A DNA stretch of 64,000 bases, taken from positions 455,269 to 519,268 of the forward strand of contig DASPLQ010000012.1 of the NCBI GenBank assembly GCA_035627515.1. The letters are read 5' to 3'. The notes under the pieces are model-generated. The model saw only the letters and a list, made by a program, of their open reading frames with translations, made no database searches and was not told the origin of the DNA. This stretch comes from Vitreimonas sp. (GTDB taxonomy: Bacteria > Patescibacteriota > Microgenomatia > UBA1400 > PJMF01). Position 1 is the first letter of the stretch, and every line of letters begins with the position of its first letter. This document shows, piece after piece, positions 1 to 64,000 of this stretch. A program made the translations under genes and the position numbers.

Positions 1-59
1 TTAAGACACAAAAGAGAAGACCTCACAGAACTTTTTTTAACCTACACCGGAGAATTATC

Positions 60-2600
60 TTACAGTGGTCGTGACTTGCGCTCAATGTCAGTCCAAGTAG
101 GGTCGCCAGGACAGCGCCAGAATGAATCCTCATCCCAAGCTTCGACGGCGTATTTGCAGTAACTGACTTGGGTAGTTTTGCCATCGATTTGAAGATTCCC
201 GCCTTTGAGCAATTGAGTTTTGACTTTAGATGCATCGTATTTTTCATTGCTGCAGGGGTTTTTAGCGCTGTTGTAGTAGCCAGCAGCCCGATAGGCCTGT
301 TCATAGGTCCAGTTTTGAGACTCAGGAGCTTTGAGGCCGTTGGCATCAGCTTTACTGCGCAGCATCAGGGCTGCAAAGTGAATCGCGCCTTCGCTACCAC
401 CCTTATCTTTGCCATCGAAGGAACACAAGTTGCGTTCAGCATACGTGGCTGGTCCGCGGCCATGACAGACAGGGACGTTGATCTGCATCGGTCCTACGTC
501 ACCGGTGGAACTGATTTGACAGGAGACTTGTTCGCCAGGTGTAAAGGTTTTTGCTCCGCTATTCAAATAATAATCGTTGGCGTCGCCGCCTTCGATCGAG
601 AATAAACCGCGCAACACGAAGCCGGGCACACGATACTGCCGCGCCGCGCTACAAAAAGTATCTCGCAGTTTTTCTTTAGGTAATAACGTCACTTTCTGAG
701 GGCGATAGAGGGCTTCGCATGATTTGGGAGCGGTGCCGGGCAAGCTATTGCCTTCAGCGGGATCGGTGGTCAACTCTTCATTATCCTCGGCACTACTAGC
801 GGCACATTGGCGTAAGATAAAGGCTTCGTTGCGATTATCTGCGGTCTCTTCGCATTCGCGCAGGACAGCGTTCTGGTCACCGGCAGTCACCGCTTGCTGA
901 GTGGGATAAAAGCTCAAGCCTAAAGGATAACCTACAGTTAAGTCATCGACGTTGGCTTGAGCACCAGGCTCTTCGTAACAGGCATCGGGGTTTTCGGGGT
1001 TGTCGACACAATTGGGTTTGCGGACTTTACCGGCTTTGCCACCACCTCCTTCGAAGTTAATAGGTTGGTTTTGAGTAGAACGGATGCCTTCGCTAATCCG
1101 ATCTTGGTGTTCTTCAGAGTTGGAGATGGAGCTGGCTAAGACGCTTTCCATCGCTTCACGAACTTTGGCGGCATCACCATATTTAGGATCGATATTACTG
1201 AACATGATCAGAGTGACGGTAGGTTGCTCGGCAGGCTTGGTATTTTTACCGAGTACCACGCTACTCAGGAACGACAAACCTTCCCCAACTTTACTAAAGA
1301 TGCTGGAGGCTTTTTCTTTGACACTGGTATTAATATCAAGTTGGCCGCCTAACACTCTGTAGATCGTGCTTTTACCTTCCACGCTGCCCACTTCAGCTAC
1401 TTCTTTGACTTCTTCGTACTCGACGTTTTTGTCGGGTTGGCATTGCTCAGGGTTGATAGTATCCACGGTCATCCATGCCAGTGCTTCCTCAAGTGGCTCA
1501 CAATCCTCAGCATTACAATGCACAATGGGAGAAGCAAGACGGTTTTCTTCTTTTTGTTTCTGAAGTTCGACCTTGAGATCGTCCTGGAGACGGGCAGGCA
1601 ATAAGCTGTTGGCACTTTGACCCATACCAGTCTGGAAAAAGCCATCACCTTGGGCGTCTTGATTACTAATTGTCCCAGCAGGCATTTTGAGAGGCACAAT
1701 TTCCCAACTATCTTGTTGATTACCAGCCAGAGTACTTTTGAGCTTGAAGCGGAGTTTGCTCAGGGCGCCACCAGTTTGATCAGGGTCATCGACGACGTCA
1801 ATTTTGATACCTAACCAAGCTGGATAATACATCCGGTCAAAGTACTGCTTTTGTTCATACATCAGAATATTGCGGAGGGTAAAGAAGTCTCCAGGGAGTT
1901 GAGTTTGATCTTCCAGTTCAGATAACGGCTTAGCATAGTCTTTACAAGTAAAGCTGAGGACGTGGTAGCGTTCGAGAGCTTTAGTGGGCCACCAATCTTT
2001 GACGTTGGGGTAATCGGCATCCAAAGCACAGTCCTTAGGATTAACTAAACGATCACAATGATACTTGGTCATTTCTAAAAGATGCAGCGATTGTTTACAT
2101 TGAAACTCGGCATCGGTTTGGCGGAAAAAAGAGGGTGCAGCCACTAAGCCCTCAGGAGCAGATTTTAGCTCATCCTGGTCAGGATACTCGCTAGTGCGCA
2201 TATCGACGTCAGGTTTATCTTCACTTCGCCACAGCAGCGATTTGAGGCCTTCGGCGTTATCGAGCTTCAGCGATGAGTCAAAATCGACGCGCATATCAGC
2301 AGGAATAGCGTTTTTAATATCTTCGGAAATATTTTCGGTGTGAGTGACGACTTCGGAGCTGGCACAAAAAGCGGTGTAGCCTTTATCGCGCAGGTCACCA
2401 ATGATTTCATTGACTTGTTTACTATCAATGTTGAGATCTTGAAGATAATAATCATCAGGCCCGGGGGGAATACGAGGACTCTCAACTTGGGTTTCTTGAG
2501 CATACGCCACGGTGGAAGTGTTAAACCATATTATACCCAGCCCCATGACCACTAACAGCAGGGCAGTCCACAACACCGACCACAAACGATTTTTGCGCAC
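60..2600 (-). CDS. Large secreted/anchored protein (846 aa) with a C-terminal lytic transglycosylase (SLT-like, VirB1-like) domain. It is the last gene of the pilin operon.
   Basis: N-terminal signal anchor MRKNRLWSVLWTALLLVVMGLGIIWF. C-terminal region has SLT family-1-like motifs: catalytic-Glu context FSIEGG, about 30 aa, then GPMQINV (GLMQ-like), AAGYYNSAKNPC (AYNAG-like) and YCKYAVEAW. Same strand as the pilin array and immediately downstream of it. Confidence 0.5.
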   Translation of the reverse strand: MRKNRLWSVLWTALLLVVMGLGIIWFNTSTVAYAQETQVESPRIPPGPDDYYLQDLNIDSKQVNEIIGDLRDKGYTAFCASSEVVTHTENISEDIKNAIPADMRVDFDSSLKLDNAEGLKSLLWRSEDKPDVDMRTSEYPDQDELKSAPEGLVAAPSFFRQTDAEFQCKQSLHLLEMTKYHCDRLVNPKDCALDADYPNVKDWWPTKALERYHVLSFTCKDYAKPLSELEDQTQLPGDFFTLRNILMYEQKQYFDRMYYPAWLGIKIDVVDDPDQTGGALSKLRFKLKSTLAGNQQDSWEIVPLKMPAGTISNQDAQGDGFFQTGMGQSANSLLPARLQDDLKVELQKQKEENRLASPIVHCNAEDCEPLEEALAWMTVDTINPEQCQPDKNVEYEEVKEVAEVGSVEGKSTIYRVLGGQLDINTSVKEKASSIFSKVGEGLSFLSSVVLGKNTKPAEQPTVTLIMFSNIDPKYGDAAKVREAMESVLASSISNSEEHQDRISEGIRSTQNQPINFEGGGGKAGKVRKPNCVDNPENPDACYEEPGAQANVDDLTVGYPLGLSFYPTQQAVTAGDQNAVLRECEETADNRNEAFILRQCAASSAEDNEELTTDPAEGNSLPGTAPKSCEALYRPQKVTLLPKEKLRDTFCSAARQYRVPGFVLRGLFSIEGGDANDYYLNSGAKTFTPGEQVSCQISSTGDVGPMQINVPVCHGRGPATYAERNLCSFDGKDKGGSEGAIHFAALMLRSKADANGLKAPESQNWTYEQAYRAAGYYNSAKNPCSNEKYDASKVKTQLLKGGNLQIDGKTTQVSYCKYAVEAWDEDSFWRCPGDPTWTDIERKSRPL

Positions 2601-2629
2601 AGTACTATTATACCTGGAAGAGCAAGTGG

Positions 2630-3040
2630 TTATATGGTTAACTTGAACATCGTAAGACTGGGGATGCCAGTGAAGGCGGCAATCAAGTTTAAGATGATGA
2701 AAGCGCTCAGGGCAACGACTAAGCCCACAACCGCGAAGGTGATGGTATTGCGCGCTGCATCAGCGCCTTTTGGATCACTGCCTGAAAGCATGTAGCGAAA
2801 ACCACCAATAATAATCATCACAAAGCCTGCTAACCCAATCAGAGTCAGAGCAATGGACAAAATGTTAGCAATTAAACATTGCAGACCGAGAAAGGTGGCA
2901 ACATCACCCGCCCCAGGAGTGGCGGTGCGATCGGCAATACAGACGCCTGACCAAGCCTTAGTTTGGGCGGCGACAGGTAAAGGGAACATTAATGAGGCGA
3001 CAGTTAGAAGGGGGAGGAAAAAACTCAATTTTTTTAGCAT
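2630..3040 (-). CDS. T4SS-type pilin (TrbC/VirB2-like CPR pilin family), paralog 1. The ORF track extends to 3082, but the internal Met gives a canonical signal peptide.
   Basis: Signal peptide MLKKLSFFLPLLTVASLMFPLPVAAQ, two hydrophobic helices and the conserved core GGFRYMLSGSDPKGADAARNTITFAVVGLVVAL. Confidence 0.6.
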   Translation of the reverse strand: MLKKLSFFLPLLTVASLMFPLPVAAQTKAWSGVCIADRTATPGAGDVATFLGLQCLIANILSIALTLIGLAGFVMIIIGGFRYMLSGSDPKGADAARNTITFAVVGLVVALSAFIILNLIAAFTGIPSLTMFKLTI

Positions 3041-3059
3041 GCACGGTCGATTATACTGC

Positions 3060-3521
3060 TTAGCCTCTGATAGTTCGAGCACTGTCTAAGACATCATTTA
3101 AGTTATTGAATCCTAAAAATCTCACAATCAAGTTGAGGATCGCGTATGACGCTGCCACGATGATCAAGCCAATGACGGCGGCTGTCATTTTACTGCGGGC
3201 TTTTTCAGTGGCACCCTTGTCACCACCAGACATAATCCAGTCAAAAGCGGCTGAGATTAAATAGAAAAAGACCAGTAAAGCCGAGATTACCATCACTAAA
3301 CTCAGGACGGAGTTGAGCCAGCTGCCAAAATCGACGGCAAAACCTCTGGGTAACTCGATGTCACGTGTGCCTAAGTGAAGATTGCCGCGCTGGTTGGTGG
3401 TAGCAGCTGAATTACTAGCTTCACCTGCAGTCGTTTCGGTCGTAAGGTACAAAGCGGCGCCATCTTTTTTAGTGATGACTTGGCCGGGTTGGTTAATTTT
3501 AGTAGTAGTGAGTCCTGACAT
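3060..3521 (-). CDS. T4SS-type pilin-like protein, paralog 2.
   Basis: Core WIMSGGDKGATEKARSKMTAAVIGLIIVAASYAIL with two TM helices. Close paralog of 4146-4553 at both protein and DNA level. Confidence 0.6.
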   Translation of the reverse strand: MSGLTTTKINQPGQVITKKDGAALYLTTETTAGEASNSAATTNQRGNLHLGTRDIELPRGFAVDFGSWLNSVLSLVMVISALLVFFYLISAAFDWIMSGGDKGATEKARSKMTAAVIGLIIVAASYAILNLIVRFLGFNNLNDVLDSARTIRG

Positions 3522-3857
3522 GATAGTGTTTTCTTGATAACGCTTTAATGCGCTTTTGAAACATATTATACCAGATCAGAGAAGATCAAATTTTTTGAAT
3601 AGGGCGGAGAGTCATAAAGTTAAATTTTTCGGCAATTTACTCAAGAATCAAGGAAGTTGATCTTCATTGAGAGTGTGATTGAAATTCTCACTCAAGTCGC
3701 GTTACAAAATGTACATGTCTCAGGTTCAAATTTACATAGATGTTCAATGAAGGATGGTCAATTCTCTGTTATTCCTGAAAGTGAAGATTAATTTAATTTT
3801 CTTACATTTATGCAAGCTTAACGCAAGAATTGTCCGATATATTCAGAAGTTAGAGAT

Positions 3858-4076
3858 ATGCAAATTAACCACCACCCCCAAGATAAACGAATTGTTGCCA
3901 GCATTACTGAGTTAAGAGAAAACTTATTTGAGCTGGTACTGCGTGTGCATTATGAGGAAAGAATTGTGCTTATTAAACGTCATGGCAAAGTTATTGCCAT
4001 GCTGCGCTCATACAATGTTAATCCTTATCGACCGAGAATCCCACCTTGGTTTATTCATAAATACGGTTGGAAGTAG
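3858..4076 (+). CDS. Small protein with weak Phd/YefM-antitoxin-like features, sitting alone in a gap of the pilin array.
   Basis: 72 aa. SITELRENLFELVLRV...IVLIKRHGKVIAML resembles the Phd/YefM N-terminal fold. No partner toxin ORF seen downstream. Confidence 0.25.
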   Translation: MQINHHPQDKRIVASITELRENLFELVLRVHYEERIVLIKRHGKVIAMLRSYNVNPYRPRIPPWFIHKYGWK

Positions 4077-4086
4077 CCACACAACT

Positions 4087-4120
4087 AAAAACCCCGCCCG
4101 GTGCTAAGCACAAGGCGGGG
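4087..4120 (-). terminator. Intrinsic terminator for the minus-strand pilin gene 4146-4553. It lies between convergent genes.
   Basis: Perfect 7-bp GC stem CCCCGCC/GGCGGGG (4092-4098 and 4114-4120) with a 15-nt loop. On the minus strand it is followed by a T5 run (complement of A 4087-4091). Confidence 0.6.
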
Positions 4121-4145
4121 TATAGATTCACACTAAACTAATACA

Positions 4146-4553
4146 TTAGTTATTGTTAATAGTCTTAGGACTGTTCAAAACGTCGTTGAGGTCAGTGAAG
4201 CCTAAGAAGCGCAACACCAAAGTCAAGATAGCGTAGGAAGCAGCCAAAATGATTAAACCGATGACAGCAGCCGTAATTTTACTGCGAGCTTTTTCGGTTT
4301 GGCCTTTGTCACCACCTGAAGTGATCCATTCGATACCACCCCAGATTAAGTACATGAATACTAACAATGCTGCGATCACCATCACGAAACTCAAGACGGC
4401 GTTAAGCAACGTACCGAAGTCGGTAGCGAAACCGCGTCCGGGATCGACGTTGGTAGTAGCCAAGTCCAAAGCGAAAACAGTTCCAGCAGTCATGGCTAAA
4501 GCACTGACGCTAGCGGGAACAGAGAGGGCTAATTTTTGTAAAGTTTTTTTCAT
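4146..4553 (-). CDS. T4SS-type pilin-like protein, paralog 3. Start moved to the internal Met MKKTLQKL; the ORF track gives 4592.
   Basis: Signal peptide MKKTLQKLALSVPASVSALAMTAG. Core WITSGGDKGQTEKARSKITAAVIGLIILAASYAIL. Confidence 0.6.
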   Translation of the reverse strand: MKKTLQKLALSVPASVSALAMTAGTVFALDLATTNVDPGRGFATDFGTLLNAVLSFVMVIAALLVFMYLIWGGIEWITSGGDKGQTEKARSKITAAVIGLIILAASYAILTLVLRFLGFTDLNDVLNSPKTINNN

Positions 4554-4597
4554 TTTACTATTTCTCCTTATGTAGCTGGTTATATTATACATAACAA

Positions 4598-5197
4598 TTA
4601 ACAGGAATTAAAGTCATAGCCTGGTTTTTGTTTGGCAGCGCCACCAATACAATAACAAGGGTCATAGTGATTATATGATAAATGCTTATCAGCTTTGTTG
4701 CAGCGAACCATGGCTGCGCCATCGGTGCAGTAGCCACCCGCTCCACCATCGTTAGACATCTGCCCAACCGTGCAACCACCGCCACCACCAGTCCCACCGC
4801 TGCCTCCGGTTCCGCCGGTGCCAGTTGTAGCTGGAGCTACGATAGCTGCTGGGGTAGAAGACCCTCCCACACCAGCGCCAAAGTTAACAACATTAATGCC
4901 TAAGAAATTTTGTAATACTACAAACAGTGCGATGGTAGAGGCTAAAACGATGATGCCAATGATCGCGCCCGTGATTTTATTACGAGCTTTTTCAATTTGA
5001 CCTTTGTCGCCGCCGGCTGTGATCCAGGTGATCGCACCCCAGACTAAATAGAGGAGGACTAACAGGGCTGCCACCACCATCACGCCACTCAGGACACTGC
5101 CCAGAAAGGCTCCGAAACCGTCACCAGCTTTGGTAACACTGCCATCAACGCCCGGAAGAGCGCCTTGGCCTGCTTGGTAAAAATTGAGTTCATTCAT
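4598..5197 (-). CDS. T4SS-type pilin-like protein, paralog 4, with a Gly-rich and Cys-rich C-terminal extension.
   Basis: Core WITAGGDKGQIEKARNKITGAIIGIIVLAST, followed by a (GGT/GGS)n tract and a Cys-rich tail (CTVGQ...CTDG...CNKADKH...CYCIGG...NSC). Confidence 0.55.
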   Translation of the reverse strand: MNELNFYQAGQGALPGVDGSVTKAGDGFGAFLGSVLSGVMVVAALLVLLYLVWGAITWITAGGDKGQIEKARNKITGAIIGIIVLASTIALFVVLQNFLGINVVNFGAGVGGSSTPAAIVAPATTGTGGTGGSGGTGGGGGCTVGQMSNDGGAGGYCTDGAAMVRCNKADKHLSYNHYDPCYCIGGAAKQKPGYDFNSC

Positions 5198-5212
5198 AAT
5201 TACTATCTTATG

Positions 5213-5623
5213 TTAAATAGTTGGAATAGTTAATCGCAAGATATCGAAATTATTGCCAAAGAACGCCCGACTGATGAAGCCGATGATGAAAAACGATCCT
5301 ACCAATAACACCATACCAATGATGGCATTAGTGATTTTATCGCGGGCTTTTTGAATTTTGCCGCTATCACCACCAGCGTAAATCCACTCTAAACCACCCC
5401 AGAGGAAGTAAATAATCACAGCCAGGGCTCCGACCGCAATCAAACCGCGCCAAATGACGATGAAGTAGCTCATAAAAGTAGCGCCACTTTCAGCTTGAGC
5501 GGGGTTATTCCCTAATTGGCCGGTGACAGGATTTTTGATGCCTTCGAAAGCAGCTTGAACCAGAGAACTGGAACTCATAAATGACAAGATGGCGAGCAGT
5601 GGAGCTAAAAGATGTTTTTTCAT
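5213..5623 (-). CDS. T4SS-type pilin-like protein, paralog 5.
   Basis: Signal peptide MKKHLLAPLLAILSFMSSSSLVQA. Core WIYAGGDSGKIQKARDKITNAIIGMVLLVGSF. Confidence 0.6.
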   Translation of the reverse strand: MKKHLLAPLLAILSFMSSSSLVQAAFEGIKNPVTGQLGNNPAQAESGATFMSYFIVIWRGLIAVGALAVIIYFLWGGLEWIYAGGDSGKIQKARDKITNAIIGMVLLVGSFFIIGFISRAFFGNNFDILRLTIPTI

Positions 5624-5625
5624 GG

Positions 5626-6018
5626 TTAACGATTATTAATGATATCTAGTAATGATTGTCCTGGTGACAAGACATCAATGCCGACGATGCGGCCAATTAA
5701 GCCCATCACACCATAAGCAGCCACAATGATAATTAAGCCCATCACACCTTGAATCATTTGATCGCGAGCTTTACCCACCTTACCACTGTCTCCGCCAGCA
5801 GCAGTCCATTTGAAAGCACCCATCACAAAGTAAACGATGAAAAACAAGGCTGCTAACACAGTCAAAAAGCCTAAAATTTGTGACACAAATAACTCGAGGT
5901 TTTTCAACGCGGTTTCGCGACCGACAGCTGAGTCACCAAATTTAGTGATGTTGAAGTTATCAGCGGCAGGAGTAATGCCTTTTCCAAAGTCAGCAGTTTT
6001 GGCAAGTAACGTTAACAT
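5626..6018 (-). CDS. T4SS-type pilin-like protein, paralog 6.
   Basis: Core FKWTAAGGDSGKVGKARDQMIQGVMGLIIIVAAYGV with two TM helices. Confidence 0.6.
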   Translation of the reverse strand: MLTLLAKTADFGKGITPAADNFNITKFGDSAVGRETALKNLELFVSQILGFLTVLAALFFIVYFVMGAFKWTAAGGDSGKVGKARDQMIQGVMGLIIIVAAYGVMGLIGRIVGIDVLSPGQSLLDIINNR

Positions 6019-6019
6019 A

Positions 6020-6394
6020 TTACGGTCCTTTAATAATCGGATTCAAGATAAAGCCAGCATCATCGAACACAATCAAGCCAATTAAGGCCGCCACGGTGTA
6101 CGAAGTGACAATTAAAATTAAACCAATCACGCTCATGGTGAGACGCTCACGAACTTTGTTGTGAGCACTGGCATCACCGCTCGCAGTAATGTACTCGTAA
6201 CCAGCTAAGATAAATTGAAACATCACCCAGATACCTGCGATGACGGTGGCAACGCGAATAAGGGTGGACATAAAGGCTAAAATACCGATTTGATTACCGC
6301 CTGTGCCACTATAGAGTTGGACACCGGGTGGTGGGGAAACTTTACCAAAGACATTAGCAGGAGGAGCGGCGAGGAAAAAAGAAAAGAGCGACAT
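6020..6394 (-). CDS. T4SS-type pilin-like protein, paralog 7. Start moved to the internal Met MSLFSFF; the ORF track gives 6475, which overlaps the upstream gene.
   Basis: Signal-like N-terminus MSLFSFFLAAPPANVFG. Core YEYITASGDASAHNKVRERLTMSVIGLILIVTSY. Confidence 0.5.
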   Translation of the reverse strand: MSLFSFFLAAPPANVFGKVSPPPGVQLYSGTGGNQIGILAFMSTLIRVATVIAGIWVMFQFILAGYEYITASGDASAHNKVRERLTMSVIGLILIVTSYTVAALIGLIVFDDAGFILNPIIKGP

Positions 6395-6423
6395 GATGTG
6401 AATTATACCATTTTTTATGATGG

Positions 6424-6783
6424 CTAGAACATAATCTCTTGGCCAATGACAATTTCTACCACCTGAACTATCCAATAGGCAATAAACATGATGATATAAC
6501 CAGCCGCGGCGGTAGTGATAATGGATTTGGCTTCATCCTTACCTTTACTACCACTTTGAATAAACTTAAAGCCAGCATAAATAATCAACAAAAAGAGAAT
6601 AATGCCAGCTAACACAAACAAGTTGCTGACCAAAATATTGATGAGTTGAGTGGGTTGAGCGTAAACGCTTTTAACTGTGGCTTTGCCTGGACCAAGTGTC
6701 AAACAATTGCCCAGATCAATTCCCGAGACACCGGGGTCACACCCAGGGGCAGCAGCTAATAAACTTAACGTAGACAACAGCAT
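6424..6783 (-). CDS. T4SS-type pilin-like protein, paralog 8. It is the first gene of the array.
   Basis: Signal peptide MLLSTLSLLAAAPGC. Core FKFIQSGSKGKDEAKSIITTAAAGYIIMFIAYWIVQVVEIV. The C-terminus resembles the orphan pilin at 16159-16599. Confidence 0.55.
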   Translation of the reverse strand: MLLSTLSLLAAAPGCDPGVSGIDLGNCLTLGPGKATVKSVYAQPTQLINILVSNLFVLAGIILFLLIIYAGFKFIQSGSKGKDEAKSIITTAAAGYIIMFIAYWIVQVVEIVIGQEIMF

Positions 6784-6832
6784 ATGTGTGATATTATAAG
6801 TCTTAACTGCTTATTTACCAAACAGGAAACGC

Positions 6833-7387
6833 ATGACTGCTCAGTTGGATACAGATAAGATATTGCTCTCTCGATTAAAAGCGGGTGATCCAGCCGCTGT
6901 CCAAGAGTGGTTCCAAACCTATCACGCTAAGTTAGTCCGTTTTATAGCTGCTAAAGTTACCAATTCCACTGATGCCGAAGAATTAGCTCAAGAAACCTTC
7001 ATCAACTGCTTGAAACATTTACCGTTATTCCGAGGTGAGTCGCAAATTTGGACGTGGATGCAAAGTGTAGCCCGTCATGAAATTGCTGATTACTTCCGTA
7101 AAAAATACGCTAAAAAAGCGTTAAATGTTTTACCTCTCAGTGAGTTAATTGGCACTGAGCCGGTGGCTGATGCTCACGAACTAGCTGAAAAAGTCAAAGC
7201 CACTCTCAAAAAAATGACAGCCGAAGCCCAAGAATTATTGTGGCTGAAGTATGTCGATGGCAAGAAAGTTGCCGATATTGCTCTAGAGTTGGGGCGCAGC
7301 GTCAAAGCCGTGGAGTCAGATTTATTTAGAGCTCGTGTGGAGTTTAAGGCACTATATGCCGAAATCGATACTGCTGCCACCCGCTGA
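6833..7387 (+). CDS. ECF (sigma-70 family, sigma-24-like) RNA polymerase sigma factor, divergent from the pilin array.
   Basis: Region-2-like ETFINCLKHLPLFRGESQIWTWMQSVARHEIADYFRKK. Region-4 HTH LLWLKYVDGKKVADIALELGRSVKAVESDLFRARVEF. Confidence 0.75.
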   Translation: MTAQLDTDKILLSRLKAGDPAAVQEWFQTYHAKLVRFIAAKVTNSTDAEELAQETFINCLKHLPLFRGESQIWTWMQSVARHEIADYFRKKYAKKALNVLPLSELIGTEPVADAHELAEKVKATLKKMTAEAQELLWLKYVDGKKVADIALELGRSVKAVESDLFRARVEFKALYAEIDTAATR

Positions 7388-7553
7388 TTTTTTGGGTAAA
7401 CTGCAAGCTGAGGCTGCGCGGCAAGCTCGGCTGCATGAACATCGTTTTTTCCCCCCGCAACTGGATTTTTTAACCTCGTTTATTGGTCGATATCCCTGGC
7501 AAACGAGTGGAGCCTTAGCGTTGCTAACGGCTTTAGTATTGGAGTTGCTGTGA
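7356..7553 (+). CDS. Small hypothetical protein with a C-terminal hydrophobic segment, overlapping the sigma gene 3' end. Possible anti-sigma factor. Start uncertain.
   Basis: ORF in another frame overlapping the sigma stop. Single TM ALALLTALVLELL. Position immediately after an ECF sigma gene is typical for anti-sigma factors. No motif support. Confidence 0.2.
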   Translation: MPKSILLPPADFLGKLQAEAARQARLHEHRFFPPQLDFLTSFIGRYPWQTSGALALLTALVLELL

Positions 7554-7903
7554 CAAATCGATCTTTACTAAGCTGGAGCTTTTCACTGCTTTATTCCCTG
7601 GCACAAATTACACAGGGATTGTTATTGCACCCTTACCAAACGATGCAGTCTCTGGTTCAGGATAAAGTTTTTGTGTGGATGACACTATTGCCGGCAGTGG
7701 TGTTAGCAATGGTCACAGTTGGATGGCGGTTTGTGATCGTGCCGGTAGTACGATTGGTTTTTTCCTGCCAGGCCACTGGCTTTATTGGATGCGATTTTCT
7801 ACCCTTTATTTCGAATACCCTGACATTCTTCTGTATTTATTGGCAGGTGCTATTGATTTATTTGCTGTTTAGATTTGATTGGGTGTTTGAAAACGACACC
7901 TAA
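7550..7903 (+). CDS. Hypothetical polytopic membrane protein.
   Basis: 117 aa with 3-4 hydrophobic helices. Start overlaps the previous ORF by 4 nt. Confidence 0.35.
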   Translation: MTNRSLLSWSFSLLYSLAQITQGLLLHPYQTMQSLVQDKVFVWMTLLPAVVLAMVTVGWRFVIVPVVRLVFSCQATGFIGCDFLPFISNTLTFFCIYWQVLLIYLLFRFDWVFENDT

Positions 7904-7935
7904 AACCAGCGTGCTTGCCTATGGCCTTGTGACCA

Positions 7936-8337
7936 CTACGCAGCTTTGGGCACAGCGGCAGATGACGGTAAATGCTGTTTGATTTTGGCTAAAATATCTT
8001 CTAACGACATATCGCTTTTGACGATGTAATCAATAGCCCCGAGTTTTAAGCCCTTATCAATATCTTCACGTTGCCCTAAGTTCGAGGCGATAATGACAGG
8101 AATTTTTTTCCAGGTAGGATTACTACCAATATCAGTTAAGACTGAGAAGCCATCTTTAATCGGCATCATTAAATCTAATAAAATGACATCGGGTTGGCTA
8201 ACTTTGAGCGCCTCAATCGCTTCATTGCCATCGGCAGCTAATACTACTTCGTAACCGGCTTTAGCTAACTTTACGCGATAGGCATTGCCTAAAAACTTAT
8301 CATCCTCGGCTACTAAAATCTTAAACATATTTACCAC
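7936..8337 (-). CDS. Stand-alone response regulator receiver (CheY-like REC) protein.
   Basis: ILVAEDD...(phospho-acceptor context)...VILLDLMMPIKDGFSVL...IPVIIASN...DYIVKS. Confidence 0.8.
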   Translation of the reverse strand: MVNMFKILVAEDDKFLGNAYRVKLAKAGYEVVLAADGNEAIEALKVSQPDVILLDLMMPIKDGFSVLTDIGSNPTWKKIPVIIASNLGQREDIDKGLKLGAIDYIVKSDMSLEDILAKIKQHLPSSAAVPKAA

Positions 8338-8349
8338 CCTTTTATTTTA

Positions 8350-8775
8350 TTAATTACTAGTTGCTACAACTGGTTGTTCATCTGATTCTTCTGAAGTAAT
8401 GAAATCTTTAATAATCGCGATAATTTCATCTAACCGGTACTCAGCTTTAAGCAAATATTTTTTTGCACCTAAAGCTAACATGTTATGCACTTTTTCTGGA
8501 TTAGCTGAATTACTGACCACAACTACCGGAATCTCACTCCAACGAGGGTCTTTTTTAAGCTCTTGCATAAAGGAAAGGCCATTCATATCTTTAAGATAAT
8601 AGTCTAGCCAGACAGCGTCAGGTAATTCATCAACATTACTCAGGTAGTCCACTGCTTGTTGGCCACTGGAACAAGATAAAACATCAATTCCCGTCAACTT
8701 GAGTTTTTTAGTGATAGCTTGTAGAAGTAAAACCTCATCTTCAACCACCATCACTGTAGGAAATTTTTTACTCAT
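8350..8775 (-). CDS. Stand-alone response regulator receiver (REC) protein.
   Basis: VMVVEDE...AVWLDYYLKDMNGLSFMQELK...IPVVVVSN...KYLLK. Confidence 0.75.
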   Translation of the reverse strand: MSKKFPTVMVVEDEVLLLQAITKKLKLTGIDVLSCSSGQQAVDYLSNVDELPDAVWLDYYLKDMNGLSFMQELKKDPRWSEIPVVVVSNSANPEKVHNMLALGAKKYLLKAEYRLDEIIAIIKDFITSEESDEQPVVATSN

Positions 8776-9560
8776 AACGAAGGTCTTTCTGTAACTACTA
8801 CTGGGTGGGTCGGAAAAGTTACGGTAAAGGTACTGCCTCTATTTTCTTGTGAATGAAACTCAATGGTAGCCGCTATCATGTCCACTAATAATTTAACTAT
8901 GTACAAACCCATCCCCGAGCCATCAGCTTTAGCCTTGATATTATCAGCTCTAAAAAACTTTGTAAACGTTTGAGACTGCTGGGTTAATGGGATTCCATAT
9001 CCGGTGTCTGTAATCTGCCATTGAATGTCGGCCGCCGTGCTTTTTAGTTTTACGGTGATCTGGCCATCAGCAGGGGTGTATTTAATGGCATTAGAAATCA
9101 GGTGCCTAAAAATAATCTTTACCACCTCTTCAGGATATGGCACTGGTGGCAGGTCGGTTTCATATTCCTCACTCACGTGCTGGTGCGTGTTTTTACCCCG
9201 GAGTTGCAGTTGTTCGGAAATGACTTGCTGTGAAAGGTGAGCCAGATTTATATTCTCCGGTTGGGGAAGTACATGGCCAGCTTTTAAGGTGGCAGAGTGC
9301 AAGAGGTGAGTCAGAACATCGCTGAGACGACGATTGCTGTCATAAATAGAGAGCACATGGTCGTATTGTTCAGGTGTGAGGGGGCCAATATCTCCTGCCA
9401 GTAACAGTTCAGTTAACCATGCCACAGATGAAATGGGGGTTCGTAACTGATGGGAGAGGTGAGTGAGAAATTCTAGTTGGGTACTATCGACGGTGGAGGA
9501 AGAGACGGACATATGATTGTGTGTGACGCGTGACCTACTTTTAATCCAGTGAGACCTCAC
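8772..9560 (-). CDS. Soluble sensor histidine kinase (HisKA + HATPase_c).
   Basis: H-box LSHQLRTPISSVAWLTELLL. N-box NAIKYTP. G-boxes DTGYGIP and GSGMGLYIVKLL. Confidence 0.8.
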   Translation of the reverse strand: MRSHWIKSRSRVTHNHMSVSSSTVDSTQLEFLTHLSHQLRTPISSVAWLTELLLAGDIGPLTPEQYDHVLSIYDSNRRLSDVLTHLLHSATLKAGHVLPQPENINLAHLSQQVISEQLQLRGKNTHQHVSEEYETDLPPVPYPEEVVKIIFRHLISNAIKYTPADGQITVKLKSTAADIQWQITDTGYGIPLTQQSQTFTKFFRADNIKAKADGSGMGLYIVKLLVDMIAATIEFHSQENRGSTFTVTFPTHPVVVTERPSL

Positions 9561-11406
9561 CTTTTTTAGCTATCATCCCAGTCACCGGCAAACTAAACCA
9601 AAAAGTAGTGCCCTTATTTTCTCCCGATTCAAACCAAATCTTTCCTCCAGATGATTCAATGACCGCTTTTACTAAATACAAACCTAAGCCAGTGCCATCT
9701 GACTCAACCTTGACAACATTTTCAGCCCGGAAAAACTTTTGGAAAACTTTATGTTGTTGTTCTTTAGGAATCCCATATCCAGAGTCAGTGACCTGCGAAA
9801 TGATTTGATCATCTTTTTTAGAAATGATGACCGTAACTTCTCCACCAGGTGGGGTGTACTTAATAGCATTAGTTAGTAAGTTCATGTAGACATGACTAAT
9901 TAATTGAGGATCCACATTTATGATAGGTAAGTCCTGATGAGCACTAATGATTAAATTGTGTTTTTTCTCTTGGACTTTTACGTCTAACTCAGTGGCTACT
10001 GTTTGGACTAATTTTAATAAATCAGTTGGTTTGGGATCGACAATAATGCGTCCTGACTCAATGCGCGAGATGTTCAGGAGTGAATTAACGAGTTGAATCA
10101 TGCGTTCCGTAGAGTCAGCAATGTTTTGGGCAAAGTCATGTTGTTCGGCTTCAAGTTTACCGGCATCACCAGCCAATAGCATCTCAGTGAACCATTTGAT
10201 AGCAGATAAAGGAGTACGGAGCTGATGGGAAGCTAGGGAAATAAACTCGGTCTTCATTCTATCGACTTCTTTTTCGTGCGTGATGTCACGAATGATCGTA
10301 ATCGTCCCAATGATCTCACCTTTTTTGACTACTGGCGTAGTGGTGATACTGACGTAGTGTTTATTGCTATCATAATCAATGACATAGCTGCCTTTAATTT
10401 GTTGACCGGTTTGAAGAGCTGTGCTAATTGGTTGAGCATCGGCGGGGACCAGTTGCTGTCTCTCATCAGTAAGGACCATGACGTCATTAATACGTTTACC
10501 TTCTGGATGAGGATCTTTGAGTTTGATGATTTCATGCAAGCGTTGATTAGTGAGCTGAATCCGACCTTCTTTATCAGTCACGATCATGCCATCACCAATA
10601 CTGACCAACATGGCTTCATCTTTTGCCTTCTCAGCTTCGATTTCAAGAATTTTAGTTTCCAACTGCCCGGTGCGTTCTTTAACTAAGGCTTCTAATTTAT
10701 CGCGAGTGGTGTCCACTTCGGCTCGCATTTTTTCAAAAGCAGTGGCCAACTCACCAATTTCATCATGAGTAGTAATAGGAATGCGAACTTTAAGGTTGCC
10801 CTTTTGCATTTCAAGTGCTGCTTCCTTCAAATGACGAATGTTACGAATCACTACTTGGTCAAGGAGAAGGGAAATCAGTACGTAGGCAATTACCATGCCA
10901 GCCAAAGTCAACAGCACCACAAAAATGATGAATTGATTCAAACGCTGAGCAGATTTGTCATTCGATAAAGCTAGGTGAGCGGCTGCCACTACTTTATTAT
11001 TAACCACTACTGGCGAAATGGCTTCTAGAACAGCCTCTCCCTCATGGTACTCATTTTTAATAGTTTCTATGCCATTAAAAGCGTTGTTAACTTCGTCAGC
11101 TTCATCTGCCGTTAATAAGGTTTCAGGCAAATTTTCAGTGGAGTAAATAACGGTATGGTCAGGTTTGAGTATTTGGGCAAAATTAACTTTCTCATCTAGG
11201 AGTGCTTCGAGCTTTCGCCGATCATTAGAGCTCTCAAAACTGAGATCACCACTTTCTAGAAGTGTAATGTAGGTAGAAATTCTATCAAATAACAGTTGTC
11301 TCTCAGTTTGGCTTTTGTTGCGAATGGTCATGCCACCAATCACCATCAGCACGATGAAGACGGGCACCAAAGTTAAAAGCAGAATTTTATTTTTAAGACT
11401 CAGCAT
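9541..11406 (-). CDS. Membrane-bound sensor histidine kinase (TM-sensor-HAMP-PAS-HisKA-HATPase_c).
   Basis: N-terminal TM LLLTLVPVFIVLMVIGGM plus a second TM after about 150 aa extracellular. H-box ASHQLRTPLSAIKWFTEMLL. NAIKYTPPGG, DSGYGIP and GTGLGLYLVKAVIE. Confidence 0.85.
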   Translation of the reverse strand: MLSLKNKILLLTLVPVFIVLMVIGGMTIRNKSQTERQLLFDRISTYITLLESGDLSFESSNDRRKLEALLDEKVNFAQILKPDHTVIYSTENLPETLLTADEADEVNNAFNGIETIKNEYHEGEAVLEAISPVVVNNKVVAAAHLALSNDKSAQRLNQFIIFVVLLTLAGMVIAYVLISLLLDQVVIRNIRHLKEAALEMQKGNLKVRIPITTHDEIGELATAFEKMRAEVDTTRDKLEALVKERTGQLETKILEIEAEKAKDEAMLVSIGDGMIVTDKEGRIQLTNQRLHEIIKLKDPHPEGKRINDVMVLTDERQQLVPADAQPISTALQTGQQIKGSYVIDYDSNKHYVSITTTPVVKKGEIIGTITIIRDITHEKEVDRMKTEFISLASHQLRTPLSAIKWFTEMLLAGDAGKLEAEQHDFAQNIADSTERMIQLVNSLLNISRIESGRIIVDPKPTDLLKLVQTVATELDVKVQEKKHNLIISAHQDLPIINVDPQLISHVYMNLLTNAIKYTPPGGEVTVIISKKDDQIISQVTDSGYGIPKEQQHKVFQKFFRAENVVKVESDGTGLGLYLVKAVIESSGGKIWFESGENKGTTFWFSLPVTGMIAKKGEVSLD

Positions 11407-11433
11407 TTATAGTGTTGGGTGAACTCACTTAAT

Positions 11434-13032
11434 TTATTCTTCGCCACTCGTTTCATTATCAATGGCCTTCATATCTGCCACGATCCGGTTGTAAGCTTGG
11501 TCAGCTGTCATTTTGCCATCTAAAACAGCCACTAAATATTGGCGGAAATCACGAGTCATCTTTTCATATTTTTCACCCAAAATGTAATCTACTGTTTTAG
11601 AATCGTAGACATTGCCACCATATTTATTACTAATGTAGCTAATGTATTTATCAAACTGGTCGGCTTGCTGTGAACTATCACCGGATTCACTTAAATTGCC
11701 TTTGATTCCGGAAGGGCCCTTAGCATAGCGAATCCATTTTTCAGCGTTATTGGGGGTAGAGTACTCCATCAATAAACTGACAGCCTCATCTTTAACTGGT
11801 GAATTTTTCATCACAGCAAACATGGGGTTATACCCACCCATATAGTGAGTTACTGGTTGGTACATAGGCATTTCAACCGGCACCATCTTCATAGTTTTGT
11901 CTTTATCGATGCCCCGCCAGTGACTATACATCCAACTAGCGCCGCCTGAATAAAAGACAGTTTTATTATCGAGAGGATAGTTGCGAGTAGGTACCCATTC
12001 TAAAGTTTCATACTCTGCTACTAAAGGTTCATATTGCGACATGTTCTCCAGCGTGGCGAGCGTTTTTCGCAGTGCAGCGCGTTTGGTCGGGGTGAGTTCT
12101 AGCTTTTTGAGTTCCGTAAGGTCAGAAATTTCTGACCGAAACAAACCTTGGAAAAGGTTAAAGGTAGCATTGCCGTAGCCTACGGTTGCACCTTTCTCAC
12201 TGCCATTGTCATAAAAGGCGCCATACTGTGTACCGTGTTGCTTGTTATATGCTTGAATAGCTTTCAGATAGCCAATGAGATCGGCGTCAGTCATGCCTTG
12301 TTCCTTAATTTTGATCCCCATCAAATCAGTCAATTCTTTGTTATAGAAAAAAGGTTGGTAAAAACCCTCGATAAAAGGTCCCGTAATGGTCCCATTCATA
12401 TGGTTGCGGAATTGCGGGTCACTTAAAACGAAGGGTTTCTGGGTTTCTTTAAATCCCGGGACAGTTTCAAAATCAACTAAGTGATTTTTAGCCCAGTTAG
12501 GATCACTAACACCTTCAGCAACATCACTATAGTTGAAAGGTTCAATCCAAATGACGTCCCACTTGATATCGCCACTTTTGATTTGATCAATAACGGCTTG
12601 CAGAGCTTCAGCCCGACCACCTGGGAAATCAACATTCCATTGCAGATTGACTTTAATATCAGGGTGACGAGCTTCAAATTCCCGGATAATTTCTAACATG
12701 TAATCTTCGCGTTTATCTTCGCCTTTCCAGTGGCCAATCATGTTGATAGTTTTTTGTTGGGTATTGGTGGCAGTTTGAGTGGTAATTTTTTGGCGAGTGG
12801 TGATTTCGTTATTGCAGAAAAAGGAAAAATAACCTAAACCAGCAAGGAGTAATACCAGTACTGTCCCGATGCCTAGTAGTGGCCATAACGTCAATCTACT
12901 TAAAAAGCTGCCTGAGTTAGTGTCAGCAGTGTCAGAATCTGGGAGTGAAGCTGATTCGTGAAGGTTTTGTTCGTTGGGTTTTGTTTCTAAAGAATAATCT
13001 TCTTGTGAAGGTGTGGGAAGGGCAGTGAACAT
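11434..13032 (-). CDS. Membrane-anchored extracellular solute-binding protein (ABC SBP family-1-like), probably a co-sensor or ligand receptor.
   Basis: N-terminal TM anchor LTLWPLLGIGTVLVLLLAGLGYF. Large extracytoplasmic domain with SBP-like layout (HWKGEDKREDYMLEIIREFEARHPDIKVNLQWNVDF...). No adjacent ABC permease or ATPase. Directly upstream of the sensor kinase in the same orientation. Confidence 0.45.
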   Translation of the reverse strand: MFTALPTPSQEDYSLETKPNEQNLHESASLPDSDTADTNSGSFLSRLTLWPLLGIGTVLVLLLAGLGYFSFFCNNEITTRQKITTQTATNTQQKTINMIGHWKGEDKREDYMLEIIREFEARHPDIKVNLQWNVDFPGGRAEALQAVIDQIKSGDIKWDVIWIEPFNYSDVAEGVSDPNWAKNHLVDFETVPGFKETQKPFVLSDPQFRNHMNGTITGPFIEGFYQPFFYNKELTDLMGIKIKEQGMTDADLIGYLKAIQAYNKQHGTQYGAFYDNGSEKGATVGYGNATFNLFQGLFRSEISDLTELKKLELTPTKRAALRKTLATLENMSQYEPLVAEYETLEWVPTRNYPLDNKTVFYSGGASWMYSHWRGIDKDKTMKMVPVEMPMYQPVTHYMGGYNPMFAVMKNSPVKDEAVSLLMEYSTPNNAEKWIRYAKGPSGIKGNLSESGDSSQQADQFDKYISYISNKYGGNVYDSKTVDYILGEKYEKMTRDFRQYLVAVLDGKMTADQAYNRIVADMKAIDNETSGEE

Positions 13033-13197
13033 AGTGGGTGTTTAATAATTTGATATTAAGTACATCATGAAGGCATCTACGTGTCAATGACACCTCCTCG
13101 AGTGTAGTGGGTGTGTATTTTTTCCTTGCATGATTTCCCGAGCTTTTTGCGACTAATTACATACAGCCATGCTATTGACGTGGCTGAGGAGGTGTTT

Positions 13198-13413
13198 ATG
13201 AGCGCACAGGAAAACTGGAGAACCAGACCAGCAACTTGTGGTCATACCGAAATGGTTAATGGCGAATTGGTGTGGATACTAGGACAAGCTCGACAAGCTT
13301 GGACCGAGAAAAAGTTTAAGGAAGAAGGGGAAGCGCGACGTCTAGCTCGGGAAGCAGCCATGGAAGACAGAGCAGCAGAACTGAACCAGGGTGAATTAGT
13401 AGACATTAAATAG
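13198..13413 (+). CDS. Small hypothetical protein. The ORF track starts at 13111; the internal Met MSAQENW was preferred.
   Basis: Only ORF evidence. Charged coiled-like C-terminus. Confidence 0.25.
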   Translation: MSAQENWRTRPATCGHTEMVNGELVWILGQARQAWTEKKFKEEGEARRLAREAAMEDRAAELNQGELVDIK

Positions 13414-13419
13414 GAATCT

Positions 13420-13983
13420 ATGCCTAAAGATGAAGTCATTTTAGTTAACGAGCTCGATCAGGAAATTGGCACCATGGACAAGGTGGAAGCTCATCGTGGC
13501 GAAGGTAAACTCCACCGAGCGATCTCTGTTTACTTGTTTCGTGAGCGTTCTGACTCATCTGGTCCGGAGTTATTAATCCAGCAACGCAGCGCCCAAAAAA
13601 TTGTGGGAGCTGGTCAGTGGGCTAATACCTGTTGTGGCAACGTTCGTCCAGGTGAGAGTTATGAAGACTGTGCGGTGCGGCGATTGAGTGAAGAGTTGGG
13701 GATTACTGGTGTTGAGCTGCAACCACTCTATAAATTTCACTACCATGTACGGTGCAATGATGAGTTTAGCGAACGCGAAATTGATCAGGTTTTTATTGGT
13801 TTTTATGATGAACAGCCGCAGCCAAATCCCGATGAGGTGGCTACAACTGATTGGGTGAACTGGGAAAAGATCACAAATAAAAAACAGCGCTCACAGTTAG
13901 GTAAAGATATTGCCCCCTGGTTTGCAATTATGTTAGATGATCAAAAACTAATCGACAGTCTTAATCACCAATTATCTTTGTAA
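13420..13983 (+). CDS. idi: Isopentenyl-diphosphate delta-isomerase, type 1 (NUDIX fold).
   Basis: Aligns by eye to E. coli Idi: VILVNELDQEIGTMDKVEAH / LHRAISVYLF / LLIQQRSAQKIVGAGQWANTCCGNVRPGESYEDCAVRRLSEELGI. Conserved Cys in the TCCG context and downstream Glu. Confidence 0.8.
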   Translation: MPKDEVILVNELDQEIGTMDKVEAHRGEGKLHRAISVYLFRERSDSSGPELLIQQRSAQKIVGAGQWANTCCGNVRPGESYEDCAVRRLSEELGITGVELQPLYKFHYHVRCNDEFSEREIDQVFIGFYDEQPQPNPDEVATTDWVNWEKITNKKQRSQLGKDIAPWFAIMLDDQKLIDSLNHQLSL

Positions 13984-13990
13984 GGACAGT

Positions 13991-14587
13991 ATGATCACAG
14001 AAAATCGAGTTAAAACCAGTGAAGCTGCTCAACATGCCAAAGAACGAAAAGGGGTCTATTGTTACTTTGTCTTGCCCACGGGCGATGGTGATAAATTAGT
14101 CTTATTTCAATTACCAGAAGAAGATTTTAGTAATGGTGGCAAACAAGAAGGGGAGCCGGAAGTTCATGAGTACTTAATCCCTTTTGCACCGAGCATGATT
14201 AGTTTAGTCAGTGGGGGAGCTAAAGAAGAAAGTGATTTTCATAAAGATATGTTGCGTGAGATTGAAAGCGAAGCTGGTTTAGCACTTCAGCCTGGAGATA
14301 TCACTCGTTTAAGTGAGCAACCTGTTACCTCCACTATTCAAGACAGACGGGATAGAGGGACCTTTAATATTTTAGGTATTCCCTTTTTATACTCTGTCAC
14401 CCCATATGGCCTAGCAATTGCAAAGCTTCATGCTATTCGCCATAAGCAACAGATGGTGGTAGCTACGCCGGCCGAGTTGGTTAATAACGAAAAGTACCAG
14501 TTAAGACCATTTGCTCAAACGGCAGTAAGGGTGTTGCCAGAATTGATGACTAGTAAAACTCACAGTATTGCAGTTGCATCAACATAA
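13991..14587 (+). CDS. Hypothetical protein with a degenerate NUDIX-like box, sitting inside the isoprenoid cluster.
   Basis: GGAKEESDFHKDMLREIESEAGL approximates the NUDIX signature Gx5Ex7REUxEExGU. Confidence 0.3.
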   Translation: MITENRVKTSEAAQHAKERKGVYCYFVLPTGDGDKLVLFQLPEEDFSNGGKQEGEPEVHEYLIPFAPSMISLVSGGAKEESDFHKDMLREIESEAGLALQPGDITRLSEQPVTSTIQDRRDRGTFNILGIPFLYSVTPYGLAIAKLHAIRHKQQMVVATPAELVNNEKYQLRPFAQTAVRVLPELMTSKTHSIAVAST

Positions 14588-14603
14588 TTTAAAATAAAAC
14601 GTT

Positions 14604-15404
14604 TTGTATATGAAAAAATTAACTCTTATCAAACTTGGTGGCTCGATTATTACTAATAAAGAAGTACCCATGACAGTGCGTGAAGACGTGCTGACACGGT
14701 TGGTGCGTGAAATTGCTAAGGCTCAAAAAGAAACCGGTGATGTTTACATCGTGGGTCACGGCCAAGGTAGCTTTGCCCACGCGCCGGCCATGCGCTATCA
14801 AACTATGGACGGTTTTATCAAAAGTGATAGCCGGATTGGGATGGCAATTACGCAAGATAGTGCAGCGCAACTCAATCGCATTGTGGTCAAACATTTTTTA
14901 AATGAACAACTACCTGCGGTCAGTTTCATGTTTAGTAATAGTATGGTGTTGCACAAACGTGAAGCCAAGCACTGGTGTAGCCAAGTCCTCGATCAATATT
15001 TACAAAAGGGTTTATTTCCTATTACTGGTGGCGACGTAATTGTTGATGAAGACCAAGGGTGTACGATTTGGTCCACGGAGCAAGTCTTAGCATATTTAGC
15101 GGAAACGCTTCCCGAAAAAGGCTACCAAGTTGCACGAGTCATCCACGTGGCAGAAGTGCCTGGAGTTTTGGATGCTGAACAAAAAGTAGTGCCCACAGTC
15201 TGCCGGGATAATCAAACTGAAGTCAAAAAATTAATCAATGGCACTAAAGGTTTTGATGTCACTGGTGGCATGTGGCACAAAATTGAAGAGTCATTAGACT
15301 TAGCTGATCAAGGTATTGCGAGCGTAATTCTGTCTGGGATGGAGAAAAATTGCTTGTATAATTGTTTGGTGGGCAAAGATTTTTTGGGCACCTTAATTCA
15401 ATAA
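14604..15404 (+). CDS. Isopentenyl phosphate kinase (amino-acid-kinase fold).
   Basis: IKLGGSIITNK (compare archaeal IPK LKLGGSILSDK). VGHGQGSFAH (compare VHGGGAFGH). FDVTGGMWHKIEE (compare IDVTGGMKYKIE). Confidence 0.8.
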   Translation: MYMKKLTLIKLGGSIITNKEVPMTVREDVLTRLVREIAKAQKETGDVYIVGHGQGSFAHAPAMRYQTMDGFIKSDSRIGMAITQDSAAQLNRIVVKHFLNEQLPAVSFMFSNSMVLHKREAKHWCSQVLDQYLQKGLFPITGGDVIVDEDQGCTIWSTEQVLAYLAETLPEKGYQVARVIHVAEVPGVLDAEQKVVPTVCRDNQTEVKKLINGTKGFDVTGGMWHKIEESLDLADQGIASVILSGMEKNCLYNCLVGKDFLGTLIQ

Positions 15405-15422
15405 TTTTTTTACAGTATTTTT

Positions 15423-16124
15423 ATGAGTAATAACATTGTTTCTGACAAAGTACCACAACATATAGCTCTTATCATGGATGGTAATCGACGGTGGGCCAAG
15501 CAGCATAAGTTAGAAGCTTTACGTGGCCATGAGTATGTAGCAAATCAAGTCATTGAGCCACTGGTAGAACACTGTATTGCTCGTGGTGTGAAGTACCTAA
15601 CGCTCTGGGCATTTAGTACTGAAAACTGGGGGCGTGAAAAAAGTGAGGTGGAAGGTTTGATGAATTTGTTTCGCCACGCCTTCACAAAAAATGCTGAGCA
15701 ATTACATGCTAAAGGCGTGCGTTTAAACACCATTGGCGACTTGTCACGCTTTCCCATTGATATTCATGATAATATCCAAAAATGGTTGGAGACGAGTAAA
15801 AATAATCAACGAATTACTGTGACCTTTGCTTTAAATTACGGTGGTAGAGATGAGTTGGTCAGAGCTATCAATCATTTGCTCGCAGAAGGTGCTAAAACCA
15901 TTTCCGCCGAAGAGATTTCTGCTCATCTAGATACTGCAGCCATGCCTGATCCAGATTTGATCATTCGCCCTGGTGGTGAGCAACGTTTATCGGGGTTATT
16001 ACCCTGGCAAAGTGTTTATGCTGAACTGTACTTCACAGATGTATTAATGCCAGATTTTTCACCAGCTGAATTAGATAAGGCGCTGGCAGAGTATGGACAC
16101 CGAGCACGTCGCTTTGGAAAGTAA
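15423..16124 (+). CDS. uppS: Undecaprenyl (isoprenyl) diphosphate synthase, cis-prenyltransferase.
   Basis: HIALIMDGNRRWAK, LTLWAFSTENWGR and RPGGEQRLSGLLPWQSVYAELYF. Confidence 0.9.
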   Translation: MSNNIVSDKVPQHIALIMDGNRRWAKQHKLEALRGHEYVANQVIEPLVEHCIARGVKYLTLWAFSTENWGREKSEVEGLMNLFRHAFTKNAEQLHAKGVRLNTIGDLSRFPIDIHDNIQKWLETSKNNQRITVTFALNYGGRDELVRAINHLLAEGAKTISAEEISAHLDTAAMPDPDLIIRPGGEQRLSGLLPWQSVYAELYFTDVLMPDFSPAELDKALAEYGHRARRFGK

Positions 16125-16158
16125 AATCTTACACCCACTTTTGCTCTTTGAGAAAACC

Positions 16159-16599
16159 TTAGAAAATGGTGACGCCGAGGATAATCTCCACGATTTGCAT
16201 GATCCAGTAAGCGCAGAATAACATCATGAAACCGAGAATAGCAGCGGTGATGCGCTGGCGACCTGAGTCAATCGATTTTTTAGATGCGGCTCCACTCAGC
16301 ATCTCGAAGCCACCCCAGACAATCATCACAAACAAAATCAGGCCGGCAATGGGGAAGGCAAATAATAAAAACCGAGAGATGAAACCACCGGGGGTGGAGA
16401 GTTCATTAGCAACCGGAGAGTTCATAAACTTCAAGGGGTTTAAGGCGTCGAGAGTAGCTTTATCAACTTTATCGAAGTCACGCAAAGCATCAGCAGGTGG
16501 GTTACTACCCATAGGACTTGCAGCCAAAATCTGGCTGGGTAAAAGCATTGCTAAAAAATTAAGTAGTATAGATAGAGCAATCAAAACACTTTTTTTCAT
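16159..16599 (-). CDS. T4SS-type pilin-like protein, orphan paralog outside the main array. Start moved to MKKSVLIAL; the ORF track gives 16614.
   Basis: Signal peptide MKKSVLIALSILLNFLAMLLPSQILAA. Core WGGFEMLSGAASKKSIDSGRQRITAAILGFMMLFCAYWIMQIVEIILG. Confidence 0.55.
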   Translation of the reverse strand: MKKSVLIALSILLNFLAMLLPSQILAASPMGSNPPADALRDFDKVDKATLDALNPLKFMNSPVANELSTPGGFISRFLLFAFPIAGLILFVMIVWGGFEMLSGAASKKSIDSGRQRITAAILGFMMLFCAYWIMQIVEIILGVTIF

Positions 16600-16603
16600 A
16601 GCT

Positions 16604-17659
16604 TTATGATCCAAAACCAGGAATTTGCAGGATACTAACTCCGATAAATTGTAAGCCGGCTACTGAGAATAATGTGAACAATAAACCTACCACTGCAGAA
16701 GTTAACATATCTTTGGCTTCGCTGGTGCGTTTAGGATCACCCTGACTGATAGCGAACATGAAGCCCGAACTTAGACTCAATAACACCGATGTCCCGGCAG
16801 ATACAGAAATGCCGATCTTGAGAATACTTTGAATTAAGTCAGTAGGATCAGTTGATAAACAACCCACAGCTGTCCAAATACCATCAGACTCTAAGCAGCT
16901 CGTGCATTTGCCATAAGCAGCAGTACTTTCAGGAATCTGTTTACAGAGTTCAAAGTCATAGAGTTCTGAGGAAGCTTTTGCCAGGTGGACACCACAAATA
17001 AATTCATCTTGGCCAGTGATATTGCTGCCTAAAATGCCTCTATTTCCTCGCAGTTCCAGCCGACTAATGTTGTCTTTTTTAAAGTTACCGCTTACGCCTT
17101 CCCACTCAGTGATTAAATAGCCATTATCCCAATTACACTTAAAATTTGAACTTTTACTAATTCCATCCCATTCACCTTCAAACACTTTTTCCAAACCATC
17201 TTCTAATTCACCGGTAACTGCTACACCAACAAAAGTACCTACACCAGGCACCGCAGTCCCAATGGTCCCACCAGCTATGGCTTCTAGTTCTTCAAAACTA
17301 TCATTAGTCCGTTGTTGGCTCACGTGACAGTTTTCAGTTTGTTCATCACTACTCGGTGTGGTGGCTAAGACGGCATATTCCAAAACCATACCTTTTGGTA
17401 ATTGGTGAAGGGTACTGGGTTTGCCGTCGTCCGTAGAACCTTGGGTTTTATAAATAATATCTCCGGTCTTAGTATCACGGAAAATAAAAGTACAATTACA
17501 GGCAGCAGGATTGGTGCTACAACCAAAATCACTCATGGCTGGAGTTTCAGCAAAAACGAAAGAAGGGGTTAGCAAAAGGACACTGGGTACGAAAAGAGCC
17601 ACCAAAAAACGAGCAAGTGAGCGAAAAACTTTTCTTGTCACCCCTGTATTGTATCGCAT
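16604..17659 (-). CDS. Secreted Cys-rich protein fused to a C-terminal pilin-like domain. Possible minor or tip pilin.
   Basis: N-terminal signal anchor, then an extracellular domain of about 250 aa with 14 or more Cys. C-terminus ISQGDPKRTSEAKDMLTSAVVGLLFTLFSVAGLQFIGV matches the pilin core with two TM helices. Confidence 0.5.
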   Translation of the reverse strand: MRYNTGVTRKVFRSLARFLVALFVPSVLLLTPSFVFAETPAMSDFGCSTNPAACNCTFIFRDTKTGDIIYKTQGSTDDGKPSTLHQLPKGMVLEYAVLATTPSSDEQTENCHVSQQRTNDSFEELEAIAGGTIGTAVPGVGTFVGVAVTGELEDGLEKVFEGEWDGISKSSNFKCNWDNGYLITEWEGVSGNFKKDNISRLELRGNRGILGSNITGQDEFICGVHLAKASSELYDFELCKQIPESTAAYGKCTSCLESDGIWTAVGCLSTDPTDLIQSILKIGISVSAGTSVLLSLSSGFMFAISQGDPKRTSEAKDMLTSAVVGLLFTLFSVAGLQFIGVSILQIPGFGS

Positions 17660-17726
17660 TTTTGCAAAAAAAGCCGCAATTCTTTTCAGAGCAGCTAATC
17701 TGAGTCAAATTTGATACACTTGAGGT

Positions 17727-19478
17727 GTGAGAAAAAGCAAAGTTTTAGCAGCTATTGCCATTCTAATCTTGGGATTTGGGATTTGGATTTTAATCTCTCA
17801 AGGTTCCCCTTCCTATGCCATCGACCCCGTCGATGAACTCCAAGGTCAAATTAATGAATTAGCTAATCTCAAAAAACTGTCTGAAGATGCTACAAAACCG
17901 CTGGAGCAAGAATTAAAAAACCTTGACACGCGGATTAAAAATGCTGAAGCTAGTATTGCCCGAGCCAAGAAACAAGCGTCAGATCTAGCTGCTAGTATTG
18001 AAAAGCGAGAAAAAGAATTAGCGGTGCAGTATCAAATTCTCAGTCGGCGGATTGGTGAGCAGTACAAACGATCTCGGACAGCTTCACCATTCCTCATTTT
18101 TTTGAGCAGTGCCGATGCCACCCGTTTGACTCAAGACTTAGCGTATCGTGACTCTATTAAGGCTCAGGATAAGCGCATTATCGAAGATATGGGGGGAGAT
18201 ATTACCCAACTGGAAAAAGACAAAGCCAAACAAGAAAGTGACCAGGTTCGGTTAGCAGCCTTAGAGAAACAACTAGAGGAACAAGCTGGTTTTTTCGAAA
18301 AAGAAATTGCTAAGGCTCGCTCCTATCAGCAAGAATTAAGTGGCAAAATTGCTGCCTTGTCTGCCCAACAACAATCAATTATTAATGCTCGGTCAGGAAC
18401 CTTCATCACCTCAGTGGGTGAGGTGCCGTTAGCCGATGACTTTAATGCTTCAATTGGTTTTAAATCTCAAGCTCCTGGCAACTCATTTGCAGTTTTTAGT
18501 TTTGGCGCATACACGCATCGCAAAGGCATGAGTCAGTATGGTGCCAGAGCGCGGGCGGAAGCGGGGCAATCAGTGGAGGAAATTCTTAAAGCCTACTACC
18601 CCGATGCCACACTCAAAAAAGACTACTCAGCCATGGGCGAAATTGACGTCCAAGGTCACGGCAGGATGAGTTTTGAAGATCGGTATTTGCAAGGTATTTA
18701 TGAAATGCCCGGTGGTTGGCACAGTAATGCTTTGAAAGCCCAAGCTATCGCGGCACGAACGTATGCCATCAAATATACAGACAACGGCAAAAAATCGATT
18801 TGTACCACTGAAGCCTGTCAGGTGTTTAAAAACTCCAAAAAAGGAGGCGAGTGGGAAAAGGCCGTCAATGAAACAAAGGGCTGGGTGTTAGTTGATGGTG
18901 GCGGTAATCCCGTCTCCACGCAATATGCTTCTACTCACGGGGGTTATGCTACAACTTCTGGTTGGGACACCACTGATAAATCAAATAGTGGTGATTGGAG
19001 TAGTCGCTCATGGGAGAATAAAGCCAAATCGCCTTGGTTTTACAAGTCTTGGTATCGGCAAGCGTATTCTTCGAGTAGCAGCAGTTGTGGGCGGCCTCAC
19101 CCATGGCTGTCACAAGAAGAGTTCTCTGATATTATCAATGCCTGGATTGTACGGAAAAATCCTAACGGGGCTGATGTCAGTCGCATTCAACCGGTGACAA
19201 TCAATCAATGTAACGTGGGTGGAAGTGGTGGCAATCCATACTCTATGGAGGAACTGCGTAATTTAGCTAATGGTTCGGGAGGAGCTGTCACCAGTGTGAG
19301 CTCAGTCAGCGTCAGTCACAACGGGAGTGCTCAGACCGACACCGTCACCTTGCAAACCAACCGCGGCGAAATTAAAATTCCAGGCAGTGAGTTTAAATCC
19401 ACTTTTAATTTGCGGGCACCGGGGTATATTTCTATTCCGCAAAGTAGTTTTGCCTTCTTTAATATAGAAAAGACGTAG
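17727..19478 (+). CDS. Membrane-anchored coiled-coil protein with a SpoIID/LytB domain (peptidoglycan-remodelling).
   Basis: N-terminal TM, coiled-coil of about 200 aa, then SpoIID-like motifs GMSQYGARARAEAG and SNALKAQAIAARTYAIKY. Confidence 0.6.
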   Translation: MRKSKVLAAIAILILGFGIWILISQGSPSYAIDPVDELQGQINELANLKKLSEDATKPLEQELKNLDTRIKNAEASIARAKKQASDLAASIEKREKELAVQYQILSRRIGEQYKRSRTASPFLIFLSSADATRLTQDLAYRDSIKAQDKRIIEDMGGDITQLEKDKAKQESDQVRLAALEKQLEEQAGFFEKEIAKARSYQQELSGKIAALSAQQQSIINARSGTFITSVGEVPLADDFNASIGFKSQAPGNSFAVFSFGAYTHRKGMSQYGARARAEAGQSVEEILKAYYPDATLKKDYSAMGEIDVQGHGRMSFEDRYLQGIYEMPGGWHSNALKAQAIAARTYAIKYTDNGKKSICTTEACQVFKNSKKGGEWEKAVNETKGWVLVDGGGNPVSTQYASTHGGYATTSGWDTTDKSNSGDWSSRSWENKAKSPWFYKSWYRQAYSSSSSSCGRPHPWLSQEEFSDIINAWIVRKNPNGADVSRIQPVTINQCNVGGSGGNPYSMEELRNLANGSGGAVTSVSSVSVSHNGSAQTDTVTLQTNRGEIKIPGSEFKSTFNLRAPGYISIPQSSFAFFNIEKT

Positions 19479-19481
19479 TCC

Positions 19482-20600
19482 ATGTCCCGTTTGCTGAACT
19501 TATCATTGACCTATTTTCGCAATCACTTGCACTCACAGTTTCATTTTGAGACTTTAAACACGGTTATTATTGCTCCCAATGCGGAGGGAAAAACGTCGGT
19601 ATTAGAAGCGATCCAGTTACTAGCGACTGGGGAAAGTTTTCGGGCTGACAAGGTAGAAGAGATGGTGACTTTTGACCAGGAACTGGGCAGAATCAAAGGC
19701 ACGGTGGAGTTGCAGCGAAGCGATCAAACCAACCTCGATTCTGAAGATCAGGAACGAGTGGAGCTAGAAGTGATCGCGACCCGAGGTATGGTCCAAGGTA
19801 AAAAAACTCAGGCTCGGCTGTACGCTGTCAACACTGTCCGACGTCGAAAAAAAGATTTTATTGGTCACTTTTTCACGGTTAGTTTCCGGCCAGAAGATAT
19901 GCGGTTGATGGAAGGATCACCTGGTAGACGGCGCACGTTTATGGATACACCACTGGGTTTGCTGAAGCCAAGTTATAGTGAGTCATTATCCATTTACGAT
20001 CAGGCCTTAAAGCGCCGAAATAAGTTATTACAAAGTGTGCGAGAGGGTGAGATGCCGGCTTCTGTTTTAACGTATTGGAACTTGCAGCTGATTAAACATG
20101 GTGAGTTGATACAAAAACAGCGCCGCGACTTTCTGGACTTTTTTTCTGGTGTTGATTTCCCATTAGCATTTAGTATTGAGTATCAACCCTCGGTGATGAG
20201 TGCAGAGCGAATTCAAGAGTACCTCGATCGTGAGATTGCTGCCGGTCATACCTTAATTGGACCGCACAAAGATGATTTTATGGTTTTGCTAAAAACGCAA
20301 CTTAGTAGCATGCCAATGGATATTAGTTTATACGGCTCACGTGGCCAACAACGGATGGCGGTGCTATGGCTCAAAATTGCTGAGCAACGTTTTTTGGAAG
20401 AAAAAGGGGGCAAACTGCCCGTCTTATTACTAGATGATATTTTGTCGGAACTAGATGAACAAGCTCAGGACAGAGTCCTATCATTATTTGGCAAAAATCA
20501 GGTCATTTTAACTACCACCGACGAAAATGTGGTAGCACGTATTAAAACTATCGTTTCACAACTGACGGTTCTCAAATTGGACACTGAGATGAGAAAATAG
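19482..20600 (+). CDS. recF: DNA replication and repair protein RecF.
   Basis: Walker A-like IAPNAEGKTSVLEAI. RecF D-loop/Walker B LPVLLLDDILSELDEQ. Length 372 aa. Confidence 0.8.
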   Translation: MSRLLNLSLTYFRNHLHSQFHFETLNTVIIAPNAEGKTSVLEAIQLLATGESFRADKVEEMVTFDQELGRIKGTVELQRSDQTNLDSEDQERVELEVIATRGMVQGKKTQARLYAVNTVRRRKKDFIGHFFTVSFRPEDMRLMEGSPGRRRTFMDTPLGLLKPSYSESLSIYDQALKRRNKLLQSVREGEMPASVLTYWNLQLIKHGELIQKQRRDFLDFFSGVDFPLAFSIEYQPSVMSAERIQEYLDREIAAGHTLIGPHKDDFMVLLKTQLSSMPMDISLYGSRGQQRMAVLWLKIAEQRFLEEKGGKLPVLLLDDILSELDEQAQDRVLSLFGKNQVILTTTDENVVARIKTIVSQLTVLKLDTEMRK

Positions 20601-20611
20601 CGCTGAATCAT

Positions 20612-21445
20612 ATGAATAATGTCACCCACTACTTACAGCAACTGACAGTACCTGATCCCAGCTCACATAAGGGGCAGAATGGTAAACTGTTACTTATTGG
20701 CGGCTCTGAGTTGTTTCACGCGGCTAGCCGCTGGAGTTTAGAAGTTGCTTCCAAGTGTGTAGACATGGTTTTTTATGCTTCAGTCCCTAGTAATAATGAT
20801 TTGATCCGCGAAGCCAAGGCCAACTTCTGGAACGGAATTGTGATTGAACGTGAGGAGATAGAAGCGTACTTAACTGAAGCTGACTGTGTTTTGATTGGTC
20901 CAGGCATGACGCGGACTGCTGATACTACCGAAATTACTAATCATCTTTTGCAAACCTATCCTCACAAAAAGTGGGTCATTGATGCGGGAGCTTTACAAAT
21001 GGCTGACCCTCACCTGTTTAATGAACAGATGATTATCACACCACATACAGAAGAGTTTGTCAGAGTCATGACCCACCTTGATCCAAGTTATCAAAGTAAA
21101 ACTGAGGTAACAATTGCCGATATTCAAGTTGCCAGCCGACAACTGAATAATGCAACTTTGTTGCATAAAAGAAAAATCGACGTGGTGGCTAATGCCACCG
21201 AGGGAGTCATGGTAGAAGGCGGTAATGCCGGCATGACTAAGGGGGGTACCGGTGATGTGTTAGCAGGTCTTGTGGCTGCCTTGTACTGTACTCATGATGC
21301 TATGACAGCTGCCGTGGTAGGCAGTTACATTAATAAAAAAGCTGGTGATGCGCTCTATAAAAAAGTGGGCCCGTACTTCAATGCCACAGACTTAGTAGCA
21401 GAAATTCCTCAGACTTTGTGGTCCGAGCTGAATTCATTACCCTAA
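20612..21445 (+). CDS. ADP-dependent NAD(P)H-hydrate dehydratase (Nnr/YjeF C-terminal carbohydrate-kinase domain).
   Basis: GKLLLIGGSELFHAASRW, VIDAGAL and the phosphate-loop TKGGTGDVLAGLVAAL. Confidence 0.7.
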   Translation: MNNVTHYLQQLTVPDPSSHKGQNGKLLLIGGSELFHAASRWSLEVASKCVDMVFYASVPSNNDLIREAKANFWNGIVIEREEIEAYLTEADCVLIGPGMTRTADTTEITNHLLQTYPHKKWVIDAGALQMADPHLFNEQMIITPHTEEFVRVMTHLDPSYQSKTEVTIADIQVASRQLNNATLLHKRKIDVVANATEGVMVEGGNAGMTKGGTGDVLAGLVAALYCTHDAMTAAVVGSYINKKAGDALYKKVGPYFNATDLVAEIPQTLWSELNSLP

Positions 21446-22087
21446 TAAATCATAAAGATACGTAAGCATCCGATATTCATCGGTGCCGTCATCAAGCCCG
21501 GTGCCCACCCAAAAGCCCTCAGTGGGCAGCTGTAAAAGAGCATAGGTAGGTAGATAAAGAGACTCGGTTTTTAATTTTCTTTGGTACAGTGAAGCGGTAG
21601 TAATAGCTTGGGCTTGTTCGGACACTAAGCGGTTGACAATGTACGCTAATGTTCGACCCGTATCATTGATATCATCTAAAACCAAAACTGGCCTGCCAGC
21701 CACTGGCTTATCAACCCACTGAAGCTTGTCAGAATTGATCTCACCGAATTGTTTTTGTTCTTTGGTGGCGGTGGTGACACGAATTGGTTCAGCTACTAGC
21801 TCTTTATTAAAGACTCTTAATAAGCGATAAAAATACTCGGCGCCTTTGAGGTTGTACAAAATTCTGGGATTGTGAATTAATATCCCTGGCAAGATACTTT
21901 CAGCAAACCACTGGGCAGCTGCCATTACATCAGTCGCTTCGATGTGGCGACGGAGCTTAGCATGTGGATATTTGTAAGCATCAACTTTAGCAGGGGCTTC
22001 ACTTTTGACCGGATAAATACCATCAGGACTAGAGTAAGGAGAGTAAATTGAGCCGTTTAATTCTTTAATTAAAAGAGGTGCACTCAT
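21437..22087 (-). CDS. Type I phosphoribosyltransferase-domain protein.
   Basis: PRPP-binding motif PVLVLDDINDTGRTL. Confidence 0.55.
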   Translation of the reverse strand: MSAPLLIKELNGSIYSPYSSPDGIYPVKSEAPAKVDAYKYPHAKLRRHIEATDVMAAAQWFAESILPGILIHNPRILYNLKGAEYFYRLLRVFNKELVAEPIRVTTATKEQKQFGEINSDKLQWVDKPVAGRPVLVLDDINDTGRTLAYIVNRLVSEQAQAITTASLYQRKLKTESLYLPTYALLQLPTEGFWVGTGLDDGTDEYRMLTYLYDLLG

Positions 22088-22401
22088 GCAGCTTTCTGAT
22101 CTCGGTTATTTTTTTTTAAGACTTTTTCATTGAGAGCTTCTAACTTACGTTGCACCGCACTCAACTGAGTGGTGATTAATACCGCCAAGACTGTCATAGC
22201 TATTGCATAAATTAACAATGAAATCATGCCACTATTTTTGCCTAAATACGGATCAATATACTCGGCCACTGCTTTTTGAATGACTTCATTCCAGGCCAGG
22301 GCAACGACTACGCCAAACCCACTAGTAGCTAAAGTGACCATATTATTAACAATACTGAGAGGCATTTCTTTGAGGGAAGCGGGAGTTTTAATATCAGGCA
22401 T
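22084..22401 (-). CDS. Small hypothetical membrane protein.
   Basis: 105 aa, two hydrophobic helices. Start overlaps the downstream gene by 4 nt. Confidence 0.35.
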   Translation of the reverse strand: MPDIKTPASLKEMPLSIVNNMVTLATSGFGVVVALAWNEVIQKAVAEYIDPYLGKNSGMISLLIYAIAMTVLAVLITTQLSAVQRKLEALNEKVLKKNNRDQKAA

Positions 22402-22484
22402 ATAAGGGTAATAAATCGTTAGTGCTAGGCGTATTATAAACTATAAATTCCCTGCACTTTTTGCGGGAATTGGGGTAGAATGAG

Positions 22485-22540
22485 GTAAGTAATTGAGTAA
22501 CTTAGTAATTAAGTAACTCGTGATGAATAAATTACTCAAC
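22485..22540 (+). promoter_or_regulatory. Period-8 AGTAA repeat (4 direct units, spacer, then an ATTACT inverted unit) immediately upstream of the Fic gene ATG.
   Basis: gtAAGTAAtt gAGTAAct tAGTAAtt aAGTAAct cgtgatgaataa ATTACTcaaccc ATG. The same motif recurs at 33703-33789 and 50374-50409. Confidence 0.5.
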
Positions 22541-22542
22541 CC

Positions 22543-23634
22543 ATGTTCACTCCCACCTTTAATATCACCAATAACCTTCTGACCTACATTGCTCGTATCG
22601 AAGCGGCAAAATCCATGATTGATCATGCACCGCTGGTGCCAGCCTGGGAAGCAAAATTTCGAGATGAAGCTTTAGCTCGCACGGTCCATTTTGGGACCAA
22701 AATCGAAGGGAATGACCTGACCAAAGAACAAGCCCAGCAAGTAGTGCGTTTAGAGAGTTACTTGGATACGCAGGAAGTGGCACAGAAAACGGGCATCACG
22801 GCTCGTGAACGCGACATCCAAGAAGTCATTAATTATCGTAATGTGATTGTATGGATAGATCAACAGGATTTGAGTAATTCTCGCCGTTTATTTTCGGTAG
22901 ATACACTGAAAATGTTGCATACCTTGACTATGCAACGTTTAATTGATGAAAAGTATGTGGGACAGTATCGTGATAAACAAGTAATTGTTAAAAGCGCGAC
23001 TCATGGTCAAATAGTGTTCCGCCCTCCGGTGTCTGTGGAAATTCCTTATTTAGTAGAAGATTTTTTCACCTGGCTTAATGATGGTGACTCACAATTAATT
23101 CACGCCATTTTTAAAGCAGCCATCACTCATTACCAGTTGGTTTATATTCATCCTTTTATTGAAGGCAATGGTCGTACCGCTCGTGCCATGGCAAGCTTAG
23201 TTTTGTATGCTTCACAATATGATTTCAAACGCTTTTTCTCGCTGGAGCAGTATTTTGATGCCGATGTCGACCAATATTACCAAGCCCTGTTATCGGTTCA
23301 GCAAAGTCAGAATAATGACATGACCTACTGGTTGGAGTATTTTTGTTATGGCCTAGCGATTGAGATTGATAAGGTGAAGCAACAAGTACTTAAACTATCC
23401 AAAGATCTAAAATTAAAACAACAACTGGGTGAACAAGTAGCGTTATCAGAACGACAAATTATTTTATTAGAAATGTTACAAAACCAAGGTGAAATTACTT
23501 CGCAAGATGCCCAAACGGCGTTGCCCAATGTCTCTGTGGATACCATCTTACGTGATCTCAAAGATTTAATTACGAAACGCGTCATTGAAAAATCCGGTGT
23601 CACCAAAGGGGTGAAATATCGGTTGCGCGAGTAG
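22543..23634 (+). CDS. Fic/Doc family protein with a C-terminal winged-helix region.
   Basis: Canonical Fic motif HPFIEGNGRTARAMASLVL. 363 aa. Confidence 0.85.
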   Translation: MFTPTFNITNNLLTYIARIEAAKSMIDHAPLVPAWEAKFRDEALARTVHFGTKIEGNDLTKEQAQQVVRLESYLDTQEVAQKTGITARERDIQEVINYRNVIVWIDQQDLSNSRRLFSVDTLKMLHTLTMQRLIDEKYVGQYRDKQVIVKSATHGQIVFRPPVSVEIPYLVEDFFTWLNDGDSQLIHAIFKAAITHYQLVYIHPFIEGNGRTARAMASLVLYASQYDFKRFFSLEQYFDADVDQYYQALLSVQQSQNNDMTYWLEYFCYGLAIEIDKVKQQVLKLSKDLKLKQQLGEQVALSERQIILLEMLQNQGEITSQDAQTALPNVSVDTILRDLKDLITKRVIEKSGVTKGVKYRLRE

Positions 23635-23668
23635 ATAGCTAACTAGAAAGTATCTGCCCCATACTACT

Positions 23669-25462
23669 ATGCACTTTACAGCTTTTGCTGCTCATTTAGA
23701 AAAACTAGAAGCCACTGCTTCACGGCTCAGTTTGGCAGCTCTACTTGCTGAGTTATATCAGGAACTACAGCCAGCAGAGATCCAGCCCGCTTCATACTTG
23801 CTTCAAGGTTCATTAGTGGCGGAGTACGAATCATTAGAATTTCAGCTCTCAGACAAAATGGTGATCAGAGCGCTAGCTCGGTTGGTGGCAACTCGCGGTA
23901 CAACTTCCAGTGCCACCCAAAGTGATTTATTTGGTGAGAGTGAAGTCAGTGATGCCGAACAACAAGTCGCGGCTTGGTATAAAGAAACAGGAGACTTAGG
24001 TTTAGTTGCGCTCCGTCTCGGTGAAGGCAACGCGAGTGAAATCACGCTCTTAGATACGTATCAACGGTTGCAAGCGATCGCCCAGGAAAGTGGTGCTGGT
24101 TCCCAAGAAAGAAAGCTGCAAGGTTTGGAAGATTTATTATTGCAGCTAGATGCCATTGGTCGCAAAGTAGTTGTCAGAATTATTCTGGGTAACTTGCGCC
24201 TAGGATTTTCCACGATGACGATGCTTGATGCTTTGTCATGGGCAGTCACGGGTGGCAAAACTGAAAATAAAATGCTCGAAACAGCCTACCAAAAGAAAGC
24301 TGATATTGGGGCTTTGGCGGCTGCTTACTTAACGGCATGGCGTGAAGGAGCAGATGCTGCCGCGCGGGCCACTTTGCTGAATGAGTACTCAGTGGCGGTA
24401 GGTGTACCGGTGCTGCCTGCCTTGTGTCAGCGGTTAGAATCGGCGGCAGAAATTATTGAAAAGATGGGTGAAGTCATAGCGGAACCTAAATATGATGGGG
24501 TCCGTGTGCAAATTCACATTATTAAAAAATCTGCTCAGTCTGCATCCTCAACTATCAAAACCTTCACTCGGTCGTTAGAAGAGAACTCTCATCAGTTCCC
24601 AGAATTGTGGTCGATCATTGATGATTTGAAGTGCCAGTCGTGTATTCTAGATGCCGAAGCGATTGGGTTCGATAAGGCCACCGGCAAGCTGTTACTATTT
24701 CAAGACACTATCACTCGTAAGCGCAAACACGGAGTGGAAGAGCGAGCTTCTGAAATTCCATTACGCTTCTTCGTCTTTGACATCATCGAGTTAGATGGTC
24801 GTTCGCTTTTAGACACGCCACTGCAAGAAAGAAAAGAAGCATTGGAAAAGCTTTTTCAAGATAATGAGACCATTCAGCACACACCCTATATTGTGACAGA
24901 GATACCCGAAACTTTACGCGAATTTCACGAAGCGCAATTAGCTGAAGGTTTAGAAGGCGCGGTGATTAAACAACGCTATTCGGGTTACCAAAGTGGACGT
25001 AAAGGATGGAGCTGGGTGAAGATTAAAGAAGCTGAAGGCACCACGGGTAAGTTGCGTGATACGGTCGATTGTATCGTGATGGGTTACTATGTGGGTCGAG
25101 GTAAACGAGCCGGGTTTGGCTTAGGTGCCTTTTTAGCTGGAGTTCTCAATGAACAAGGGATAGTCAAAACTATTGCTAAAGTTGGAACTGGTTTGAGTGA
25201 TGAGCAGTTTGTACAGCTCAAACAACGCACTGAGTCTTTACGCAGTGATGAGCCCCCAGCTGTCTATGATGTCGCCAAAGCTCTCCAACCTGATGTGTGG
25301 TTGAAGCCAGAAGTCGTCGTAGAAATTGCTGCCGATGAGCTGACCGTTTCACCAAATCATACTGCGGGATGGGCACTTCGCTTTCCCCGCTTGGTGAACT
25401 TTAGAGAAGATAAGACTTGGGCTCAAGCCACTACTATCGATGAAATAAAACAACTGGTATGA
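23669..25462 (+). CDS. ATP-dependent DNA ligase.
   Basis: Adenylation motif I EPKYDGVRVQIH with the catalytic Lys. Motif EGAVIKQ. About 600 aa, ligase-like length. Confidence 0.8.
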   Translation: MHFTAFAAHLEKLEATASRLSLAALLAELYQELQPAEIQPASYLLQGSLVAEYESLEFQLSDKMVIRALARLVATRGTTSSATQSDLFGESEVSDAEQQVAAWYKETGDLGLVALRLGEGNASEITLLDTYQRLQAIAQESGAGSQERKLQGLEDLLLQLDAIGRKVVVRIILGNLRLGFSTMTMLDALSWAVTGGKTENKMLETAYQKKADIGALAAAYLTAWREGADAAARATLLNEYSVAVGVPVLPALCQRLESAAEIIEKMGEVIAEPKYDGVRVQIHIIKKSAQSASSTIKTFTRSLEENSHQFPELWSIIDDLKCQSCILDAEAIGFDKATGKLLLFQDTITRKRKHGVEERASEIPLRFFVFDIIELDGRSLLDTPLQERKEALEKLFQDNETIQHTPYIVTEIPETLREFHEAQLAEGLEGAVIKQRYSGYQSGRKGWSWVKIKEAEGTTGKLRDTVDCIVMGYYVGRGKRAGFGLGAFLAGVLNEQGIVKTIAKVGTGLSDEQFVQLKQRTESLRSDEPPAVYDVAKALQPDVWLKPEVVVEIAADELTVSPNHTAGWALRFPRLVNFREDKTWAQATTIDEIKQLV

Positions 25463-26625
25463 GAATTGCCTTTTTTACTGATACCTTTTTCCCCGCTCAT
25501 AATGGTGTCTTAAGTTCTGTAGTTAACTTTGCCAATGGTTTAGTGATGGCTGGTCACCAAGTATTGATTTGCGCACCTCGTCATCCTCAAGCCCAAAGTA
25601 TGGAGTGGGGATTATTACCAGAAGTAAAAGTCTGTTTAGTAAGGGCATTACCCTTGCCAGTTTATCCTGACTATTGTTGGATGATGCCTACGCCTGGTCT
25701 CTTTGAAAAACTCGATGAATTCCAACCTGATATTATTCATACTCATAGTCCTTTAATCGCGGGTTGGATTGGGTTGCGGTATGCCAAAAAACATCACCTG
25801 CCGATCGTGACATCGTATAACGTCAACTTTACCAATCAAGAGCTGATTAAAATTTTGCGAATCACCCCCATGAAAGTGACGCGCTTGATTCACAAACCAA
25901 CCATCAAAGCTGCGGCTAAATTTTATCAATGGCATAACTTGGTCTTGGTACCCACCTTGAGTGTCAAAGAAAGTTTGACTCCTGCTGCAGTGGACAGCCA
26001 AGTTTGTCCCATCCCGGTGCCCGTCACCGAGCTGCAAGCGGCCCGAGGTGGCGGACAAATCTTACGCCAGTCACTCAATGCTCAGCCCAGACTATTATAT
26101 GTGGGTCGTTTGAGTTTAGAAAAAAATCTCGACGCATTGCTGCAGGTTTTTGCTGCCGCTCACCAGTTGTTGCCAGCTTTAGAATTGGTGATTATTGGTG
26201 ATGGTCCCTTGCGATCTCAGTTAGAAACCCGAGCTGAAGAGCTCGGTATCAAAGATCAGGTGAGATTTAAAGGTGCCATTCCGTATAAAAAACTTATTAC
26301 CGAGGGCTGGTTTTATGTGGGTGATGTCTTCATTACGATGTCTAAATGTGAAACACAAGGCTTATCGACGGTAGAAGCCATGGCGTGTGGTTTGCCGGTG
26401 ATAGCGGCTCAGGCTGAAGGTAATACTGATGTAGTAGCGGGGGCAGGTTTATTACTAGCTGATGAAACTCCGGCCAGTGTGGCTAAACAGATTGTTGAAT
26501 TAGTAACCGATACAAAATTGTATCGCCACTATCAACAGCTCTCACGCATAAGAGCAGCAGAGTATTCGCTAGCGACGTGTACCCAACGTTTAATTACGTT
26601 ATACAGCGATTTGCTAAGTCGCTAA
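25459..26625 (+). CDS. Glycosyltransferase family 4 (GT-B fold).
   Basis: MRIAFFTDTFFPAHNGV N-terminus. EGLSTVEAMACGLPVIA C-terminal motif. Confidence 0.75.
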   Translation: MRIAFFTDTFFPAHNGVLSSVVNFANGLVMAGHQVLICAPRHPQAQSMEWGLLPEVKVCLVRALPLPVYPDYCWMMPTPGLFEKLDEFQPDIIHTHSPLIAGWIGLRYAKKHHLPIVTSYNVNFTNQELIKILRITPMKVTRLIHKPTIKAAAKFYQWHNLVLVPTLSVKESLTPAAVDSQVCPIPVPVTELQAARGGGQILRQSLNAQPRLLYVGRLSLEKNLDALLQVFAAAHQLLPALELVIIGDGPLRSQLETRAEELGIKDQVRFKGAIPYKKLITEGWFYVGDVFITMSKCETQGLSTVEAMACGLPVIAAQAEGNTDVVAGAGLLLADETPASVAKQIVELVTDTKLYRHYQQLSRIRAAEYSLATCTQRLITLYSDLLSR

Positions 26626-27824
26626 CTGTTTTTAGCAATTATTTCTGATACCAGTTTCAACAATGTTGCTCGGGCGGCATCATTAAAAGCTGCCATCTTT
26701 TTAAGTGGGGCTTGGTACTCAGCTAGTACTTTAGGATGAGTAATCAAGCGTTCCAGTTTGTGATGAATTTTAAACAAGCGCTCTTCCACTAACCCCAGTC
26801 GGTATTTTTTGATGAGTTCTAAATTGCCATCTTCTTGGCCAGCGATATGGGTGATCGCGAAAAAGGGTGTCAAAGTTTGTGCTGCTTCGAAAATGGTGTT
26901 AGGGCCGGCTTTGCCCACCACAATATCCGCCGCCATCATGTACTCGTGCATATTTTCCACAAACGGGAGAACTACTAACTTAATACTTGAGCTAAAGCCG
27001 GCTAAAATGTGCTTGGTTTTTTTAAGCGATTGATACAACATTTTATTTTTGCCGCACACTAAAATGACTTGGAGGGGCTGGGTAGTTTGCACCAGCAGGG
27101 GTAAAATTTTGAGGATGAGCGCCGAGCCTTCTGAGCCAGAAGCAATCAAGAGAGTGAAGGTATCAGGATCGAGGCCTAGCTGGTCTCGAAAGTAGGGAGT
27201 AGACTGAGTGCGCTGGAATTTTTGACGAACCAGCCAACCTCCAACTTCATAGTGACCACCCGGTTCGAGTTCTTGGCAGATACGGAGTGCGTGCTCATCA
27301 AAAACTAAATTCACCCGCGCTTCTGGGGCAATATGCATGGGATGAATGCTGACAGGATCAGCTAACACATTGATGAATGGCACACCAGTCCGCTGCTGGT
27401 ACGCCTCCAAAGCAGGGTTATACATGAAGTATGTGCTGAGGCATAAATCAGGTTTGACCTTATTCAGAAAGCGCTCAATCCGCTTTTGAGTACGTCGCAA
27501 AAAAAGCTTCTTAATAGTGGGTAAAGTAAGGGCATTTTTAGAGAGGGCGAAAGGGATTTGATTGGCAATCGGTAAGAATTGATAAATGGGTTTATAAATC
27601 GAGAACCACGGGTCTTCAAAATGAAAATGCTCGATGTGATATTGATTAGACAAGATCTCTTGAGCAGCTTGACCAATGCTGAGATGTCCTTGGGGGGCAG
27701 TCAACAGCGCAATAGTTGGTTTTGTTTTCACACCTGGCATTATACTAAAGCCTGATAGAATTAGGGTATGAAAGTGATTGTTGGCCTGGGTAATCCCGGT
27801 GCTGAATATCGAAATACCAGACAT
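26622..27824 (-). CDS. GT28-family glycosyltransferase (MGDG-synthase / UgtP / MurG-like).
   Basis: Two-domain GT-B layout. LLIASGSEG...VILVCGKN and MAAADIVVGKAGPNTIFEA resemble the MGDG_synth N-terminal plus Glyco_tran_28_C arrangement. Confidence 0.5.
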   Translation of the reverse strand: MSGISIFSTGITQANNHFHTLILSGFSIMPGVKTKPTIALLTAPQGHLSIGQAAQEILSNQYHIEHFHFEDPWFSIYKPIYQFLPIANQIPFALSKNALTLPTIKKLFLRRTQKRIERFLNKVKPDLCLSTYFMYNPALEAYQQRTGVPFINVLADPVSIHPMHIAPEARVNLVFDEHALRICQELEPGGHYEVGGWLVRQKFQRTQSTPYFRDQLGLDPDTFTLLIASGSEGSALILKILPLLVQTTQPLQVILVCGKNKMLYQSLKKTKHILAGFSSSIKLVVLPFVENMHEYMMAADIVVGKAGPNTIFEAAQTLTPFFAITHIAGQEDGNLELIKKYRLGLVEERLFKIHHKLERLITHPKVLAEYQAPLKKMAAFNDAARATLLKLVSEIIAKNS

Positions 27825-28301
27825 AACGCCGGCTTTTTAGCGATAGATGAAATTGTGGCTAAAAGACCTGACCTGAAGTACACCAACTCTAAAAAGTGGG
27901 TGGCTGAAGTTTGGCAGGGTCCGGAATTATTATTGATCAAGCCGCAGACTTTTATGAATAATAGTGGCCAAGCAGTCCGAGCTATCATTGAGTACTATCA
28001 TAAATCTTGGTTAGCTCATCACTCAGAACTCAAAAATCTGTACGTGATGCATGACGATCTAGATTTAGAGTTAGGTCACGTTAAGGTGCAGTTTGATAAA
28101 GGCCCGAAAGTCCACAACGGTTTATTGTCATTGGAACAACATTTAAAAACCTCAGCCTTCTGGCATGTACGAATTGGGATTGATGGGCGCCAAGGAGACC
28201 GCAGTTTGCCAGGTTCGGCATATGTGTTACAAGCTTTTCAAGCTGAGGAATGGTCACGCTGCAAACCAGCTTTGACCACTGTCTTAGATCAAATCTTATG
28301 A
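27768..28301 (+). CDS. pth: Peptidyl-tRNA hydrolase.
   Basis: MKVIVGLGNPGAEYRNTRHNAGFLAIDEI. HNG motif present. Confidence 0.9.
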   Translation: MKVIVGLGNPGAEYRNTRHNAGFLAIDEIVAKRPDLKYTNSKKWVAEVWQGPELLLIKPQTFMNNSGQAVRAIIEYYHKSWLAHHSELKNLYVMHDDLDLELGHVKVQFDKGPKVHNGLLSLEQHLKTSAFWHVRIGIDGRQGDRSLPGSAYVLQAFQAEEWSRCKPALTTVLDQIL

Positions 28302-29392
28302 TGATAAAAATGCGCACTCCTTTTGAGATGTTATTATCCTGGTTGGAGTTGGTGTTGTGGTTGTTTGTGCCGGCCATATTACTGGGTCGGTATGAGTGGT
28401 TTTTGACGCCCCTTGTTGCTCAATCGGCAGCATATGATTGGTTATCACTACCGCCGGTCATGGTAATAATCGCTTATTTTTGTGTGGCTGCTGGGGTGTA
28501 TTGGCTAGGGCAACAATGGACCCACCGGAGATTACCCGCGACAGCTTCACCACTCACTGGTATGTCGCGCAGAGTTCAGCACCGGGTTGTAATCTGGCAA
28601 ATACTCAGTTTTTTAAGCTTATTTTTGCTGCTCTTTTTTGCCAGCTGGCGAGCCGCGTGGTTGATTGTGGGGGCTGCGGCTATGCAGGGTCTGTGTTGGA
28701 TACTGAGTGACCTGGGTGGCAGACCAATTTTGCCATGGATGAATTTTTTAAGCTCTCGCATGAAGTTGCCTACTATGGCTCGGGTACTGATAGTTATATT
28801 GATGCCGTTGCTACTCAGTAGTTTGGCTCGTTTAGTAGGTATAGAAGTAGTATGGTTGTTGGGAGGTTTGGGGGCTTTAAGCGCCTTGCTGCTGATACTC
28901 GTCCATTCGGAACTTGCTCAGCTACAAAGCCAAGAGAACGAGCTAGGTGTTACCAGTCCAGCATTGTATCGATTGGGAGAAGGAGCCTGGTGGTGGTATG
29001 TCGTGGGAATAGTCACGCCACCTGATCAAAATGGTTTTCTCTACGGCTTGATTTTATTTTTAATTTTCATGATGACCACTTTTATTCCAGTGCCATCATT
29101 ATCACCACGTAATCAAAGATGGGGAGCAGCCCTTACCCTCATCATCAGTTTTATAGCCAAGTTAACCCATCCCGGCTTACTGGGGATTATTTTGATTACT
29201 GTCATTGATGGAATTATGGCTCAGGTTTTTTGGGGCACACGCCTTCGACCTCGGGGAACTGTCCATGCGAGCGTCCAGTTGGTAATAGTATCGATAGTGA
29301 TGTTGAGTGGCTTTTTTTATCCCTCGCTGATATGGATGCTCTTATTTGGAGGGGCAGCAGTGAGTGTGGCCGTAAACCTCTTTTCAGAGTAA
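28298..29392 (+). CDS. Hypothetical polytopic membrane protein. Start taken at MMIKMRT, overlapping the pth stop (ATGA); the ORF track gives 28250.
   Basis: 8 or more predicted TM helices. No recognisable motif. Confidence 0.4.
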   Translation: MMIKMRTPFEMLLSWLELVLWLFVPAILLGRYEWFLTPLVAQSAAYDWLSLPPVMVIIAYFCVAAGVYWLGQQWTHRRLPATASPLTGMSRRVQHRVVIWQILSFLSLFLLLFFASWRAAWLIVGAAAMQGLCWILSDLGGRPILPWMNFLSSRMKLPTMARVLIVILMPLLLSSLARLVGIEVVWLLGGLGALSALLLILVHSELAQLQSQENELGVTSPALYRLGEGAWWWYVVGIVTPPDQNGFLYGLILFLIFMMTTFIPVPSLSPRNQRWGAALTLIISFIAKLTHPGLLGIILITVIDGIMAQVFWGTRLRPRGTVHASVQLVIVSIVMLSGFFYPSLIWMLLFGGAAVSVAVNLFSE

Positions 29393-29401
29393 ACTACACC
29401 T

Positions 29402-29716
29402 ATGGCTAAAACCGCCAAAACTACTAAGCCCAGTTTTTCTAGTCTCCAAGATTTATTTGCAGATTTCCAGTTGGATGATAAGGGAGGATACATTACCCAG
29501 GAGTTTCAAGATTTTGGCTATCGATTGGCCGTCGAGCTCGATGACTTAAAACACAAAAGCCTCTACATCAAAATGTCGAAAGAACTACCTCGTGGTCTTT
29601 TAGAAACAGCCTTGAGCTTTGTCAGCGATGCCAATGCTCGCAATAAGGCCCGACTCTTTATGTGGAAGGTAAACGACCTTAAAAAGTCATTGCCCTCCAC
29701 CACTAAGAAAAAATAA
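29402..29716 (+). CDS. Hypothetical protein.
   Basis: ORF only. 104 aa. Confidence 0.3.
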   Translation: MAKTAKTTKPSFSSLQDLFADFQLDDKGGYITQEFQDFGYRLAVELDDLKHKSLYIKMSKELPRGLLETALSFVSDANARNKARLFMWKVNDLKKSLPSTTKKK

Positions 29717-29719
29717 CCT

Positions 29720-30940
29720 ATGCCCAGCAAAAACATTCTACTTTTAATTGCCTTTCTGTGTTTATTGGTTGGACTGCTTAGTTATAACTACTATTATCAA
29801 CCGTTTGCTTATTTAGGTGAGTTGAGTTCTCAGTTAAACCTGCCCTCACCGTCACCCAGTGCTCCAGTAACCAAGCAAAGCTCGCCGGCCCTCAATGAAT
29901 ATCTATCAGCCCTATCAACCCGCCAAAAAATTGCACATTTACTCTCAGTACCAGTAACTTTATCCACCACTGAGCCTGCTTCGACATCTGGATCTTTGGC
30001 ACTTAAACAGGCCTGGATAAAACAAGAAGGGCCCGGCATGGTTTTACTTTTTGGCGAAAAAATTTCTCAGCCACTAGTAACAGCCTTCACTACGCAAATT
30101 AATAGCGGTGAAACGAATGCTGCTCAGGTTCTTGCTAGACCATTAGTCGCAGTAGATCATGAAGGTGGCAGCGTGCAACGTTTGAGTGGTCAAGGTTTTA
30201 CAGCGTTGGCGAGTTGGCAAGAGTTGTGTGCTTTGCCGGAAACAACCATGCAAGAACGATTGCAACTGTCGGCACAGGAACTCAAGGCTGCGGGAGTGAA
30301 TGTCGTCTTAGCTCCGATGGTCGACGTGGGTGTCACACCCCACCCAGTTTTGAAGTCACGTCTTTGTTCTGATGATGTCGAAACGACTAAACAGCGGGCC
30401 CAGTTATTCATTGACGCTTTTACCGGTGAAGGTGTGTTACCGACTCTCAAACACTTTCCAGGAATTGGTCGTACCAGCAAAGACCTACATCTCCAATTTG
30501 ATCAAATTACATTTAATGAACAAGAAACAGCTCTGTTTGGTAATTTGCTCGAAAACAATTCCGCCTTAGCCGTGATGACAACCCACGTGGGCTTAACCGA
30601 AGTCACTGGGAGCCAGCCGTGTAGTTTAGATCCGCAGTGTGTAGGTGAACTCAAAAAGGCATATCCACAAGCACTTATAGTTACTGACGCTCTTGAGATG
30701 AAAGCCGCTCAATCAGCTACTACTGCGGCAGAAGTGAAAAATCTAAGTCAAATCAGTATTGCCGCGGTCACTGCGGGCAATGATGTATTGGTATATGGTC
30801 CTGGGGTGAGTACTGCTCAGCTCGACGCCATTATTACTGAGCTAGAAAGTGAGTATCAACGTAATTTGAGATTTAGAGAACAAGTAGAACTGAGCAACAA
30901 AAAAATACTTCACTTTAAAGAACAGTATCATCGTCAATAA
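29720..30940 (+). CDS. Glycoside hydrolase family 3, beta-N-acetylhexosaminidase (NagZ-like), membrane-anchored.
   Basis: GH3 signature KHFPGIGRTSKDLH. N-terminal TM anchor. Confidence 0.65.
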   Translation: MPSKNILLLIAFLCLLVGLLSYNYYYQPFAYLGELSSQLNLPSPSPSAPVTKQSSPALNEYLSALSTRQKIAHLLSVPVTLSTTEPASTSGSLALKQAWIKQEGPGMVLLFGEKISQPLVTAFTTQINSGETNAAQVLARPLVAVDHEGGSVQRLSGQGFTALASWQELCALPETTMQERLQLSAQELKAAGVNVVLAPMVDVGVTPHPVLKSRLCSDDVETTKQRAQLFIDAFTGEGVLPTLKHFPGIGRTSKDLHLQFDQITFNEQETALFGNLLENNSALAVMTTHVGLTEVTGSQPCSLDPQCVGELKKAYPQALIVTDALEMKAAQSATTAAEVKNLSQISIAAVTAGNDVLVYGPGVSTAQLDAIITELESEYQRNLRFREQVELSNKKILHFKEQYHRQ

Positions 30941-30946
30941 CTTTAT

Positions 30947-31378
30947 ATGTTGTGGTCACTTTCACCATTATTTCTAAGCAGCTGGGGAATAATCCTCGGG
31001 ATGGTAATCATGATAGGTGATCAGCTCATTTTTTATCGTTGGTACCAAGAAACTGAAAATCTTACCCATCCTCGACCACCAGTGCTGATGACGCATTCCA
31101 TTTGGTTTATGGCAACATATGTGTTACTGGGTCTATTCATAATGACTTCTGCTGATAGTTGGGTAGGCCGAGGTTTGATTATAGGAATAGGTACTTACCT
31201 TTCTGCGCAGTTATTGATGAAGAGAAGTAACCCCCGTCTTTTTGATCAAACGTTTTTTCCTCATCATGCTTCATCTCCCACGCCCGCTCAGCGTGAGTTA
31301 GTAGTGACAATCATAGTGGGCAGCACACTGTTATGGACGGTAATCATGAGTAGTTTGTTGTTGAAGTTATATTGGTAG
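30947..31378 (+). CDS. Hypothetical membrane protein.
   Basis: 4 hydrophobic helices. 143 aa. Confidence 0.35.
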   Translation: MLWSLSPLFLSSWGIILGMVIMIGDQLIFYRWYQETENLTHPRPPVLMTHSIWFMATYVLLGLFIMTSADSWVGRGLIIGIGTYLSAQLLMKRSNPRLFDQTFFPHHASSPTPAQRELVVTIIVGSTLLWTVIMSSLLLKLYW

Positions 31379-31385
31379 CGATCAT

Positions 31386-32198
31386 ATGCAGTGGCAACTT
31401 CCTGGGCTTGGTGTGACTTTCCATTTGTATGGTCTAATTGTAGGTCTAGCTATGGCAGTGGGAGGGTGGTTGATGGAGCTAAAAGCCAAGCGTGAACACA
31501 TAAATACAACTCAATTATGGCCAATGATCGCCGGAGGTTTACTAGGCGCTTTGATAGGTGCGCGATTGTGGCATGTGGCCACAGACTTTCCACTTTATAC
31601 TCATAACTGGTGGGCGATAGTCCAAGTGTGGCAAGGTGGTTTGAGTATTCTTGGTGCTATAGCTGGAGGGGTGTTAGGCTTAAAGATTACTCGACATTTT
31701 TTTTACAACTCCGAAAACATTTCTTTATCACAGTTGCTTGATTTATCAGTTTATGGCTTACCAGTTGCGCAGGGAATAGGTAGAGTTGGCAATTGGGTAA
31801 ATCAAGAGTTATATGGGTTGCCTACCACTTTACCTTGGGGTATCTTTATTGAACCTCAGCATCGCTTAGCAGGCTATGAAAGCCAGGCCTACTATCATCC
31901 CTTATTTGCTTATGAAATGATATTCACATTAGGTTTTGCAGCGTGGCTGTGGTGGCGAGAATTTAACTTAGTTGCATTTGAAAAAAGAAAAAACAAAAAA
32001 GCAACTTGGTTGCAATTTGGTTGCGGAAATATTTTTACGGTGTATATTTTGTACTATGCAGTTTTGCGGTGGGGACTAGAGTTTTTGCGTTTGGAAAAAG
32101 CGGGAAGTGGCATTTATACTTTGAGTATTAACCAAGTCATTATCACTATCGTAATTTTCTTACTCACCTGGAAGCTATGCCTTGCAAAACATGACTAA
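31386..32198 (+). CDS. lgt: Prolipoprotein diacylglyceryl transferase.
   Basis: Lgt signature GIGRVGNWVNQELYG. Polytopic membrane topology. Confidence 0.75.
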   Translation: MQWQLPGLGVTFHLYGLIVGLAMAVGGWLMELKAKREHINTTQLWPMIAGGLLGALIGARLWHVATDFPLYTHNWWAIVQVWQGGLSILGAIAGGVLGLKITRHFFYNSENISLSQLLDLSVYGLPVAQGIGRVGNWVNQELYGLPTTLPWGIFIEPQHRLAGYESQAYYHPLFAYEMIFTLGFAAWLWWREFNLVAFEKRKNKKATWLQFGCGNIFTVYILYYAVLRWGLEFLRLEKAGSGIYTLSINQVIITIVIFLLTWKLCLAKHD

Positions 32199-32781
32199 AA
32201 CAGAGTTGAAGAATCACTATCATCATTTTTTACGTTTTGAACTCCCCATTTGGGTAGGTGCTTTTTGTTTGTTTGGCGTTTTTCTGTATTATTTCTTTTT
32301 GTCTTCCACAGGTGATGAATTTTTATCTTGCCACCCATCTCTTAGTCGCCATAGTAAGCCCCGGCTAATTTGTGAAAATCATCAAGATTATGCAGCGGCG
32401 GAAGCTGATCACCGATATATCAATCTCACTGTTGGTGATAAAGTTCTCACAGTAGAAATTGTTACTAAGCCTGAAAGCTTAGAGCGTGGTTTAAGTGGCC
32501 GTTCTCAAATTGGCAGTGATGGCATGTTGTTTATGATGCCGAGTCCTCGCCGGCCGCAGTTTTGGATGAAGGAAATGTTGTTCGGTCTCGATTTGATATG
32601 GATTAGCCAGGGACAAGTCAGTGAAATTACTCCCAATGTACCAGCCCCCCAACCACTCCAGCCACTTACACAATTACCTCATTACTCTCCACAGCAACCA
32701 GCCGATGCTGTTCTCGAGGTAGAAGCCGGTAAAGTGGCGGCCTGGGAAATTAAGATTGGTGATACGGTGAGTTTTGAGTAA
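32182..32781 (+). CDS. DUF192-family protein (COG1430-like).
   Basis: GMLFMMPSPRRPQFWMKEMLFGLDLIWIS matches the DUF192 core. N-terminal TM. Confidence 0.5.
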   Translation: MQNMTKTELKNHYHHFLRFELPIWVGAFCLFGVFLYYFFLSSTGDEFLSCHPSLSRHSKPRLICENHQDYAAAEADHRYINLTVGDKVLTVEIVTKPESLERGLSGRSQIGSDGMLFMMPSPRRPQFWMKEMLFGLDLIWISQGQVSEITPNVPAPQPLQPLTQLPHYSPQQPADAVLEVEAGKVAAWEIKIGDTVSFE

Positions 32782-32816
32782 TGACTTGACCTACTTGAGT
32801 AGTTTACAATCAAGGG

Positions 32817-33713
32817 ATGTCAACTGCTGCCTCGGCTGCCGGCCGTCTAAAAGGCCTGCTCAAAACTTCCTTTGCTACCTCTGGTGGAGCTACTAACGTA
32901 CTGCAATTAGAACCCATTCCCGGTGACCCGCCTGTACCTGGATTAGTGAGTGATACTTTATTAAGTACCACTTTTCCCCCGGTACCCATTGGCCTTGGCA
33001 ACAATTCTACTGTGAGTTCGGCTCCTCCTGAGCTTTCTACTCAAGATAAGGTGGAACTTTTTGATCAGGTTCTCAGTGAGATTGAACAACAGCTACCTGT
33101 AGGTGCCCCTCCAGCTGTTTCCGCTGTTAGCCCTGATGCCATTGCCCAGTCAGTTTCGACAGTGCCAGTCACCGCCACACCAGCTGCCCCAGTTAACCCT
33201 GTAGCTTCTGATCTAACTACTCAAGTAGCCGCCCCGCTAACCTCACCTACTCCTCAGCCAGTGCCGGCTGCAGTGGCTCCGCAAGCCGTGCCTTTAGCCG
33301 TGGAACAATCAGTAGCCGCCGCCAGTCTTAATCCCGCTTATCCTACTTCTAGTATCAAAGAAGCTTTGCCATCCATGGTGACTCTCGAAGCACCGAGTTT
33401 TGATTTGCCAGTAGGTGTACAGAGTGTGGAGCATGAACACAGTCCTGAGCTGGGTCCTGAGATCGAGGGCTTTTTACATAAAGTGGAAGATCATCATGAG
33501 CAGCAGCCACATGAAATTGTCGTGGCTGATGGCTCTCAACTGCTGCCAACGCAAAAATATATGGCTCAACCTGTGATTGTGTTACCCGTCACCCCAGAAG
33601 TTGAACAAGAAGGCCAAAGTAAAAACACCACCTTTAGTGTCCGCTGGCTGGTAGAATTCAGTCATAAAATTATGAAGATGTTTAGTGGAAAGGTGATATA
33701 TAGAAGTAATTAA
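32817..33713 (+). CDS. Pro/Ala/Val/Thr-rich low-complexity hypothetical protein.
   Basis: Compositionally biased (PAVSAVSPDAIAQSVSTVPVTATPAAPVNPV...). Its stop overlaps the start of the AGTAA repeat. Confidence 0.35.
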   Translation: MSTAASAAGRLKGLLKTSFATSGGATNVLQLEPIPGDPPVPGLVSDTLLSTTFPPVPIGLGNNSTVSSAPPELSTQDKVELFDQVLSEIEQQLPVGAPPAVSAVSPDAIAQSVSTVPVTATPAAPVNPVASDLTTQVAAPLTSPTPQPVPAAVAPQAVPLAVEQSVAAASLNPAYPTSSIKEALPSMVTLEAPSFDLPVGVQSVEHEHSPELGPEIEGFLHKVEDHHEQQPHEIVVADGSQLLPTQKYMAQPVIVLPVTPEVEQEGQSKNTTFSVRWLVEFSHKIMKMFSGKVIYRSN

Positions 33714-33789
33714 GTAACTAAGTAAATAAGTAATTCGCTGTCGCGCTAATTACTAAGTTACTCAATTACTCACTTACTCACTTACTAAG
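33703..33789 (+). promoter_or_regulatory. Extended palindromic period-8 AGTAA/TTACT repeat directly upstream of the VirB4-like ATPase gene.
   Basis: aAGTAAtt aAGTAAct aAGTAAat aAGTAAtt cgctgtcgcgct AATTACTaag TTACTcaa TTACTcac TTACTcac TTACTaag acc ATG. Four direct units, a 12-nt GC spacer, then five inverted units. Confidence 0.5.
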
Positions 33790-33792
33790 ACC

Positions 33793-36129
33793 ATGCTTGA
33801 TCCAAATCTAATGCTTGCTATGTTGATTTCTTGGTTTTTCACAGCCTTGTGGATACTATTAGCCTTGGTGTTGATTGGTGCTTTGTGCTATGTCTTGTTT
33901 CAGTTTTATCGACATCGCAATCGGGAAGAGTATGCCTTAGATTTTGTGACCTTGATGGTCAGATTACCTAAGGATAATGAAATCAAAATTGATGCCGCTG
34001 AACAAATGTTTGCTGGCTTATACTCACTCAAAAAAACGGGCTGGTTTAGTTGGTTCAAGAATGAAGAAGTGTTCTCGTTTGAAATTGTGGCTCTCAAAGA
34101 AAAGATTGCTTTTTATGTAAATTGTCCACGCAAAATCCGCGATTTAGTTGAGAAACAAATTCACGGTGCTTATCCTAATGCGGAAATTAAAGAAGTAGAT
34201 GAAGTGAATATTTTTAGCGAAAAAGGCAAAGTTGCTTTTACGAGTGTTAAAACTGAAAAAGCAATTTATCTGCCCATCAAAACCTACAAAGATTTGCCAA
34301 CCGATGGTTTATCACTTTTGACTTCAGCATTATCTAAAATGGGCGAGGGTGAAGGAGCAGTGGTGCAAATCTTATTACGTCCAGAGGGTAGAGGTTGGCA
34401 GAAAAAAGGTCGTAATTATATTCAAAAAGAAAAGAAACGTGAGGCCGATCCCGAAAAAGCAACCTATGGTCATGATCCGAAAGAAATGGAAGCTATTGGT
34501 GCCAATGTTGAGAAACCAGGTTTTAGAGTTAGCATCAGAGTAGTAGTGTCATCTCCTAATGAGTACACTGCCGAGTCACATTTAAATAACATTGTCGGTG
34601 CTTTTGCTCAATACACTTCTGCCTACAATAACTTCAAACAAGTGGAACATATTTTCTTAAAGCCACTTTTTATGATTGATTTCATTTATCGTTACATGCC
34701 GATGATGAACATCAACACTTCCATTTTAAATATTGAAGAATTAGCGACACTATTTCACTTTCCCAATAAAACTGTTGAGACGCATCACATTCAGTGGCTA
34801 AATGCTAAAAATGCTCCAGCTCCAGATAAAATTCCTACTACCGGCATGTTGTTGGGTGTATCGGCGTATCGTGGCGAAAAACGTGAGGTCCACATGGATC
34901 TCAATGACCGTCGTCGTCACATGTACATCATTGGAAAAACGGGTACCGGTAAATCAGAGTTTTTAAAAGAGATGATTTTGCAGGACATTGAAGCTGGACA
35001 TGGCGTATGTGCGATCGACCCCCACGGTGAGTTTATTGAAGATATTTTGCAACTGATGCCGCCAGAGCGGGCTGAAGACGTGATTTATTTCAATCCTTCA
35101 GATCTTGATCGGCCGATGGGCTTGAACATGATGGAGGCAGATACCGAAGAACAAAAACACTTTGTGACCAGTTCCATCATCGGTTTGATGTACAAGCTAT
35201 ACGACCCGCACCGCACAGGTATTATCGGTCCGCGGTTTGAGCACGCCATCCGGAATGCGATGTTGACGATCATGAGTAAACCAGGCACCACCTTTATCGA
35301 GTTAGTGCGGTGTTTGACCGATAGTAAATATGTGGAGGAGTTATTGCCTTTTGTTAAAGATCCAGTGGTGCGTCGCTACTGGACTGACCAAATTGCCCAA
35401 ACGTCTGATTTTCACAAATCAGAAGTCTTGGACTACATCGTTTCTAAGTTTGGCCGGTTTGTGACCAATAAAACTATGCGGAACATCATTGGTCAGCCGT
35501 CCAGTGCTTTTAACTTCCGGCAAGCCATGGATGAAAAGAAAATCATTCTTTGTAACTTATCCAAAGGTATCTTAGGTGAAGAAGACGCCAAATTTTTAGG
35601 TCTGATTTTAGTGCCTAAAGTATTGACTGCGGCTATGAGTCGGCAGGATATTGGCATGGACCAGCGCCACGACTTTTTCTTATACGTGGACGAGTTCCAA
35701 AACTATGCTACCGAAGACTTTGCAGTCATTTTGTCAGAGGCTCGGAAATACCGGCTCAGTTTAATTGTCGCTAACCAGTTTATCGGTCAGATTGACGAAG
35801 AGATTAAAAATGCTGTTTTTGGTAACGTCGGTTCGATTGTATCTTTCCGGATTGGTGTTCCCGACGCCAACTTCTTGCAACACGAGTTTAGCCCCACCTT
35901 TAATGAAGGTGACTTAACTAACATCGAAAAATATCACGTCTACATGAAGACCATCGTCAACAACGAACCGGTTCCGCCATTCAGTATGTCACTTGAAAAA
36001 GATATGGACCAAGTCAAAGCTCGGATGAACCCCAAAATGGCTGAGATGATCAAGCAACTCAGTCGTCTCAAATACGGCAAAGATCGCGAGAGTGTAGAAG
36101 CTGAGATGAATGTGCGAGCGAAGTTGTAG
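33793..36129 (+). CDS. Membrane-anchored T4SS P-loop ATPase (VirB4/TraC- or VirD4-like; DUF87/FtsK-HerA superfamily).
   Basis: N-terminal TM helices (LISWFFTALWILLALVLIGALCYVLF). Walker A IIGKTGTGKSEF followed by AIDPHGEF. Walker B FFLYVDEFQNYAT. 778 aa. Confidence 0.6.
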   Translation: MLDPNLMLAMLISWFFTALWILLALVLIGALCYVLFQFYRHRNREEYALDFVTLMVRLPKDNEIKIDAAEQMFAGLYSLKKTGWFSWFKNEEVFSFEIVALKEKIAFYVNCPRKIRDLVEKQIHGAYPNAEIKEVDEVNIFSEKGKVAFTSVKTEKAIYLPIKTYKDLPTDGLSLLTSALSKMGEGEGAVVQILLRPEGRGWQKKGRNYIQKEKKREADPEKATYGHDPKEMEAIGANVEKPGFRVSIRVVVSSPNEYTAESHLNNIVGAFAQYTSAYNNFKQVEHIFLKPLFMIDFIYRYMPMMNINTSILNIEELATLFHFPNKTVETHHIQWLNAKNAPAPDKIPTTGMLLGVSAYRGEKREVHMDLNDRRRHMYIIGKTGTGKSEFLKEMILQDIEAGHGVCAIDPHGEFIEDILQLMPPERAEDVIYFNPSDLDRPMGLNMMEADTEEQKHFVTSSIIGLMYKLYDPHRTGIIGPRFEHAIRNAMLTIMSKPGTTFIELVRCLTDSKYVEELLPFVKDPVVRRYWTDQIAQTSDFHKSEVLDYIVSKFGRFVTNKTMRNIIGQPSSAFNFRQAMDEKKIILCNLSKGILGEEDAKFLGLILVPKVLTAAMSRQDIGMDQRHDFFLYVDEFQNYATEDFAVILSEARKYRLSLIVANQFIGQIDEEIKNAVFGNVGSIVSFRIGVPDANFLQHEFSPTFNEGDLTNIEKYHVYMKTIVNNEPVPPFSMSLEKDMDQVKARMNPKMAEMIKQLSRLKYGKDRESVEAEMNVRAKL

Positions 36130-36131
36130 AA

Positions 36132-37835
36132 ATGCAAGAAAAGCTATTGCCCTCTACTAATATAGAAAAAAGTTGGCAAGAAACACTTAAATCAGATGAA
36201 TTTTTACCTGCTGAAAGAGAATTGTTAACACTCCTATATGACGAAGTAATTAATGGAGAGCCTGAGTTAAGGATTTATACCTACGACGTTTTCATAGATA
36301 AATGTAGGTATTTGAATATTGATCCAATAGTAATTCAGGAAAAAGCTATGAGGCTTTTTCCACAATATGAAATTCAAGCACTTTTCAAACATCTTCCCAA
36401 AGGATTAAAGATTCGAGCGAAAGAAGAACTCTACCATGATGGTACTTCTATTGCTGGGACAATGTTTTTTATAAGAGAATTAAATGAATCTAATCGCCTA
36501 TATCAACGGGATGGTAAAGATTTTGTCAAGCTAAGCCGAGCTGAAGTTAAAAAAATTATAGAAACTGAACTTCCCAATAATAAACCCACTTTTATTAACG
36601 AAACTCTAGGATGGGTGACAGCTGAATCAATTCAAGGATACTCTAACGGTGTTCGCTTATCACAAATAGATGGTGAAGAGACGGACGTTAGCATTGATGA
36701 TACCACTTTTTTTATCATTGAAGGAGCAGATCATAAATTAGCTCAGCGAAGACCACGAGAGATTTATTTTGGTCAATCAGTGCAGGTTTGGGATGCCGAT
36801 ATTCAAAGATGGGTAAGAGGTAGAATTACCGATAGAAAAAATGTAGATAAAATACTTGTTCAATTGGATGAACCAATTGAGAAAACAAATTATTTTGGTG
36901 AACCAAGTCAAGTTAAAGATGCTGAAATTTGGATCGGAGACGTTGCAATCAGAGGATGGAGCGCGGATAAAAAACTACCTTCCCTTGGTTCATCCATGTT
37001 TGAAAGAGAGGAATATCATTTTTTAAATATTGATTTAACTGCTGAACAAGAAAAGGTGCCTTTTGAGCAAATCCCTAAGGAGTTCATACCCGGTACATTG
37101 ATTCGTTTTCCAGGAGGCGGCATAGGTTTAGTAGAAAGAACTAACTCACAAGGTCAGAGTTTTGTTGATGGTGTAAAAGCTGGTGGACAACCATCCTTAG
37201 AAGGAGAATCTGTCAATTGGATGAATTTAGAGCAGTTGCCGATTATTTTGGAATCTACAGAATTTGAGAAAGAAAATAGTGAGTTAAGAAACAGGCGTGT
37301 CAAAATTAATATCAGATCTTTAGAAGGTGAAGAAAAACTTTCATTTCGACAAAGATTTATAACACGTTTACGAAATAAATTTATGGGGCTTTTCTCAGAA
37401 AAGCAGAATAAAAATCAGAGAATCATGAAAGTGGAAAAATTAGTGAAACTAAATAATGAGCCATACGTAATTTTACGATCATTGCCTGTTTTGTTAAGCG
37501 AAGGAGGTAATAAGAATCAGCGTTTATATTATGAGCTGCCATTGCGGGTTTTCAATGAGTTGATAGTAAAGGGGGAATGTGAGCTGAGTTCTAAAGATGT
37601 TACAGAGTCACTTCGCTATTATTTTCCAGATCAATACAAAGATATTATCAATAATATTGATAATTATTTTGGTAGTGTTTATGCAGAGGTGAAGTTGAAA
37701 AACAACCGAGTTATTCTTAAGAAACAATCAGTTTATTTTAATTGCTTGCCTTTTGGTGTATATCTCATTTTCCCCAATGAAGATATTCCGCGCTTAATTC
37801 CTTTAGAGAAGATAGAAAGTATTGAAATCTTATAA
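36132..37835 (+). CDS. Hypothetical soluble protein (567 aa) translationally coupled to the T4SS ATPase. It is compositionally AT-rich.
   Basis: Starts 2 nt after the ATPase stop. No TM and no recognisable motif. Visibly lower GC and Lys/Asn/Ile/Glu-rich compared with neighbours. Confidence 0.4.
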   Translation: MQEKLLPSTNIEKSWQETLKSDEFLPAERELLTLLYDEVINGEPELRIYTYDVFIDKCRYLNIDPIVIQEKAMRLFPQYEIQALFKHLPKGLKIRAKEELYHDGTSIAGTMFFIRELNESNRLYQRDGKDFVKLSRAEVKKIIETELPNNKPTFINETLGWVTAESIQGYSNGVRLSQIDGEETDVSIDDTTFFIIEGADHKLAQRRPREIYFGQSVQVWDADIQRWVRGRITDRKNVDKILVQLDEPIEKTNYFGEPSQVKDAEIWIGDVAIRGWSADKKLPSLGSSMFEREEYHFLNIDLTAEQEKVPFEQIPKEFIPGTLIRFPGGGIGLVERTNSQGQSFVDGVKAGGQPSLEGESVNWMNLEQLPIILESTEFEKENSELRNRRVKINIRSLEGEEKLSFRQRFITRLRNKFMGLFSEKQNKNQRIMKVEKLVKLNNEPYVILRSLPVLLSEGGNKNQRLYYELPLRVFNELIVKGECELSSKDVTESLRYYFPDQYKDIINNIDNYFGSVYAEVKLKNNRVILKKQSVYFNCLPFGVYLIFPNEDIPRLIPLEKIESIEIL

Positions 37836-37848
37836 AAAAAGACTAACA

Positions 37849-38226
37849 TTAAAAATTTGCGTCAGCAGGCGTCTGAGCGGCAGCCTCATACTCTTTAATC
37901 ACCTGTTGGCAGTATTGATAGCGAGCGTACTCAAAGGCTTTTTGGTGGATGGGTTGTTTGTGTTCACCGACTTCCACACTGGAACCAAGGACGTTGCCCA
38001 CGTGTGAACCGACTTCTTGTGAACGTGTAGAAAGTATCTGGAGCTGTGAACCAGCACTGCTACTAAGTTGCGCAACTGGGAGCTTGTCGCGGAATTGAAA
38101 AAGCGCCGTTTGGGCGTTTACCATCACTTGAGCTGGCAACACACCCCGATTTAAAGCGGTATACGCACCCACGCCTAAGATCACGAGTATCAAGCACAGT
38201 AATAATAAAGCTTTAACCATTTTCAT
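37849..38226 (-). CDS. Small secreted or anchored hypothetical protein.
   Basis: N-terminal signal anchor MKMVKALLLLCLILVILGVGAYTAL. 125 aa. Confidence 0.35.
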   Translation of the reverse strand: MKMVKALLLLCLILVILGVGAYTALNRGVLPAQVMVNAQTALFQFRDKLPVAQLSSSAGSQLQILSTRSQEVGSHVGNVLGSSVEVGEHKQPIHQKAFEYARYQYCQQVIKEYEAAAQTPADANF

Positions 38227-38258
38227 GAGCCATTTAGTATATCACTTTGAGAGGAGGC

Positions 38259-39470
38259 TTACTCGTAGCGGAGGGCTTCGATGGGTGAGAGCTTAGCGGC
38301 ACGGCGAGCGGGCGCTGCCCCAAAGACTAAACCAACTACCGTCGAAACACCAAAGGCCAAGATCACGGCCTGCATTGTGACTCGGGCGGGGAAGTAGGGT
38401 TGGATAGCGAGGGAACCTAGATAGGCAATGGCTAAGCCAATCAAGCCACCAATGATGGATAACAAGGCTGCCTCGATTAAAAACTGTAATAAAATTAAAT
38501 TTGGTGTCGCGCCCAGAGCTTTTCGCAAGCCGATTTCTCGGGTACGCTCAGTCACTGACACCAACATGATGTTCATGATACCAATGCCGCCCACCACCAG
38601 CGAGATGGCAGCAATGCCGCCCAAACCAGCCGTCATTGCCCCCAACACACTATTAATCGTGTTCAGTAATTGGGTTTGATCAAAGACGCTAAACTCATCT
38701 TCATCAAGTTCTTTCAGTAAGGTTTTTTCGATGCCAGCTTTGGCTTCCTCTAGTGACTTACCATCTTTAATTTTGAAGGTGAAGTTATCGATCAAATCAC
38801 GATTAAAATCATCGGCCAAAGTCTCGAGTGGAATGTAGATATAGTTATCAAAACTAGGTCCACCAAATCCGCCGCCTTTTTCTTTAAGAACGCCGCTGAC
38901 TTTATATGATCGTCCATCAAGACGAATGGTTTTATTGACGGGATCAACTTCTTTAAAAAGTTCTTCCGCAATTTTAGTGCCTAGCATCACCACCCGTTCG
39001 CCACTGACTTCATCGGTGTCGCTAAACCATTTGCCTTTTTCAGCAGGGCTGTTGGTGAGAATTTCATATTCATTGGTGGTGCCATACAGAGTGACGCGCT
39101 TGGTGACGTTGCGATATTTAGCTTCGCCGGTACCCAACACCGCCGCTGCACCTTCATCGATGTACTCGCGGTTGTTGCGCATCACGTCGTTGAGTTGCCG
39201 TATTTTGAGTAAGCCACGAGTGGTATCAATTAAGGTTTGTTCTTGGTTCCCAAAGCCCCCATCTTCGCCAAACGGATTACCTGGAACTACATAGAGTGTA
39301 TTACTTCCCAAATCTGCAAACTGCTCGGTAATATATGCCTGTAAGCCGGTGCCAATACTCGTTAATAACACCACCGAGCCGACGCCAATAATCACCCCTA
39401 ACATCGTCAGAAACGAGCGCGTTTTGTTGACAAAAATAGCCTTGAGGGCGATTTGGAAAATACTACCCAT
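38259..39470 (-). CDS. ABC transporter permease, MacB/FtsX family.
   Basis: N-terminal TM, large extracytoplasmic domain, then a C-terminal FtsX 3-TM bundle (LGATPNLILLQFLIEAALLSIIGGLIGLAIAYL). Confidence 0.8.
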   Translation of the reverse strand: MGSIFQIALKAIFVNKTRSFLTMLGVIIGVGSVVLLTSIGTGLQAYITEQFADLGSNTLYVVPGNPFGEDGGFGNQEQTLIDTTRGLLKIRQLNDVMRNNREYIDEGAAAVLGTGEAKYRNVTKRVTLYGTTNEYEILTNSPAEKGKWFSDTDEVSGERVVMLGTKIAEELFKEVDPVNKTIRLDGRSYKVSGVLKEKGGGFGGPSFDNYIYIPLETLADDFNRDLIDNFTFKIKDGKSLEEAKAGIEKTLLKELDEDEFSVFDQTQLLNTINSVLGAMTAGLGGIAAISLVVGGIGIMNIMLVSVTERTREIGLRKALGATPNLILLQFLIEAALLSIIGGLIGLAIAYLGSLAIQPYFPARVTMQAVILAFGVSTVVGLVFGAAPARRAAKLSPIEALRYE

Positions 39471-40179
39471 GTTTGCGTTTTCCTGTCAGTTTGCCGGCTT
39501 TGGGCATCTTAGTATCTTTAATAATCACCCCGTCCTTAAACACGACTAGTCGTTTAGCGATGGCCGCCACATCATCCTCGTGCGTAACCATAATGATGGT
39601 ACTACCTTCAGCATGCAACTCAGTTAACAATTTTTTGATATCCTCGCCACTTTTGGAATCAAGATTGCCGGTGGGCTCATCAGCAAAAATTAAACTGGGA
39701 TTATTGACCAGTGCCCGAGCGATGGCCACGCGCTGTTGTTGACCACCGGAGAGTTGGGCAGGTGTATTGTGGAGACGGTCACCTAAGCCGACGCGTTCCA
39801 ACATCGCTTGGGCTCGCTTCCTGCGGTCAGCTTCGCCCACGTTAGCGTAGACCAAAGGCAGCGCCACATTATCCAGCGCCGAAGTGCGAGCTAACAAATT
39901 AAACTGCTGAAACACAAACCCAATCTCTTGATTGCGCAGGCGAGCGCGTTCCACCTCATTAAACTTAGTTACATCTTTGCCTTTGAGTGAAATGACGCCG
40001 GTACTGGGTTCTGCCAGCATACTCGCCACTTGCAAAAATGTTGACTTACCGGAGCCAGACGGACCCATCACCGCCAAAAACTCACCCATTTCCACGTCGA
40101 TGCTGATGCCATCTAAAGCGCGGATGGTGCTATCACCCAGGTGGTAGTGCTTGGTGACGTTATCGAGTGCTAGTAACAT
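39463..40179 (-). CDS. ABC transporter ATP-binding protein (MacB/LolD-type).
   Basis: Walker A MGPSGSGKST. Signature LSGGQQQRVAIARAL. Walker B LIFADEPTGNLD. Confidence 0.85.
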   Translation of the reverse strand: MLLALDNVTKHYHLGDSTIRALDGISIDVEMGEFLAVMGPSGSGKSTFLQVASMLAEPSTGVISLKGKDVTKFNEVERARLRNQEIGFVFQQFNLLARTSALDNVALPLVYANVGEADRRKRAQAMLERVGLGDRLHNTPAQLSGGQQQRVAIARALVNNPSLIFADEPTGNLDSKSGEDIKKLLTELHAEGSTIIMVTHEDDVAAIAKRLVVFKDGVIIKDTKMPKAGKLTGKRKHG

Positions 40180-40207
40180 AGTTGATAAGGTAGTTAGCTA
40201 CAGGTTG

Positions 40208-40618
40208 TTAAGTTGTTAGATAATGCGGCGGGCGGTTACCAGCTTGATACGATAATATTTTATTTAGTATTTTCAAAATTTCGGTGAGATTGCTTTCTAA
40301 GAATGTAAATTTTTCAGTTTTAATGTAATTGAGATGATGAGAAATAATAAGTTGGGTTTCTAATTCAACTGCTGAAGCGTAAGCATAGCGTAGGAACTGA
40401 TGATATTCAGCCATCTTTTTTGATCGACCGCACCCTTCGGCAATATTAGAAGCTACTGACACCGATGCTCTTCGCATCTGTGAGGTTAATCCAAACATTT
40501 CAGTTCTTGGATATACATTTGTAACTGCATAAATATCGAAACAGAGCTGCATAGATTTCTGCCAAACAATTAGGTCTTTATACGATTTAACTTTGGGATA
40601 AGTAGACATTAAAGGCAA
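40208..40618 (-). CDS. Four-helix-bundle protein (23S rRNA intervening-sequence protein family).
   Basis: FGLTSQMRRASVSVASNIAEGCGR plus helical repeats typical of this family. Confidence 0.55.
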   Translation of the reverse strand: MPLMSTYPKVKSYKDLIVWQKSMQLCFDIYAVTNVYPRTEMFGLTSQMRRASVSVASNIAEGCGRSKKMAEYHQFLRYAYASAVELETQLIISHHLNYIKTEKFTFLESNLTEILKILNKILSYQAGNRPPHYLTT

Positions 40619-40735
40619 ATTTTAAAACACAATGGCTTTAAAAGCATTGCTCATCAGCTACCTATCAATTCTATTTCAGCACTTAACTTTTATTCTAACT
40701 ATCTGTAGCTAACTATCTGTAGCTAACTATCTGAA

Positions 40736-41782
40736 TCACTGTGGAATCAACACTTCATCAGTGAGGTTAAGACCCCGCGTGACCTCGACTGTATCTTCAG
40801 TTTCTAAGTCGACCTCAATTTCGCGTTCTTCATAGGTGAACTCACCCGTGCGGACATCAACCACGGTTTTGTCATCGCGGTCGCGCGTGGCATCAAGTGG
40901 AATAACTAATACCTGTTTTCTAGTATCTACCGTAATGTTGACGTCACCATTCATACCCAAGCGCATTTTTTGGAGCGCGTCAGGTTGTTCGATGGGGAAC
41001 TCCACAATAAAGACGGTGCCAGATGAACTTTGGCTGCTTTTGAAATCAATACTTTTGACGTAGGTGGTAATTTTTTCGTCAGGATAGGCATCCAACTCGA
41101 TCTCAGCTACTTGGCCAACTTGAATTTGACTAATGTCTGCCTCATCAATGCCAGCGCGGAAGACTAAGGTGGCAGGATCGACGAGTTCGAAAGCGTCAGT
41201 TAGGCCTAGATTCACGCCAGTGACGGTTGTGGGAGCAGCAGTTAAGATGCCAGCAAAGGGGGCAGTAATGACGGTGTTTTTGATGGCAATGTCACGAATC
41301 TCCACGTTTAATACAGTGTCATCAAGATCCCATTGTTCTTTATCGATGCGGCGACGAGTAGGGAGGGTCTCGACGTGATAATCAGTGGCGTCTTGGGTGG
41401 CTTCCCAATCCCAACGTTCACGCATGTAAGCGTTTAAATCTTGTTGCAGTCGTTTTTCCAGCTCTCTGCGATCGATGGTGGCAATAGTTTGCCATTTTTT
41501 AACCATGTCACCAGGCTGAGCACCAAGGTAAACAACTTTACCTCCCGCCGCGAAGCGGAGGCTGGCTTTTTGTTTGGCATCAACCACACCAGAAACTTGA
41601 ATGGTTTTGGTCAAATCTTGAGTTCGGGGTTTTTCGAAGGTTAAGTCTGGCTTAGCGGCCTCGGCGCGGCGATACTGCCAGTAGCCACCCCCGGCGGCAA
41701 TTAACAGCACAATCAGGATCAGTTTCCAGCGGCGGCGAATGAGGTGCCAAGTTCTAGTAGGCAACGACAGCAAAAATTTCAC
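40736..41782 (-). CDS. Efflux periplasmic adaptor / membrane-fusion protein (HlyD/MacA-like).
   Basis: N-terminal TM. Beta-barrel/lipoyl-like segments. Operon with the ABC ATPase and FtsX permease. Confidence 0.55.
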   Translation of the reverse strand: MKFLLSLPTRTWHLIRRRWKLILIVLLIAAGGGYWQYRRAEAAKPDLTFEKPRTQDLTKTIQVSGVVDAKQKASLRFAAGGKVVYLGAQPGDMVKKWQTIATIDRRELEKRLQQDLNAYMRERWDWEATQDATDYHVETLPTRRRIDKEQWDLDDTVLNVEIRDIAIKNTVITAPFAGILTAAPTTVTGVNLGLTDAFELVDPATLVFRAGIDEADISQIQVGQVAEIELDAYPDEKITTYVKSIDFKSSQSSSGTVFIVEFPIEQPDALQKMRLGMNGDVNITVDTRKQVLVIPLDATRDRDDKTVVDVRTGEFTYEEREIEVDLETEDTVEVTRGLNLTDEVLIPQ

Positions 41783-41924
41783 ATATTAACTATAAACGTT
41801 TTTGGCTATCAAGCCAAGTGGAGGTCGAAGGCGCATCTGGATCATTGTCAAAATACCAGTGGTTTTTTTCAAAACTTTCGAGTGAGAGGTGTTTCATCAT
41901 GACTAGTGAGATTGCTGCAAAAGT

Positions 41925-42240
41925 CCGCCTGGGGTGTGTACAAAATGTACGTTTTGACTGTAATGACGTGTATCCAGGCGAACTTCTGAAGCAAGGGTGG
42001 AGGGAATAGCTGAAAGTCCTTTAAGAAGTTTTCTCAAGGTGTGCGAAAAAAGGGCTTAGCTTTTTTGTTTGATAGTGGTTGTTCAAAAAGTGAACTTTGT
42101 GAAGGTTGTGCGATTTTTGTTAATAAACGCACAATCGATAAAAAAAACAGGTTTATGAAGATGAGTCCCTGCTAAGGTCTTTTTCGTAAAAGGAAGTTTT
42201 GTGTCTGTTGTATGATTTTTGCCAATATTCATACAAGCGA
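41925..42240 (-). repeat. Copy A (reverse orientation) of a structured intergenic module also found upstream of lepA and the J-domain gene.
   Basis: Contains a long stem-loop flanked by the inverted repeat ccgcctgg/ccaggcg (41925-41983). Contains the palindrome TTGTGCG-N15-CGCACAA (42106-42134) and a match to cttgtatgaatattggcaaaaatcata (42211-42240, reverse complement). It points toward the efflux operon start at 41782. Confidence 0.6.
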
Positions 42241-42322
42241 AAAAAGAGACTTAATCAGAAAACTCTTTTCCCCCCCAGCTCACTGAGCTGAAAAGCTTTC
42301 CCTTCCCATGACATAATTAGGA

Positions 42323-42347
42323 CACGATTGTGGCACAAATATGCCAC
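42323..42347 (+). promoter_or_regulatory. 25-nt element cacgattGTGGCAcaaatatGCCAC, identical to 58706-58730.
   Basis: Exact 25/25 identity between two intergenic sites. Perfect 6-bp inverted repeat GTGGCA/TGCCAC with a 7-nt spacer. Confidence 0.45.
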
Positions 42348-42413
42348 GAGTAAATTGGTGCGCTCTGTGAAGGTACCGCGGCCAAACTCCTGATATAATT
42401 ACGGCTGTTAAGC

Positions 42414-42486
42414 GAGCCGATAGCTCAGCTGGTAGAGCAGAAAGCTTATACCTTTCCGGTCGGGGGTTCGAGTCCCTCTCGGCTCA
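42414..42486 (+). tRNA. tRNA with anticodon UAU. Formally tRNA-Ile(UAU), decoding AUA.
   Basis: Manual fold: acceptor GAGCCGA/TCGGCTC (7 bp, perfect). D-stem GCTC/GAGC with loop AGCTGGTA. Anticodon stem GAAAG/CTTTC with loop cTTATAc (U33, anticodon TAT, A37). Variable CGGTC. T-stem GGGGG/CCCTC with loop TTCGAGT. Discriminator A. CCA not encoded. Confidence 0.7.
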
Positions 42487-42561
42487 CACATTCACTTTTC
42501 CCTTCATACAAAAAACCCTGCAGTGTTACCACCGCAGGGCTCAATTTCAAAACTATTCAGC

Positions 42562-43491
42562 TTATAAAATCAGTAAGGCAAGGACTGCTCCACCGACAAT
42601 GGCGAGTAAGCCTGGGCCGATGAACTTCTTGAAGGTATCAGCTGCACCTGAGCGAGGTAACTCACTTGGTAAGGGCTCGGTTCCATCAACGGTTTGAGTC
42701 GGCACGTAGGTGGTTGTAGAAGGTGGCGTACAAGAAGCACTTTCTGGATTAGACTCTAAGCGACAGACGCGACCTTGGTTGGTGTCATAACAGGCATGAT
42801 CAGGATTACTACAGTCACTATCAGTACCACAGGCTTGGTTACAGTAAGCGGTACTACAGCTGGCGCTGGTTGGATTAGTAGCTAAGCGACAGTTCCCGTT
42901 GTAACAGATGAAGTTACTATTGGCTTGAGCACATTGTGTGTTGTTCTGACAGGTACTGTTACAAGAGTAGGTTGTAGTTGTCGTTGGTGATGGCGATGGG
43001 CTCGTACTTGGTGAAGGACTTGGGCTCGTGCTTGGTGAAGGTGAAGGGCTAGTACTCGGTGATGGACTAGGACTGGTGCTCGGTGATGGGCTGGGTGAGG
43101 TAGATGGTGAGGGACTTGGAGAACCAGCCACTACAAATGATAAGGAACAATTGGCAGTTTGAACCACTGCAGCTTGAGGACGTGAGTCTGGAGCAGTAGG
43201 AGCGACCGGAGTTTGATCCACGCGTTGGCGGATGGCAGTTAAGACACCGGCCATGGATAACACAAAGAACAGGGTTAAGCCCAACACAGTCATCACTGAC
43301 CGAGCATCTATTCCGAAAATTTTGCGAGGTTGTTTACCAGCAGCAGGGAAGCCCTTGAAGTTGGTACCACCGGCATTACCACCACCAGCGCCACTAGCCG
43401 TCATGACTGGTGTGGCAGGAGCTACCGGAGCAGCGCCAGTAGTAACTGGTTGTTTGGTGTAGCTAGTTGGTGTTGGTGTCGCGTTAATCAT
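42562..43491 (-). CDS. Surface protein with an N-terminal signal anchor, a (SPSPSPST)n linker, two Cys-rich modules and a C-terminal hydrophobic anchor preceded by LPRSG.
   Basis: TM VMTVLGLTLFFVLSMAGVLTAI. Repeat SPSPSTSPSPSPSTSPSPSPSTSPSPSP. Modules YSCNSTCQNNTQCAQANSNFICYNGNCRLATNPTSASC and NQACGTDSDCSNPDHACYDTNQGRVCRLESNPESASC. Tail ELPRSGAADTFKKFIGPGLLAIVGGAVLALLIL. Confidence 0.5.
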   Translation of the reverse strand: MINATPTPTSYTKQPVTTGAAPVAPATPVMTASGAGGGNAGGTNFKGFPAAGKQPRKIFGIDARSVMTVLGLTLFFVLSMAGVLTAIRQRVDQTPVAPTAPDSRPQAAVVQTANCSLSFVVAGSPSPSPSTSPSPSPSTSPSPSPSTSPSPSPSTSPSPSPSTSPSPSPTTTTTYSCNSTCQNNTQCAQANSNFICYNGNCRLATNPTSASCSTAYCNQACGTDSDCSNPDHACYDTNQGRVCRLESNPESASCTPPSTTTYVPTQTVDGTEPLPSELPRSGAADTFKKFIGPGLLAIVGGAVLALLIL

Positions 43492-43507
43492 GATTGGTAT
43501 CCATTAG

Positions 43508-46500
43508 TTATGGTGTTACCCCTGTCCCAAACGGGTTTTCATATGAGTGACAACTGGTATCATCTTGAGTGGTACAGATTCGGCATTGTGCAGCGTGCAG
43601 ACCAGTCTTGGTGATCGTGTAATTATTAGACACTCGACCAGTCATCTGTAAGTTGACGAGCACACCATCTGGCTCTACGATCCGGGCTTGGTACTTACCA
43701 CTTTGAGTGATGGCAGCTACTTCGCCACAAGTAATGCGGATGGCGTTGCCCATGGCAGGGTCTTGAGTAGCTGGAGCACTTGGGTTGGTTACATTAGTCA
43801 TTTGAATTGACAAACATTGTGGTCCGACTGGTGCCTGACAACTACCACTGGTTGGATTCTCAGGTAAGCGGCAGCGTTTGCCGGTGGCGCCCGTGTCGAT
43901 ACACTTCAGGCGGGAGTCAGCAGTGGCACATTGAGCATCATTTCCACATTCACTGTTACAGAAGTACCCAGGTGGTAAGGATGGAGGAGGACTCTCCTGA
44001 GTTACTGTTACTGGAGGTATGTTAGGCGCTGGAGGCTGGATCACTGGAGGTTGAGTACTACAGTTCGCAGCACATTGGTAGATAGTCATGGTGCCTTCAC
44101 CTGGTTTGCCCAGAGCACATTCTTTTCGACCATCGCCGTTGACATCTTTACAAACGTAATCATTAGGATTATCGCGGGTGGTACAAGAGTACACAGTGGA
44201 GTTGAAGCCACCACCGTCAGTGCGAGTATAAGAACCACTGCCGTTGAAGGTACCGCGACAGTCACATTGAATGACACCACAGCCGCTTGGCAGTTGACTC
44301 TTCATGTTCGCAGAGTTTGGTAAAGGTCCATTAACAAAGCCAGAGCCAGTGAATTTCCCGGTATTACAAGCACCGCCGAGACTACCATCGCAAGCATAAC
44401 AAGCATATTCACAAGTTTCGCCAACACTACCACCATAGGTAGGTGTCCCACCAGCAGAACTAGCACAATAACCAGCTCCATCACCAGTAAGATCACAGCG
44501 ACCACTAGCGCACTGATTACTCGTAGAACAGAGACAGTTGCCACCACGGCCGGTCGTAGCACTACAGTTAACATTATTACCAGTAGTGTTAGTGCCCCCG
44601 CTAACAACTCTTACACACTCACCATTTTGATAATTAGAACCGTTAGCACAAGCGCGAGTCAAAGCACCAGTTTGGGAATGATAACACTCCCAACTATTAG
44701 CTTTATTATCACTAAAAGTTGCTCCTTCACACACATTTCCTTTTTTACAACCACCGCTTGTCCAGGCACAGCCAGGATAAGCATTACAGGCAGTAGCACC
44801 AGAATCAAAGTTTCCACAGTTGCCGTTTGGATCACTGCCAATAGGTGTATTACATTCACCATTAGTCATCACCCAACCTTCTTTACATTGGAACTCAATT
44901 GATTTGCTTGAGCCTGTGCCTACAGTACAGCGTTCTTTGTTAGGACCACCGTCACTGGTGCCAGAGTCACGGGTACAAGCTTTTATTTCTTTACAAGAAT
45001 TGTCTTCAAAAATACATCCAGACCGTGCGTTACAAGCGCTGGCGCTGGTATCGTAGTTACCACATGAGCCTTGGGGATCTTGGCTGGTGGCTACACAACT
45101 CCCTGCATTATTTACATAACCAGTCTTACATTGTGCAGTAGTGGCACCGGATGATTGATGAACACAGAGTTCACCATTTGCAGGTGCGTTTAAGCCAGAA
45201 ATTGAAATAGTTTGTTTAGTACAGTAAGGTAAACCATTGGGAGCAGTACCTGTTGGATTAAGTTCGACGTTATTACACTCTTTAGGTAAAGTAGAACTAA
45301 TAGAGAAGGTGTGCTTAACTCCAGCAGTGCCGCCATTTTTACCAGTTTGAGTACACTCACAAGTAGTGTCATTGAGTTTAGTAGCTCCACCAGGACAAAC
45401 TACGTTTACAGCTTGGGCACAAGTTTGCCCATTAGTAGCCACTTTACCTGTGTTAGGACCAGAACTACAAATACAGCCATTTGGATTAGTACAAGTAGCA
45501 CCCTCTGGGATGAGACTTCGAGCATTAGGATCAACGCCGCCAGTGGCACTGCTGCGACAAACTCCGCCATTAGACATAATCTTGCCCGCATCTAATCCAC
45601 CAATACATTTACAGCCGCCAGCATTGTTACACGTTTCGCCAGAGTTAATTTCCTTAATAGTGGCAGGTGCGGTGGAAGTTGCAGCTTTACAACTAGTTCC
45701 ATAACCAATCACTTTGCCTTTATCTGGGCCATCTAAACACTCACATCCAGGAGTTTCTAAACACTGTCTGCCAGCTAAGATACCAATTCGCCCTGAAGGA
45801 GTGGTGGTGCCACCAGTTCCTGTGCTAGGAGGAGTTGTACCGCCACCGCCACCACCACAAGTGGCGCCGTTAGCAATTGAACCACGCGTGTTGTTAGCGC
45901 TACACAAACAGCCCCCGGCATTGTTACACACAGCGCCAGGACCTAAATCACCTGCACATTGATACGTACAGGAAGCGGCACAAACGCCCCATTGACCATC
46001 GGCGTTACCACTACAGTTACCAGTTTTACATTCTAAGACACCGCCGCGACAACAAGCGCCGCCAATATCTACACTATTAGGGGTGCCTGAGGCTGGATTA
46101 CAAGCTGAGCCAACAGCGCCACCGCCACCACCCGTAGCTGGAGGAGTTGTTGTACCACCTGTAGCTGGAGGAACTGTGCCACCACAAGCGACACCAGTAT
46201 TAGTCCACCAACCATTACAATTTGATCGATCACAGCGCCACATGGTCTTAGAATCAGTATTACAACGACTTTGACCTGTAGCTACGCCATCACAATCATT
46301 GGGATTACCACAACCACCGCCACCCCCACCGTTGTCAGCAGGAGGAGGTGGCGGCGGAGCGGGAGGGGATCCACACGTACCAGTTTCCTGCCAAGAGCCA
46401 TTATTACAACGAAAGGTTTTTCCTAAAGCAGTATTACAATGTTCTGAACCTGAAGTTGCCCAGCCATCACATTTAGCGCCAGCAGCTTGGTTCACAATAT

Positions 46501-46720
46501 TAGTGTCATTTTGAGTCAAATAAAAGCCTGCGCCTGCACCTAAGAGGACTAAGACTAAAACAGTCACACCGGCGAAGATCTTCCAATATTTTTTTAGTGC
46601 CGCAAAGCGACTAGGAGTTTTGTTAAAGGAGCTGCCCATACTACTAGTAGGGGTGCTTGAAGAGGGAGTGCTTGGCATTCCGGAAACTGAGTTTGGAGCA
46701 GCGGTAGTGCTGTTTAACAT
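43508..46720 (-). CDS. Giant (1070 aa) Cys-, Gly- and Thr-rich secreted protein with internal repeats. Likely a surface adhesin or structural protein.
   Basis: N-terminal TM anchor YWKIFAGVTVLVLVLLGAGAGFYL. More than 100 Cys residues. Recurring CNNAGGC[KL]C...G.[IV]..NG..C units. C-terminal module YFCNSECGNDAQCATADSRLKCIDTGATGKRCRLPENPTSGSC shared with 42562-43491. Confidence 0.55.
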   Translation of the reverse strand: MLNSTTAAPNSVSGMPSTPSSSTPTSSMGSSFNKTPSRFAALKKYWKIFAGVTVLVLVLLGAGAGFYLTQNDTNIVNQAAGAKCDGWATSGSEHCNTALGKTFRCNNGSWQETGTCGSPPAPPPPPPADNGGGGGGCGNPNDCDGVATGQSRCNTDSKTMWRCDRSNCNGWWTNTGVACGGTVPPATGGTTTPPATGGGGGAVGSACNPASGTPNSVDIGGACCRGGVLECKTGNCSGNADGQWGVCAASCTYQCAGDLGPGAVCNNAGGCLCSANNTRGSIANGATCGGGGGGTTPPSTGTGGTTTPSGRIGILAGRQCLETPGCECLDGPDKGKVIGYGTSCKAATSTAPATIKEINSGETCNNAGGCKCIGGLDAGKIMSNGGVCRSSATGGVDPNARSLIPEGATCTNPNGCICSSGPNTGKVATNGQTCAQAVNVVCPGGATKLNDTTCECTQTGKNGGTAGVKHTFSISSTLPKECNNVELNPTGTAPNGLPYCTKQTISISGLNAPANGELCVHQSSGATTAQCKTGYVNNAGSCVATSQDPQGSCGNYDTSASACNARSGCIFEDNSCKEIKACTRDSGTSDGGPNKERCTVGTGSSKSIEFQCKEGWVMTNGECNTPIGSDPNGNCGNFDSGATACNAYPGCAWTSGGCKKGNVCEGATFSDNKANSWECYHSQTGALTRACANGSNYQNGECVRVVSGGTNTTGNNVNCSATTGRGGNCLCSTSNQCASGRCDLTGDGAGYCASSAGGTPTYGGSVGETCEYACYACDGSLGGACNTGKFTGSGFVNGPLPNSANMKSQLPSGCGVIQCDCRGTFNGSGSYTRTDGGGFNSTVYSCTTRDNPNDYVCKDVNGDGRKECALGKPGEGTMTIYQCAANCSTQPPVIQPPAPNIPPVTVTQESPPPSLPPGYFCNSECGNDAQCATADSRLKCIDTGATGKRCRLPENPTSGSCQAPVGPQCLSIQMTNVTNPSAPATQDPAMGNAIRITCGEVAAITQSGKYQARIVEPDGVLVNLQMTGRVSNNYTITKTGLHAAQCRICTTQDDTSCHSYENPFGTGVTP

Positions 46721-46898
46721 TGTTTAAATTTTCTTTAACACACAACAACGCCAAGAAACTTGGCTGAGTATCAGAATACAAAGTTTTCGATACCCGAGTC
46801 AAGGGGGAGAATGGGGTATTTTCAGGCAGAAAAAGCCCAAACAGATCACAATATATGTTCAATCTGTGACAGAGTATATCAACAATGAAAAGATGAAG

Positions 46899-48581
46899 TT
46901 ATTCGCAAGAAATTTCCTGAGCTTCTTCAATCTGTTGAGCCAACCAGAAACTCCACGCACCAGCTAGGATGAAGAAGAATCCCCCGACCAACAATGCTAA
47001 GGTTGTTTCAGTAGAACCTGAGACCGGAATGGCACTCTTCGTAGAAGGAATACTCGTTCGGCCGGAACTAGTAGCAGTGCTCGATTTAGTAGCCGTTTGG
47101 GTACTCTTAGTAGCCGTGCCGCCGATGGGGAAAGGATTACCAGAACCAAAAGGTGAAGGGCTGGGCGAAGGTGAAGCTTTAGCACTACTCGTCGAGGTTT
47201 TAGTGGTGCCACCAGTGCCAGGGGTACTAGCTTGAGCTAAGGTCGTTTTTGGTTGCACTGTGAAGGTTTGAGTCTTAGTCACTTCTTTACCTGTGGCAGG
47301 ATCGGTATACGAATAGGTGACAGTATGTTCACCAGGCTCTAACTGTTGAGAAAGAGTGGCGATATCAAGAGAGAAGCCACCGTTACCATCGGCCACCAGT
47401 TCTTCATAAATTTGGGTTTCAGAATGAACTTCAATTTTGACACGGACACCAGGGGCAGCTTTACCAGTGATCACTGGAGTGGTGGTGGTTACGATTTGCT
47501 CAGTGGTTTTTTGCAAGTCCACTACGGTAGCAGTAGTAGTAGAAGCAGAAGCCGAACTACTCGTACTGACTGTGGCACTGCCGCTACTGACACGAGTGAC
47601 AGTTGAACTGCCACTAGAAACTGCAGTAGTTGCAGCGGCACCGCTGGCATTGGCTAAATCAGACAAACCGCCACCTTGAGTACTGACAATGGGACTAGGT
47701 GAGGGCAAGATGGCTGGCTCGGCGCTAGCCATGGGCGTAGTACCCGTTGGCGTACCATTCGCTGTGGTCATGGTATTAATAGGGGCAGCGGGAGCAACAG
47801 TGATAGCTTGACCAAAGGTGATGTTAGGGACAGGTTGAGCTTGAGCCACGGTCGTGTTTAATTGAGAGGTTTGGGTGGTTGAGGGGCCTTGGACAGTAAT
47901 ATTCAGATTATCAGTATCGGTGACTGTAGCGTAGCCCGAACCATCAGCTAAGCGAGCATTTGACAACGGCACGGCCCAACTACATGAAGATTTGACGAGT
48001 GAAGACATCTCGCCCATACTCGGCATCGAAACATACACCACGCTGCCTTCAGCCGGGGTGCCAGCTTCAGTGTTGACACAACCATACACTGTTTTAGCCG
48101 CGGAAGGTGTGCCACTGCGCTTGGCAGTCGTGATGGTAAACGGAGCGCCATTATTATCAAATGTCGCACCGGAACCGGTGCCTAAAGTGTAGTAGTAAGT
48201 GACACCAGGCTCCAGACCGCGGACGGTAACGTGATGAAGGGGATAGCTGCCCACATTACCGGAGAGTTGATCACGATCGTCGCTAGCTTGGGATTTAAGA
48301 CTCTTACTGTCTTTACCATATTTAATAAAACCCGCTGTACTCTCATCGGTTAAAAATGAAACAGTAAAACTGGTATCAGATACATTGGAAACGCGAATAT
48401 TTTTAGGTGTAGTCTGTGGGGTAGCTCGAGGGGAAAAATTTAAGCCATTGCCACTACTAAAGAAAACCAAACCAGCGCCGAGGGCGACCACTAACACAAA
48501 CAACCCCAGCAGGGTAGGAATTTGCTTTTGCAAAAACGACTTTTGAGTAGGCAGCGTCGGCATAAAAAACACAGGCATCAA
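46899..48581 (-). CDS. Surface protein with an N-terminal TM, FN3/PAP-N-like beta domain, Ser/Thr-rich stalk and a C-terminal TM anchor.
   Basis: IRVSNVSDTSFTVSFLTDESTAGFIKYG...HHVTVRGLEPGVTYYYTLG (FN3-like). Long S/T/A-rich low-complexity region. C-terminal LALLVGGFFFILAGAWSFWLAQQ. Confidence 0.4.
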   Translation of the reverse strand: MMPVFFMPTLPTQKSFLQKQIPTLLGLFVLVVALGAGLVFFSSGNGLNFSPRATPQTTPKNIRVSNVSDTSFTVSFLTDESTAGFIKYGKDSKSLKSQASDDRDQLSGNVGSYPLHHVTVRGLEPGVTYYYTLGTGSGATFDNNGAPFTITTAKRSGTPSAAKTVYGCVNTEAGTPAEGSVVYVSMPSMGEMSSLVKSSCSWAVPLSNARLADGSGYATVTDTDNLNITVQGPSTTQTSQLNTTVAQAQPVPNITFGQAITVAPAAPINTMTTANGTPTGTTPMASAEPAILPSPSPIVSTQGGGLSDLANASGAAATTAVSSGSSTVTRVSSGSATVSTSSSASASTTTATVVDLQKTTEQIVTTTTPVITGKAAPGVRVKIEVHSETQIYEELVADGNGGFSLDIATLSQQLEPGEHTVTYSYTDPATGKEVTKTQTFTVQPKTTLAQASTPGTGGTTKTSTSSAKASPSPSPSPFGSGNPFPIGGTATKSTQTATKSSTATSSGRTSIPSTKSAIPVSGSTETTLALLVGGFFFILAGAWSFWLAQQIEEAQEISCE

Positions 48582-48681
48582 AATATGCCTTCACTAACTC
48601 TAGAGAAATTATTGAGTGCGCGCAACGCGAAAATTTACCGAAAGCCAAATAAAACCTGATATATAAAACCATTCACCGGAT

Positions 48682-49092
48682 TTAAATTTGAATGATTCCT
48701 TCTGAACCACTCACCGGTGATGGTGACGGGGAGGGACTAGGGCGGACGGTAGAAGGTGAGGCTGGTTGGCTTAAAATTACATCTGCCTCTTGGAGGGTAG
48801 TGACGCGGGCATCCCCTTCTTTAGTAATAATTAAAGTATAAATGGGAAAGCGAGCCAACTCTTGAGCAGTGTAAACGCGTTTTTGTTCGAGTCGGTCCAG
48901 GACTTGGCGATTAATAGTCGGCGTCAAAGGTTTGGCCAGCAAGAGCAGCTGTGGCGAAATTTTAGTTTTATTTTGTGAGCTCAGCAAACTGATTACCACC
49001 CACACTAAAATGGTCGCAAAAGTAAACAACATTAAGTAAAGTAAATGTTGTTTGCGTCGCAGGCCGGTAAGTTGAGTTTGTAAGAGGTTCAT
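48682..49092 (-). CDS. Small bitopic protein (possibly PilP-like or an accessory pilus-assembly component) with a (SP)n tail.
   Basis: N-terminal TM LLYLMLFTFATILVWVVISLL. C-terminal SPSPSPSP. Overlaps the upstream gene by 4 nt. Confidence 0.25.
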   Translation of the reverse strand: MNLLQTQLTGLRRKQHLLYLMLFTFATILVWVVISLLSSQNKTKISPQLLLLAKPLTPTINRQVLDRLEQKRVYTAQELARFPIYTLIITKEGDARVTTLQEADVILSQPASPSTVRPSPSPSPSPVSGSEGIIQI

Positions 49093-49718
49093 GATTCAGC
49101 TCCAGCTTTTTCACCAAAATACGGCACACCAATGGTAATGATGGCATTCAGTTTTTTCACCCCCCGTTCCTCACCCGTCGAGAATACGATACTTTCAACC
49201 AGGAAAGCCCGGCGGGAGTTTTTAATATCATCGAGAAAAGCCTTAATCAATGGATAATCACCAGTCACTATAACTTTGAGAGCTAAGTTTTGTCGGTTGA
49301 GCGTGTCGCCTTGGGGGACAAAAGGAGTTTCAGGGGGAATTTCACTGACACTCAGATTAACGATCACTAATCGCCGATCACTAGCCAGTTTTTCCACAAT
49401 TTTAATGACTTCGACTAAGTTGGGCTGAGACGGAATGGCTTCATCTAAGACAGCTAAGCGTGATTGTAATCCCAAGTACTCTTCTTGAGCTGATTGGAGA
49501 GCGGCATATTTTTGGGCTAATTTTTGATCGAGCTCCCGCTTATCATTAATTTCTTTGATCAGATCAGACATGGTCAACAACGTGGGGCGAATCGCGAACA
49601 AGGCAAAGAAAATAATGGCACCGATCGATAAGAATAGCTCCAAAGATACCTGGGCTACTGGCCGTTGGTAAAACTGGGTGAGGGCGGTGGTGAGCTGCTT
49701 ACGATTGAGTGATTGCAT
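49089..49718 (-). CDS. PilO-like type IV pilus assembly protein (bitopic, coiled-coil, alpha/beta core).
   Basis: Short cytoplasmic N-terminus, TM SLELFLSIGAIIFFALFAI, coiled-coil (KRELDQKLAQKYAALQSAQEEYLGLQSRLAVL), then a core domain of about 90 aa. Follows the PilN-like gene. Confidence 0.4.
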   Translation of the reverse strand: MQSLNRKQLTTALTQFYQRPVAQVSLELFLSIGAIIFFALFAIRPTLLTMSDLIKEINDKRELDQKLAQKYAALQSAQEEYLGLQSRLAVLDEAIPSQPNLVEVIKIVEKLASDRRLVIVNLSVSEIPPETPFVPQGDTLNRQNLALKVIVTGDYPLIKAFLDDIKNSRRAFLVESIVFSTGEERGVKKLNAIITIGVPYFGEKAGAES

Positions 49719-49721
49719 AGC

Positions 49722-50345
49722 TTATAAGCCCTGAGTCCGATCTAAAATACTGCCATTCTCGGTAGTTCCAGTTTGATTTTTAATAGTTTGCACTTGTTTA
49801 GTATCAAACCGAATTCGGAACATGAAACCAGCTTCACTATCATCATTAGTGTTAGCTTCAATCCGATCGACCGTCACATTTAAAAATTCTTTACTAAGTT
49901 GCAAGTTGCTGATTAATAAATTGAGAGAACTTTGGGAAAGGGTGGTGCCTTCCAAACTGACCGAAGTGGGGTTAATCAGCAATTGATCGAGGCGAACATC
50001 TCGGGGTGTGATGGCACTGAGTTTAGGAAAAATGTCAGATAAATTACCTTGTTGTTCGATTTGTTGATACTGATCAATTTTTTGTTGGGCCAGGCGAACC
50101 TTTTGTTCCAGGTCGCCATACGAAGTAATTTGAGTTTCTTTTTGTAACAAGGCAGTATTGAGATTAGTCAGTTGGCGATCGAGGTAAAACCGTGACCCAA
50201 AACTGGTGATGACGACGAGCTCAGTGAAAATCACGATATAGCGGCCCACTGATAACGCCCAGCGCAACACCTTACCGAGAGGCGTCTCGAAAAATGGATC
50301 TTTGGGCACCAGGTTGATCCGGAGCGGGGCAGCTTTCTTGGACAT
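49722..50345 (-). CDS. PilN-like type IV pilus assembly protein.
   Basis: N-terminal RINLVP (PilN INLLP-type PilM-binding motif), TM YIVIFTELVVITSFGS, then a periplasmic coiled-coil. Confidence 0.45.
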   Translation of the reverse strand: MSKKAAPLRINLVPKDPFFETPLGKVLRWALSVGRYIVIFTELVVITSFGSRFYLDRQLTNLNTALLQKETQITSYGDLEQKVRLAQQKIDQYQQIEQQGNLSDIFPKLSAITPRDVRLDQLLINPTSVSLEGTTLSQSSLNLLISNLQLSKEFLNVTVDRIEANTNDDSEAGFMFRIRFDTKQVQTIKNQTGTTENGSILDRTQGL

Positions 50346-50373
50346 ACGCTTTTATCATTGTAGCAGGTTGGGA

Positions 50374-50409
50374 ATGAGTAATTAAGTAACTGAGTAATTA
50401 AGGAACTTA
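50374..50409 (+). promoter_or_regulatory. Third copy of the period-8 AGTAA repeat, between the murJ stop and the start of the PilN-like gene.
   Basis: gAGTAAtt aAGTAAct gAGTAAtt aAGgAAct. Relative to the downstream minus-strand gene it is in inverted orientation compared with the Fic and ATPase copies. Confidence 0.4.
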
Positions 50410-52104
50410 GGCGCCCAGTTCGCTTTGAGCTGGAGCTTCAGATAAAACCTCGGGGGTTTTGGCCAAGGTTTTTTGCCAGGGGCCAAAGGAAGTAACGAGT
50501 TGAGTAAAGTATGTCAGCTCTTTGATATCAAATAGCGCGGCAAAATAAATATAGACGAGCACCCCAATCGTACTGGTGGTCACGGTCAGGACAATTAACT
50601 CAATTGTGCGGGAAGTTTCAAAAACTAACTCATCTAAGATTCTGAATGGTAAGTATAAAAAGACGGCCATCAAGAAACTAGCCGCGGTCATTTTAATTTG
50701 TGGCACCCAAAAACCTTTTTGATTAAAGCCTTTGACCTTGTAATCTAACAATAACAACAACACTAAAAACTCAAGCAAAGCACTAATAGTAATGGCTAAA
50801 CCAATACCCAGAATCCCGAGTTTTAAGCCAAAGACGAAGATGCTGCACAAGCCTAAGTAAACGATCACATCAAGGAGAGAGACAATGAGTGGAGTTTTGG
50901 TGTCTTTGAGGGCATAGAAAGCCCGGACGACTAACGGGGCCATGGCTTGGACACCAATCGAGATGGCTAACACAGCCACTAAGCGGCCCACGGTGAGAGT
51001 ATTTTGCCAAGTAAACTCGTCAGTCCCAAACGCCAACCGCACCAGTGGTACGCGCAACACTAATAACAATACGGAAGCAGGGAAGCTGAAAAAGGCAATT
51101 TGGTGCAGCGACTGCAGCACTAATTGACGAAAAACTTGGCGATCTTTTTCCTCGGCTTCATCGGAGAGGAAAGGTAAGGCAGCTTGGCCAATGGGAACGC
51201 CAAAAAATCTAATCGGTGTCACAATCAGCATTAAGGCCATTTGAATTAAGCCATAGGTTAAGTTGCCCGCCACCGAAGTGGCGAAGAAACCTAAGAATAA
51301 CTTTCTGATTTCATTAGCACCGATAGCCAGCGCACGTGGTGGCATCAGCTGGAAAAACTCTTTCACACCCGGCAAACCCATATTGAGCGTAAATTTGTAC
51401 CGATACCCAAGTTTAAGCACTGAGGGGACTTGGACAATCATGTGCAAGAATGCCCCAATGATAGTTCCTACTCCGGCAGCATACACACCAATCATCGGAC
51501 TAAAAGCCAACACCCCGATCAAAATTCCGACATTATATAAAACAGGTGAGAGACTGGAGACTATAAAGCGTTGGTACGACTGCAATATTCCCGACATGAA
51601 GCTAGAAATGGCAAAAAAGAACTGAGACAGCAACATGATGCGCGTCAGGTTGGTCACCACCTCGATTTGCTCTGGGGTGAACTCATGTCCAGTGCGCCAG
51701 CGAGTGATGGGCTCAGCAAATATAAAAACTGGGACAGCTACAATCACAAACGTGAGGAGTAACACATTCATCATGATCGAGCTCATCCGAAAAGCTGTTT
51801 GTTCGTCTTCTTTTTTGTATTTAGAAAAAATCGGGATAAAAGCTGCCGACAGTGCTCCTAAGATCAGGAGTTGAAACATCGTGTCGGGAATTTGAAAACT
51901 AACCCAGAGCGCATTAAGCAGTTTCTCGGAGCGTTCGGTGCCATCGAGGAAAACAGAGTTAAAGACCCATTGTTTGGCAAAGCCAGCCGTTGCCGACAAG
52001 ACATTAGAAACCATGATCACGGCCGCAGCGGACAAAATAGTGTTTTGTTGCTTTTCAATCCAGGCCATGTTTTTGCCAAACAGTTGAGGAAGATGGAAAA
52101 TCAT
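50407..52104 (-). CDS. murJ: Lipid II flippase MurJ (MviN family).
   Basis: 565 aa with about 14 TM helices. N-terminal AVIMVSNVLSATAGFAKQWVFNSVF is typical of MurJ/MOP superfamily exporters. Confidence 0.6.
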   Translation of the reverse strand: MIFHLPQLFGKNMAWIEKQQNTILSAAAVIMVSNVLSATAGFAKQWVFNSVFLDGTERSEKLLNALWVSFQIPDTMFQLLILGALSAAFIPIFSKYKKEDEQTAFRMSSIMMNVLLLTFVIVAVPVFIFAEPITRWRTGHEFTPEQIEVVTNLTRIMLLSQFFFAISSFMSGILQSYQRFIVSSLSPVLYNVGILIGVLAFSPMIGVYAAGVGTIIGAFLHMIVQVPSVLKLGYRYKFTLNMGLPGVKEFFQLMPPRALAIGANEIRKLFLGFFATSVAGNLTYGLIQMALMLIVTPIRFFGVPIGQAALPFLSDEAEEKDRQVFRQLVLQSLHQIAFFSFPASVLLLVLRVPLVRLAFGTDEFTWQNTLTVGRLVAVLAISIGVQAMAPLVVRAFYALKDTKTPLIVSLLDVIVYLGLCSIFVFGLKLGILGIGLAITISALLEFLVLLLLLDYKVKGFNQKGFWVPQIKMTAASFLMAVFLYLPFRILDELVFETSRTIELIVLTVTTSTIGVLVYIYFAALFDIKELTYFTQLVTSFGPWQKTLAKTPEVLSEAPAQSELGA

Positions 52105-52184
52105 AAGGGTGTTTTATTATCACGTATTATAGTTGCCAGCTCTCCAGTTGAAAATCAGGCAGTTGTCTAGTACAATCTCAGCCT

Positions 52185-52418
52185 ATGCCAATTTTGAGTA
52201 ATGCCAAGAAAGCCTTACGCAGTAGCGAACGCAAAGCTGCCGTGAATCGCGTGGTCAAATCTAAATTAAAAACTGCGTTAGACAAAGTTAAAGCCGCTCC
52301 TACCGCTGATACGCTCAGCACTGCTTTCTCTGCACTTGATAAAGCCGTCCGTCGCCATATGTTGCACCGCAACAAAGCTGCTCGGCTCAAGAGTCAAGTC
52401 AGTAAGCTGGTTAAATAA
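52185..52418 (+). CDS. rpsT: 30S ribosomal protein S20.
   Basis: MPILSNAKKALRSSERKAAVNRVVKSKLKTALDKV... Basic helical protein of 77 aa, matching bS20. Confidence 0.85.
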   Translation: MPILSNAKKALRSSERKAAVNRVVKSKLKTALDKVKAAPTADTLSTAFSALDKAVRRHMLHRNKAARLKSQVSKLVK

Positions 52419-52704
52419 GCTTTTTTTCTGTTTGATTGGGTGAAGTAAGGCCTTTAAGTAAAGGTTTTAATTACTGCGGCATCTGACTTTAGAGCCGGCA
52501 TTTAATTTTGGCTGTGTCCGGCGGAATTCATTTTTAAATTGTTTTCTTTCCCTATATCTTTCCAACCCCTTCACTTTTCGTATAGCCCAAAGTGTGCCTA
52601 AAAAAGCACTAAAGTGACACCAAACTGTACCCACGAAAAAAATGAGTGTTAAGAGAAGGTATCGGGATGAACCCTACTTCCATAAAGTGGAAAATTTTAT
52701 AGCT

Positions 52705-53060
52705 TGTATGAATATTGGCAAAAATCATACAACCTTCATAAACCTCTTTTTTATTCATTGTGCGGATATTAACAAAAATCGCACAACGTAGAAAAAGCTA
52801 CCATTTTGAACAACTACTGCCAAATAAAAAGATAAGGTTCTTTTTTCACGCCCATTAAAAAAACCTTCTTAAAGGCCGTTCAACTATCAGCCTTTAACCC
52901 TTACTTCAGAAGTTCGCCTGGTGACACGTCATTACAGTCAAAACGTACATTTCGTACACAATGTACACAGTCCAGGCGAACTTTTGCAGCACCATCACCA
53001 GCCACGATAAAGTACCTCTCTCTTGCTTGTGCCATTATTAACAAAAACCGCACAATCAAA
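52705..53060 (+). repeat. Copy B of the structured intergenic module, within an 800-bp noncoding leader upstream of lepA.
   Basis: cttgtatgaatattggcaaaaatcata (52707-52733). Palindrome TTGTGCGG-N13-tcGCACAA (52758-52786). Long stem-loop ttcgcctgg...ccaggcgaa (52913-52980). Second palindrome TTGTGCCa-N13-CCGCACAA (53027-53055). Confidence 0.6.
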
Positions 53061-53227
53061 AAAAACCATCTTATTGGAGGTCTGTCTAAGGTATCAAAAC
53101 ATTAGATCAGACAAAACGTCTCAACACTCGTTGGGATTTTTTGTTTCAGTGCCACGTTATTGCCATCATCTTCACTAGCTTTAAACCCACCAAGCAATCT
53201 GATTCAACTTGAGGTAGAATAACCTTC

Positions 53228-55069
53228 ATGCCTGAAACAACCCTGGCCTCTCAGACGGCCAGTCCCATCTATCAACAAAAACTGCGCAACTTCTCAATCA
53301 TTGCTCATATCGATCATGGCAAAACGACCTTAACTGATCGCTTTTTGAAAATGACCAACACTGTCAGTGATCTGGATTTTCAAGAGCGAATGATGGATAG
53401 TAACCCCATTGAGCGTGAGCGCGGTATTACCATTAAGCTAGCGCCTGTGCGGATGGAATGGCGCCCTCCGGGCGCCCCCGCTGACCAACCACCCTACATT
53501 CTTAATCTTATCGACACTCCAGGTCATGTAGATTTCGGTTACGAAGTCAGTCGTTCTCTCGCAGCCTGTGAAGGTGTTCTGCTCGTTATTGATGCTACGC
53601 AGGGTGTCCAAGCTCAAACACTTTCTAATTATCAGAAAGCTCTTGATCTAGGGCTAACAGTCATTCCAGTCGTCAATAAAATTGATTTGCCCTCAGCTGA
53701 TCGGGAAATGGTTAAGCTGGAGTGTATGGAAACATTTGGCGTGGATGAGCATGACATTATCGAAGTCTCTGCTAAAACCGGTCTCAACATGGATTTGTTA
53801 CTCCAAGCCGTAGTAGAGCGTATCCCGGCTCCCACCGGTTTGCCTCAAGCCCCATTACGATCTTTAATCGTTACCTCACACTTCGATCAACACCGTGGAG
53901 CAATTGCTTTAGTGCGAGTGATGGATGGCATTCTGACTAGAGGAAAACTGCACTTTATGGCTTCTAAAACAGACTTTTCACCAATCGAAGTCGGTTTTTT
54001 CACGCCCAAGATGGTCAAGACTGATCAGTTAGTGGCGGGGGAAGTAGGATATGTGGCAACTGGTTTGAAAGACATTAAAATGCTCAAGGTAGGAGATACC
54101 ATCACTACCGTCGATAACAAGACTACCGTGCAGCCGCTGCCTGGTTACCGTGAGCCAACCCCGATGGTGTACATGGAGCTGTATCCGGTGGATGGCGATG
54201 ACTTCACTTTATTGCAAGATGCGGTATCTAAATTATCGCTTCATGATGCTGCCCTCCAATTTGGCGGGACACATTCTCAGGCTTTGGGGAATGGCTTACG
54301 GGTGGGCTTTTTGGGAATTTTACATGCAGAAATTGTGTTGGAGCGGTTGCGCCAAGAGTTTGACCTCGACTTAATTGCGACTGCGCCTACTGTTACCTAT
54401 GAACTAGTGCTCACCAATGGGCAAAGAATTACTATTCATACACCGGGAGAAATGCCTGACCCCAGTCAAATTAAAGAAATCCATGAACCGATGACCAAAG
54501 CCATGGTGTTTTGTCCAGAGCGATTCATGGGTCAAGTGATTAAACTCTGTCGCGAGCGGCGGGGCGAGTTACTCAACTCCACCTTTATTGGTACCCGGGT
54601 CAAAGGCGAGTTTGAGATTCCCTTAGCTGAAATCATTACCGACTTTCATGATACGTTGAAGTCACTGACCTCAGGGTTTGCTTCTTTGGAGTATGAATTA
54701 ACTGGTTATAAGATGGTGGATGCAGTCAAGGTCACAGTTTTACTCAATCATGAGCCAGTGGAAGCTCTCAGTTTCATCACTGTCAAAGGTGATGCCGAGT
54801 TCCGCGGTCGCCAACTGGCCGCCAAGCTCAAAGAGGTCATTCCTCGGCAACAGTTTGAAGTGCCGATTCAAGCCGCCATTGGTGGCACGGTTATTGCCCG
54901 CGAGACGCTTAAAGCCTTCCGCAAAGACGTGACCGCTCATCTCTACGGAGGTGACGTGACCCGTCGTCAGAAATTGCTCAAGAAACAAGCTAAAGGCAAA
55001 AAGAAGATGAAACAGATTGGAAAAGTGGAGCTCAATCAGGAAGCATTTTTAGCAGTGCTGAAGAGATAA
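53228..55069 (+). CDS. lepA: Elongation factor 4 (LepA).
   Basis: FSIIAHIDHGKTTLTDR (G1), LNLIDTPGHVDF (G3), NKIDL (G4) and the LepA-specific C-terminal domain ending KKQAKGKKKMKQIGKVEL. Confidence 0.9.
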   Translation: MPETTLASQTASPIYQQKLRNFSIIAHIDHGKTTLTDRFLKMTNTVSDLDFQERMMDSNPIERERGITIKLAPVRMEWRPPGAPADQPPYILNLIDTPGHVDFGYEVSRSLAACEGVLLVIDATQGVQAQTLSNYQKALDLGLTVIPVVNKIDLPSADREMVKLECMETFGVDEHDIIEVSAKTGLNMDLLLQAVVERIPAPTGLPQAPLRSLIVTSHFDQHRGAIALVRVMDGILTRGKLHFMASKTDFSPIEVGFFTPKMVKTDQLVAGEVGYVATGLKDIKMLKVGDTITTVDNKTTVQPLPGYREPTPMVYMELYPVDGDDFTLLQDAVSKLSLHDAALQFGGTHSQALGNGLRVGFLGILHAEIVLERLRQEFDLDLIATAPTVTYELVLTNGQRITIHTPGEMPDPSQIKEIHEPMTKAMVFCPERFMGQVIKLCRERRGELLNSTFIGTRVKGEFEIPLAEIITDFHDTLKSLTSGFASLEYELTGYKMVDAVKVTVLLNHEPVEALSFITVKGDAEFRGRQLAAKLKEVIPRQQFEVPIQAAIGGTVIARETLKAFRKDVTAHLYGGDVTRRQKLLKKQAKGKKKMKQIGKVELNQEAFLAVLKR

Positions 55070-55090
55070 TCAGGCTGTTATAATACTCAT

Positions 55091-55777
55091 ATGCCCGATA
55101 TCTTTGATGCATCGCGACGCAATCGGGGTGATGACACCCCCAAGAAACATAATCCTCATCATGGACCGGCTCGGGATGTGGATGAGTATTCCCAGGTCAT
55201 GAAGGATGAAACTCCCTCCAGTAATCCTTTTCATGCTTTTGCTCCCAAACCTGAACAAATCTTTTTTGATTCCCAGTTAAAAGGTGAGCGTGTGATTTTA
55301 CTATTACGCCAACACCCTATTACTCAACTGCCTTGGGTGTTGACCGCGGTGGGTTTGGCTTTGGTGCCGATCTTATTTAATGTTTTTCCGTTTTTAGAAT
55401 TATTACCCGCTCGTTATCAGTTTGCAGGGTTGCTGGGATGGTACGCCTTAGTTTTTAGCTTTATCTTAGAATCATTTTTGATGTGGTTTTTCAATGTTTA
55501 CCTGATCACAGATGAACGGATCATCGACGTTGATTTTTATTCTTTAATTTACAAGAACATCTCTGCCGCTAAACTCGATAACATTGAAGACGTCTCGGCT
55601 GCGACGGTAGGCGCCGTGGGTTCAATTTTTAACTATGGCACTATCCGCATTCAAACCGCTGGTACCAATACTGAGTTTGAGTTTGCTAACGTTCCTCAAC
55701 CTGCCAAGGTGACGACCTTGCTCAATGAGTTGTTAGTAGAGGAAGAACAAGAAAAATTAGATGGAAGAGTAAATTAA
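55091..55777 (+). CDS. Membrane protein with a bacterial PH-like (bPH_2/YdbT-like) domain.
   Basis: Two TM helices followed by YLITDERIIDVDFYSLIYKNISAAKLDNIEDV, typical of bPH_2 domain proteins. Confidence 0.45.
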   Translation: MPDIFDASRRNRGDDTPKKHNPHHGPARDVDEYSQVMKDETPSSNPFHAFAPKPEQIFFDSQLKGERVILLLRQHPITQLPWVLTAVGLALVPILFNVFPFLELLPARYQFAGLLGWYALVFSFILESFLMWFFNVYLITDERIIDVDFYSLIYKNISAAKLDNIEDVSAATVGAVGSIFNYGTIRIQTAGTNTEFEFANVPQPAKVTTLLNELLVEEEQEKLDGRVN

Positions 55778-56050
55778 ATGAGTATTCTCACCACCTTACT
55801 ACAGACAAACTTTGGCTTGGTTTCACCGCCCTTATTGAATACTGAGGCAGCAGGTGTGGCTTTGGGTGTGATTAAGTTAATGTTTATTGTGGCGGGGTTG
55901 TTATACGTCACCTTTGCGGTGATCGTCACCCGCCAAGTCCACGTCATGAAAAATACCTTGATGACCACCTTCTCACCCATGGTGCAGTTGTTGGGTTATA
56001 TTCATTTAGTGGTCGCTATCTTAGTGTTAGTCTTCTTTTTAGGCTTATAG
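55778..56050 (+). CDS. Small hypothetical membrane protein.
   Basis: 90 aa, 2-3 hydrophobic helices. Starts 1 nt after the previous stop. Confidence 0.35.
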   Translation: MSILTTLLQTNFGLVSPPLLNTEAAGVALGVIKLMFIVAGLLYVTFAVIVTRQVHVMKNTLMTTFSPMVQLLGYIHLVVAILVLVFFLGL

Positions 56051-56079
56051 ATCCAGATCACATTTTCTGTTAGAATAGT

Positions 56080-58095
56080 TTGATGCACAAAGTGCAGTCT
56101 ACACCACTGGTGGGTCTGCCACAGCAAAAGGGCTGGTCCCAAGTTTTAACTAAGAATGATCCTCAGGTCGTATATGTAGTGGCCATTCAAGGGGTTAATG
56201 CTAGCAATGTCGGACGAGACGTCATTGATACTTTATCTCAAGCCCAGTTAGACACTCCCGTTGATTTTCATACCGTCGTGACGCAAGTATTAGGCGAAGT
56301 CCGCCACAAAGATTGCCAATTACAGCTAGCAGCGGGTTACTTTACCGATGATAAAAGCTTTTTCTTAGCCGTAAATGGCAGTGTATTGTTAAAACGTGCT
56401 ATCAAAGTTGCTGAGTTGGTGGTGTCGAGTGGGGAAGTTAAGTTGATTCAAGGTCGCCGCCAGCCAGATGATGTAGTGGTGTTACTGACTGATCAAGCTC
56501 GCTCCTTCAACGAAGAAATTATTCAGAAATTTTCACAAGGGTATGACGTCGATACGGTCATTACTTCGATGGTGCCTCGTTTACATGGTCAGGCTGATTC
56601 GTCTTTGAGTGCGATTGCCTTTATTAGCGCTGCTCCGGAACTGGCTTCGGTGGCTGCTGAACCGGCTCCTGAAGCTAAGATCACTCTAGAAGAGTTGGTG
56701 GCTACTCCCGATGAGCCAGAAACCGATGCTTTATCTCTCAGCGAGTTAACCTCACCCACCCCGGTGGTCAGTCCCAGCTTCGATTCTACTCCAGTCACAC
56801 CGACTCCGAGTTTGTTGCGACCTCTTGAGTCTTCGGGGCAACTGGCACCTGCCGTGCCGGTGACTACCCGATTAAAAACAGCTAGTCTGGGTTTATTTTC
56901 TCGTCTCCAGCACTTCAAACAACCTAGTTTCTTAAGTGGTGGCGTAGCTCGTTACAATCCGTTTTCTCGAGATGTATATGTTGATCGTGATTCACGACGC
57001 AAAGCCGTACGCTGGCTATTGCCGGTAGTGATTGGTTTGGTAGTGGTGGGGTTGGGGATCATGATTTATCGATCTAGAATTCAGCAACAAGTCCAAGCCT
57101 TAGATGAAACAATTGCCCCATTTAAAGCATCAATTGCTGAAGCTCGCCAACAAGTTGATCAAAATCCGCTGCAAGCACGTGAGCGAGTAGCCACTGCCAT
57201 CACGCAAATGGAAGCAGCCCGGACCACGTTTGCTGGCCAAAGTTATGCTTTAAAAAAGCTGGAAACCGAGTTGAGCGCTGCGCAGCAGGTGTATCAGGAG
57301 ATCTCAGGCAAAGAGGAGCTCAATGAGTTACCCACTTTTTATGATCTGCGCTATGCCCAAACTGAGTTTGTGACGAGTACAGCGGTGGGGAAAGCTAAGC
57401 GCGGCTTGTTTGTGGATGCAGAAAAAGGTCGAGTCATTAGTTTAAATCTCGAGAACCAGCAATTTCAACTTTTTGAACCTGGTGCCCAACCCCGAATCCA
57501 GGATGTGTCCCTGTATGACGATCGGATCTGGATGTTGGGAGGAGGTTTGCGGAGTGTATCGGTGGTGGGCACGGCTTCAGCCACCGTGGTTAAAGAAGAA
57601 GGTGAGTCCAATCGAGCAGGACAATTTATCGAACTTTACAATCGCTATATTTATATTTTTAATCCTGAGAAGCGAAATATTTACCGATACGCACCCACTG
57701 CCGATGGCTATACCGACCCCATTGGCTGGCTGACCTCCTCCCAAGGTTTGGATTTCGCTCAAGTCACTTCGCTATCGATCGATGGAGATATTTGGTTAGG
57801 AACTAAGACAGGCGAAATCAAGAAATTTACCACTGGGCGGCCAGCTGAGTTTACGCTCAAAGGGATGACTGAACCGTTTGATTCTTCGATCATAGTGTAT
57901 ACCAGCGAAGAGCTGCAGAATCTGTACGTTTTAGAACCCAATAAACAGCGGGTGGTGATTTTGAGTAAAACAGGGGAGTTTCTGCGCGAGGTCCGCAGTG
58001 TCTCCTTGGCGTCGGCAACGGGCTTGATTGCTGACGAACAACTCCAGCGCATTTTTCCAGTCAGTGGTTCGATTATTTTCCAGATCCCTCTCTAG
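56080..58095 (+). CDS. Hypothetical 671-aa protein with a central TM helix.
   Basis: N-terminal soluble domain of about 200 aa, low-complexity P/S/T linker, TM LLPVVIGLVVVGLGIMIY, coiled-coil and a beta-rich C-terminal domain. No motif recognised. Confidence 0.4.
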   Translation: MMHKVQSTPLVGLPQQKGWSQVLTKNDPQVVYVVAIQGVNASNVGRDVIDTLSQAQLDTPVDFHTVVTQVLGEVRHKDCQLQLAAGYFTDDKSFFLAVNGSVLLKRAIKVAELVVSSGEVKLIQGRRQPDDVVVLLTDQARSFNEEIIQKFSQGYDVDTVITSMVPRLHGQADSSLSAIAFISAAPELASVAAEPAPEAKITLEELVATPDEPETDALSLSELTSPTPVVSPSFDSTPVTPTPSLLRPLESSGQLAPAVPVTTRLKTASLGLFSRLQHFKQPSFLSGGVARYNPFSRDVYVDRDSRRKAVRWLLPVVIGLVVVGLGIMIYRSRIQQQVQALDETIAPFKASIAEARQQVDQNPLQARERVATAITQMEAARTTFAGQSYALKKLETELSAAQQVYQEISGKEELNELPTFYDLRYAQTEFVTSTAVGKAKRGLFVDAEKGRVISLNLENQQFQLFEPGAQPRIQDVSLYDDRIWMLGGGLRSVSVVGTASATVVKEEGESNRAGQFIELYNRYIYIFNPEKRNIYRYAPTADGYTDPIGWLTSSQGLDFAQVTSLSIDGDIWLGTKTGEIKKFTTGRPAEFTLKGMTEPFDSSIIVYTSEELQNLYVLEPNKQRVVILSKTGEFLREVRSVSLASATGLIADEQLQRIFPVSGSIIFQIPL

Positions 58096-58112
58096 GGGGT
58101 ATACTACACCCC

Positions 58113-58565
58113 ATGCTCTTGTTGTTGAATAAAAAAGCTCGTTTTGATTACACCATCGCCCAGACCTATCAGGCGGGGGTGATTTTGACGGGTGGAGAGG
58201 TCAAAAGCTTGCGCAACAAAAGTGGCAGTTTGACCGGCAGCTTTGTCAAAGTCATTGGTGACGAGTTATTTTTACTAAACGCCCAAATCACCCCTTATAA
58301 ATTTGCTGATACGCGGGAGTATGACCCTAAACGGACGAGGAAGTTATTGCTGAAGCGTAAAGAAATTATCCAACTCAAGGAGTGGAGTGAACAAAAAGGT
58401 GCGGTCTTAGTGCCGTTATCATTTGAGGTAGCTGGCAGGAATATTAAGTTAACTCTGGGGGTAGGTCGGGGCAAAAAGCAGTTCGAAAAACGCGCTGAAC
58501 TGCGACGCAAAGACGTAGAACGAGATGTGCAGCGGGAGATGAAGGGGAAGATTAGGGTGCGGTAG
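58113..58565 (+). CDS. smpB: SsrA-binding protein.
   Basis: YTIAQTYQAGVILTGGEVKSLR...KFADTREYDPKRTRKLLLKRKEI...GKKQFEKRAELRRKDVERDVQRE. Confidence 0.85.
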   Translation: MLLLLNKKARFDYTIAQTYQAGVILTGGEVKSLRNKSGSLTGSFVKVIGDELFLLNAQITPYKFADTREYDPKRTRKLLLKRKEIIQLKEWSEQKGAVLVPLSFEVAGRNIKLTLGVGRGKKQFEKRAELRRKDVERDVQREMKGKIRVR

Positions 58566-58705
58566 TTCCATGGTCGTTAAAGTGTTTCGCAAAATGGCTT
58601 TCTCTGTAAGGTGTTTTGGTTTTTTGCGGCATATAGTTTTTTGATTTATAGGTTGGTGGAGGTATGTCGTTGGGCGGTCTCCAAAAGCTGGTGGCATAAA
58701 TAGTG

Positions 58706-58730
58706 CACGATTGTGGCACAAATATGCCAC
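58706..58730 (+). promoter_or_regulatory. Second copy of the 25-nt GTGGCA-N7-TGCCAC element.
   Basis: Identical to 42323-42347. Confidence 0.45.
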
Positions 58731-58875
58731 TGTAAAAAGGGGTGTCTGGAGGAAGGGTAGCCAACGAGTATGGAGAAGTGAAAATAACGGGACCTTTTTG
58801 GCGCCTCGTTATTATCTCCTTAAAGGTATAACTTCTTGTCGGTAAGCTCTCATAATGACAATCACTACAAAAGTT

Positions 58876-59010
58876 CCCCTGGACACACGTCATTACAGTC
58901 AAAACGTACATTTTGCACACAGTCCAGGCTAGCTTTTATACACATACCACCAGCCACGATAAAGCACCTCTCTCTTGATTGTGCGGATATTAACAAAAAC
59001 CGCACAACCA
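58876..59010 (+). repeat. Copy C of the structured intergenic module, immediately upstream of the J-domain gene.
   Basis: Stem-loop cctgg-acacacgtcattacagtcaaaacgtacattttgcacacagt-ccagg (58877-58927). Box ccaccagccacgataaagcacctctctcttg. Perfect palindrome TTGTGCGGatattaacaaaaaCCGCACAA (58979-59007). Confidence 0.6.
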
Positions 59011-59043
59011 CAAAAACCTCATCAAAATTGACATGGTAAGATA

Positions 59044-59403
59044 ATGTTTATGAATAGGGAAAATCCTTTTAAAGGTATAAGTGCCGATACAGATTATTAT
59101 GCGGTGTTAGGAGTCTCTCCTGATGCGGATGCTAAGGGGATAAAAAATGCTTTCCGTGAAAAAGCTCGCGAAACGCATCCTGATGTTAATCCAAGTTCAA
59201 GTGATGCTACGAGCAGGTTTCAACAAGTCAATGAAGCGTATGAAGTTCTTTCTGATGCCCAGAAGCGTCGGCAGTATGATCAATTGAGAGTGTCTAAAAT
59301 TGATTACCAGCTCAACCTTCTAAATCACGTCGCCATTCCCAACCAGCCACAGGTCAACCTAGTTCCACAGAACCTAAAAAAGCTGCTGAGTCACCAGAAG
59401 TAG
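59044..59403 (+). CDS. J-domain (DnaJ-like) protein.
   Basis: DYYAVLGVSPDADAKGIKNAFREKARETHPDVNP...FQQVNEAYEVLSDAQKRRQYD, with the HPD motif. Only 119 aa, with no Gly/Phe or zinc-finger regions. Confidence 0.8.
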   Translation: MFMNRENPFKGISADTDYYAVLGVSPDADAKGIKNAFREKARETHPDVNPSSSDATSRFQQVNEAYEVLSDAQKRRQYDQLRVSKIDYQLNLLNHVAIPNQPQVNLVPQNLKKLLSHQK

Positions 59404-59468
59404 ATAATTTTAAGAAACATCGAGAGTTCTTAGTCAGTTTAGAGCTGTCACTTAAAAATGCCAAAAAT

Positions 59469-59771
59469 TTGAAAGAAGTTTTAAGTATAGTGCATGGGAT
59501 TCATGAGAGACTATGGACAACAAATGCTGCTGACCGGCAATTTTTACAAGAGCTTGGTCAACTGGACAAAACGTTTAGTTCTCTAAATGTTGACCGAGTG
59601 CATATCGAAAATTATCGATTAGCCAGGAAATATATTTTTGATAACGGCACAATTGGCAGACCCATGAGTGGAACACACGAGCTGGATAAACTAGCTGAAA
59701 AAATCACATATAAACCTCTCCATGACCGAATCCTGGAAATGTACCAGATAGTAGCTGCTTCGATGAAGTAA
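59469..59771 (+). CDS. Hypothetical protein.
   Basis: ORF only. 100 aa. Confidence 0.3.
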   Translation: MKEVLSIVHGIHERLWTTNAADRQFLQELGQLDKTFSSLNVDRVHIENYRLARKYIFDNGTIGRPMSGTHELDKLAEKITYKPLHDRILEMYQIVAASMK

Positions 59772-59842
59772 CCCATGCTATAGTCTGGACTGAAACTCAG
59801 TTTTGGTGTTTAATAATACCTATCCGCCGTAGTGTTAGTCGC

Positions 59843-60127
59843 GTGCGAGGTAAAACAAAAATACAAAGGAATCTGCCTATGCCTAAAAGAGTTTTTTGGC
59901 CAGTCGCCCTGATCGTAATGGGTTTAATCTTTTTAGCTTCAAACTTACGATTACTCCCTGATCAATTTTGGAATTTATGGCCGTTAATTTTAATTGTGGT
60001 AGGTTTGGGTGGTTTAGTAACCTCTGATCGTGAGGATTGGGATGTGATGAAAGAAATGAGATCTACCCGCCGGCCTGCTACCAAAGCTGCCTCCAAAACA
60101 CCGGCTAAAAAAGCCAAACGCAAGTAA
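59843..60127 (+). CDS. Small membrane protein with a Lys-rich C-terminal tail.
   Basis: Two TM helices (FWPVALIVMGLIFLASNL and LWPLILIVVGLGGLV) followed by KAASKTPAKKAKRK. Confidence 0.4.
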   Translation: MRGKTKIQRNLPMPKRVFWPVALIVMGLIFLASNLRLLPDQFWNLWPLILIVVGLGGLVTSDREDWDVMKEMRSTRRPATKAASKTPAKKAKRK

Positions 60128-60150
60128 TAGCCAGATTTAGAAGGATATCT

Positions 60151-60837
60151 ATGTCGTTTCACATTGCTATTGATGGGCCGGTTGCGGCTGGAAAAGGAAC
60201 TGTTTCCAAGCTCGTTGCCGAGCGTTTAGGCTTTGTGTACATCGACACCGGAGCCATGTACCGTATGACGGCATATTTGGCCAAACAAGAAGGAGTAGCT
60301 TGGGAAGATGAGCTTGGGTTAGCGAAGATGGTAGCCGCCGCCGAAATGGATATGCGTGCTCCCGTCGATGAGGAAAGAGATGGCCGCTTGTCGACGCAGT
60401 TACTCAATGGCGATGACGTGTCATGGAAAATCCGCACCGAAGAAATAGGGACTGGAGCCTCACAGGTTGCTCAGCTGAGTGCTGTTCGCGCCGAGTTAGT
60501 TAAGAAGCAACAACAAATTGCCGTGGGCAAAGACGTAGTCATGGAAGGCCGGGACATTACGTACCGTGTTTTGCCAGGCGCCCAACTCAAAATTTATTTA
60601 ACCGCTTCCGATATTGTCCGGGCCAAACGCCGACACCTGCAGCTACAGACCAAGGGTGAAGATGTGTCTTTGGAGACTGTGTATGCCGAATTGGTGGAGC
60701 GTGACAAACGCGATATGGAGCGAAGCGTGGATCCTTTACAGATTGTAGAAGGGGCGTGGGTAGTCGACACCAGTGATTTAAATATTGATGAAGCTGTAGA
60801 GTTAATTGTGGCTCGCACCAAAGCGCTCAAAGGGTAA
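60151..60837 (+). CDS. cmk: Cytidylate kinase.
   Basis: IAIDGPVAAGKGTVSKLVAERLGFVYIDTGAMYR. P-loop and the CMP-binding region. Confidence 0.85.
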   Translation: MSFHIAIDGPVAAGKGTVSKLVAERLGFVYIDTGAMYRMTAYLAKQEGVAWEDELGLAKMVAAAEMDMRAPVDEERDGRLSTQLLNGDDVSWKIRTEEIGTGASQVAQLSAVRAELVKKQQQIAVGKDVVMEGRDITYRVLPGAQLKIYLTASDIVRAKRRHLQLQTKGEDVSLETVYAELVERDKRDMERSVDPLQIVEGAWVVDTSDLNIDEAVELIVARTKALKG

Positions 60838-60847
60838 CAGTTGCGAT

Positions 60848-61066
60848 ATGCCAAAAAATGTAACTTTAGCTGAACTTGAAGCTGCCGAAGAACGGGCGCA
60901 AGAAATTGAAGATGAAAGAGAAGCTAAAAAAGCTGAACGCGAAGAAAAAAAGCGTCTCAAAGAACTCAAGAAAAAACGAGAAGCTCAAGAAAAATTGGTA
61001 GCACCCTTTTTATTATTCCTCTCAATTGTTGTTTCCTTGGTCTTGTATATAATCTACGGCAGATGA
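60848..61066 (+). CDS. Small Lys/Glu-rich protein with a C-terminal TM. Start taken at the internal Met; the ORF track gives 60806, which overlaps cmk.
   Basis: MPKNVTLAELEAAEERAQEIEDEREAKKAEREEKKRLKELKKKREAQEKL, then the hydrophobic tail APFLLFLSIVVSLVLYIIYG. Confidence 0.35.
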   Translation: MPKNVTLAELEAAEERAQEIEDEREAKKAEREEKKRLKELKKKREAQEKLVAPFLLFLSIVVSLVLYIIYGR

Positions 61067-61599
61067 AGCGCACCAAGATAGCTCCCTCGATTATTATTAG
61101 TGTTATAGCCTTAGGAGTGGTGACGGGCTTATGGTTGAACTCGACAAGTAATTCACAAAATCCAGCTACTGAACTGAATCTCACCCAAGAAACATCACGA
61201 CAGCTGACACCTGATCTTGCCATAGGGCCCGAACGAGTGGTGAGTTTCACGAGCATCGCTTTGCCCAGTACTGCTTCAGTCAGTGCTGCTGTAGAACAGC
61301 ATGGTCACGACACCTTAGTTCTTTATAAATTGAGTATGCCCACCCTGCAGGTAGAGCCGTATCTCAAAGAACTGCGCGGACCCGCTCAAGCCTTACAAGG
61401 AGTGGGTTGGGAACGTCACATTGAGGACAATTTCGATGACTCACCGTTAGCTGAGCAGTACGAATGGTGGAATGTGCGTGAGTATGAGCACGCTCGCAAA
61501 ACTACTTTCAGCAATCAAGAACTCAATCGCCACTATCGCGCTTACTGGGTGGAAGAAGGCGAACACAGCTGGCTGTTTGTGGAAGTCCACAATACTTAA
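61063..61599 (+). CDS. Hypothetical anchored protein.
   Basis: N-terminal TM IAPSIIISVIALGVVTGLWL. 178 aa. Confidence 0.35.
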   Translation: MKRTKIAPSIIISVIALGVVTGLWLNSTSNSQNPATELNLTQETSRQLTPDLAIGPERVVSFTSIALPSTASVSAAVEQHGHDTLVLYKLSMPTLQVEPYLKELRGPAQALQGVGWERHIEDNFDDSPLAEQYEWWNVREYEHARKTTFSNQELNRHYRAYWVEEGEHSWLFVEVHNT

Positions 61600-63992
61600 A
61601 TACTTTGACCTTGGAGAATTTGATCACGATTAGCATCAGTTGGCTGAGGAGAGGCTTTGGGTCGCGGGGCAAACTGAGCCGGATTACAAGCTTGAGTTGG
61701 TTGGGTGCCAGGTGTGAAGTACTCATCGCGCACAGCTGGGCAGCCGCGGCAAGGTAATGTGCCGGTACGGGCACAGATCTGAACTTTAATTAAGCCCTCA
61801 GGTGTGCCAAATGTGTGAGGATTTTTATCATCCAGTAATAAACGCATGATGTAGTTCCAAATTGGTGAGGCACCAGTTACACCAGAAGCTACATAACTCA
61901 TCGAGGTATTGTCATTATTGCCGACCCACACTGCCACTAAGCGGTCAGTAGTGTAGCCAAAGGTCCAGTTATCGCGCAGATTATTGGTCGTGCCAGTTTT
62001 GACGGCTACTTCCTGGCCCGGAATATGCAGCACCGAGCGAGCACCAAACGCTGGAATTCGAGCGTTATTATCTTTCAAAACATCTGTGATTTGGTAAGCT
62101 ACGCGAGTATCAAGGGTTTTGCGCTTAGGGCAACCTTCTTGTGCGATGGCGCAGTCGTTAGTATATAATGTCTCACCTTTGGAGTTTTTGACTTCCATAA
62201 TCGGATTGATATCAGTGGTGTATCCTTGATTAGCAAAGGTGCCATAGACTTTAGCTAAGTCGAGCATTAACACTTCGCCACCACCCAATGTCAGTGATAA
62301 GCCGAAGCGTTGGCGGTCTTGCCAGGTGGTAATACCCATTTCTTGACCTTTATCAATCACGGTATTGATGCCGGATTGAGCAAGGAGTTTGACAGCGGGA
62401 ATGTTATAAGAAGATCCCAAAGCCTCACGTAACGTCACTCTGCCATGGAACTTACCGTCATAGTTTTTAGGTGAATAGGGTTTGCTGCCAGGAATATGAT
62501 AGGTAATAGGGGCATCATCTTCTACTGAAGAAGGGTTTTTGCCCCGTTCGAAGGCCACGGCATAGGTAAGTGGCTTAATTGAAGAACCAGGCTGGCGAGG
62601 TCGTAAGACGACATTTACTTGCCCATCATGTTCAAAATCAAAGTAGTTTTTGGAACCAACCATCGCTAAGATCTCGCCGGTTTGAGGGTTGGTGACCAGG
62701 GCTGCACCGTTATTAATTCGTAAGCGGGCTAATTTATTTAACTCATCTGTGACGAGCTTTTGGACCTGTTTTTGGAGTTCCAAATCCAGGGTAGTTCGGA
62801 CTTCTAGACCACCTTCTTGAAGTAATTCTTCACCATACTGCTCTGCTAACATTTGTTTGACGTACATCACAAAGTGAGGCGCTTGAATATCGACCGTATC
62901 AGGTTTGAACTGTAAGATCTCTTGTTTGGCTTGATCAGCTTGTTCCTGAGTAATGTACTGATCTTCTACCATCCGGCGTAAGACTTCTTCTTGGCGAGCA
63001 TACGAGGCTTCAGGATTAGGTCCATAAGGGGAGTAAACTGATGGTGCTTGAGGCAAGCCAGCTAAGAGAGCGCTTTCGGCTAGTGTTAATTGACTGGCTG
63101 ATTTCCCAAAGTAACGTTGAGCAGCCTCTTCGATACCATAAGTAGAGCCACCATACGCAACTTCATTGAAGTACATTTCCAAAATTTCTTCTTTAGTATA
63201 CGTTCCGTCTACTAGTACAGACAGAACAATTTCGCGAATTTTACGACGAATGGTTTTTTCGGGAGTGAGTAAACGATTTTTCACGAGCTGCTGAGTAATA
63301 GTCGAGCCACCTTGCTCATACTCTTCACCTTCAATGTTGGCCAACATGGCCCGGGTGATACCTTTAACTGAAAAGCCATGGTGGTTGTAAAAATTCTTGT
63401 CTTCAATTGCAATGGTAGCGTTGATTAAGTGCTGAGGTAAACGCGAGAGGGGAATCAGCGTCCGGTTTTCATCTTTATAAATTCTAAACAGTAGTTGGCC
63501 GTTGCGATCCAGGATTTTGGTCGTCAACACTTGTTCTTGTTTACTAAGCTCTTTGGGATCAGGTAAGTCTTGAAAAACATAGGTGAAAAGACCATAGGCA
63601 CCACCCAAAATAAAACCAGTCACTAATAAAGATAAAAACGTTTGCCAGGGAAATTTGCGGAAGACTATGGCATAGGGTTTAAAGCTCAGCCGAATAGTTT
63701 TAAGATAGGCTTTGAAGTGTCTCAAGCCTCGGCGCTTTCGGCGGGGGGATTTGCTACTAGAGTTGCTAACATCTGGCTGAATATTAAACAGTTCATTGAT
63801 CTCAGCTCGCACTTGGGAGCGAGTGGAACTAATTTTTTCTCTGAGTGTGGGCCACCATTTGTGCCAGCGACTTTTTTGCGTAAATAAGGTGCCTGATGTT
63901 TGAGTAATAGTAATCGTTTTTTCAGATTGTTTTTTGGTGGTTTTCTTCGCGGGAGTTGCTTTTGCTTTTGGCCACTGGGGCAATGAGGGCAA
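61596..63992 (-). CDS. Class A penicillin-binding protein (bifunctional GT51 glycosyltransferase / transpeptidase, PBP1A-like). The start is near the window edge and may extend beyond it.
   Basis: GT51 motifs EDKNFYNHHGFSVKGITRA and GGSTITQQLVKN. Transpeptidase SSIK (SxxK), SYN (SxN) and KTGTT (KTG). N-terminal TM anchor. Confidence 0.85.
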   Translation of the reverse strand: MPSLPQWPKAKATPAKKTTKKQSEKTITITQTSGTLFTQKSRWHKWWPTLREKISSTRSQVRAEINELFNIQPDVSNSSSKSPRRKRRGLRHFKAYLKTIRLSFKPYAIVFRKFPWQTFLSLLVTGFILGGAYGLFTYVFQDLPDPKELSKQEQVLTTKILDRNGQLLFRIYKDENRTLIPLSRLPQHLINATIAIEDKNFYNHHGFSVKGITRAMLANIEGEEYEQGGSTITQQLVKNRLLTPEKTIRRKIREIVLSVLVDGTYTKEEILEMYFNEVAYGGSTYGIEEAAQRYFGKSASQLTLAESALLAGLPQAPSVYSPYGPNPEASYARQEEVLRRMVEDQYITQEQADQAKQEILQFKPDTVDIQAPHFVMYVKQMLAEQYGEELLQEGGLEVRTTLDLELQKQVQKLVTDELNKLARLRINNGAALVTNPQTGEILAMVGSKNYFDFEHDGQVNVVLRPRQPGSSIKPLTYAVAFERGKNPSSVEDDAPITYHIPGSKPYSPKNYDGKFHGRVTLREALGSSYNIPAVKLLAQSGINTVIDKGQEMGITTWQDRQRFGLSLTLGGGEVLMLDLAKVYGTFANQGYTTDINPIMEVKNSKGETLYTNDCAIAQEGCPKRKTLDTRVAYQITDVLKDNNARIPAFGARSVLHIPGQEVAVKTGTTNNLRDNWTFGYTTDRLVAVWVGNNDNTSMSYVASGVTGASPIWNYIMRLLLDDKNPHTFGTPEGLIKVQICARTGTLPCRGCPAVRDEYFTPGTQPTQACNPAQFAPRPKASPQPTDANRDQILQGQSI

Positions 63993-64000
63993 TTTGAAGC

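Follow-up and report, generated by a model that had tools for sequence, protein, structure and literature searches.

A predicted secreted protein with a putative, very divergent lysozyme-like domain encoded at the end of a Patescibacterial VirB2-like pilin array

Wall-cleaving enzymes beside secretion and pilus genes

The proteins most readily compared with the one described here are VirB1 of the Agrobacterium VirB/D4 system, PrgK of pCF10 and TraG of pIP501. As is predicted for it, they are Sec-exported and carry an SLT/GH23-type muralytic domain, and like it they are encoded next to T4SS or pilus genes. Such proteins are considered to open the peptidoglycan locally, and VirB1 has a second part that acts with the pilus (PMC12102498).

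Likeness of another kind is found with the GH23 enzymes Slt70, MltC, MltE, goose egg-white lysozyme and phi6 P5, which share the predicted fold class and the motif order of a Glu-ending helix, G-x-M-Q, Y-N-x-G/A and a Tyr helix. GH23 covers both transglycosylases and hydrolytic lysozymes. As is predicted in the present case, a GH23-like domain lies at one end of a large and otherwise unrelated protein in T7 gp16, PRD1 P7 and the T6SS protein Tse3, where it serves to break through another cell's wall.

In Patescibacteria, VirB2-like pilin arrays of 2-11 genes have been reported in 383 assemblies, mainly of Microgenomatia and Saccharimonadia, and are essential in S. epibionticum (Quinonero-Coronel et al. 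2025, PMC12102498; Wang et al. 2023, PMC10633639). The HMM survey of the first study found few VirB1 homologues, and the VirB2 pilus seemed to be independent of a VirB1 homologue (PMC12102498). A conserved large protein closing the arrays is not described in the searchable parts of PMC12102498 and PMC10633639.

The array-closing gene and its neighbourhood

The window analysed here is a stretch of DNA of 64,000 nucleotides whose source genome belongs to Patescibacteria. An identical protein is recorded from a JGI contig of 1.41 Mb. The features of the gene and its surroundings are as follows.

60-2600, minus strand: gene of an 846-aa predicted secreted modular protein (ORF list; stop codon at 60-62, GTG start)
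2499-2600, minus strand: signal peptide, aa 1-34 (predicted cleavage between AYA and Q; sole hydrophobic segment of the protein)
738-2498, minus strand: central module that defines the family, aa 35-621 (12 Cys, acidic; phmmer matches)
2607-2612, minus strand: TATAAT, with 6 nt between it and the GTG start codon downstream, probably an own promoter of leaderless type
2630-6783, minus strand: eight VirB2-like pilin genes (PF18895 T4SS_pilin, E 1e-9 to 2e-5)
2630-3082, 3060-3521, 4146-4592 and 4598-5197, minus strand: pilin genes 1-4 by coordinate
5213-5623, 5626-6018, 6020-6475 and 6424-6783, minus strand: pilin genes 5-8 by coordinate
6793-6821, minus strand: TTGGTA-17-TATAAT, strongest match to a sigma-70-like promoter in the region (10 of 12 positions), 9 nt before the ATG of the first pilin gene
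6833-7387, plus strand: divergent ECF sigma factor (Pfam Sigma70_r2, r4_2, ECF)
33793-36129, plus strand: VirB4-like ATPase (DUF87/TrwB-type), 31 kb from the array, the only candidate T4SS motor of the window

The first-pass annotation had described the protein as ending the pilin operon. Its gene does follow the array, with 29 nt between it and the nearest pilin gene. The part before the C-terminal domain is acidic and Cys-containing, as had also been noted. The whole protein holds 20 Cys residues, 8 of them within the last 220 aa, and three segments of residues 36-640 have net charges of -17, -13 and -14. Its N-terminus reads MRKNRLWSVLWTALLLVVMGLGIIWFNTSTVAYA followed by Q, with a basic n-region, a single hydrophobic stretch of 20 residues and a cleavage-type site between AYA and Q, and Ala34 is invariant across the 19-sequence family alignment; on these features rests the prediction that the protein is secreted. 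No membrane anchor follows the signal peptide, since the only hydrophobic segment is N-terminal and cleavable. The architecture is that of a Sec-type signal peptide, an acidic, Cys-rich module of about 590 residues and a very divergent, putative GH23 domain of about 200 residues.

The eight-gene PF18895 array is an instance of the reported Patescibacterial arrays. Seven of its pilins pass the gathering score of the family, and the eighth reaches 25.3 against 26.6 bits. Besides the window, all eight related loci with readable upstream DNA have pilin genes directly upstream of the family gene, whose place as the closing gene of VirB2-like pilin arrays is constant in a lineage of Patescibacteria. 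A divergent ECF sigma gene likewise lies beside the array in L004, L005, L007, L100 and L101.

Co-transcription with the pilins had been proposed as well but is not supported here. The TATAAT that stands 6 nt ahead of the GTG codon suggests an own promoter of leaderless type; three of six related loci (L004, L006 and L007) show this arrangement in front of the homologous gene. Across the window, which counts 128,000 base-strands, TATAAT is found just 21 times. The TATAAT of the first pilin gene is conserved at the same distance in L004, L005 and L007.

An own promoter would also suit a general secreted autolysin, that is, a wall-turnover or nutrient-scavenging glycosidase that stands beside the array through inherited gene order and has no functional link to it. 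The whole neighbourhood is indeed syntenic between genomes, including the NUDIX, amino-acid kinase, UppS and ECF sigma genes and the downstream convergent gene. However, the adjacency persists in the different neighbourhood of L001 (Fic, AbiEii, SpoIID) and in L003, where an acyltransferase lies upstream and a multi-TM protein downstream. This is not expected from inherited order alone, and an unlinked autolysin is improbable.

Among the scanned window ORFs of at least 150 aa, none encodes a Pfam-detectable SLT or VirB1 protein; the scan covered all ORFs of this length but those at 21437-22087, 27768-28301, 49089-49718, 49722-50345, 55091-55777, 58113-58565, 60151-60837 and 61063-61599, and that at 16159-16614, which overlaps a longer ORF. 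The large window ORFs devoid of Pfam matches are not homologous to the large ORFs found downstream of the family gene elsewhere, and the multi-TM protein that follows P0005 has no similarity to the window ORFs adjoining the VirB4-like gene. No immunity-like gene lies near the gene of the 846-aa protein. In the relatives, the family gene is followed by a conserved convergent gene, whose product varies less than the big protein. This product was considered as an immunity protein and rejected, because it is the more conserved of the two and has no signal peptide evident by eye.

The putative C-terminal lysozyme-like domain

The C-terminal part of the protein contains the following features, all on the minus strand.

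63-737, minus strand: C-terminal lysozyme-like (GH23/SLT-superfamily) domain, aa 622-846, as assigned from the AF2 model, Foldseek neighbours and hhalign
258-662, minus strand: part of the domain aligned to SLT profiles, aa 647-781 (hhalign)
591-593, minus strand: codon of the candidate catalytic acid Glu670, aligned to Slt70 Glu478 in RQES (hhalign)
585-602, minus strand: FSIEGG, aa 667-672, containing Glu670
474-494, minus strand: GPMQINV, aa 703-709, counterpart of SLT GLMQ (hhalign; GPMQI conserved in the family)
252-287, minus strand: AAGYYNSAKNPC, aa 772-783, counterpart of SLT AAYNAG (local hhalign alignment)
135-161, minus strand: YCKYAVEAW, aa 814-822, possible counterpart of the last SLT motif, the Y..V helix (global hhalign only)

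These four motifs, quoted by the first-pass annotation as the signature of an SLT domain, are found where it had placed them. Its proposed check, the Pfam SLT model PF01464, gives no match with the whole protein or with isolated aa 623-846, even at E ≤ 10. Other searches agree. No Pfam family is matched by the whole protein at E ≤ 1 and none of SLT kind by aa 623-846 at E ≤ 10, the SLT_3 model PF18896 finds nothing in the 846-aa protein, and NCBIfam and PHROGs searches with it give no match. PDB sequence searches with the protein, its C-terminus and the C-terminal profile return only noise, and a small self-built SLT HMM gives nothing meaningful against the protein. The domain is detectable only by profile-profile and fold comparison.

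The profile-profile comparison was made with hhalign between 12 C-terminal family sequences and a reference of 11 genuine SLT domains. It gives a Prob of 71%, P 3.7e-5 and a score of 39.4 over 97 columns. In the local alignment, Glu670 pairs with Slt70 Glu478, GPMQ (703-706) with GLMQ and GYYNS (774-778) with AYNAG, all in register. Among 100 column shuffles, 98 scored at most 16.7, and the reversed profile scored 13.2. The remaining two reached scores of 131-136, from 8 columns where the profile ends; they were rejected as evidence against significance, being numerical artefacts of those 8 columns.

The AF2 model of the domain has a pLDDT of 84.1 and a pTM of 0.85. When it was compared with the PDB by Foldseek, about 25 of the top 28 matches were lysozyme-superfamily enzymes that cleave peptidoglycan, GH23 in most cases, including phi6 P5 lysin, g-type lysozyme, MltF, MltC, MltE, T7 core protein and Tse3. 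The probability rises to 0.87, with a weak best E of 0.14. In BFVD the top matches are LT_GEWL/SLT phage proteins, with probability up to 1.0 and a best E of 0.02. The TM-scores are 0.3-0.5, and all E-values in both libraries exceed 0.01.

The lysozyme-like SLT/GH23-type assignment is based on the profile-profile alignment together with a high-confidence model, for which nearly all structural neighbours are GH23 enzymes. What speaks against it is that no HMM library or PDB sequence search finds a match, that the hhalign probability is only 71% and that the Foldseek E-values are weak. If there were no lysozyme-like domain at all, the motifs would be a chance resemblance and the model matches noise. 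The negative HMM and PDB sequence searches agree with this, as does the fact that Foldseek finds no match at E ≤ 0.001; but the P value of hhalign, the three motifs in register and the clean controls count against it. Moreover, the same enzyme superfamily tops two independent structure libraries, and a Pfam-significant lysozyme-like domain occupies the same position in the family member P0017. Chance resemblance is hardly credible. The domain is regarded as a probable remote member of the GH23 superfamily with a conserved candidate catalytic Glu. The earlier reading of an SLT/VirB1-like C-terminus is supported in part, for the fold class and the candidate Glu but not for membership of the VirB1 family.

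The earlier annotation had also asked for a check of the catalytic Glu. The candidate, Glu670, is kept in 11 of 12 C-terminal homologues (Asp in the other one). It ends the predicted helix 660-670 and is followed by Gly, not by the usual Ser, and GPMQINV begins 33 residues after it. From the alignment and the predicted secondary structure, Glu670 would be placed in the cleft. The Tyr and the Cys of YCKYAVEAW are invariant in all 12 C-terminal sequences. The sequence does not separate lytic transglycosylase from hydrolytic muramidase chemistry.

With about 15% identity, the domain differs from the known GH23 enzymes in several respects. EGG stands in place of ES, about 15 residues (14-17) are inserted between Glu and GPMQ, and a beta-hairpin is inserted before the last helix. 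Of its 8 Cys, 5 do not vary within the family, and none of the sequence HMMs tried scores it above threshold. The EGG, the two insertions and the Asp of one relative would fit a domain that keeps the lysozyme-like fold and does not cleave peptidoglycan, serving as a glycan-binding module or acting on another polymer. GH124 cellulases, which have the same fold, are indeed among the Foldseek matches. On the other hand, the Glu, the glutamine of GPMQ and the YN motif are kept in most members, which is the pattern expected of an active GH23 enzyme, and such a loss or change of substrate is very unlikely.

The protein family, its possible role and the wall concerned

A phmmer search with the 846-aa protein finds 18 relatives (E 3e-34 to 8e-4), with matches over query residues of about 46-414 and 59-825 in proteins of 1000-1250 aa (E 1e-12 to 3e-34). 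The family comprises 19 cluster representatives among 1.84 billion, plus the more distant member P0020, and given this rarity it may be specific to one lineage. A word-indexed homologue search returned only the protein itself, P0020 being added with the family profile; C-terminal pattern searches for loci in GTDB genomes, JGI metagenomes and IMG/VR gave no relative. A mobile-element origin was also considered and is not supported, since tblastn against phage and plasmid collections found no match.

The long region before the C-terminal domain had been called novel. It is uncharacterised, as aa 35-621 have no match in Pfam, NCBIfam, PHROGs or PDB, but it is not an orphan, for it forms the conserved core of the family. 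Cys168, Cys182, Cys191, Cys219 and Cys628 are near-invariant. The full-length AF2 model has a pLDDT of 57, with low confidence over the central module, and gives no Foldseek match.

Around this core the family is variable. At the N-terminus, 17 of the 18 phmmer relatives are longer by about 160-410 aa, and the mature N-terminus of the window protein aligns at about residue 320 of the longer ones. Most members have about 300 extra residues, in which Pfam recognises GH5 (PF00150) in 6 of 19; the window protein has no Pfam GH5. The whole-family profile gives one weak PDB match, to a GH5 mannanase and derived from the N-terminus of the relatives, and otherwise noise. At the other end, the lysozyme-like part occurs in at least six sequence types, in all of which the helix-Glu motif aligns to the same SLT profile positions. 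In P0017, whose gene also follows a pilin array, the same central module is followed by a C-terminal Pfam SLT_3 domain (30.9 bits against a cut-off of 27). The window family profile compared with this end by hhalign is not significant, and the two termini read as different sequence types of the same superfamily.

The big protein diverges far faster than the products of the neighbouring genes. Between the same pairs of genomes it is 21-27% identical, whereas the values are 55-63% for the ECF sigma factor, 37-56% for the NUDIX protein and 34-53% for the downstream gene. Fast divergence is expected of any surface protein.

These proteins are probably pilus-linked peptidoglycan-cleaving enzymes, whichever of the two walls they act on. 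After export, the C-terminal domain would bind the glycan strands of peptidoglycan and, in the manner of other GH23 enzymes, use Glu670 as its only acid catalyst to cut between MurNAc and GlcNAc. The central module would keep the enzyme on or close to the VirB2-like pilus, and the enzyme would open the local breach in the cell wall that the pilus needs.

The wall in question may be that of the producer, with the enzyme opening its own peptidoglycan for the VirB2-like pilus or T4SS as an analogue of VirB1 or PrgK and with the central module docking to the pilus or channel. Most wall hydrolases encoded beside secretion or pilus genes act on the wall of the producing cell, so that this would be the usual role; the link to the pilin array is strictly conserved, and the scanned window ORFs contain no Pfam-detectable SLT or VirB1 protein. 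According to PMC12102498, hydrolases of this kind, such as PrgK and TraG (cited therein), are required by monoderm T4SSs, and an essential lysozyme homologue belongs to the T4SS cluster of S. epibionticum. Conversely, the GH5-type glycosidase of the relatives has no obvious task on their own peptidoglycan, the type of C-terminus varies and the protein diverges fast. The Pfam SLT HMMs are not matched, the signal peptide is cleavable and leaves no anchor, and the VirB4-like gene is far away. A role on the own wall is a serious candidate, with about one chance in three.

The label "VirB1-like" is best kept for a functional analogy at most. VirB1 is a small protein with an N-terminal SLT domain, whereas the window protein has 846 aa, a C-terminal domain and no anchor. 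VirB1-type domains match Pfam PF01464 and the present one does not; given this negative result, a match to a VirB1, TrsG or CD419 profile is unlikely. The monoderm forms PrgK and TraG have a CHAP or NlpC/P60 partner domain and a membrane anchor, and the window protein has neither. Its gene follows VirB2-like genes, but at 31 kb from the VirB4-like one, and its relatives add GH5.

The host-directed version, in which the envelope of the partner cell is the target, is entertained somewhat more readily, though at less than an even chance. The lean towards it comes from the extra N-terminal residues of most relatives with their non-peptidoglycan glycosidase GH5, from the many types of lysozyme-like end, from the fast divergence relative to the neighbours and from the absence of an anchor once the signal peptide is cleaved. 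It has been proposed that Patescibacterial lytic transglycosylases attack host envelopes (PMC11665869). Muramidases of the T7 gp16, PRD1 P7 and Tse3 type are among the Foldseek neighbours of the domain; outside the fold, however, the window protein does not resemble them in sequence, and it has neither a phage or plasmid relative by tblastn nor an immunity gene. That the window protein itself is without GH5 and has no immunity-like gene nearby speaks against a host-directed enzyme.

A further reading is speculative and rather unlikely. The family may form the operative end of the VirB2-like pilus in Patescibacteria, a pilus-borne or pilus-delivered and rapidly diversifying enzyme that drills the host envelope for the epibiont connection with its GH23-like domain and, in most members, GH5. 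If true, this would explain why the T4SS and the pilin array are essential for epibiotic growth, and why HMM surveys find no VirB1 beside VirB2.

Patescibacteria, which live attached to host cells, account for a large fraction of the diversity of bacteria. In the single species tested, the T4SS with its pilin array is essential, and its function is described as unknown (PMC11665869, PMC12857230). At this locus, a putative lysozyme-type domain comes immediately after the pilin genes and is missed by every standard HMM; therefore, the absence of VirB1 may partly be a problem of detection. The family provides a testable candidate for the step at which the pilus meets a cell wall, be it that of the producer or that of the host.

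The large gene and its lysozyme-like C-terminus

The pilin array is closed by one large gene, whose product carries four short motifs in its C-terminal part.

60-2600, minus strand: large gene, GTG start, 846 aa
aa 667-672, minus strand: FSIEGG, with the Glu670 codon at nt 591-593
aa 703-709, minus strand: GPMQINV, second motif
aa 772-783, minus strand: AAGYYNSAKNPC, third motif
aa 814-822, minus strand: YCKYAVEAW, fourth motif

The first-pass annotation had described this ORF, its motifs and a Cys-containing, acidic N-terminal part. The ORF is confirmed in the ORF list, all four motifs lie within aa 667-822, aa 36-640 are acidic, and the whole protein contains 20 Cys. The N-terminus, MRKNRLWSVLWTALLLVVMGLGIIWFNTSTVAYA with cleavage before Q, is a putative signal peptide: it has a basic start, an AxA-type cleavage site and the sole hydrophobic stretch of the protein, and Ala34 is invariant across the family alignment.

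A lytic transglycosylase domain had also been proposed. Pfam returns no family for the whole protein (E ≤ 1) and, for the C-terminus taken alone, no SLT-type family (E ≤ 10); therefore the suggested search for Pfam SLT (PF01464) fails as a plain HMM test. NCBIfam and PHROGs give zero matches to the protein, and PDB sequence searches with the protein, its C-terminus and two family profiles give noise only. What stands of the proposal is a remote relationship, seen in profile comparison and in structural ranking: the domain most likely belongs, distantly, to the GH23 lysozyme/lytic-transglycosylase superfamily.

In a 12-sequence alignment of the domain, GPMQI is conserved, five Cys are invariant, and 11 sequences retain Glu670, the twelfth having Asp. 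This profile was compared by hhalign with an alignment of bona fide SLT domains (Prob 71%, P 3.7e-5, score 39.4, 97 columns). The reference consists of E. coli Slt70, MltE and MltC together with eight SLT proteins encoded on plasmids; conjugative or MPF-typed plasmids supplied some of these eight, and Gram-positive hosts three. Glu670 is paired with Slt70 Glu478 (RQES), GPMQ with GLMQ and YYNS with AYNAG; an insertion of about 15 residues relative to SLT separates Glu670 from GPMQ, and YCKYAVEAW is paired with the last SLT helix in global mode. Column shuffling yields scores of at most 16.7 in 98 of 100 controls, the two others being artefactual 8-column matches, and the reversed profile scores 13.2. 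A chance resemblance to lysozyme-like domains is considered very improbable.

The AlphaFold2 model built from the same alignment is confident (pLDDT 84.1, pTM 0.85) and shows a helix with Glu670 at its C-terminal end, after which come a small beta region and GPMQ. In GH23 enzymes the expected order is a helix with a terminal Glu, a small beta region and a GPMQ-type motif. Foldseek finds no match to the C-terminal model at E ≤ 0.001, but its ranking leans strongly one way: lysozyme-superfamily enzymes that cleave peptidoglycan, GH23 for the most part, make up about 25 of the best 28 PDB matches, with probability up to 0.87. These neighbours include phi6 P5 lysin, cod g-type lysozyme, MltF, MltC, MltE, T7 core protein, Tse3, SltB3 and phiKZ gp144. 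Two more of the 28 are GH124 cellulases, which have the lysozyme-superfamily fold. In BFVD, phage proteins of the LT_GEWL/SLT kind rank first (probability up to 1.0). Glu670 would be placed in the substrate cleft, and it is improbable that the domain is non-catalytic or acts on another substrate.

Linkage to pilin arrays and transcription

2630-6783, minus strand: eight VirB2-like pilin genes (Pfam PF18895)
2607-2612, minus strand: TATAAT, 6 nt before the GTG of the large gene
6833-7903, plus strand: ECF sigma factor gene and two small ORFs, divergent from the pilin array

Pilin genes had been reported before the large gene at first pass, and all eight lie on its strand, the last one 29 nt away; seven score above the PF18895 gathering threshold and one just below. 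The linkage is conserved: wherever the upstream DNA of a related locus could be read, in eight of eight cases (L001/L002, L003, L004, L005, L007, L099, L100 and L101), the family gene directly follows PF18895 pilin genes. L001 and L003 have a different wider neighbourhood and keep this adjacency. An unrelated autolysin is an unlikely explanation of the gene.

The array is split into six and two pilin genes by a 625-nt gap (3522-4145), inside which a 72-aa ORF (3858-4076, plus strand) has a weak match, below the Pfam cut-off, to the Phd/YefM antitoxin (E 6e-5). The fifth pilin (4598-5197, minus strand, 199 aa) differs from its seven neighbours by an extension of about 100 residues beyond the C-terminal end of the pilin core, Gly/Thr-rich (GTGGTGGSGGTGGGGGC) and with 6 Cys. 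The second pilin ORF (6020-6475), with a listed TTG start, overlaps the first pilin gene (6424-6783) by 52 nt; its true start is probably downstream, near MSLFSFFLAA. For 2630-3082 (GTG), with a 23-nt overlap with 3060-3521, the start may likewise be downstream.

Co-transcription with the pilins, which had been assumed, is not established, since the TATAAT just before the GTG points to a likely promoter of the large gene's own, of leaderless type. The hexamer is placed likewise ahead of the homologue in loci L004, L006 and L007, and ahead of the first pilin gene in four of four loci examined, L005 among them. Exact copies precede four starts in the window by 6-9 nt: the large gene, the first pilin gene (6793-6798, minus strand), 55091 and 61063 (both plus strand). 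Near-matches (TAGAAT, TACAAT, GATAAT) occur at the same distance before several further genes, and Shine-Dalgarno-like sequences are mostly absent; together these features suggest wide use of leaderless mRNAs in the lineage.

The divergent ECF sigma gene recurs beside the array in L004, L005, L007, L100 and L101, a pairing which hints at ECF control of pilus expression; the sigma-70-like look of the array promoter, however, counts against it. The two small ORFs (7335-7553 and 7550-7903) have no Pfam match and possibly encode anti-sigma or membrane partners. The ECF sigma and NUDIX genes, nearly adjacent in the same five loci, are separated here by a sensory module (7936-13032, minus strand), which is a lineage-specific insertion beside the array. 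It encodes a response regulator, a solute-binding protein and two histidine kinases, of which one has HAMP and PAS domains.

A conserved gene convergent with the large gene lies immediately downstream in L001 (11050-12036), L004 (12727-13644), L005 (11813-12745) and L007 (11429-12442). Its product has 305-337 aa, 34-53% identity between loci and no evident signal peptide; at this place in L099 and L101 are genes for 322 and 361 aa, similar in size and orientation. In this genome the position falls beyond the left window edge. In L003, the locus of P0005, whose C-terminus is the closest among the relatives, the next gene after the family gene (5808-7532, same strand) encodes 574 aa with a signal peptide, about seven TM segments and a Gly-rich tail; this product is VirB6/TrbL-like in shape only, with no Pfam match on record and no similarity to the window ORFs beside the VirB4-like gene. 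SpoIID is a peptidoglycan-cleaving family; a 583-aa SpoIID-domain protein is encoded at 17727-19478 (plus strand), 11 kb from the array, and its 592-aa counterpart adjoins the pilin genes in L001 (4031-5809), the locus of the distant relative P0020.

Family architecture and genomic setting

An exhaustive phmmer search of 1.84 billion cluster representatives recovered, apart from the query, 18 relatives of 909-1256 aa, and a profile search added the more distant P0020. Six of them (P0002-P0007) share the C-terminal domain (E 3e-30 to 2e-38), P0003 aligning over almost the full length (aa 59-825), and ten more align mostly within aa 46-414 (approximately). From these alignments, the first 590 residues, which had been called novel, form a conserved family core and are no orphan. 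Seventeen of the 18 relatives are longer by roughly 160-410 aa, the extra part being N-terminal where aligned. It is absent from the large protein and P0009, and in 6 of 19 family members it matches GH5 "Cellulase" (PF00150); the family profile also weakly matches a GH5 mannanase in the PDB. The C-termini fall into at least six sequence types, one of which, that of P0017, scores above threshold for Pfam SLT_3 (PF18896). All six align a helix-Glu motif with identical positions of the SLT profile; taken singly, every one of these matches is weak.

33793-36129, plus strand: VirB4-like ATPase (DUF87/TrwB), the sole one in the window, 31 kb from the array

Two nt after it begins the gene of a 567-aa protein with no TM segment, signal peptide or Pfam match (both genes within 33793-37835, plus strand), and no VirB6-like membrane protein is recognised nearby. 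No Pfam-detectable SLT or VirB1 protein occurs among the window ORFs scanned, namely those of at least 150 aa except 21437-22087, 27768-28301, 49089-49718, 49722-50345, 55091-55777, 58113-58565, 60151-60837, 61063-61599 and 16159-16614 (which overlaps a longer ORF). Two large ORFs, 43508-46720 (minus strand, 1070 aa) and 56080-58095 (plus strand, 671 aa), have no Pfam match and share no homology with the unannotated large ORFs that the related loci carry downstream of their family gene.

The MAG with this 1.41-Mb contig is labelled "Vitreimonas sp." at NCBI (HYD34943.1, HYD34928.1, HYD34917.1). Vitreimonas is an alphaproteobacterium. LepA and gene content point to Patescibacteria, the window LepA sharing 76-77% identity with its counterpart in "Patescibacteria group bacterium BroJett032", followed by Patescibacteria, Pacebacteria and Microgenomatus MAGs; the label almost certainly reflects a mistake in binning or labelling. 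Among related TPA MAGs, many carry the label "uncultured Pseudomonadales".

The probable target wall

The exported protein would cleave the glycan strands of peptidoglycan via Glu670, at or near the VirB2-like pilus. The host's wall is tentatively favoured as the target because relatives have a GH5 partner domain, the lysozyme-like end is swapped across the family, and the protein lacks an anchor and diverges fast: between the same genome pairs it is 21-27% identical, as against 55-63% for the ECF sigma factor, 37-56% for the NUDIX protein and 34-53% for the downstream gene product. Nearly as likely, the protein would act like VirB1 on the wall of the bacterium itself, as hydrolases encoded beside secretion genes do by default.

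Arrays of 2-11 VirB2-like genes are on record from 383 assemblies of Patescibacteria, most of them Microgenomatia or Saccharimonadia, where VirB1 homologues are rare and the pilus seems not to need one, although other glycosidases might do its job (PMC12102498). In S. epibionticum the T4SS and pilin array are essential for epibiotic growth (PMC10633639, PMC12857230), and host-envelope damage has been proposed for lytic transglycosylases (PMC11665869). In the literature searched, no large conserved protein at the end of pilin arrays is described. The family is rare, undescribed there and missed by standard HMMs. The protein would be a secretion- or pilus-associated wall hydrolase, of a kind already known.

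Follow-up and report, generated by a model that had tools for sequence, protein, structure and literature searches.

A tandem array of eight minus-strand genes at positions 2630-6783 of the window (the whole 64,000-nucleotide stretch of DNA that was analysed) encodes proteins which, judged by profile searches, are genuine members of the type IV secretion system (T4SS) pilin family PF18895. Moreover, a comparison with related loci indicates that each paralog type is an old lineage of orthologues and that the order of the types is the same over many genomes. The explanation that we prefer, with a probability of roughly one half for the whole of it, is that the array is a chromosomal, vertically inherited set of PF18895 paralogs in a Microgenomatia-type Patescibacterium, the products of which would by analogy form one heteromeric surface filament or conduit, with a secreted transglycosylase encoded beside the array. 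Tandem pilin arrays in Patescibacteria were published in 2023 and 2025, and the array is thus a new example of a known phenomenon. Neither the fixed slot order nor an array-linked cryptic transglycosylase was found described in the accessible portions of PMC12102498 and PMC10633639.

The pilin genes and their family assignment

The eight ORFs listed in the first-pass annotation are all present and are given here from their likely true starts. The first gene is P8 (6424-6783; 119 aa, two conserved Cys in the N-terminal part), followed by P7 (6020-6394; 124 aa from an ATG start also used by database protein P0003, where a TTG start would extend the ORF to 6475), P6 (5626-6018; 130 aa), P5 (5213-5623; 136 aa), P4 (4598-5197; 199 aa), P3 (4146-4553; 135 aa from MKKTLQ in an ORF that reaches 4592, the most canonical copy), P2 (3060-3521; 153 aa, of which 60 form a hydrophilic N-terminus) and, as last gene, P1 (2630-3040; 136 aa, with two invariant Cys and a signal-peptide-like N-terminus that ends in AAQT). 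The poly-Gly and Cys-rich extension noticed earlier in P4 was recovered as a Gly-rich linker with a 6-Cys C-terminal module.

The PF18895 search that had been proposed at the outset matched all eight proteins, with E-values of 1e-5 to 1e-9 that for eight adjacent genes are far past chance. Seven scored 28.9-38.4 bits (P1 36.2, P2 28.9, P3 38.4, P4 29.0, P5 28.9, P6 32.9, P7 29.3), above the gathering cut-off (GA) of 26.6 bits; P8 scored 25.3 bits, 1.3 bits under GA, and reached 62.7 bits with our own family HMM. The genes also form a Patescibacteria pilin array as delimited in PMC12102498 (at least two PF18895/PF04956 genes in a tandem with at most one intervening non-pilin gene, in a genome with VirB4), the evidence for the ATPase being a VirB4/VirD4-superfamily gene in the window. 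The proposed link to TrbC/VirB2 proper (PF04956) did not hold: over the eight ORFs the sole match was P3 with 13.6 bits (E 0.08; cut-off 27.9), and in hhalign the family profile (A4) aligned to seven annotated VirB2 sequences (A7) with a probability of 5% and only at the signal-peptide end. These searches did not establish sequence homology to canonical VirB2, which we have counted against a filament.

The best cross-family match was to NCBIfam NF045849 (Mbov_0395), from a Mycoplasma integrative element (ICE). Seven of the eight paralogs matched it with E-values of 1e-7 to 5e-3, over nearly the whole profile (about positions 5-78 of 80), and none reached its cut-off of 40 bits (best 31.5). Such consistent but sub-cut-off scores point to related proteins outside that family, whose member is single-copy on a mobile element, whereas the genes in the window form a chromosomal array. 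The family belongs to the monoderm MPF_FATA lineage, which is thought to be the source of the Patescibacteria T4SS.

This similarity to a conjugal-transfer family, consistent over seven paralogs, is one reason why we consider it improbable that the products are Sec-dependent small membrane or secreted proteins unrelated to type IV secretion, with a family name that is a misnomer. The array has no VirB4 linkage in this clade and no significant similarity to canonical VirB2, and the TM7x array was first named a 'Sec secreted array', all of which would suit such a reading. Nevertheless, the pilin series of Southlakia lies inside a T4SS cluster and shares its essentiality, virB4 is located near pilin genes in 1135 of 1948 assemblies, and an SLT-fold enzyme adjoins the array in the window, as VirB1 does in virB operons.

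The common plan of the products is a signal-peptide-like or hydrophilic N-terminus followed by two long hydrophobic helices, with a 4-residue turn inside a basic loop. Hydropathy places two strongly hydrophobic segments around a polar loop with 2-4 Lys/Arg in all eight, and the AlphaFold2 model of P3 is a helical hairpin (helices 42-78 and 83-116, pLDDT 90-98), in line with the two-helix architecture suggested at first and with the PF18895 core of about 70 residues with two hydrophobic helices and a short polar turn. A conserved core motif had been described earlier; in the form [S/A]GGDxGxxxKAR...IGLI it is intact in P2-P6, whereas P1, P7 and P8 have degenerate versions, and a single Gly is shared by all eight proteins. 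The identity within the array is low (19-37% for most pairs), and the copies diverge strongly in their N- and C-terminal segments. By eye, P1, P3 and P5 have signal-peptide-like N-termini, whereas P2, P4 and P6 have hydrophilic heads and no classical signal peptide, an observation that was also counted against a filament.

Two further pilin-domain genes on the minus strand were missed by the first-pass annotation. The ninth (16159-16614; 151 aa) is P8-like, has a signal peptide by eye, and scored exactly at GA with PF18895 (26.6 bits) and 70.3 bits with the family HMM. The tenth (16604-17659; 351 aa) was detected by the family HMM (E 1.2e-9) without a Pfam match and combines a Cys-rich N-terminal ectodomain with a C-terminal pilin hairpin; homologues were found in 21 related loci.

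Gene order and divergence of the paralogs

Orthologues of the array genes were found in 80 other loci. All close homologues derive from Woesebacteria, Pacebacteria, Shapirobacteria or Microgenomates MAGs, which bears out the CPR-like genome assumed earlier. The related arrays that are complete, 45 in number and 6-10 genes in size, are without exception colinear in the order 8-7-6-5-[2/3/4 clade]-1, with the P8 type in slot 0 and the P1 type in the last slot of each. The median scores of the best and second-best paralog were 106/38 bits for the P8 slot, 102/43 for P7, 110/62 for P6, 116/64 for P5 and 125/49 for P1. Unsupervised clustering likewise yielded separate clusters for P8, P7, P6 and P1, to each of which a genome contributes one or two genes in constant positions, the P7 cluster always at position 1-2 and the P6 cluster directly behind the P7 type. 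Within a slot the exposed N-terminal segments are conserved, as exemplified by the invariant Cys pair of the P1 type (50-61% identity in subfamily alignment A3) and by the slot consensus motifs; the P4 tail is also kept at the same slot (58% over 89 aa in locus L036, 52% over 75 aa in L031). The P2/3/4 clade is the only part with a changing copy number, from 1 to 4 between genomes. Between genomes the pilins share 45-55% identity, about as much as the sigma factor encoded next to them, and are thus not fast-evolving.

The conserved order points to specialised, non-interchangeable subunits rather than variable cassettes. Where a 'multi-subunit or variable' filament had been suggested, the synteny therefore favours the first term, and the second does not agree with types that are fixed in every complete array. 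We regard it as distinctly unlikely that the array is a variation system, in which interchangeable pilins diversify the exposed surface and so match hosts or evade recognition. Such a role has been proposed for the VirB2 paralogs of Bartonella/Anaplasma and suggested for Patescibacteria in PMC12102498, and it would suit the low identity and divergent termini within the array as well as the copy-number changes of the P2/3/4 clade. However, the orthology and colinearity of the types argue against it, as does the conservation of exposed segments inside each slot. In Bartonella/Anaplasma several VirB2-like genes also stand in tandem, but those copies are interpreted as variants in antigenicity or host range, whereas the types in the window are conserved and positionally fixed across genomes.

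The DNA of the copies argues in the same direction. P2 and P3 had been called nearly identical, from which it had been deduced that the duplication is recent and that recombination can act on the array. Over 104 codons the two are 69% identical in protein and only 66.7% in nucleotide sequence, synonymous differences occur in 45 of the 72 codons for identical residues, and exact matches reach at most 11 nt within repeats that are about 70% identical. The low DNA identity makes the duplication an old one and leaves no substrate for homologous recombination. Near-identical segments that would allow gene conversion were absent among the array copies, and silent or partial pilin cassettes were not seen.

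The survey by Quinonero-Coronel et al. 2025 (PMC12102498) reports 441 pilin arrays of 2-11 genes in Patescibacteria, commonest in Microgenomatia and Saccharimonadia. The array in the window resembles these in its family (PF18895), bacterial class and tandem arrangement, sometimes with one non-pilin gene in between, in its low internal identity (about 25% on average in the published set) and in its eight genes, which fall inside the published range. It departs from them in the 69% identity of P2 and P3 over the 104-residue core, against a published maximum of 54%, and, whereas the survey stresses variability and host-range versatility, the window and its relatives show fixed orthologous slots, and the array in the window is linked to a cryptic transglycosylase.

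Proposed assembly and related systems

Directly downstream of the array a secreted protein of 846 aa is encoded (60-2600, minus strand), the C-terminal 220 aa of which (window 63-722) adopt a lytic transglycosylase fold of the goose-lysozyme/SLT type, with a conserved catalytic-type Glu (in IEGG) and the motifs G-x-M-Q and A-x-x-Y-N. The protein has no sequence match in Pfam, SLT families included, or in the PDB, and hhalign of its domain against SLT_3-type counterparts was not significant. In canonical operons the genes for VirB1, VirB2 and VirB3 are adjacent, and by analogy a VirB1-like role is predicted for this C-terminus.

The pilin operon itself encodes no VirB3, VirB4 or VirB6, and the lack of these adjacent genes was another point counted against a filament. 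The window encodes a single VirB4/VirD4-superfamily ATPase (33793-36129, plus strand; 778 aa with an N-terminal TM, DUF87 and TrwB_AAD_bind matches), 27 kb away from the array; its matches to TraD, VirD4, CedD and VirB4_plasma are sub-threshold, cover the Walker region only and do not distinguish VirB4 from VirD4. A blastp search (E <= 1e-8) of the ORFs in the 80 fetched loci, which cover at most 10 kb to either side of the P1-type gene, found no homologue of it.

By analogy with the VirB2, TraA and CedA pilins and with the essential array of Southlakia, the pilins would enter the cytoplasmic membrane in such a way that their two termini lie on the outer side and the basic loop on the inner one. 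From there a VirB4-family ATPase, encoded elsewhere, would extract them, and together they would build one heteromeric surface filament or conduit. Its lumen would be lined by the conserved loop, which would leave the slot-specific N- and C-terminal segments exposed, and the transglycosylase might open the peptidoglycan, either of the own cell or of the host, for the filament. We infer that the P3-like clade could supply the bulk subunit and that the fixed slots (P8, P7, P6, P5, P1 and the 351-aa ectodomain protein) could supply minor, initiator or tip subunits. A filament made of such pilins has not been seen in any Patescibacterium, and reviews treat it as a possibility only.

A membrane-resident hetero-oligomeric ring, channel or platform in the monoderm cytoplasmic membrane, without a pilus, is a rather unlikely alternative, although clearly less so than the two discussed above. 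Its components would be comparable to small two-TM proteins of the VirB3/PrgI type or to the pilin-like protein of the wall-less Mycoplasma ICE. In fact, the best cross-family likeness is to NF045849, from organisms without a wall or a reported conjugative pilus, and pili are generally absent from Gram-positive T4SSs. Furthermore, the fold is a simple hydrophobic hairpin for which no specific match to solved conjugative pilus subunits (F, T and Ced pili) emerged, and a fixed stoichiometric set of paralogs suits a defined complex as well as a filament. The Cys-rich tail of P4, the ectodomain fusion of the 351-aa protein and tandem pilin fusions elsewhere nevertheless suit a surface structure better, the adjacent lytic transglycosylase suggests that the wall is crossed, and the family is classed as pilins by Pfam and the field.

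The preferred filament or conduit finds a close parallel in Southlakia epibionticum ML1, a monoderm epibiont in which a pilin array inside a T4SS cluster is essential (Wang et al. 2023, PMC10633639; review PMC12857230). Its series comprises about six VirB2-like pilins that differ in sequence but resemble one another in structure. As in the window, there is no obvious relaxase or coupling logic, and the series is accompanied by genes for lysozyme and peptidase. However, those pilins lie inside the VirB4/VirB6 cluster, whereas the array in the window stands beside an ECF sigma factor, far from the ATPase. The Agrobacterium-type virB1-virB2-virB3 arrangement (MPF_T) shares a small pilin that has two hydrophobic helices, begins with a signal peptide whose end reads PAxAQ and is encoded beside a lytic transglycosylase, but it has a single pilin gene, directly followed by VirB3 and VirB4, in a diderm, and no significant sequence or profile similarity to the pilins of the window. 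Type IV pili and the pseudopili of type II secretion offer an analogy only: they too have several conserved paralogs that cannot replace one another and that keep their order in the operon. One of these provides the bulk of the structure and others start or cap it, in some cases with extra domains, yet their fold and machinery are unrelated (class III signal peptide, single N-terminal helix, PilB/PilC).

Genomic neighbourhood of the array

The eight genes had been described as consecutive and as one operon. In fact, P2 and P3 are separated by a gap of 624 bp (3522-4145) that holds a Phd/YefM-like ORF and a terminator, and the listed pilin ORFs of the related arrays are mostly closely spaced, without a gap of this size. 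The ORF (3858-4076, plus strand; 72 aa) encodes an orphan antitoxin-like protein with sub-threshold matches to PF02604 (23.1 bits) and TIGR01552 (18.7 bits); it is an insert in the array and no part of the pilin system. The intrinsic terminator, which splits the array, lies directly after P3 (4086-4121, minus strand) and consists of a GC-rich stem of 13 bp that runs into UUUUU (-24.8 kcal/mol, z -2.8).

At the other end, an ECF-type sigma factor with Sigma70_r2, r4_2 and ECF matches is encoded divergently from the array (6833-7387, plus strand) and is a conserved neighbour, adjoining 33 of the 45 complete arrays. Between this gene and P8 a promoter-like TTGGTA-17-TATAAT is predicted on the minus strand (6793-6821). 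Its -10 box ends 9 nt upstream of the P8 ATG, implying a near-leaderless mRNA, and TATAAT is found in the same placement at more than 20 related loci.

The pilin array and its family

The eight minus-strand open reading frames that the first-pass annotation had taken for T4SS-type pilin paralogs are indeed present at 2630-6783, and their place in a T4SS pilin family was corroborated by Pfam PF18895 (T4SS_pilin), which was matched by all eight, seven of them with scores that exceed the 26.6-bit gathering cut-off and P8 with 25.3 bits. Listed in the order of transcription and with their most plausible starts, the genes, all on the minus strand, are P8 (6424-6783), P7 (6020-6394), P6 (5626-6018), P5 (5213-5623), P4 (4598-5197), P3 (4146-4553), P2 (3060-3521) and P1 (2630-3040). 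Seven of the eight products also matched nearly the whole of the NCBIfam profile NF045849 (the Mycoplasma ICE 'Mbov_0395 pilin-like conjugal transfer protein'), in all cases below its cut-off. By hydropathy analysis, each copy has two segments of strong hydrophobicity, with two to four Lys or Arg residues in the loop between them. The core motif that had been proposed for all copies is found in the aligned P2-P6 and is degenerate in P1, P7 and P8; a single Gly is invariant across all eight paralogs. The Gly-rich linker and Cys-rich extension ascribed to P4 are real, the tail carrying six Cys residues.

A family HMM built from the matches detected two extra pilin-domain genes that had been missed, which brings the number in the window to ten. 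They encode a P8-like pilin of 151 aa (16159-16614, minus strand; PF18895 26.6 bits) and a fusion of 351 aa (16604-17659, minus strand), in which a Cys-rich N-terminal ectodomain is joined to a C-terminal pilin hairpin. The two genes occur in related genomes just past the sigma factor beside the array. Elsewhere in the family, the database proteins P0005 and P0020 have Cys-rich N- or C-terminal extensions, and tandem fusions of pilin domains were found in P0001 (264 aa; a P5-type plus a P4-type domain), in P0007 (317 aa; three domains), both from other genomes, and at the P5 position of the related loci L032, L035 and L052.

Arrays of this kind have been published, and the one in the window is thus another instance of a described phenomenon and not a new kind of system. 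Wang et al. 2023 (PMC10633639) described, for Southlakia epibionticum, predicted pilins arranged in series within an essential T4SS cluster. The survey of 3,035 genomes by Quinonero-Coronel et al. 2025 (PMC12102498), based on PF18895 and PF04956, found 441 arrays with between 2 and 11 pilin genes each, most often in Microgenomatia and Saccharimonadia, with a within-array identity of 25% on average and 54% at most. A Patescibacteria pilus is called an intriguing possibility in a 2025 review (PMC12857230). A large part of bacterial diversity is accounted for by the Patescibacteria, whose cells live attached to those of a host, and in the one genetically tractable species the T4SS with its pilin series is essential for the attached lifestyle. 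Our modest, testable additions concern the conservation of the array positions and a cryptic transglycosylase.

Fixed order of the paralogs

With alignment A3 of the conserved P1 subfamily as query, 80 loci were collected from genomes of GTDB species; being ascertained via P1, they sample one clade. In all of them the pilin-domain ORFs were called and classified against the paralogs of the window. Complete arrays, of 6 to 10 genes, were obtained in 45 loci, and in every one of them the genes run in the same order as in the window: first P8, then one P7 gene or two, followed by P6, P5, between one and four genes of the P2/P3/P4 clade and finally P1. The first and last positions of P8 and P1 hold partly by construction, as both were used to delimit the arrays. 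The assignments to the fixed positions were unambiguous when the median bit scores of the best and second-best match were compared (P8, 106 versus 38; P7, 102 versus 43; P6, 110 versus 62; P5, 116 versus 64; P1, 125 versus 49), whereas P2, P3 and P4 could not be separated from one another (118 versus 100). Unsupervised single-linkage clustering likewise yielded separate P8, P7, P6 and P1 clusters at fixed positions and left P5 in one cluster with P2/P3/P4, to which it may be linked by P5-P4 fusions such as P0001. More distant loci of the Shapirobacteria type have a six-gene version with weaker assignments.

Moreover, the exposed N-terminal segments are conserved within each position, and each position has signatures of its own, such as AQT-x-W-x-G-V-C...VATIQGLQC with two invariant Cys residues in P1. 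Orthologues are 45-55% identical, a level similar to that of the sigma factor next to the array, and the Cys-rich tail of P4 recurs at the same position in L036 and L031. The paralogs thus constitute conserved, position-fixed types, which argues for a division of labour rather than for variation. The latter has been considered in the literature: the survey (PMC12102498) likens the arrays to the VirB2 amplification in Bartonella and Anaplasma and proposes versatility in host range. In the case of the present array we consider antigenic or host-range variation improbable, given the colinear orthology of the arrays and the absence of repeated DNA. Indeed, P2 and P3, which had been described as nearly identical in DNA and recently duplicated, are the closest pair of the array and yet share only 69% of their residues and 66.7% of their nucleotides over 104 codons. 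They differ synonymously at 45 of the 72 codons that specify identical residues, and no exact match between them is longer than 11 nt. The duplication is therefore old and leaves homologous recombination no stretch of DNA to act on, which contradicts the first-pass view of the array as open to recombination.

Structure and relation to VirB2

The AlphaFold2 model of P3, made with an alignment of 118 sequences, is a two-helix hairpin (helices 42-78 and 83-116, joined by a four-residue turn) with a pLDDT of 90-98 in the hairpin and a disordered N-terminus. A Foldseek search returned nothing significant, the fold being too simple for an informative search; the Aeropyrum conjugative pilus (8dfu) ranked eighth with an E-value of 2.6. 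Searching the PDB sequences with a family profile of the eight paralogs found nothing either. Seven annotated VirB2/TrbC proteins were retrieved from plasmids, for which a VirB2 sequence served as probe only, and their comparison by hhalign with the profile of the CPR pilins was not significant. As judged from these sequence comparisons, the paralogs thus belong to PF18895 and not to TrbC/VirB2 proper. The label pilin rests on the architecture, the curation by Pfam, the similarity to the ICE family and the published context. The last two also speak against a function unrelated to T4SS, for which we see little chance.

The protein encoded downstream of the array

The gene that directly follows the array (60-2600, minus strand) encodes a protein of 846 aa with a signal-anchor N-terminus. 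It matched nothing in Pfam and NCBIfam, and a word-indexed database contained no relative besides the protein itself. The stretch of residues 45-410 is homologous to the central part of proteins of 1,066-1,275 aa that follow the array in other genomes and that carry at least four different C-terminal modules. One type of module matches PF18896 (SLT_3), above cut-off in the loci L008, L010 and L034. The C-terminal module of the window, which has an SLT-type fold, has eight distant homologues in an exhaustive search, all of them C-terminal in similar large proteins. The types represented by alignments A8 and A9 had been considered as RlpA/3D-like or SLT-like, for which profile searches of the PDB gave no support. 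Throughout the array-following secreted proteins (the window and L002-L054) a conserved core is combined with a C-terminal module that is swapped between genomes (the SLT-fold in the window, SLT_3 in some loci, and two further types), reminiscent of polymorphic effectors.

The array is thus followed by a putative VirB1-like enzyme of SLT-fold that would escape profile-based surveys. In canonical virB operons VirB1 directly precedes VirB2. The published survey (PMC12102498) infers that a VirB1 homologue is not required; the linkage of the array to a transglycosylase-fold enzyme that profiles miss weakens that inference for the putative pilus.

A proposed function

By analogy with the biology of VirB2, TraA and CedA and with the genetics of Southlakia, the pilins would enter the membrane with an inward-facing loop and outward-facing termini, would be extracted from it by a VirB4-type ATPase, and would assemble into a heteromeric filament or conduit, with the P3-like clade as the bulk subunit and the fixed positions as specialised minor or tip subunits, while the transglycosylase would clear the peptidoglycan. 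We assign this mechanism as a whole a probability of about 0.5. Its main rival, a membrane-resident hetero-oligomer that forms no filament, we regard as rather unlikely.

The filament or conduit can be framed more specifically, as a tentative proposal that we hold to be less likely than not: a fixed kit rather than a set of variants, in which at least six non-interchangeable pilin-like subunits would build one heteromeric T4SS-dependent structure on a monoderm epibiont. The fusions with a Cys-rich ectodomain would be among its dedicated tip or initiator subunits. A transglycosylase encoded alongside, whose exchangeable lytic module escapes sequence profiles, would breach the wall of the bacterium itself or of its host. 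The family's closest link, with the Mycoplasma ICE pilin-like protein, would on this view mean that subunits of this type are native to monoderms of the MPF_FATA lineage, with no borrowing from diderms. The question bears on the way in which a monoderm with a cell wall might make a VirB2-type structure and on why many pilins would be needed, for which the position-fixed paralog types and the physical link to a transglycosylase-fold enzyme supply two testable constraints.

Promoter, transcription units and genomic context

The start of P8 is preceded by TTGGTA-17-TATAAT (6793-6821), with the end of the TATAAT 9 nt ahead of the ATG. The window shares with more than 20 related genomes (loci L001-L078) a consensus TATAAT placed 6-10 nt before the start codon of the first pilin, and this placement suggests an array mRNA that is leaderless or nearly so and is made from a housekeeping-type promoter. 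A divergent module of conserved neighbours (6833-7903, plus strand) encodes an ECF sigma factor (6833-7387), found beside 33 of the 45 complete arrays, an overlapping ORF of 72 aa with a C-terminal TM segment, possibly an anti-sigma factor, and a multi-TM protein of 117 aa with homologues in 33 of the 80 loci. Control of the array by the ECF sigma factor was considered and dropped, as the conserved signal before P8 is a TATAAT of the housekeeping type.

The eight genes, annotated as consecutive, are interrupted between P3 and P2 by a stretch of 624 bp (3522-4145). It contains an orphan Phd/YefM-like antitoxin ORF (3858-4076, plus strand; sub-threshold matches), for which no toxin partner was recognisable, and, right after P3, an intrinsic terminator on the minus strand (4086-4121; a strong hairpin followed by UUUUU; -24.8 kcal/mol, z -2.8). 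In related arrays the listed pilin ORFs are mostly closely spaced, without a gap of that size. In view of the insert and the terminator, the array probably forms two transcription units, P8-P3, and P2-P1 with the next gene.

In other genomes a block of Nudix, isopentenyl-phosphate-kinase-like, UppS, two-pilin, SpoIID and RecF genes adjoins the sigma factor. In the window the sigma module is parted from that block by two response regulators, two histidine kinases and a solute-binding protein (7936-13032), which therefore looks like a lineage-specific insertion. The sole T4SS-type ATPase of the window (33793-36129, plus strand), 27 kb from the array, has an N-terminal TM segment and hits DUF87 and TrwB; its matches to TraD, VirD4, CedD and VirB4 are sub-threshold and cover the Walker region only. 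It belongs to the VirB4/VirD4 superfamily, in which the profiles do not separate VirB4 from VirD4. No homologue of it was found among the ORFs of the 80 loci (which reach at most 10 kb to either side of the P1-type gene), and no VirB3 or VirB6 homologue was recognised near 33793-37835 (plus strand). This is the stretch of lowest GC content in the window (0.36 versus about 0.44), and the ORF of 567 aa that follows the ATPase has no family match.

The close pilin relatives with a named source and the related loci come from MAGs of Woesebacteria, Pacebacteria, Shapirobacteria, Microgenomates or the 'Patescibacteria group', and we treat the genome as a Microgenomatia-like CPR. The public proteins that match those of the window carry the label 'Vitreimonas sp.', an alphaproteobacterial genus, against the Patescibacteria gene content and close relatives, and among the related MAG records titles like 'uncultured Pseudomonadales' are common; these records seem to be unreliably labelled. 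Exact-sequence look-ups of the window proteins returned no record. Two large ORFs (43508-46720, minus strand, 1,070 aa; 56080-58095, plus strand, 671 aa) have no significant match in Pfam or NCBIfam. The sole tRNA of the window (42414-42487, plus strand) is a tRNA-Ile with the anticodon UAU; reading of AUA by such a tRNA is uncommon in bacteria, most of which use a lysidine-modified CAU tRNA. At 22543-25462 (plus strand) a Fic/DOC-domain protein adjoins an ATP-dependent DNA ligase of the archaeal/eukaryotic type.

Follow-up and report, generated by a model that had tools for sequence, protein, structure and literature searches.

Results

Isoprenoid gene cluster and its surroundings

The window analyzed here is a 64-kb stretch of DNA on a 1,409,795-bp contig from a Microgenomates-type Patescibacterium (CPR) with a tiny genome. 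Four tightly packed ORFs on the plus strand, idi, ORF2, ipk, and uppS, were confirmed at positions 13420-16124, and they are listed here together with their immediate neighbors.

13198..13413, plus strand: ORF0, small ORF of 71 aa directly 5' of idi
13420..13983, plus strand: idi, type-1 isopentenyl-diphosphate delta-isomerase, Nudix superfamily (NF002995, TIGR02150, Pfam NUDIX)
13991..14587, plus strand: ORF2, 198 aa, predicted divergent Nudix-fold protein (predicted structure, Foldseek, family members)
14610 (ATG)..15404, plus strand: ipk, amino-acid-kinase fold (NF040647, PF00696), with an alternative TTG start at 14604
15423..16124, plus strand: uppS, cis-prenyltransferase, undecaprenyl-diphosphate synthase family (TIGR00055, PF01255)
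16159-16614, minus strand: T4SS-pilin family gene, the first gene 3' of uppS

The intergenic gaps from idi through ORF2 and ipk to uppS measure 7, 22 (16 with the TTG start), and 18 nt; the public annotation of ipk (P0002) uses the ATG at 14610. No terminator-like site was found on the plus strand of the cluster, and the operon is expected to end at uppS because the next gene is convergent. Together, the short gaps, the absent terminator, and the convergent neighbor argue for co-transcription of (ORF0)-idi-nudix-ipk-uppS as a four-, possibly five-gene operon. ORF0, which has a strong Shine-Dalgarno sequence (GAGGAGG) 6 nt before its ATG at 13198, may be the first gene of this operon. It had no Pfam match and no homolog among 30 related loci, and in several relatives its position is taken by a small zf-ChsH2 (DUF35_N)-like ORF (L016, 7200-7433, E = 3.1e-7). 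The flanks are syntenic in all compared loci, with a pilin array and an ECF sigma factor gene on one side of the operon and pilins, SpoIID, and RecF on the other. A need for the carrier lipid is indicated by other genes of the window, which code for MurJ, a class A PBP, a MurG-like protein of the GT28 family, and SpoIID.

Assignment of idi, uppS, and ipk

A sequence-only reading of this DNA had named the genes idi, IPK, and uppS, and each of these calls was borne out by a score above the curated NCBIfam cut-off. IDI reached 144.9 bits with NF002995 (cut-off, 127) and 116.9 bits with TIGR02150 (cut-off, 105.8), both above the equivalog cut-offs; it matched Pfam NUDIX at 2.3e-21, and its closest solved relatives are IDI-1 structures (3hyq, 1.1e-19). 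In E. coli IDI, we take Cys67 and Glu116 to be catalytic and His25, His32, His69, Glu114, and Glu116 to be the metal ligands. The window protein keeps Cys72, Glu118/Glu120, His25, His32, Tyr108, and Trp167. Asn74 replaces E. coli His69, which leaves four of the five metal ligands intact; all 13 CPR IDIs compared share the Asn. UppS scored 232.3 bits with TIGR00055 (cut-off, 109.55) and matched PF01255 at 2.8e-74, and its translation carries the IMDGNRRWA motif and a C-terminal RRFGK.

The kinase reached 187.4 bits with the IPPK_Arch model NF040647 (cut-off, 120) and matched PF00696 at 7.9e-28, whereas its scores with other kinase models lay far under their cut-offs (FomA, 41.5 versus 550; ArgB, 24.5 versus 151; ProB, 20.3 versus 186). 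The seven best PDB sequences were all IPK entries, at 5.8e-29 to 1.6e-13 (8u0k, 5.8e-29; 3k4o, 6.9e-25), one of them deposited as 'gamma-glutamyl kinase related protein'. The eighth match was FomA at 3.4e-9, and no further structure of the amino-acid-kinase fold, whether of NAGK, UMP kinase, or aspartokinase, was found at E<=0.001 in this search. Thus, the protein groups with solved IPKs and not with FomA or with the aspartokinases or uridylate kinases, a grouping that had been named as refuting the IPK call.

The motifs quoted for the kinase are present in its translation (LIKLGGSIITNK, VGHGQGSFAH, and DVTGGMWHKIEE). As judged by the structures from M. jannaschii and T. acidophilum, catalysis and phosphate binding presumably involve the His of (V/G)HGxG, the Lys of KLGG, the Lys of GGM(x)xK, and the Asp of GD(V/I). 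In the alignment to 3k4o and 8u0k, the His of GHGQG falls opposite that of VHGGG in 3k4o, the M. jannaschii IPK, and conservation extends to the Lys of KLGG, ITNK, and GGMWHK and to the Asp of GGDV. Most of 27 CPR IPKs retain these key residues; Asn or Gln takes the place of the His in four relatives, though not in the window copy. We therefore regard the product as a predicted isopentenyl phosphate kinase, which would phosphorylate isopentenyl phosphate (IP) to IPP. The enzyme had been described as uncommon in bacteria, which holds in general but not for this lineage, where IPK is not rare. Of 401 homologs with E<=1e-5, the top 120 share 56% or more identity with the window protein, and the taxon names attached to these 120, its own record aside, are Patescibacteria, Woesebacteria, and Pacebacteria only.

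ORF2 represents a very divergent, predicted Nudix-fold family

ORF2 itself had no Pfam or NCBIfam match and did not reach PF00293 even at E<=1. It carries a Nudix-box-like stretch, GGAKEESDFHKDMLREIESEAGL, and its reading frame is intact and of full length, with a good Shine-Dalgarno sequence. Homologs amounted to 17 representatives among 1.84 billion proteins. An AF2 model built on an alignment of 16 sequences, ORF2 plus 15 distant relatives, had a pLDDT of 94.3 and a pTM of 0.88. With this model, the top 50 Foldseek matches in the PDB were essentially all Nudix-fold proteins, headed by NUDT14, MutT, RenU, CoA pyrophosphatase, and others (E, 6.5e-7 to 4e-5; TM, about 0.4-0.5), and an ORF2-family profile matched MutT/Nudix proteins in the PDB across the Nudix box. 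Pfam NUDIX was matched by 10 of 16 ORF2 relatives (best, 2.3e-10) and by the genes upstream of IPK in L014, L007, and L003. Homology to Nudix proteins is thus established through intermediates, since the relatives match PF00293 and ORF2 itself does not. Predicted structure and relatives alike uphold the earlier description of the middle ORF as NUDIX-like, and ORF2 is best modeled as a Nudix-fold protein of a very divergent family. It is the fastest-evolving and most divergent gene of the block.

A second type-1 IDI was considered for ORF2 and rejected: hhalign against 13 CPR IDIs aligned 39 columns, the Nudix box, at a probability of 66%, and the column of the catalytic Cys of IDI holds Ser or Gly in the ORF2 family. 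Plant NUDX1 matched the family no better than other proteins did (E about 0.05), and ORF2 is not its ortholog. NudI and NudB models matched family members weakly (E, 1e-3 to 3e-4), far under their cut-offs. By sequence and fold, ORF2 seems to resemble only generic MutT-, RppH-, or NUDT14-like Nudix proteins.

The Nudix box, GX5EX7REUXEEXGU, has four glutamates. Across 36 members of the ORF2 family, its positions are occupied by G in 36, E in 29, R in 26, E in 35, E in 29, and E in 36 sequences. The window protein keeps G75, R89, E90, E94, G96, and L97 and has Ser81 and Ser93 at the two other Glu positions, each adjoined by a glutamate (Glu80 and Glu92); its closest relatives have Gln or Ile at one of these two positions. 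E90 and E94, kept in 35 and 36 of the 36 members, respectively, presumably correspond to MutT E53 and E57, which we take to be the two most critical residues in the MutT mutagenesis literature. Further positions conserved in the family are K51-x-E53, Q117-x-R119, and R172-P173, of which the basic residues K51, R/K119, and R172 could bind phosphate. None of the motifs that we take to mark Nudix specificities was readable in the family alignment (ADP-ribose, Pro+16; ApnA, Tyr+18; NADH, SQPWPFPxS; CoA, LLTxR...FPGG).

The ORF2 family is tightly linked to IPK

In 20 of 26 IPK-anchored loci, an iterated ORF2-family profile singled out precisely the gene that lies upstream of IPK, and it did not pick up IDI; three loci that had played no part in building the profile were matched at 2e-12 to 8e-25. 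Members found via ORF2, and not via IPK (L028, P0122/L029, and P0128/L030), all lie between IDI and IPK, and all but one of the members placeable on informative contigs adjoin IPK. In 23 loci, the Nudix stop codon and the IPK ATG are -26 to +45 nt apart, the two genes overlap in five cases, and the junction is unbroken, whereas other junctions of the cluster are split by an HMGR block, Tag, an extra Nudix gene, or an inversion of idi. The family is thus tightly linked to IPK. The Nudix gene is also dispensable, as it is absent from 6 of the 26 IPK loci. Because the whole neighborhood is syntenic in all loci, the conserved Nudix-IPK adjacency may partly reflect shared ancestry and not a functional tie. 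In L001, L002, and L025, the cluster includes the DNA-repair gene Tag (DNA glycosylase; PF03352, 1.5e-78), so its contents are not all related to isoprenoids.

Mevalonate and MEP genes

The statement that no MVA or MEP genes are visible in the window holds for the approximately 45 larger ORFs scanned with Pfam, as far as ORFs matching a family are concerned. By Pfam, the 64-kb window yielded no MVK, PMD, AcnX, UbiD/UbiX-type decarboxylase, M3K, or MBD. No HMGR from the window's contig was found among the best 120 of 5076 HMGR homologs, a weak test because it covers these best 120 matches. The order IDI-IPK-cis-IPPS is shared by 30 related loci. In L001/L005 and L025, it is expanded to IDI-HMGR-HMGS-thiolase-(OB-fold ORF)-Nudix-IPK, the inserted genes between idi and the Nudix gene coding for archaeal-type thiolase, HMGS, and HMGR-I. 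The presence of HMGR, HMGS, and thiolase genes within the same cluster in relatives favors an evolutionary origin of the window cluster as a reduced form of a CPR mevalonate cluster. The choice posed by the sequence-only reading, between a salvage route and a fragment of the MVA pathway, remains the right dichotomy.

Discussion

The reading that we prefer, and hold to be somewhat probable, is that the operon provides the terminal supply of isoprenoid precursors together with the C55 carrier lipid and that ORF2 is an IPK-paired hydrolase of IPP/DMAPP or a short prenyl diphosphate. IPK would convert isopentenyl phosphate into IPP; IDI would equilibrate IPP and DMAPP; and UppS would polymerize IPP to undecaprenyl diphosphate, the C55 carrier lipid for peptidoglycan. 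The putative activity of ORF2 on IPP/DMAPP or a short prenyl diphosphate would return a monophosphate, and Nudix protein and IPK together might control both the amounts and the ratio of the C5 mono- and diphosphates available to UppS. Counting against this reading, a diphosphatase co-expressed with the opposing kinase would create an ATP-consuming cycle, and the window copy, in which Ser takes two of the four canonical Glu positions, may be a weak or inactive enzyme. For the IPK-adjacent family as a whole, we regard it as tentative, and rather doubtful, that it constitutes a dedicated isoprenoid enzyme, either an IPP/DMAPP (or prenyl-PP) diphosphatase or one that releases IP from a scavenged precursor.

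The Nudix ORF had earlier been proposed as a missing phosphatase or decarboxylase-like activity. To our knowledge, no route to IP needs a phosphatase. A Nudix enzyme would work in the direction opposite to IPK and turn IPP into IP. The phosphatase proposal thus makes sense only as a regulatory or back reaction, and a decarboxylase-like role for a Nudix fold finds no support here.

Nudix hydrolases acting on C5 diphosphates have precedents. E. coli NudB, NudF, and NudI and B. subtilis NudF dephosphorylate IPP and DMAPP promiscuously; they serve housekeeping functions, act primarily on other substrates, and are not known to be linked to isoprenoid genes. ORF2 shares the predicted fold with them, and conversion of IPP/DMAPP to IP/DMAP would be possible for it. 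That ORF2 is itself a housekeeping Nudix protein, a MutT-like sanitizer or an RNA or dinucleotide pyrophosphatase lying beside ipk by regional synteny only, seems unlikely, although several observations fit: in both sequence and structure, it matches MutT, RppH, NUDT14, and generic Nudix proteins best, the block that runs from the sigma factor gene to RecF stays together in every locus, Tag shares the cluster in three of them, and six IPK loci lack the gene. From a general sanitizer one would, however, expect a wide distribution and slow evolution; ORF2 evolves faster than any other gene of the block and belongs to a tiny family. Moreover, members on informative contigs adjoin IPK with one exception, and the close or overlapping junction with IPK stays intact where other junctions are broken.

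A natural salvage route would take the form of the engineered isopentenol utilization pathway, in which an alcohol kinase, IPK, and IDI provide an entry to IPP/DMAPP independent of MVA and MEP. IPK and IDI are common to that pathway and the window cluster. The isoprenol/prenol kinase of the pathway has no counterpart identified here, and a Nudix protein cannot provide that step. It is improbable that ORF2 supplies the substrate of IPK, by releasing IP (or DMAP) from a scavenged or other diphosphate-linked precursor as salvage for an MVA/MEP-less symbiont, a proposal that takes up the missing activity named in the sequence-only reading. We know of no natural diphosphate-linked donor of isopentenyl phosphate, which counts against this proposal, and decarboxylase activity is unexpected of a Nudix fold. 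The family also occurs in the HMGR-HMGS-thiolase loci L001 and L025 and so is not specific to MVA-less genomes. Supply of the IPK substrate would nevertheless fit the tight coupling of the Nudix gene directly before IPK, the lack of MVA/MEP genes found in the window, the lack of an HMGR from its contig among the best 120 HMGR homologs, and the description of CPR IPK as 'enigmatic' and present even without other MVA genes (PMC6107057).

We give an equally small chance to the window ORF2 being an impaired or decaying copy, nearing loss or retained because it binds or regulates IPK or has some other non-enzymatic role: the two Ser residues where 29 of 36 members have Glu, the Gln or Ile at one such position in its closest relatives, its standing as the most divergent gene of the block, its failure to match the Pfam NUDIX model, and the six loci already without the gene would be consistent with this, but the intact frame, the good Shine-Dalgarno sequence, the confident fold, the glutamates adjoining both Ser positions, and the retention of the family-conserved E53, G75, E90, E94, Q117, R119, and R172-P173 speak against it.

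The preferred pairing of IPK with a Nudix hydrolase resembles a plant module, in which, as the account in PMC8248349 has it (citing Henry 2015, 2018), IPK and Nudix hydrolases jointly set the balance of IP/DMAP versus IPP/DMAPP. In both cases, an IPK homolog is paired with a Nudix-fold protein, AtNUDX1/3 for AtIPK, under the same proposed logic. The plant genes are unlinked and the plant Nudix enzymes canonical. The window genes form a probable operonic pair, and their Nudix protein is very divergent and of predicted activity. Alternative mevalonate routes also end in IPK, including the haloarchaeal/Chloroflexi PMD plus IPK route, the archaeal AcnX plus AMPD plus IPK route, and the Thermoplasma type (PMC11052028). 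They have equivalog-level IPK in common with the window cluster, with IDI next in function, but their PMD, AcnX, and decarboxylase genes were not found in the window.

The arrangement of the three enzyme genes is no oddity but a published Microgenomates pattern: IPK is syntenic with IDI-I and cis-IPPS even in species without other MVA genes (Hoshino & Gaucher 2018, PMC6107057). The cluster type is thus already known, from the same three enzymes in the same type of organism. CPR genomes usually carry the PMVK/DPMD route (PMC6107057), which leaves IPK without an obvious role there. In contrast to full CPR mevalonate clusters, no upstream MVA genes were found in the window. The Nudix gene next to IPK is the new element in comparison with that study, in which the word Nudix has 0 occurrences. 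CPR IPKs are uncharacterized; their homologs were called enigmatic, and their characterization was considered crucial for understanding how the mevalonate pathway first evolved (PMC6107057).

While the idi-ipk-uppS cluster is ordinary for this lineage, the unannotated Nudix family adjacent to IPK is newly described here, and this partner gives the open question of CPR IPK a concrete handle. If the cycle is true, this would be the first operon-encoded bacterial IP/IPP cycle and would place a plant-type regulatory logic in ultra-small bacteria. If salvage is true, it would show how episymbionts without MVA and MEP obtain their cell wall carrier lipid. Either would account for the retention of the 'enigmatic' IPK-IDI pair by host-dependent CPR bacteria even where they have no route to isopentenyl phosphate.

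Operon layout and gene identities

The idi-ipk-uppS arrangement is an already published cluster type and is ordinary for Microgenomates, since Hoshino and Gaucher (2018; PMC6107057) reported such clusters in Patescibacteria (CPR). In their study, mevalonate (MVA) genes occurred in most Microgenomates, a cis-prenyltransferase clustered with CPR MVA genes, and isopentenyl phosphate kinase (IPK), within CPR largely restricted to Microgenomates, was represented by "enigmatic", functionally uncharacterised enzymes. The new element here is an unannotated Nudix family adjoining IPK. The operon and the ORF preceding it comprise the following features.

13198-13413 (+), ORF0, 71 aa, with a strong Shine-Dalgarno sequence, directly preceding idi
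13420-13983 (+), idi, type-1 IPP isomerase (IDI): NF002995, 144.9 bits (cut-off 127); TIGR02150, 116.9 bits (cut-off 105.8)
13991-14587 (+), ORF2: no Pfam or NCBIfam match
14610-15404 (+), IPK: NF040647, 187.4 bits (cut-off 120); FomA, ArgB, and ProB models far under their own cut-offs
15423-16124 (+), cis-prenyltransferase UppS: TIGR00055, 232 bits (cut-off 109.6)

The four ORFs from idi to uppS are separated by 7, 22, and 18 nt; the second gap shrinks to 16 nt with a TTG start of IPK, for which public annotation uses the ATG at 14610 (record P0002, 264 aa). A terminator scan revealed no terminator-like site on the plus strand of the operon, and the gene 3' of uppS is convergent. We infer that idi-nudix-ipk-uppS forms one transcript. 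No claim is made on its promoter; promoter-like sites in the scan were no commoner than in shuffled sequence. No homologues of ORF0 were found in the 30 related loci, and it was rejected as a DUF35 remnant, since no similarity could be detected between it and the small ORFs that resemble zf-ChsH2 in those loci.

All solved structures nearest to the kinase are IPKs (8u0k, 5.8e-29; 3k4o, 6.9e-25), with FomA reaching just 3.4e-9. Together with the NCBIfam model scores, this led us to reject aspartokinase, UMP kinase, and FomA as identities. The window enzyme keeps the GHGQG-loop His, the lysines of KLGG, ITNK, and GGMWHK, and the GGDV Asp. In four related IPKs (loci L020, L021, L030, and L023), the loop His, present in the window enzyme, is replaced by Asn (GNG) or Gln (GQG); these may represent a subclade of IPKs that differ in function. 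The best solved relatives of IDI are IDI-1 structures, and the enzyme retains the catalytic Cys and Glu plus four of five metal ligands. In place of E. coli His69 stands Asn74 (codon 13639-13641), an Asn shared by 13/13 CPR IDIs aligned and giving a C-G-N motif where C-G-H is expected. Judged from this substitution, metal binding or activity of the CPR IDI clade may differ. The sequence-only reading of a mini-cluster of idi, a NUDIX-like ORF, IPK, and uppS proved correct in every particular of gene calls and coordinates, three IPK motifs included, and its IPK call withstood the comparison with aspartokinases and uridylate kinases.

ORF2 is a divergent Nudix-fold protein

A word-indexed protein search with ORF2 returned the query alone; an exhaustive HMMER search of 1.84 billion representatives gave 16 relatives, so that its status as an orphan was rejected. 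Scanning GTDB representative genomes with the family alignment (A2) yielded no relative. Prediction by AlphaFold with the family alignment reached a pLDDT of 94.3 and a pTM of 0.88, while AF2 from the single sequence was useless (pLDDT 44). Foldseek matches of the model in the PDB were essentially all of the Nudix fold (TM about 0.4-0.5), 10 of the 16 relatives matched Pfam NUDIX (best 2.3e-10), and the family profile aligned to MutT/Nudix structures across the Nudix box. Thus, ORF2 is a genuine, very divergent Nudix-fold protein, and its earlier description as NUDIX-like holds.

Two more specific identities were rejected. As a second, degenerate IDI, ORF2 would align beyond the Nudix box and carry the IDI Cys; its hhalign match with CPR IDIs is confined to the box (39 columns, 66% probability), and the Cys is missing. 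Nor did it fit a named Nudix subfamily, since NCBIfam gave only weak, generic MutT-, RppH-, and NudI-like matches. None of the classical Nudix specificity motifs is present in ORF2.

Residue conservation among 36 members of the ORF2 family
G75: 36/36
E90: 35/36
E94: 36/36
R172-P173: 36/36
K51: 35/36
E53: 34/36
Q117: 34/36
R/K119: 31/36
Remaining two Nudix-box Glu positions: 29/36 each

Because of this conservation, the family looks like one of active hydrolases, in which three conserved basic residues could hold phosphates. The window ORF2 is atypical, as both of the variable Glu positions are Ser in it (Ser81 and Ser93). Its hydrolase activity is plausible, not assured, because the two invariant Glu of the family match MutT E53 and E57, the residues most critical by mutagenesis. 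That ORF2 is a decaying or inactive copy seems to us improbable.

The Nudix family is tightly linked to IPK

Iteration of the family profile over related loci converged on a single gene type, immediately 5' of IPK, which it found in 20 of the 26 IPK-anchored loci; it did not pick up IDI. Scores of sequences already inside this profile are circular; loci L025-L027, added after it was built, matched it at 2e-12 to 8e-25, and the genes upstream of IPK in L014, L007, and L003 matched Pfam NUDIX unaided (2.5e-7, 7e-6, and 1.6e-4, respectively). Members reached via ORF2 rather than IPK (in L028, L029, and L030; P0122 and P0128 in the latter two) all lie between IDI and IPK. One peripheral member (P0134) adjoins a transposase instead of IPK, and another sits on a contig too short to place it. 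In 23 loci, the Nudix stop lies -26 to +45 nt from the IPK ATG, the two genes overlapping in five of them, and this junction holds, whereas the IDI-Nudix and IPK-UppS junctions are broken in various loci. The Nudix gene is missing in six loci, in four of which IDI is directly upstream of IPK and in two of which both IDI and Nudix are absent. The Nudix gene also evolves faster than any other in the block: relatives share 17-45% identity with the window copy for Nudix (partial local alignments, 14 loci with at least 25 aligned columns), 35-60% for IDI, 47-71% for IPK, and 45-74% for UppS. Locus L002 carries a tandem duplicate of the IPK-adjacent Nudix gene (4358-5164 and 5167-5982; 257/268 aa and 271 aa; 33% identical).

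Related loci and mevalonate genes

The common gene order of the 30 related loci compared is pilin array (-), ECF sigma, small membrane ORF, (small Zn-ribbon ORF), IDI, [HMGR-HMGS-thiolase-OB-fold ORF], the unannotated gene, IPK, [Tag glycosylase] [canonical Nudix], UppS, pilins (-), SpoIID, RecF. Since L001/L005 and L025 carry the HMGR-HMGS-thiolase block, the window cluster looks like a full MVA cluster that has been reduced. No MVA, 2-C-methylerythritol phosphate (MEP), or trans-prenyltransferase genes were detected among about 45 window ORFs scanned, in agreement with the sequence-only reading. An HMGR search seeded from L001 placed none on the window's 1,409,795-bp contig among the best 120 of 5076 matches, and HMGRs of two other IPK-bearing contigs ranked near 20. 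This weakly suggests that the window's genome is without HMGR, considering that its own HMGR could rank below the best 120 of 5076.

Small ORFs related to DUF35, the scaffold of archaeal thiolase/HMGS complexes, persist where thiolase and HMGS are gone, in keeping with an ancestral full cluster that lost its upstream MVA genes.

DUF35-related small ORFs (zf-ChsH2 at 3.1e-7 in L016; weak OB_ChsH2_C at 0.017 in L001)
L016, 7200-7433
L003, 5068-5283
L027, 8350-8604
L001, 4862-5149

In some relatives, the IPK-UppS interval holds a 3-methyladenine DNA glycosylase (PF03352, 1.5e-78) and/or a canonical IDI-like Nudix gene (PF00293, 1e-16 to 2e-21), bringing the Nudix-fold genes to as many as three per cluster.

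IPK-UppS insertions
L001, 6810-7921
L002, 6850-7434
L025, 10804-11376
L026, 10800-11327

The similarity pattern across 13420-19478 is discordant. The window IPK is nearest to those of L026/L027 (70-71%), whereas UppS and SpoIID are nearest to L021/L022/L028 (UppS 69-74%; SpoIID 66-73% in L021/L022, not recovered in L028), whose IPKs are only 47-54% identical to the window IPK. Among these five loci, ORF2 gave near-full-length alignments only with L022 and L028 (33-42% identity), and L021 is without the Nudix gene. This discordance suggests that ipk was replaced or recombined between Microgenomates lineages.

Organism and genomic surroundings

Public protein records (P0001, P0002) name the organism Vitreimonas sp. 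(Alphaproteobacteria), in conflict with gene content, synteny, and all close homologues, which are those of Patescibacteria/Microgenomates. The nearest IPK and HMGR homologues, among the best 120 listed, are named Woesebacteria, Pacebacteria, or Patescibacteria, and the same neighbourhood occurs in 20 species-representative genomes. Several of the genomes sharing this synteny bear the names "uncultured Pseudomonadales", "Limisphaerales", or "Methylococcaceae" in their records. Like Vitreimonas sp., these three names are probably taxonomic mislabels of metagenome-assembled genomes.

The G+C content of the window is 36-49%. On both sides, at 2630-6475 (-) and 16159-16614 (-), the operon is flanked by arrays encoding small membrane paralogues of the T4SS pilin family (PF18895; 8/8 tested), as it is in related loci. 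A minus-strand block at 7936-13032, encoding two response regulators, two histidine kinases, and a solute-binding protein (PF01547), separates the ECF-sigma/membrane-ORF pair (6833-7903) from the isoprenoid operon. Where related loci have the sigma gene (24 loci), that gene precedes the operon or IPK by 0.5-2 kb and this block is absent; the block looks like an insertion specific to the window's genome.

The window further encodes MurJ, a class A PBP, a GT28 MurG-like protein, SpoIID, Lgt, and, in this bacterial genome, an ATP-dependent DNA ligase (23669-25462, +; PF01068, PF04675, PF04679). The sole tRNA gene in the 64 kb is a tRNA-Ile with anticodon TAT (42414-42487, +); bacteria mostly read AUA with a lysidine-modified CAU, and a TAT anticodon is unusual.

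Proposed function

With the gene identities and the Nudix fold of ORF2 established, a putative route can be drawn in which IPK would convert isopentenyl phosphate (IP) to IPP, IDI would convert IPP to DMAPP, and UppS would build C55-PP for lipid II; an undecaprenyl carrier is needed because the window holds peptidoglycan genes. The Nudix protein would most likely hydrolyse IPP/DMAPP or a short prenyl diphosphate to the monophosphate, and together with IPK would buffer C5 pools.

Among other explanations, a housekeeping Nudix carried along by synteny survives best and is nonetheless unlikely; in its favour are the generic similarity of ORF2, the fact that synteny is conserved across the entire region, and the Tag DNA glycosylase found in the cluster in relatives. 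That ORF2 is a salvage enzyme releasing IP has little probability.

The sequence-only reading, which saw salvage or an archaeal-like MVA fragment, was thus confirmed in its observation and borne out in part in its interpretation: a decarboxylase role for the middle ORF is unsupported, and the rarity of IPK in bacteria does not apply to the Microgenomates lineage, with 401 homologues at E<=1e-5, the best 120 of which are at least 56% identical.

No Nudix gene linked to IPK in bacteria or CPR was found in the literature searched, where papers naming both concern plants or algae. Plants, in the work of Henry (2015, 2018) as cited in PMC8248349, are the only precedent there for an IPK-Nudix partnership. 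As a neighbour of IPK, the Nudix family identified here offers experiments a direct way into the role of IPK in CPR bacteria.
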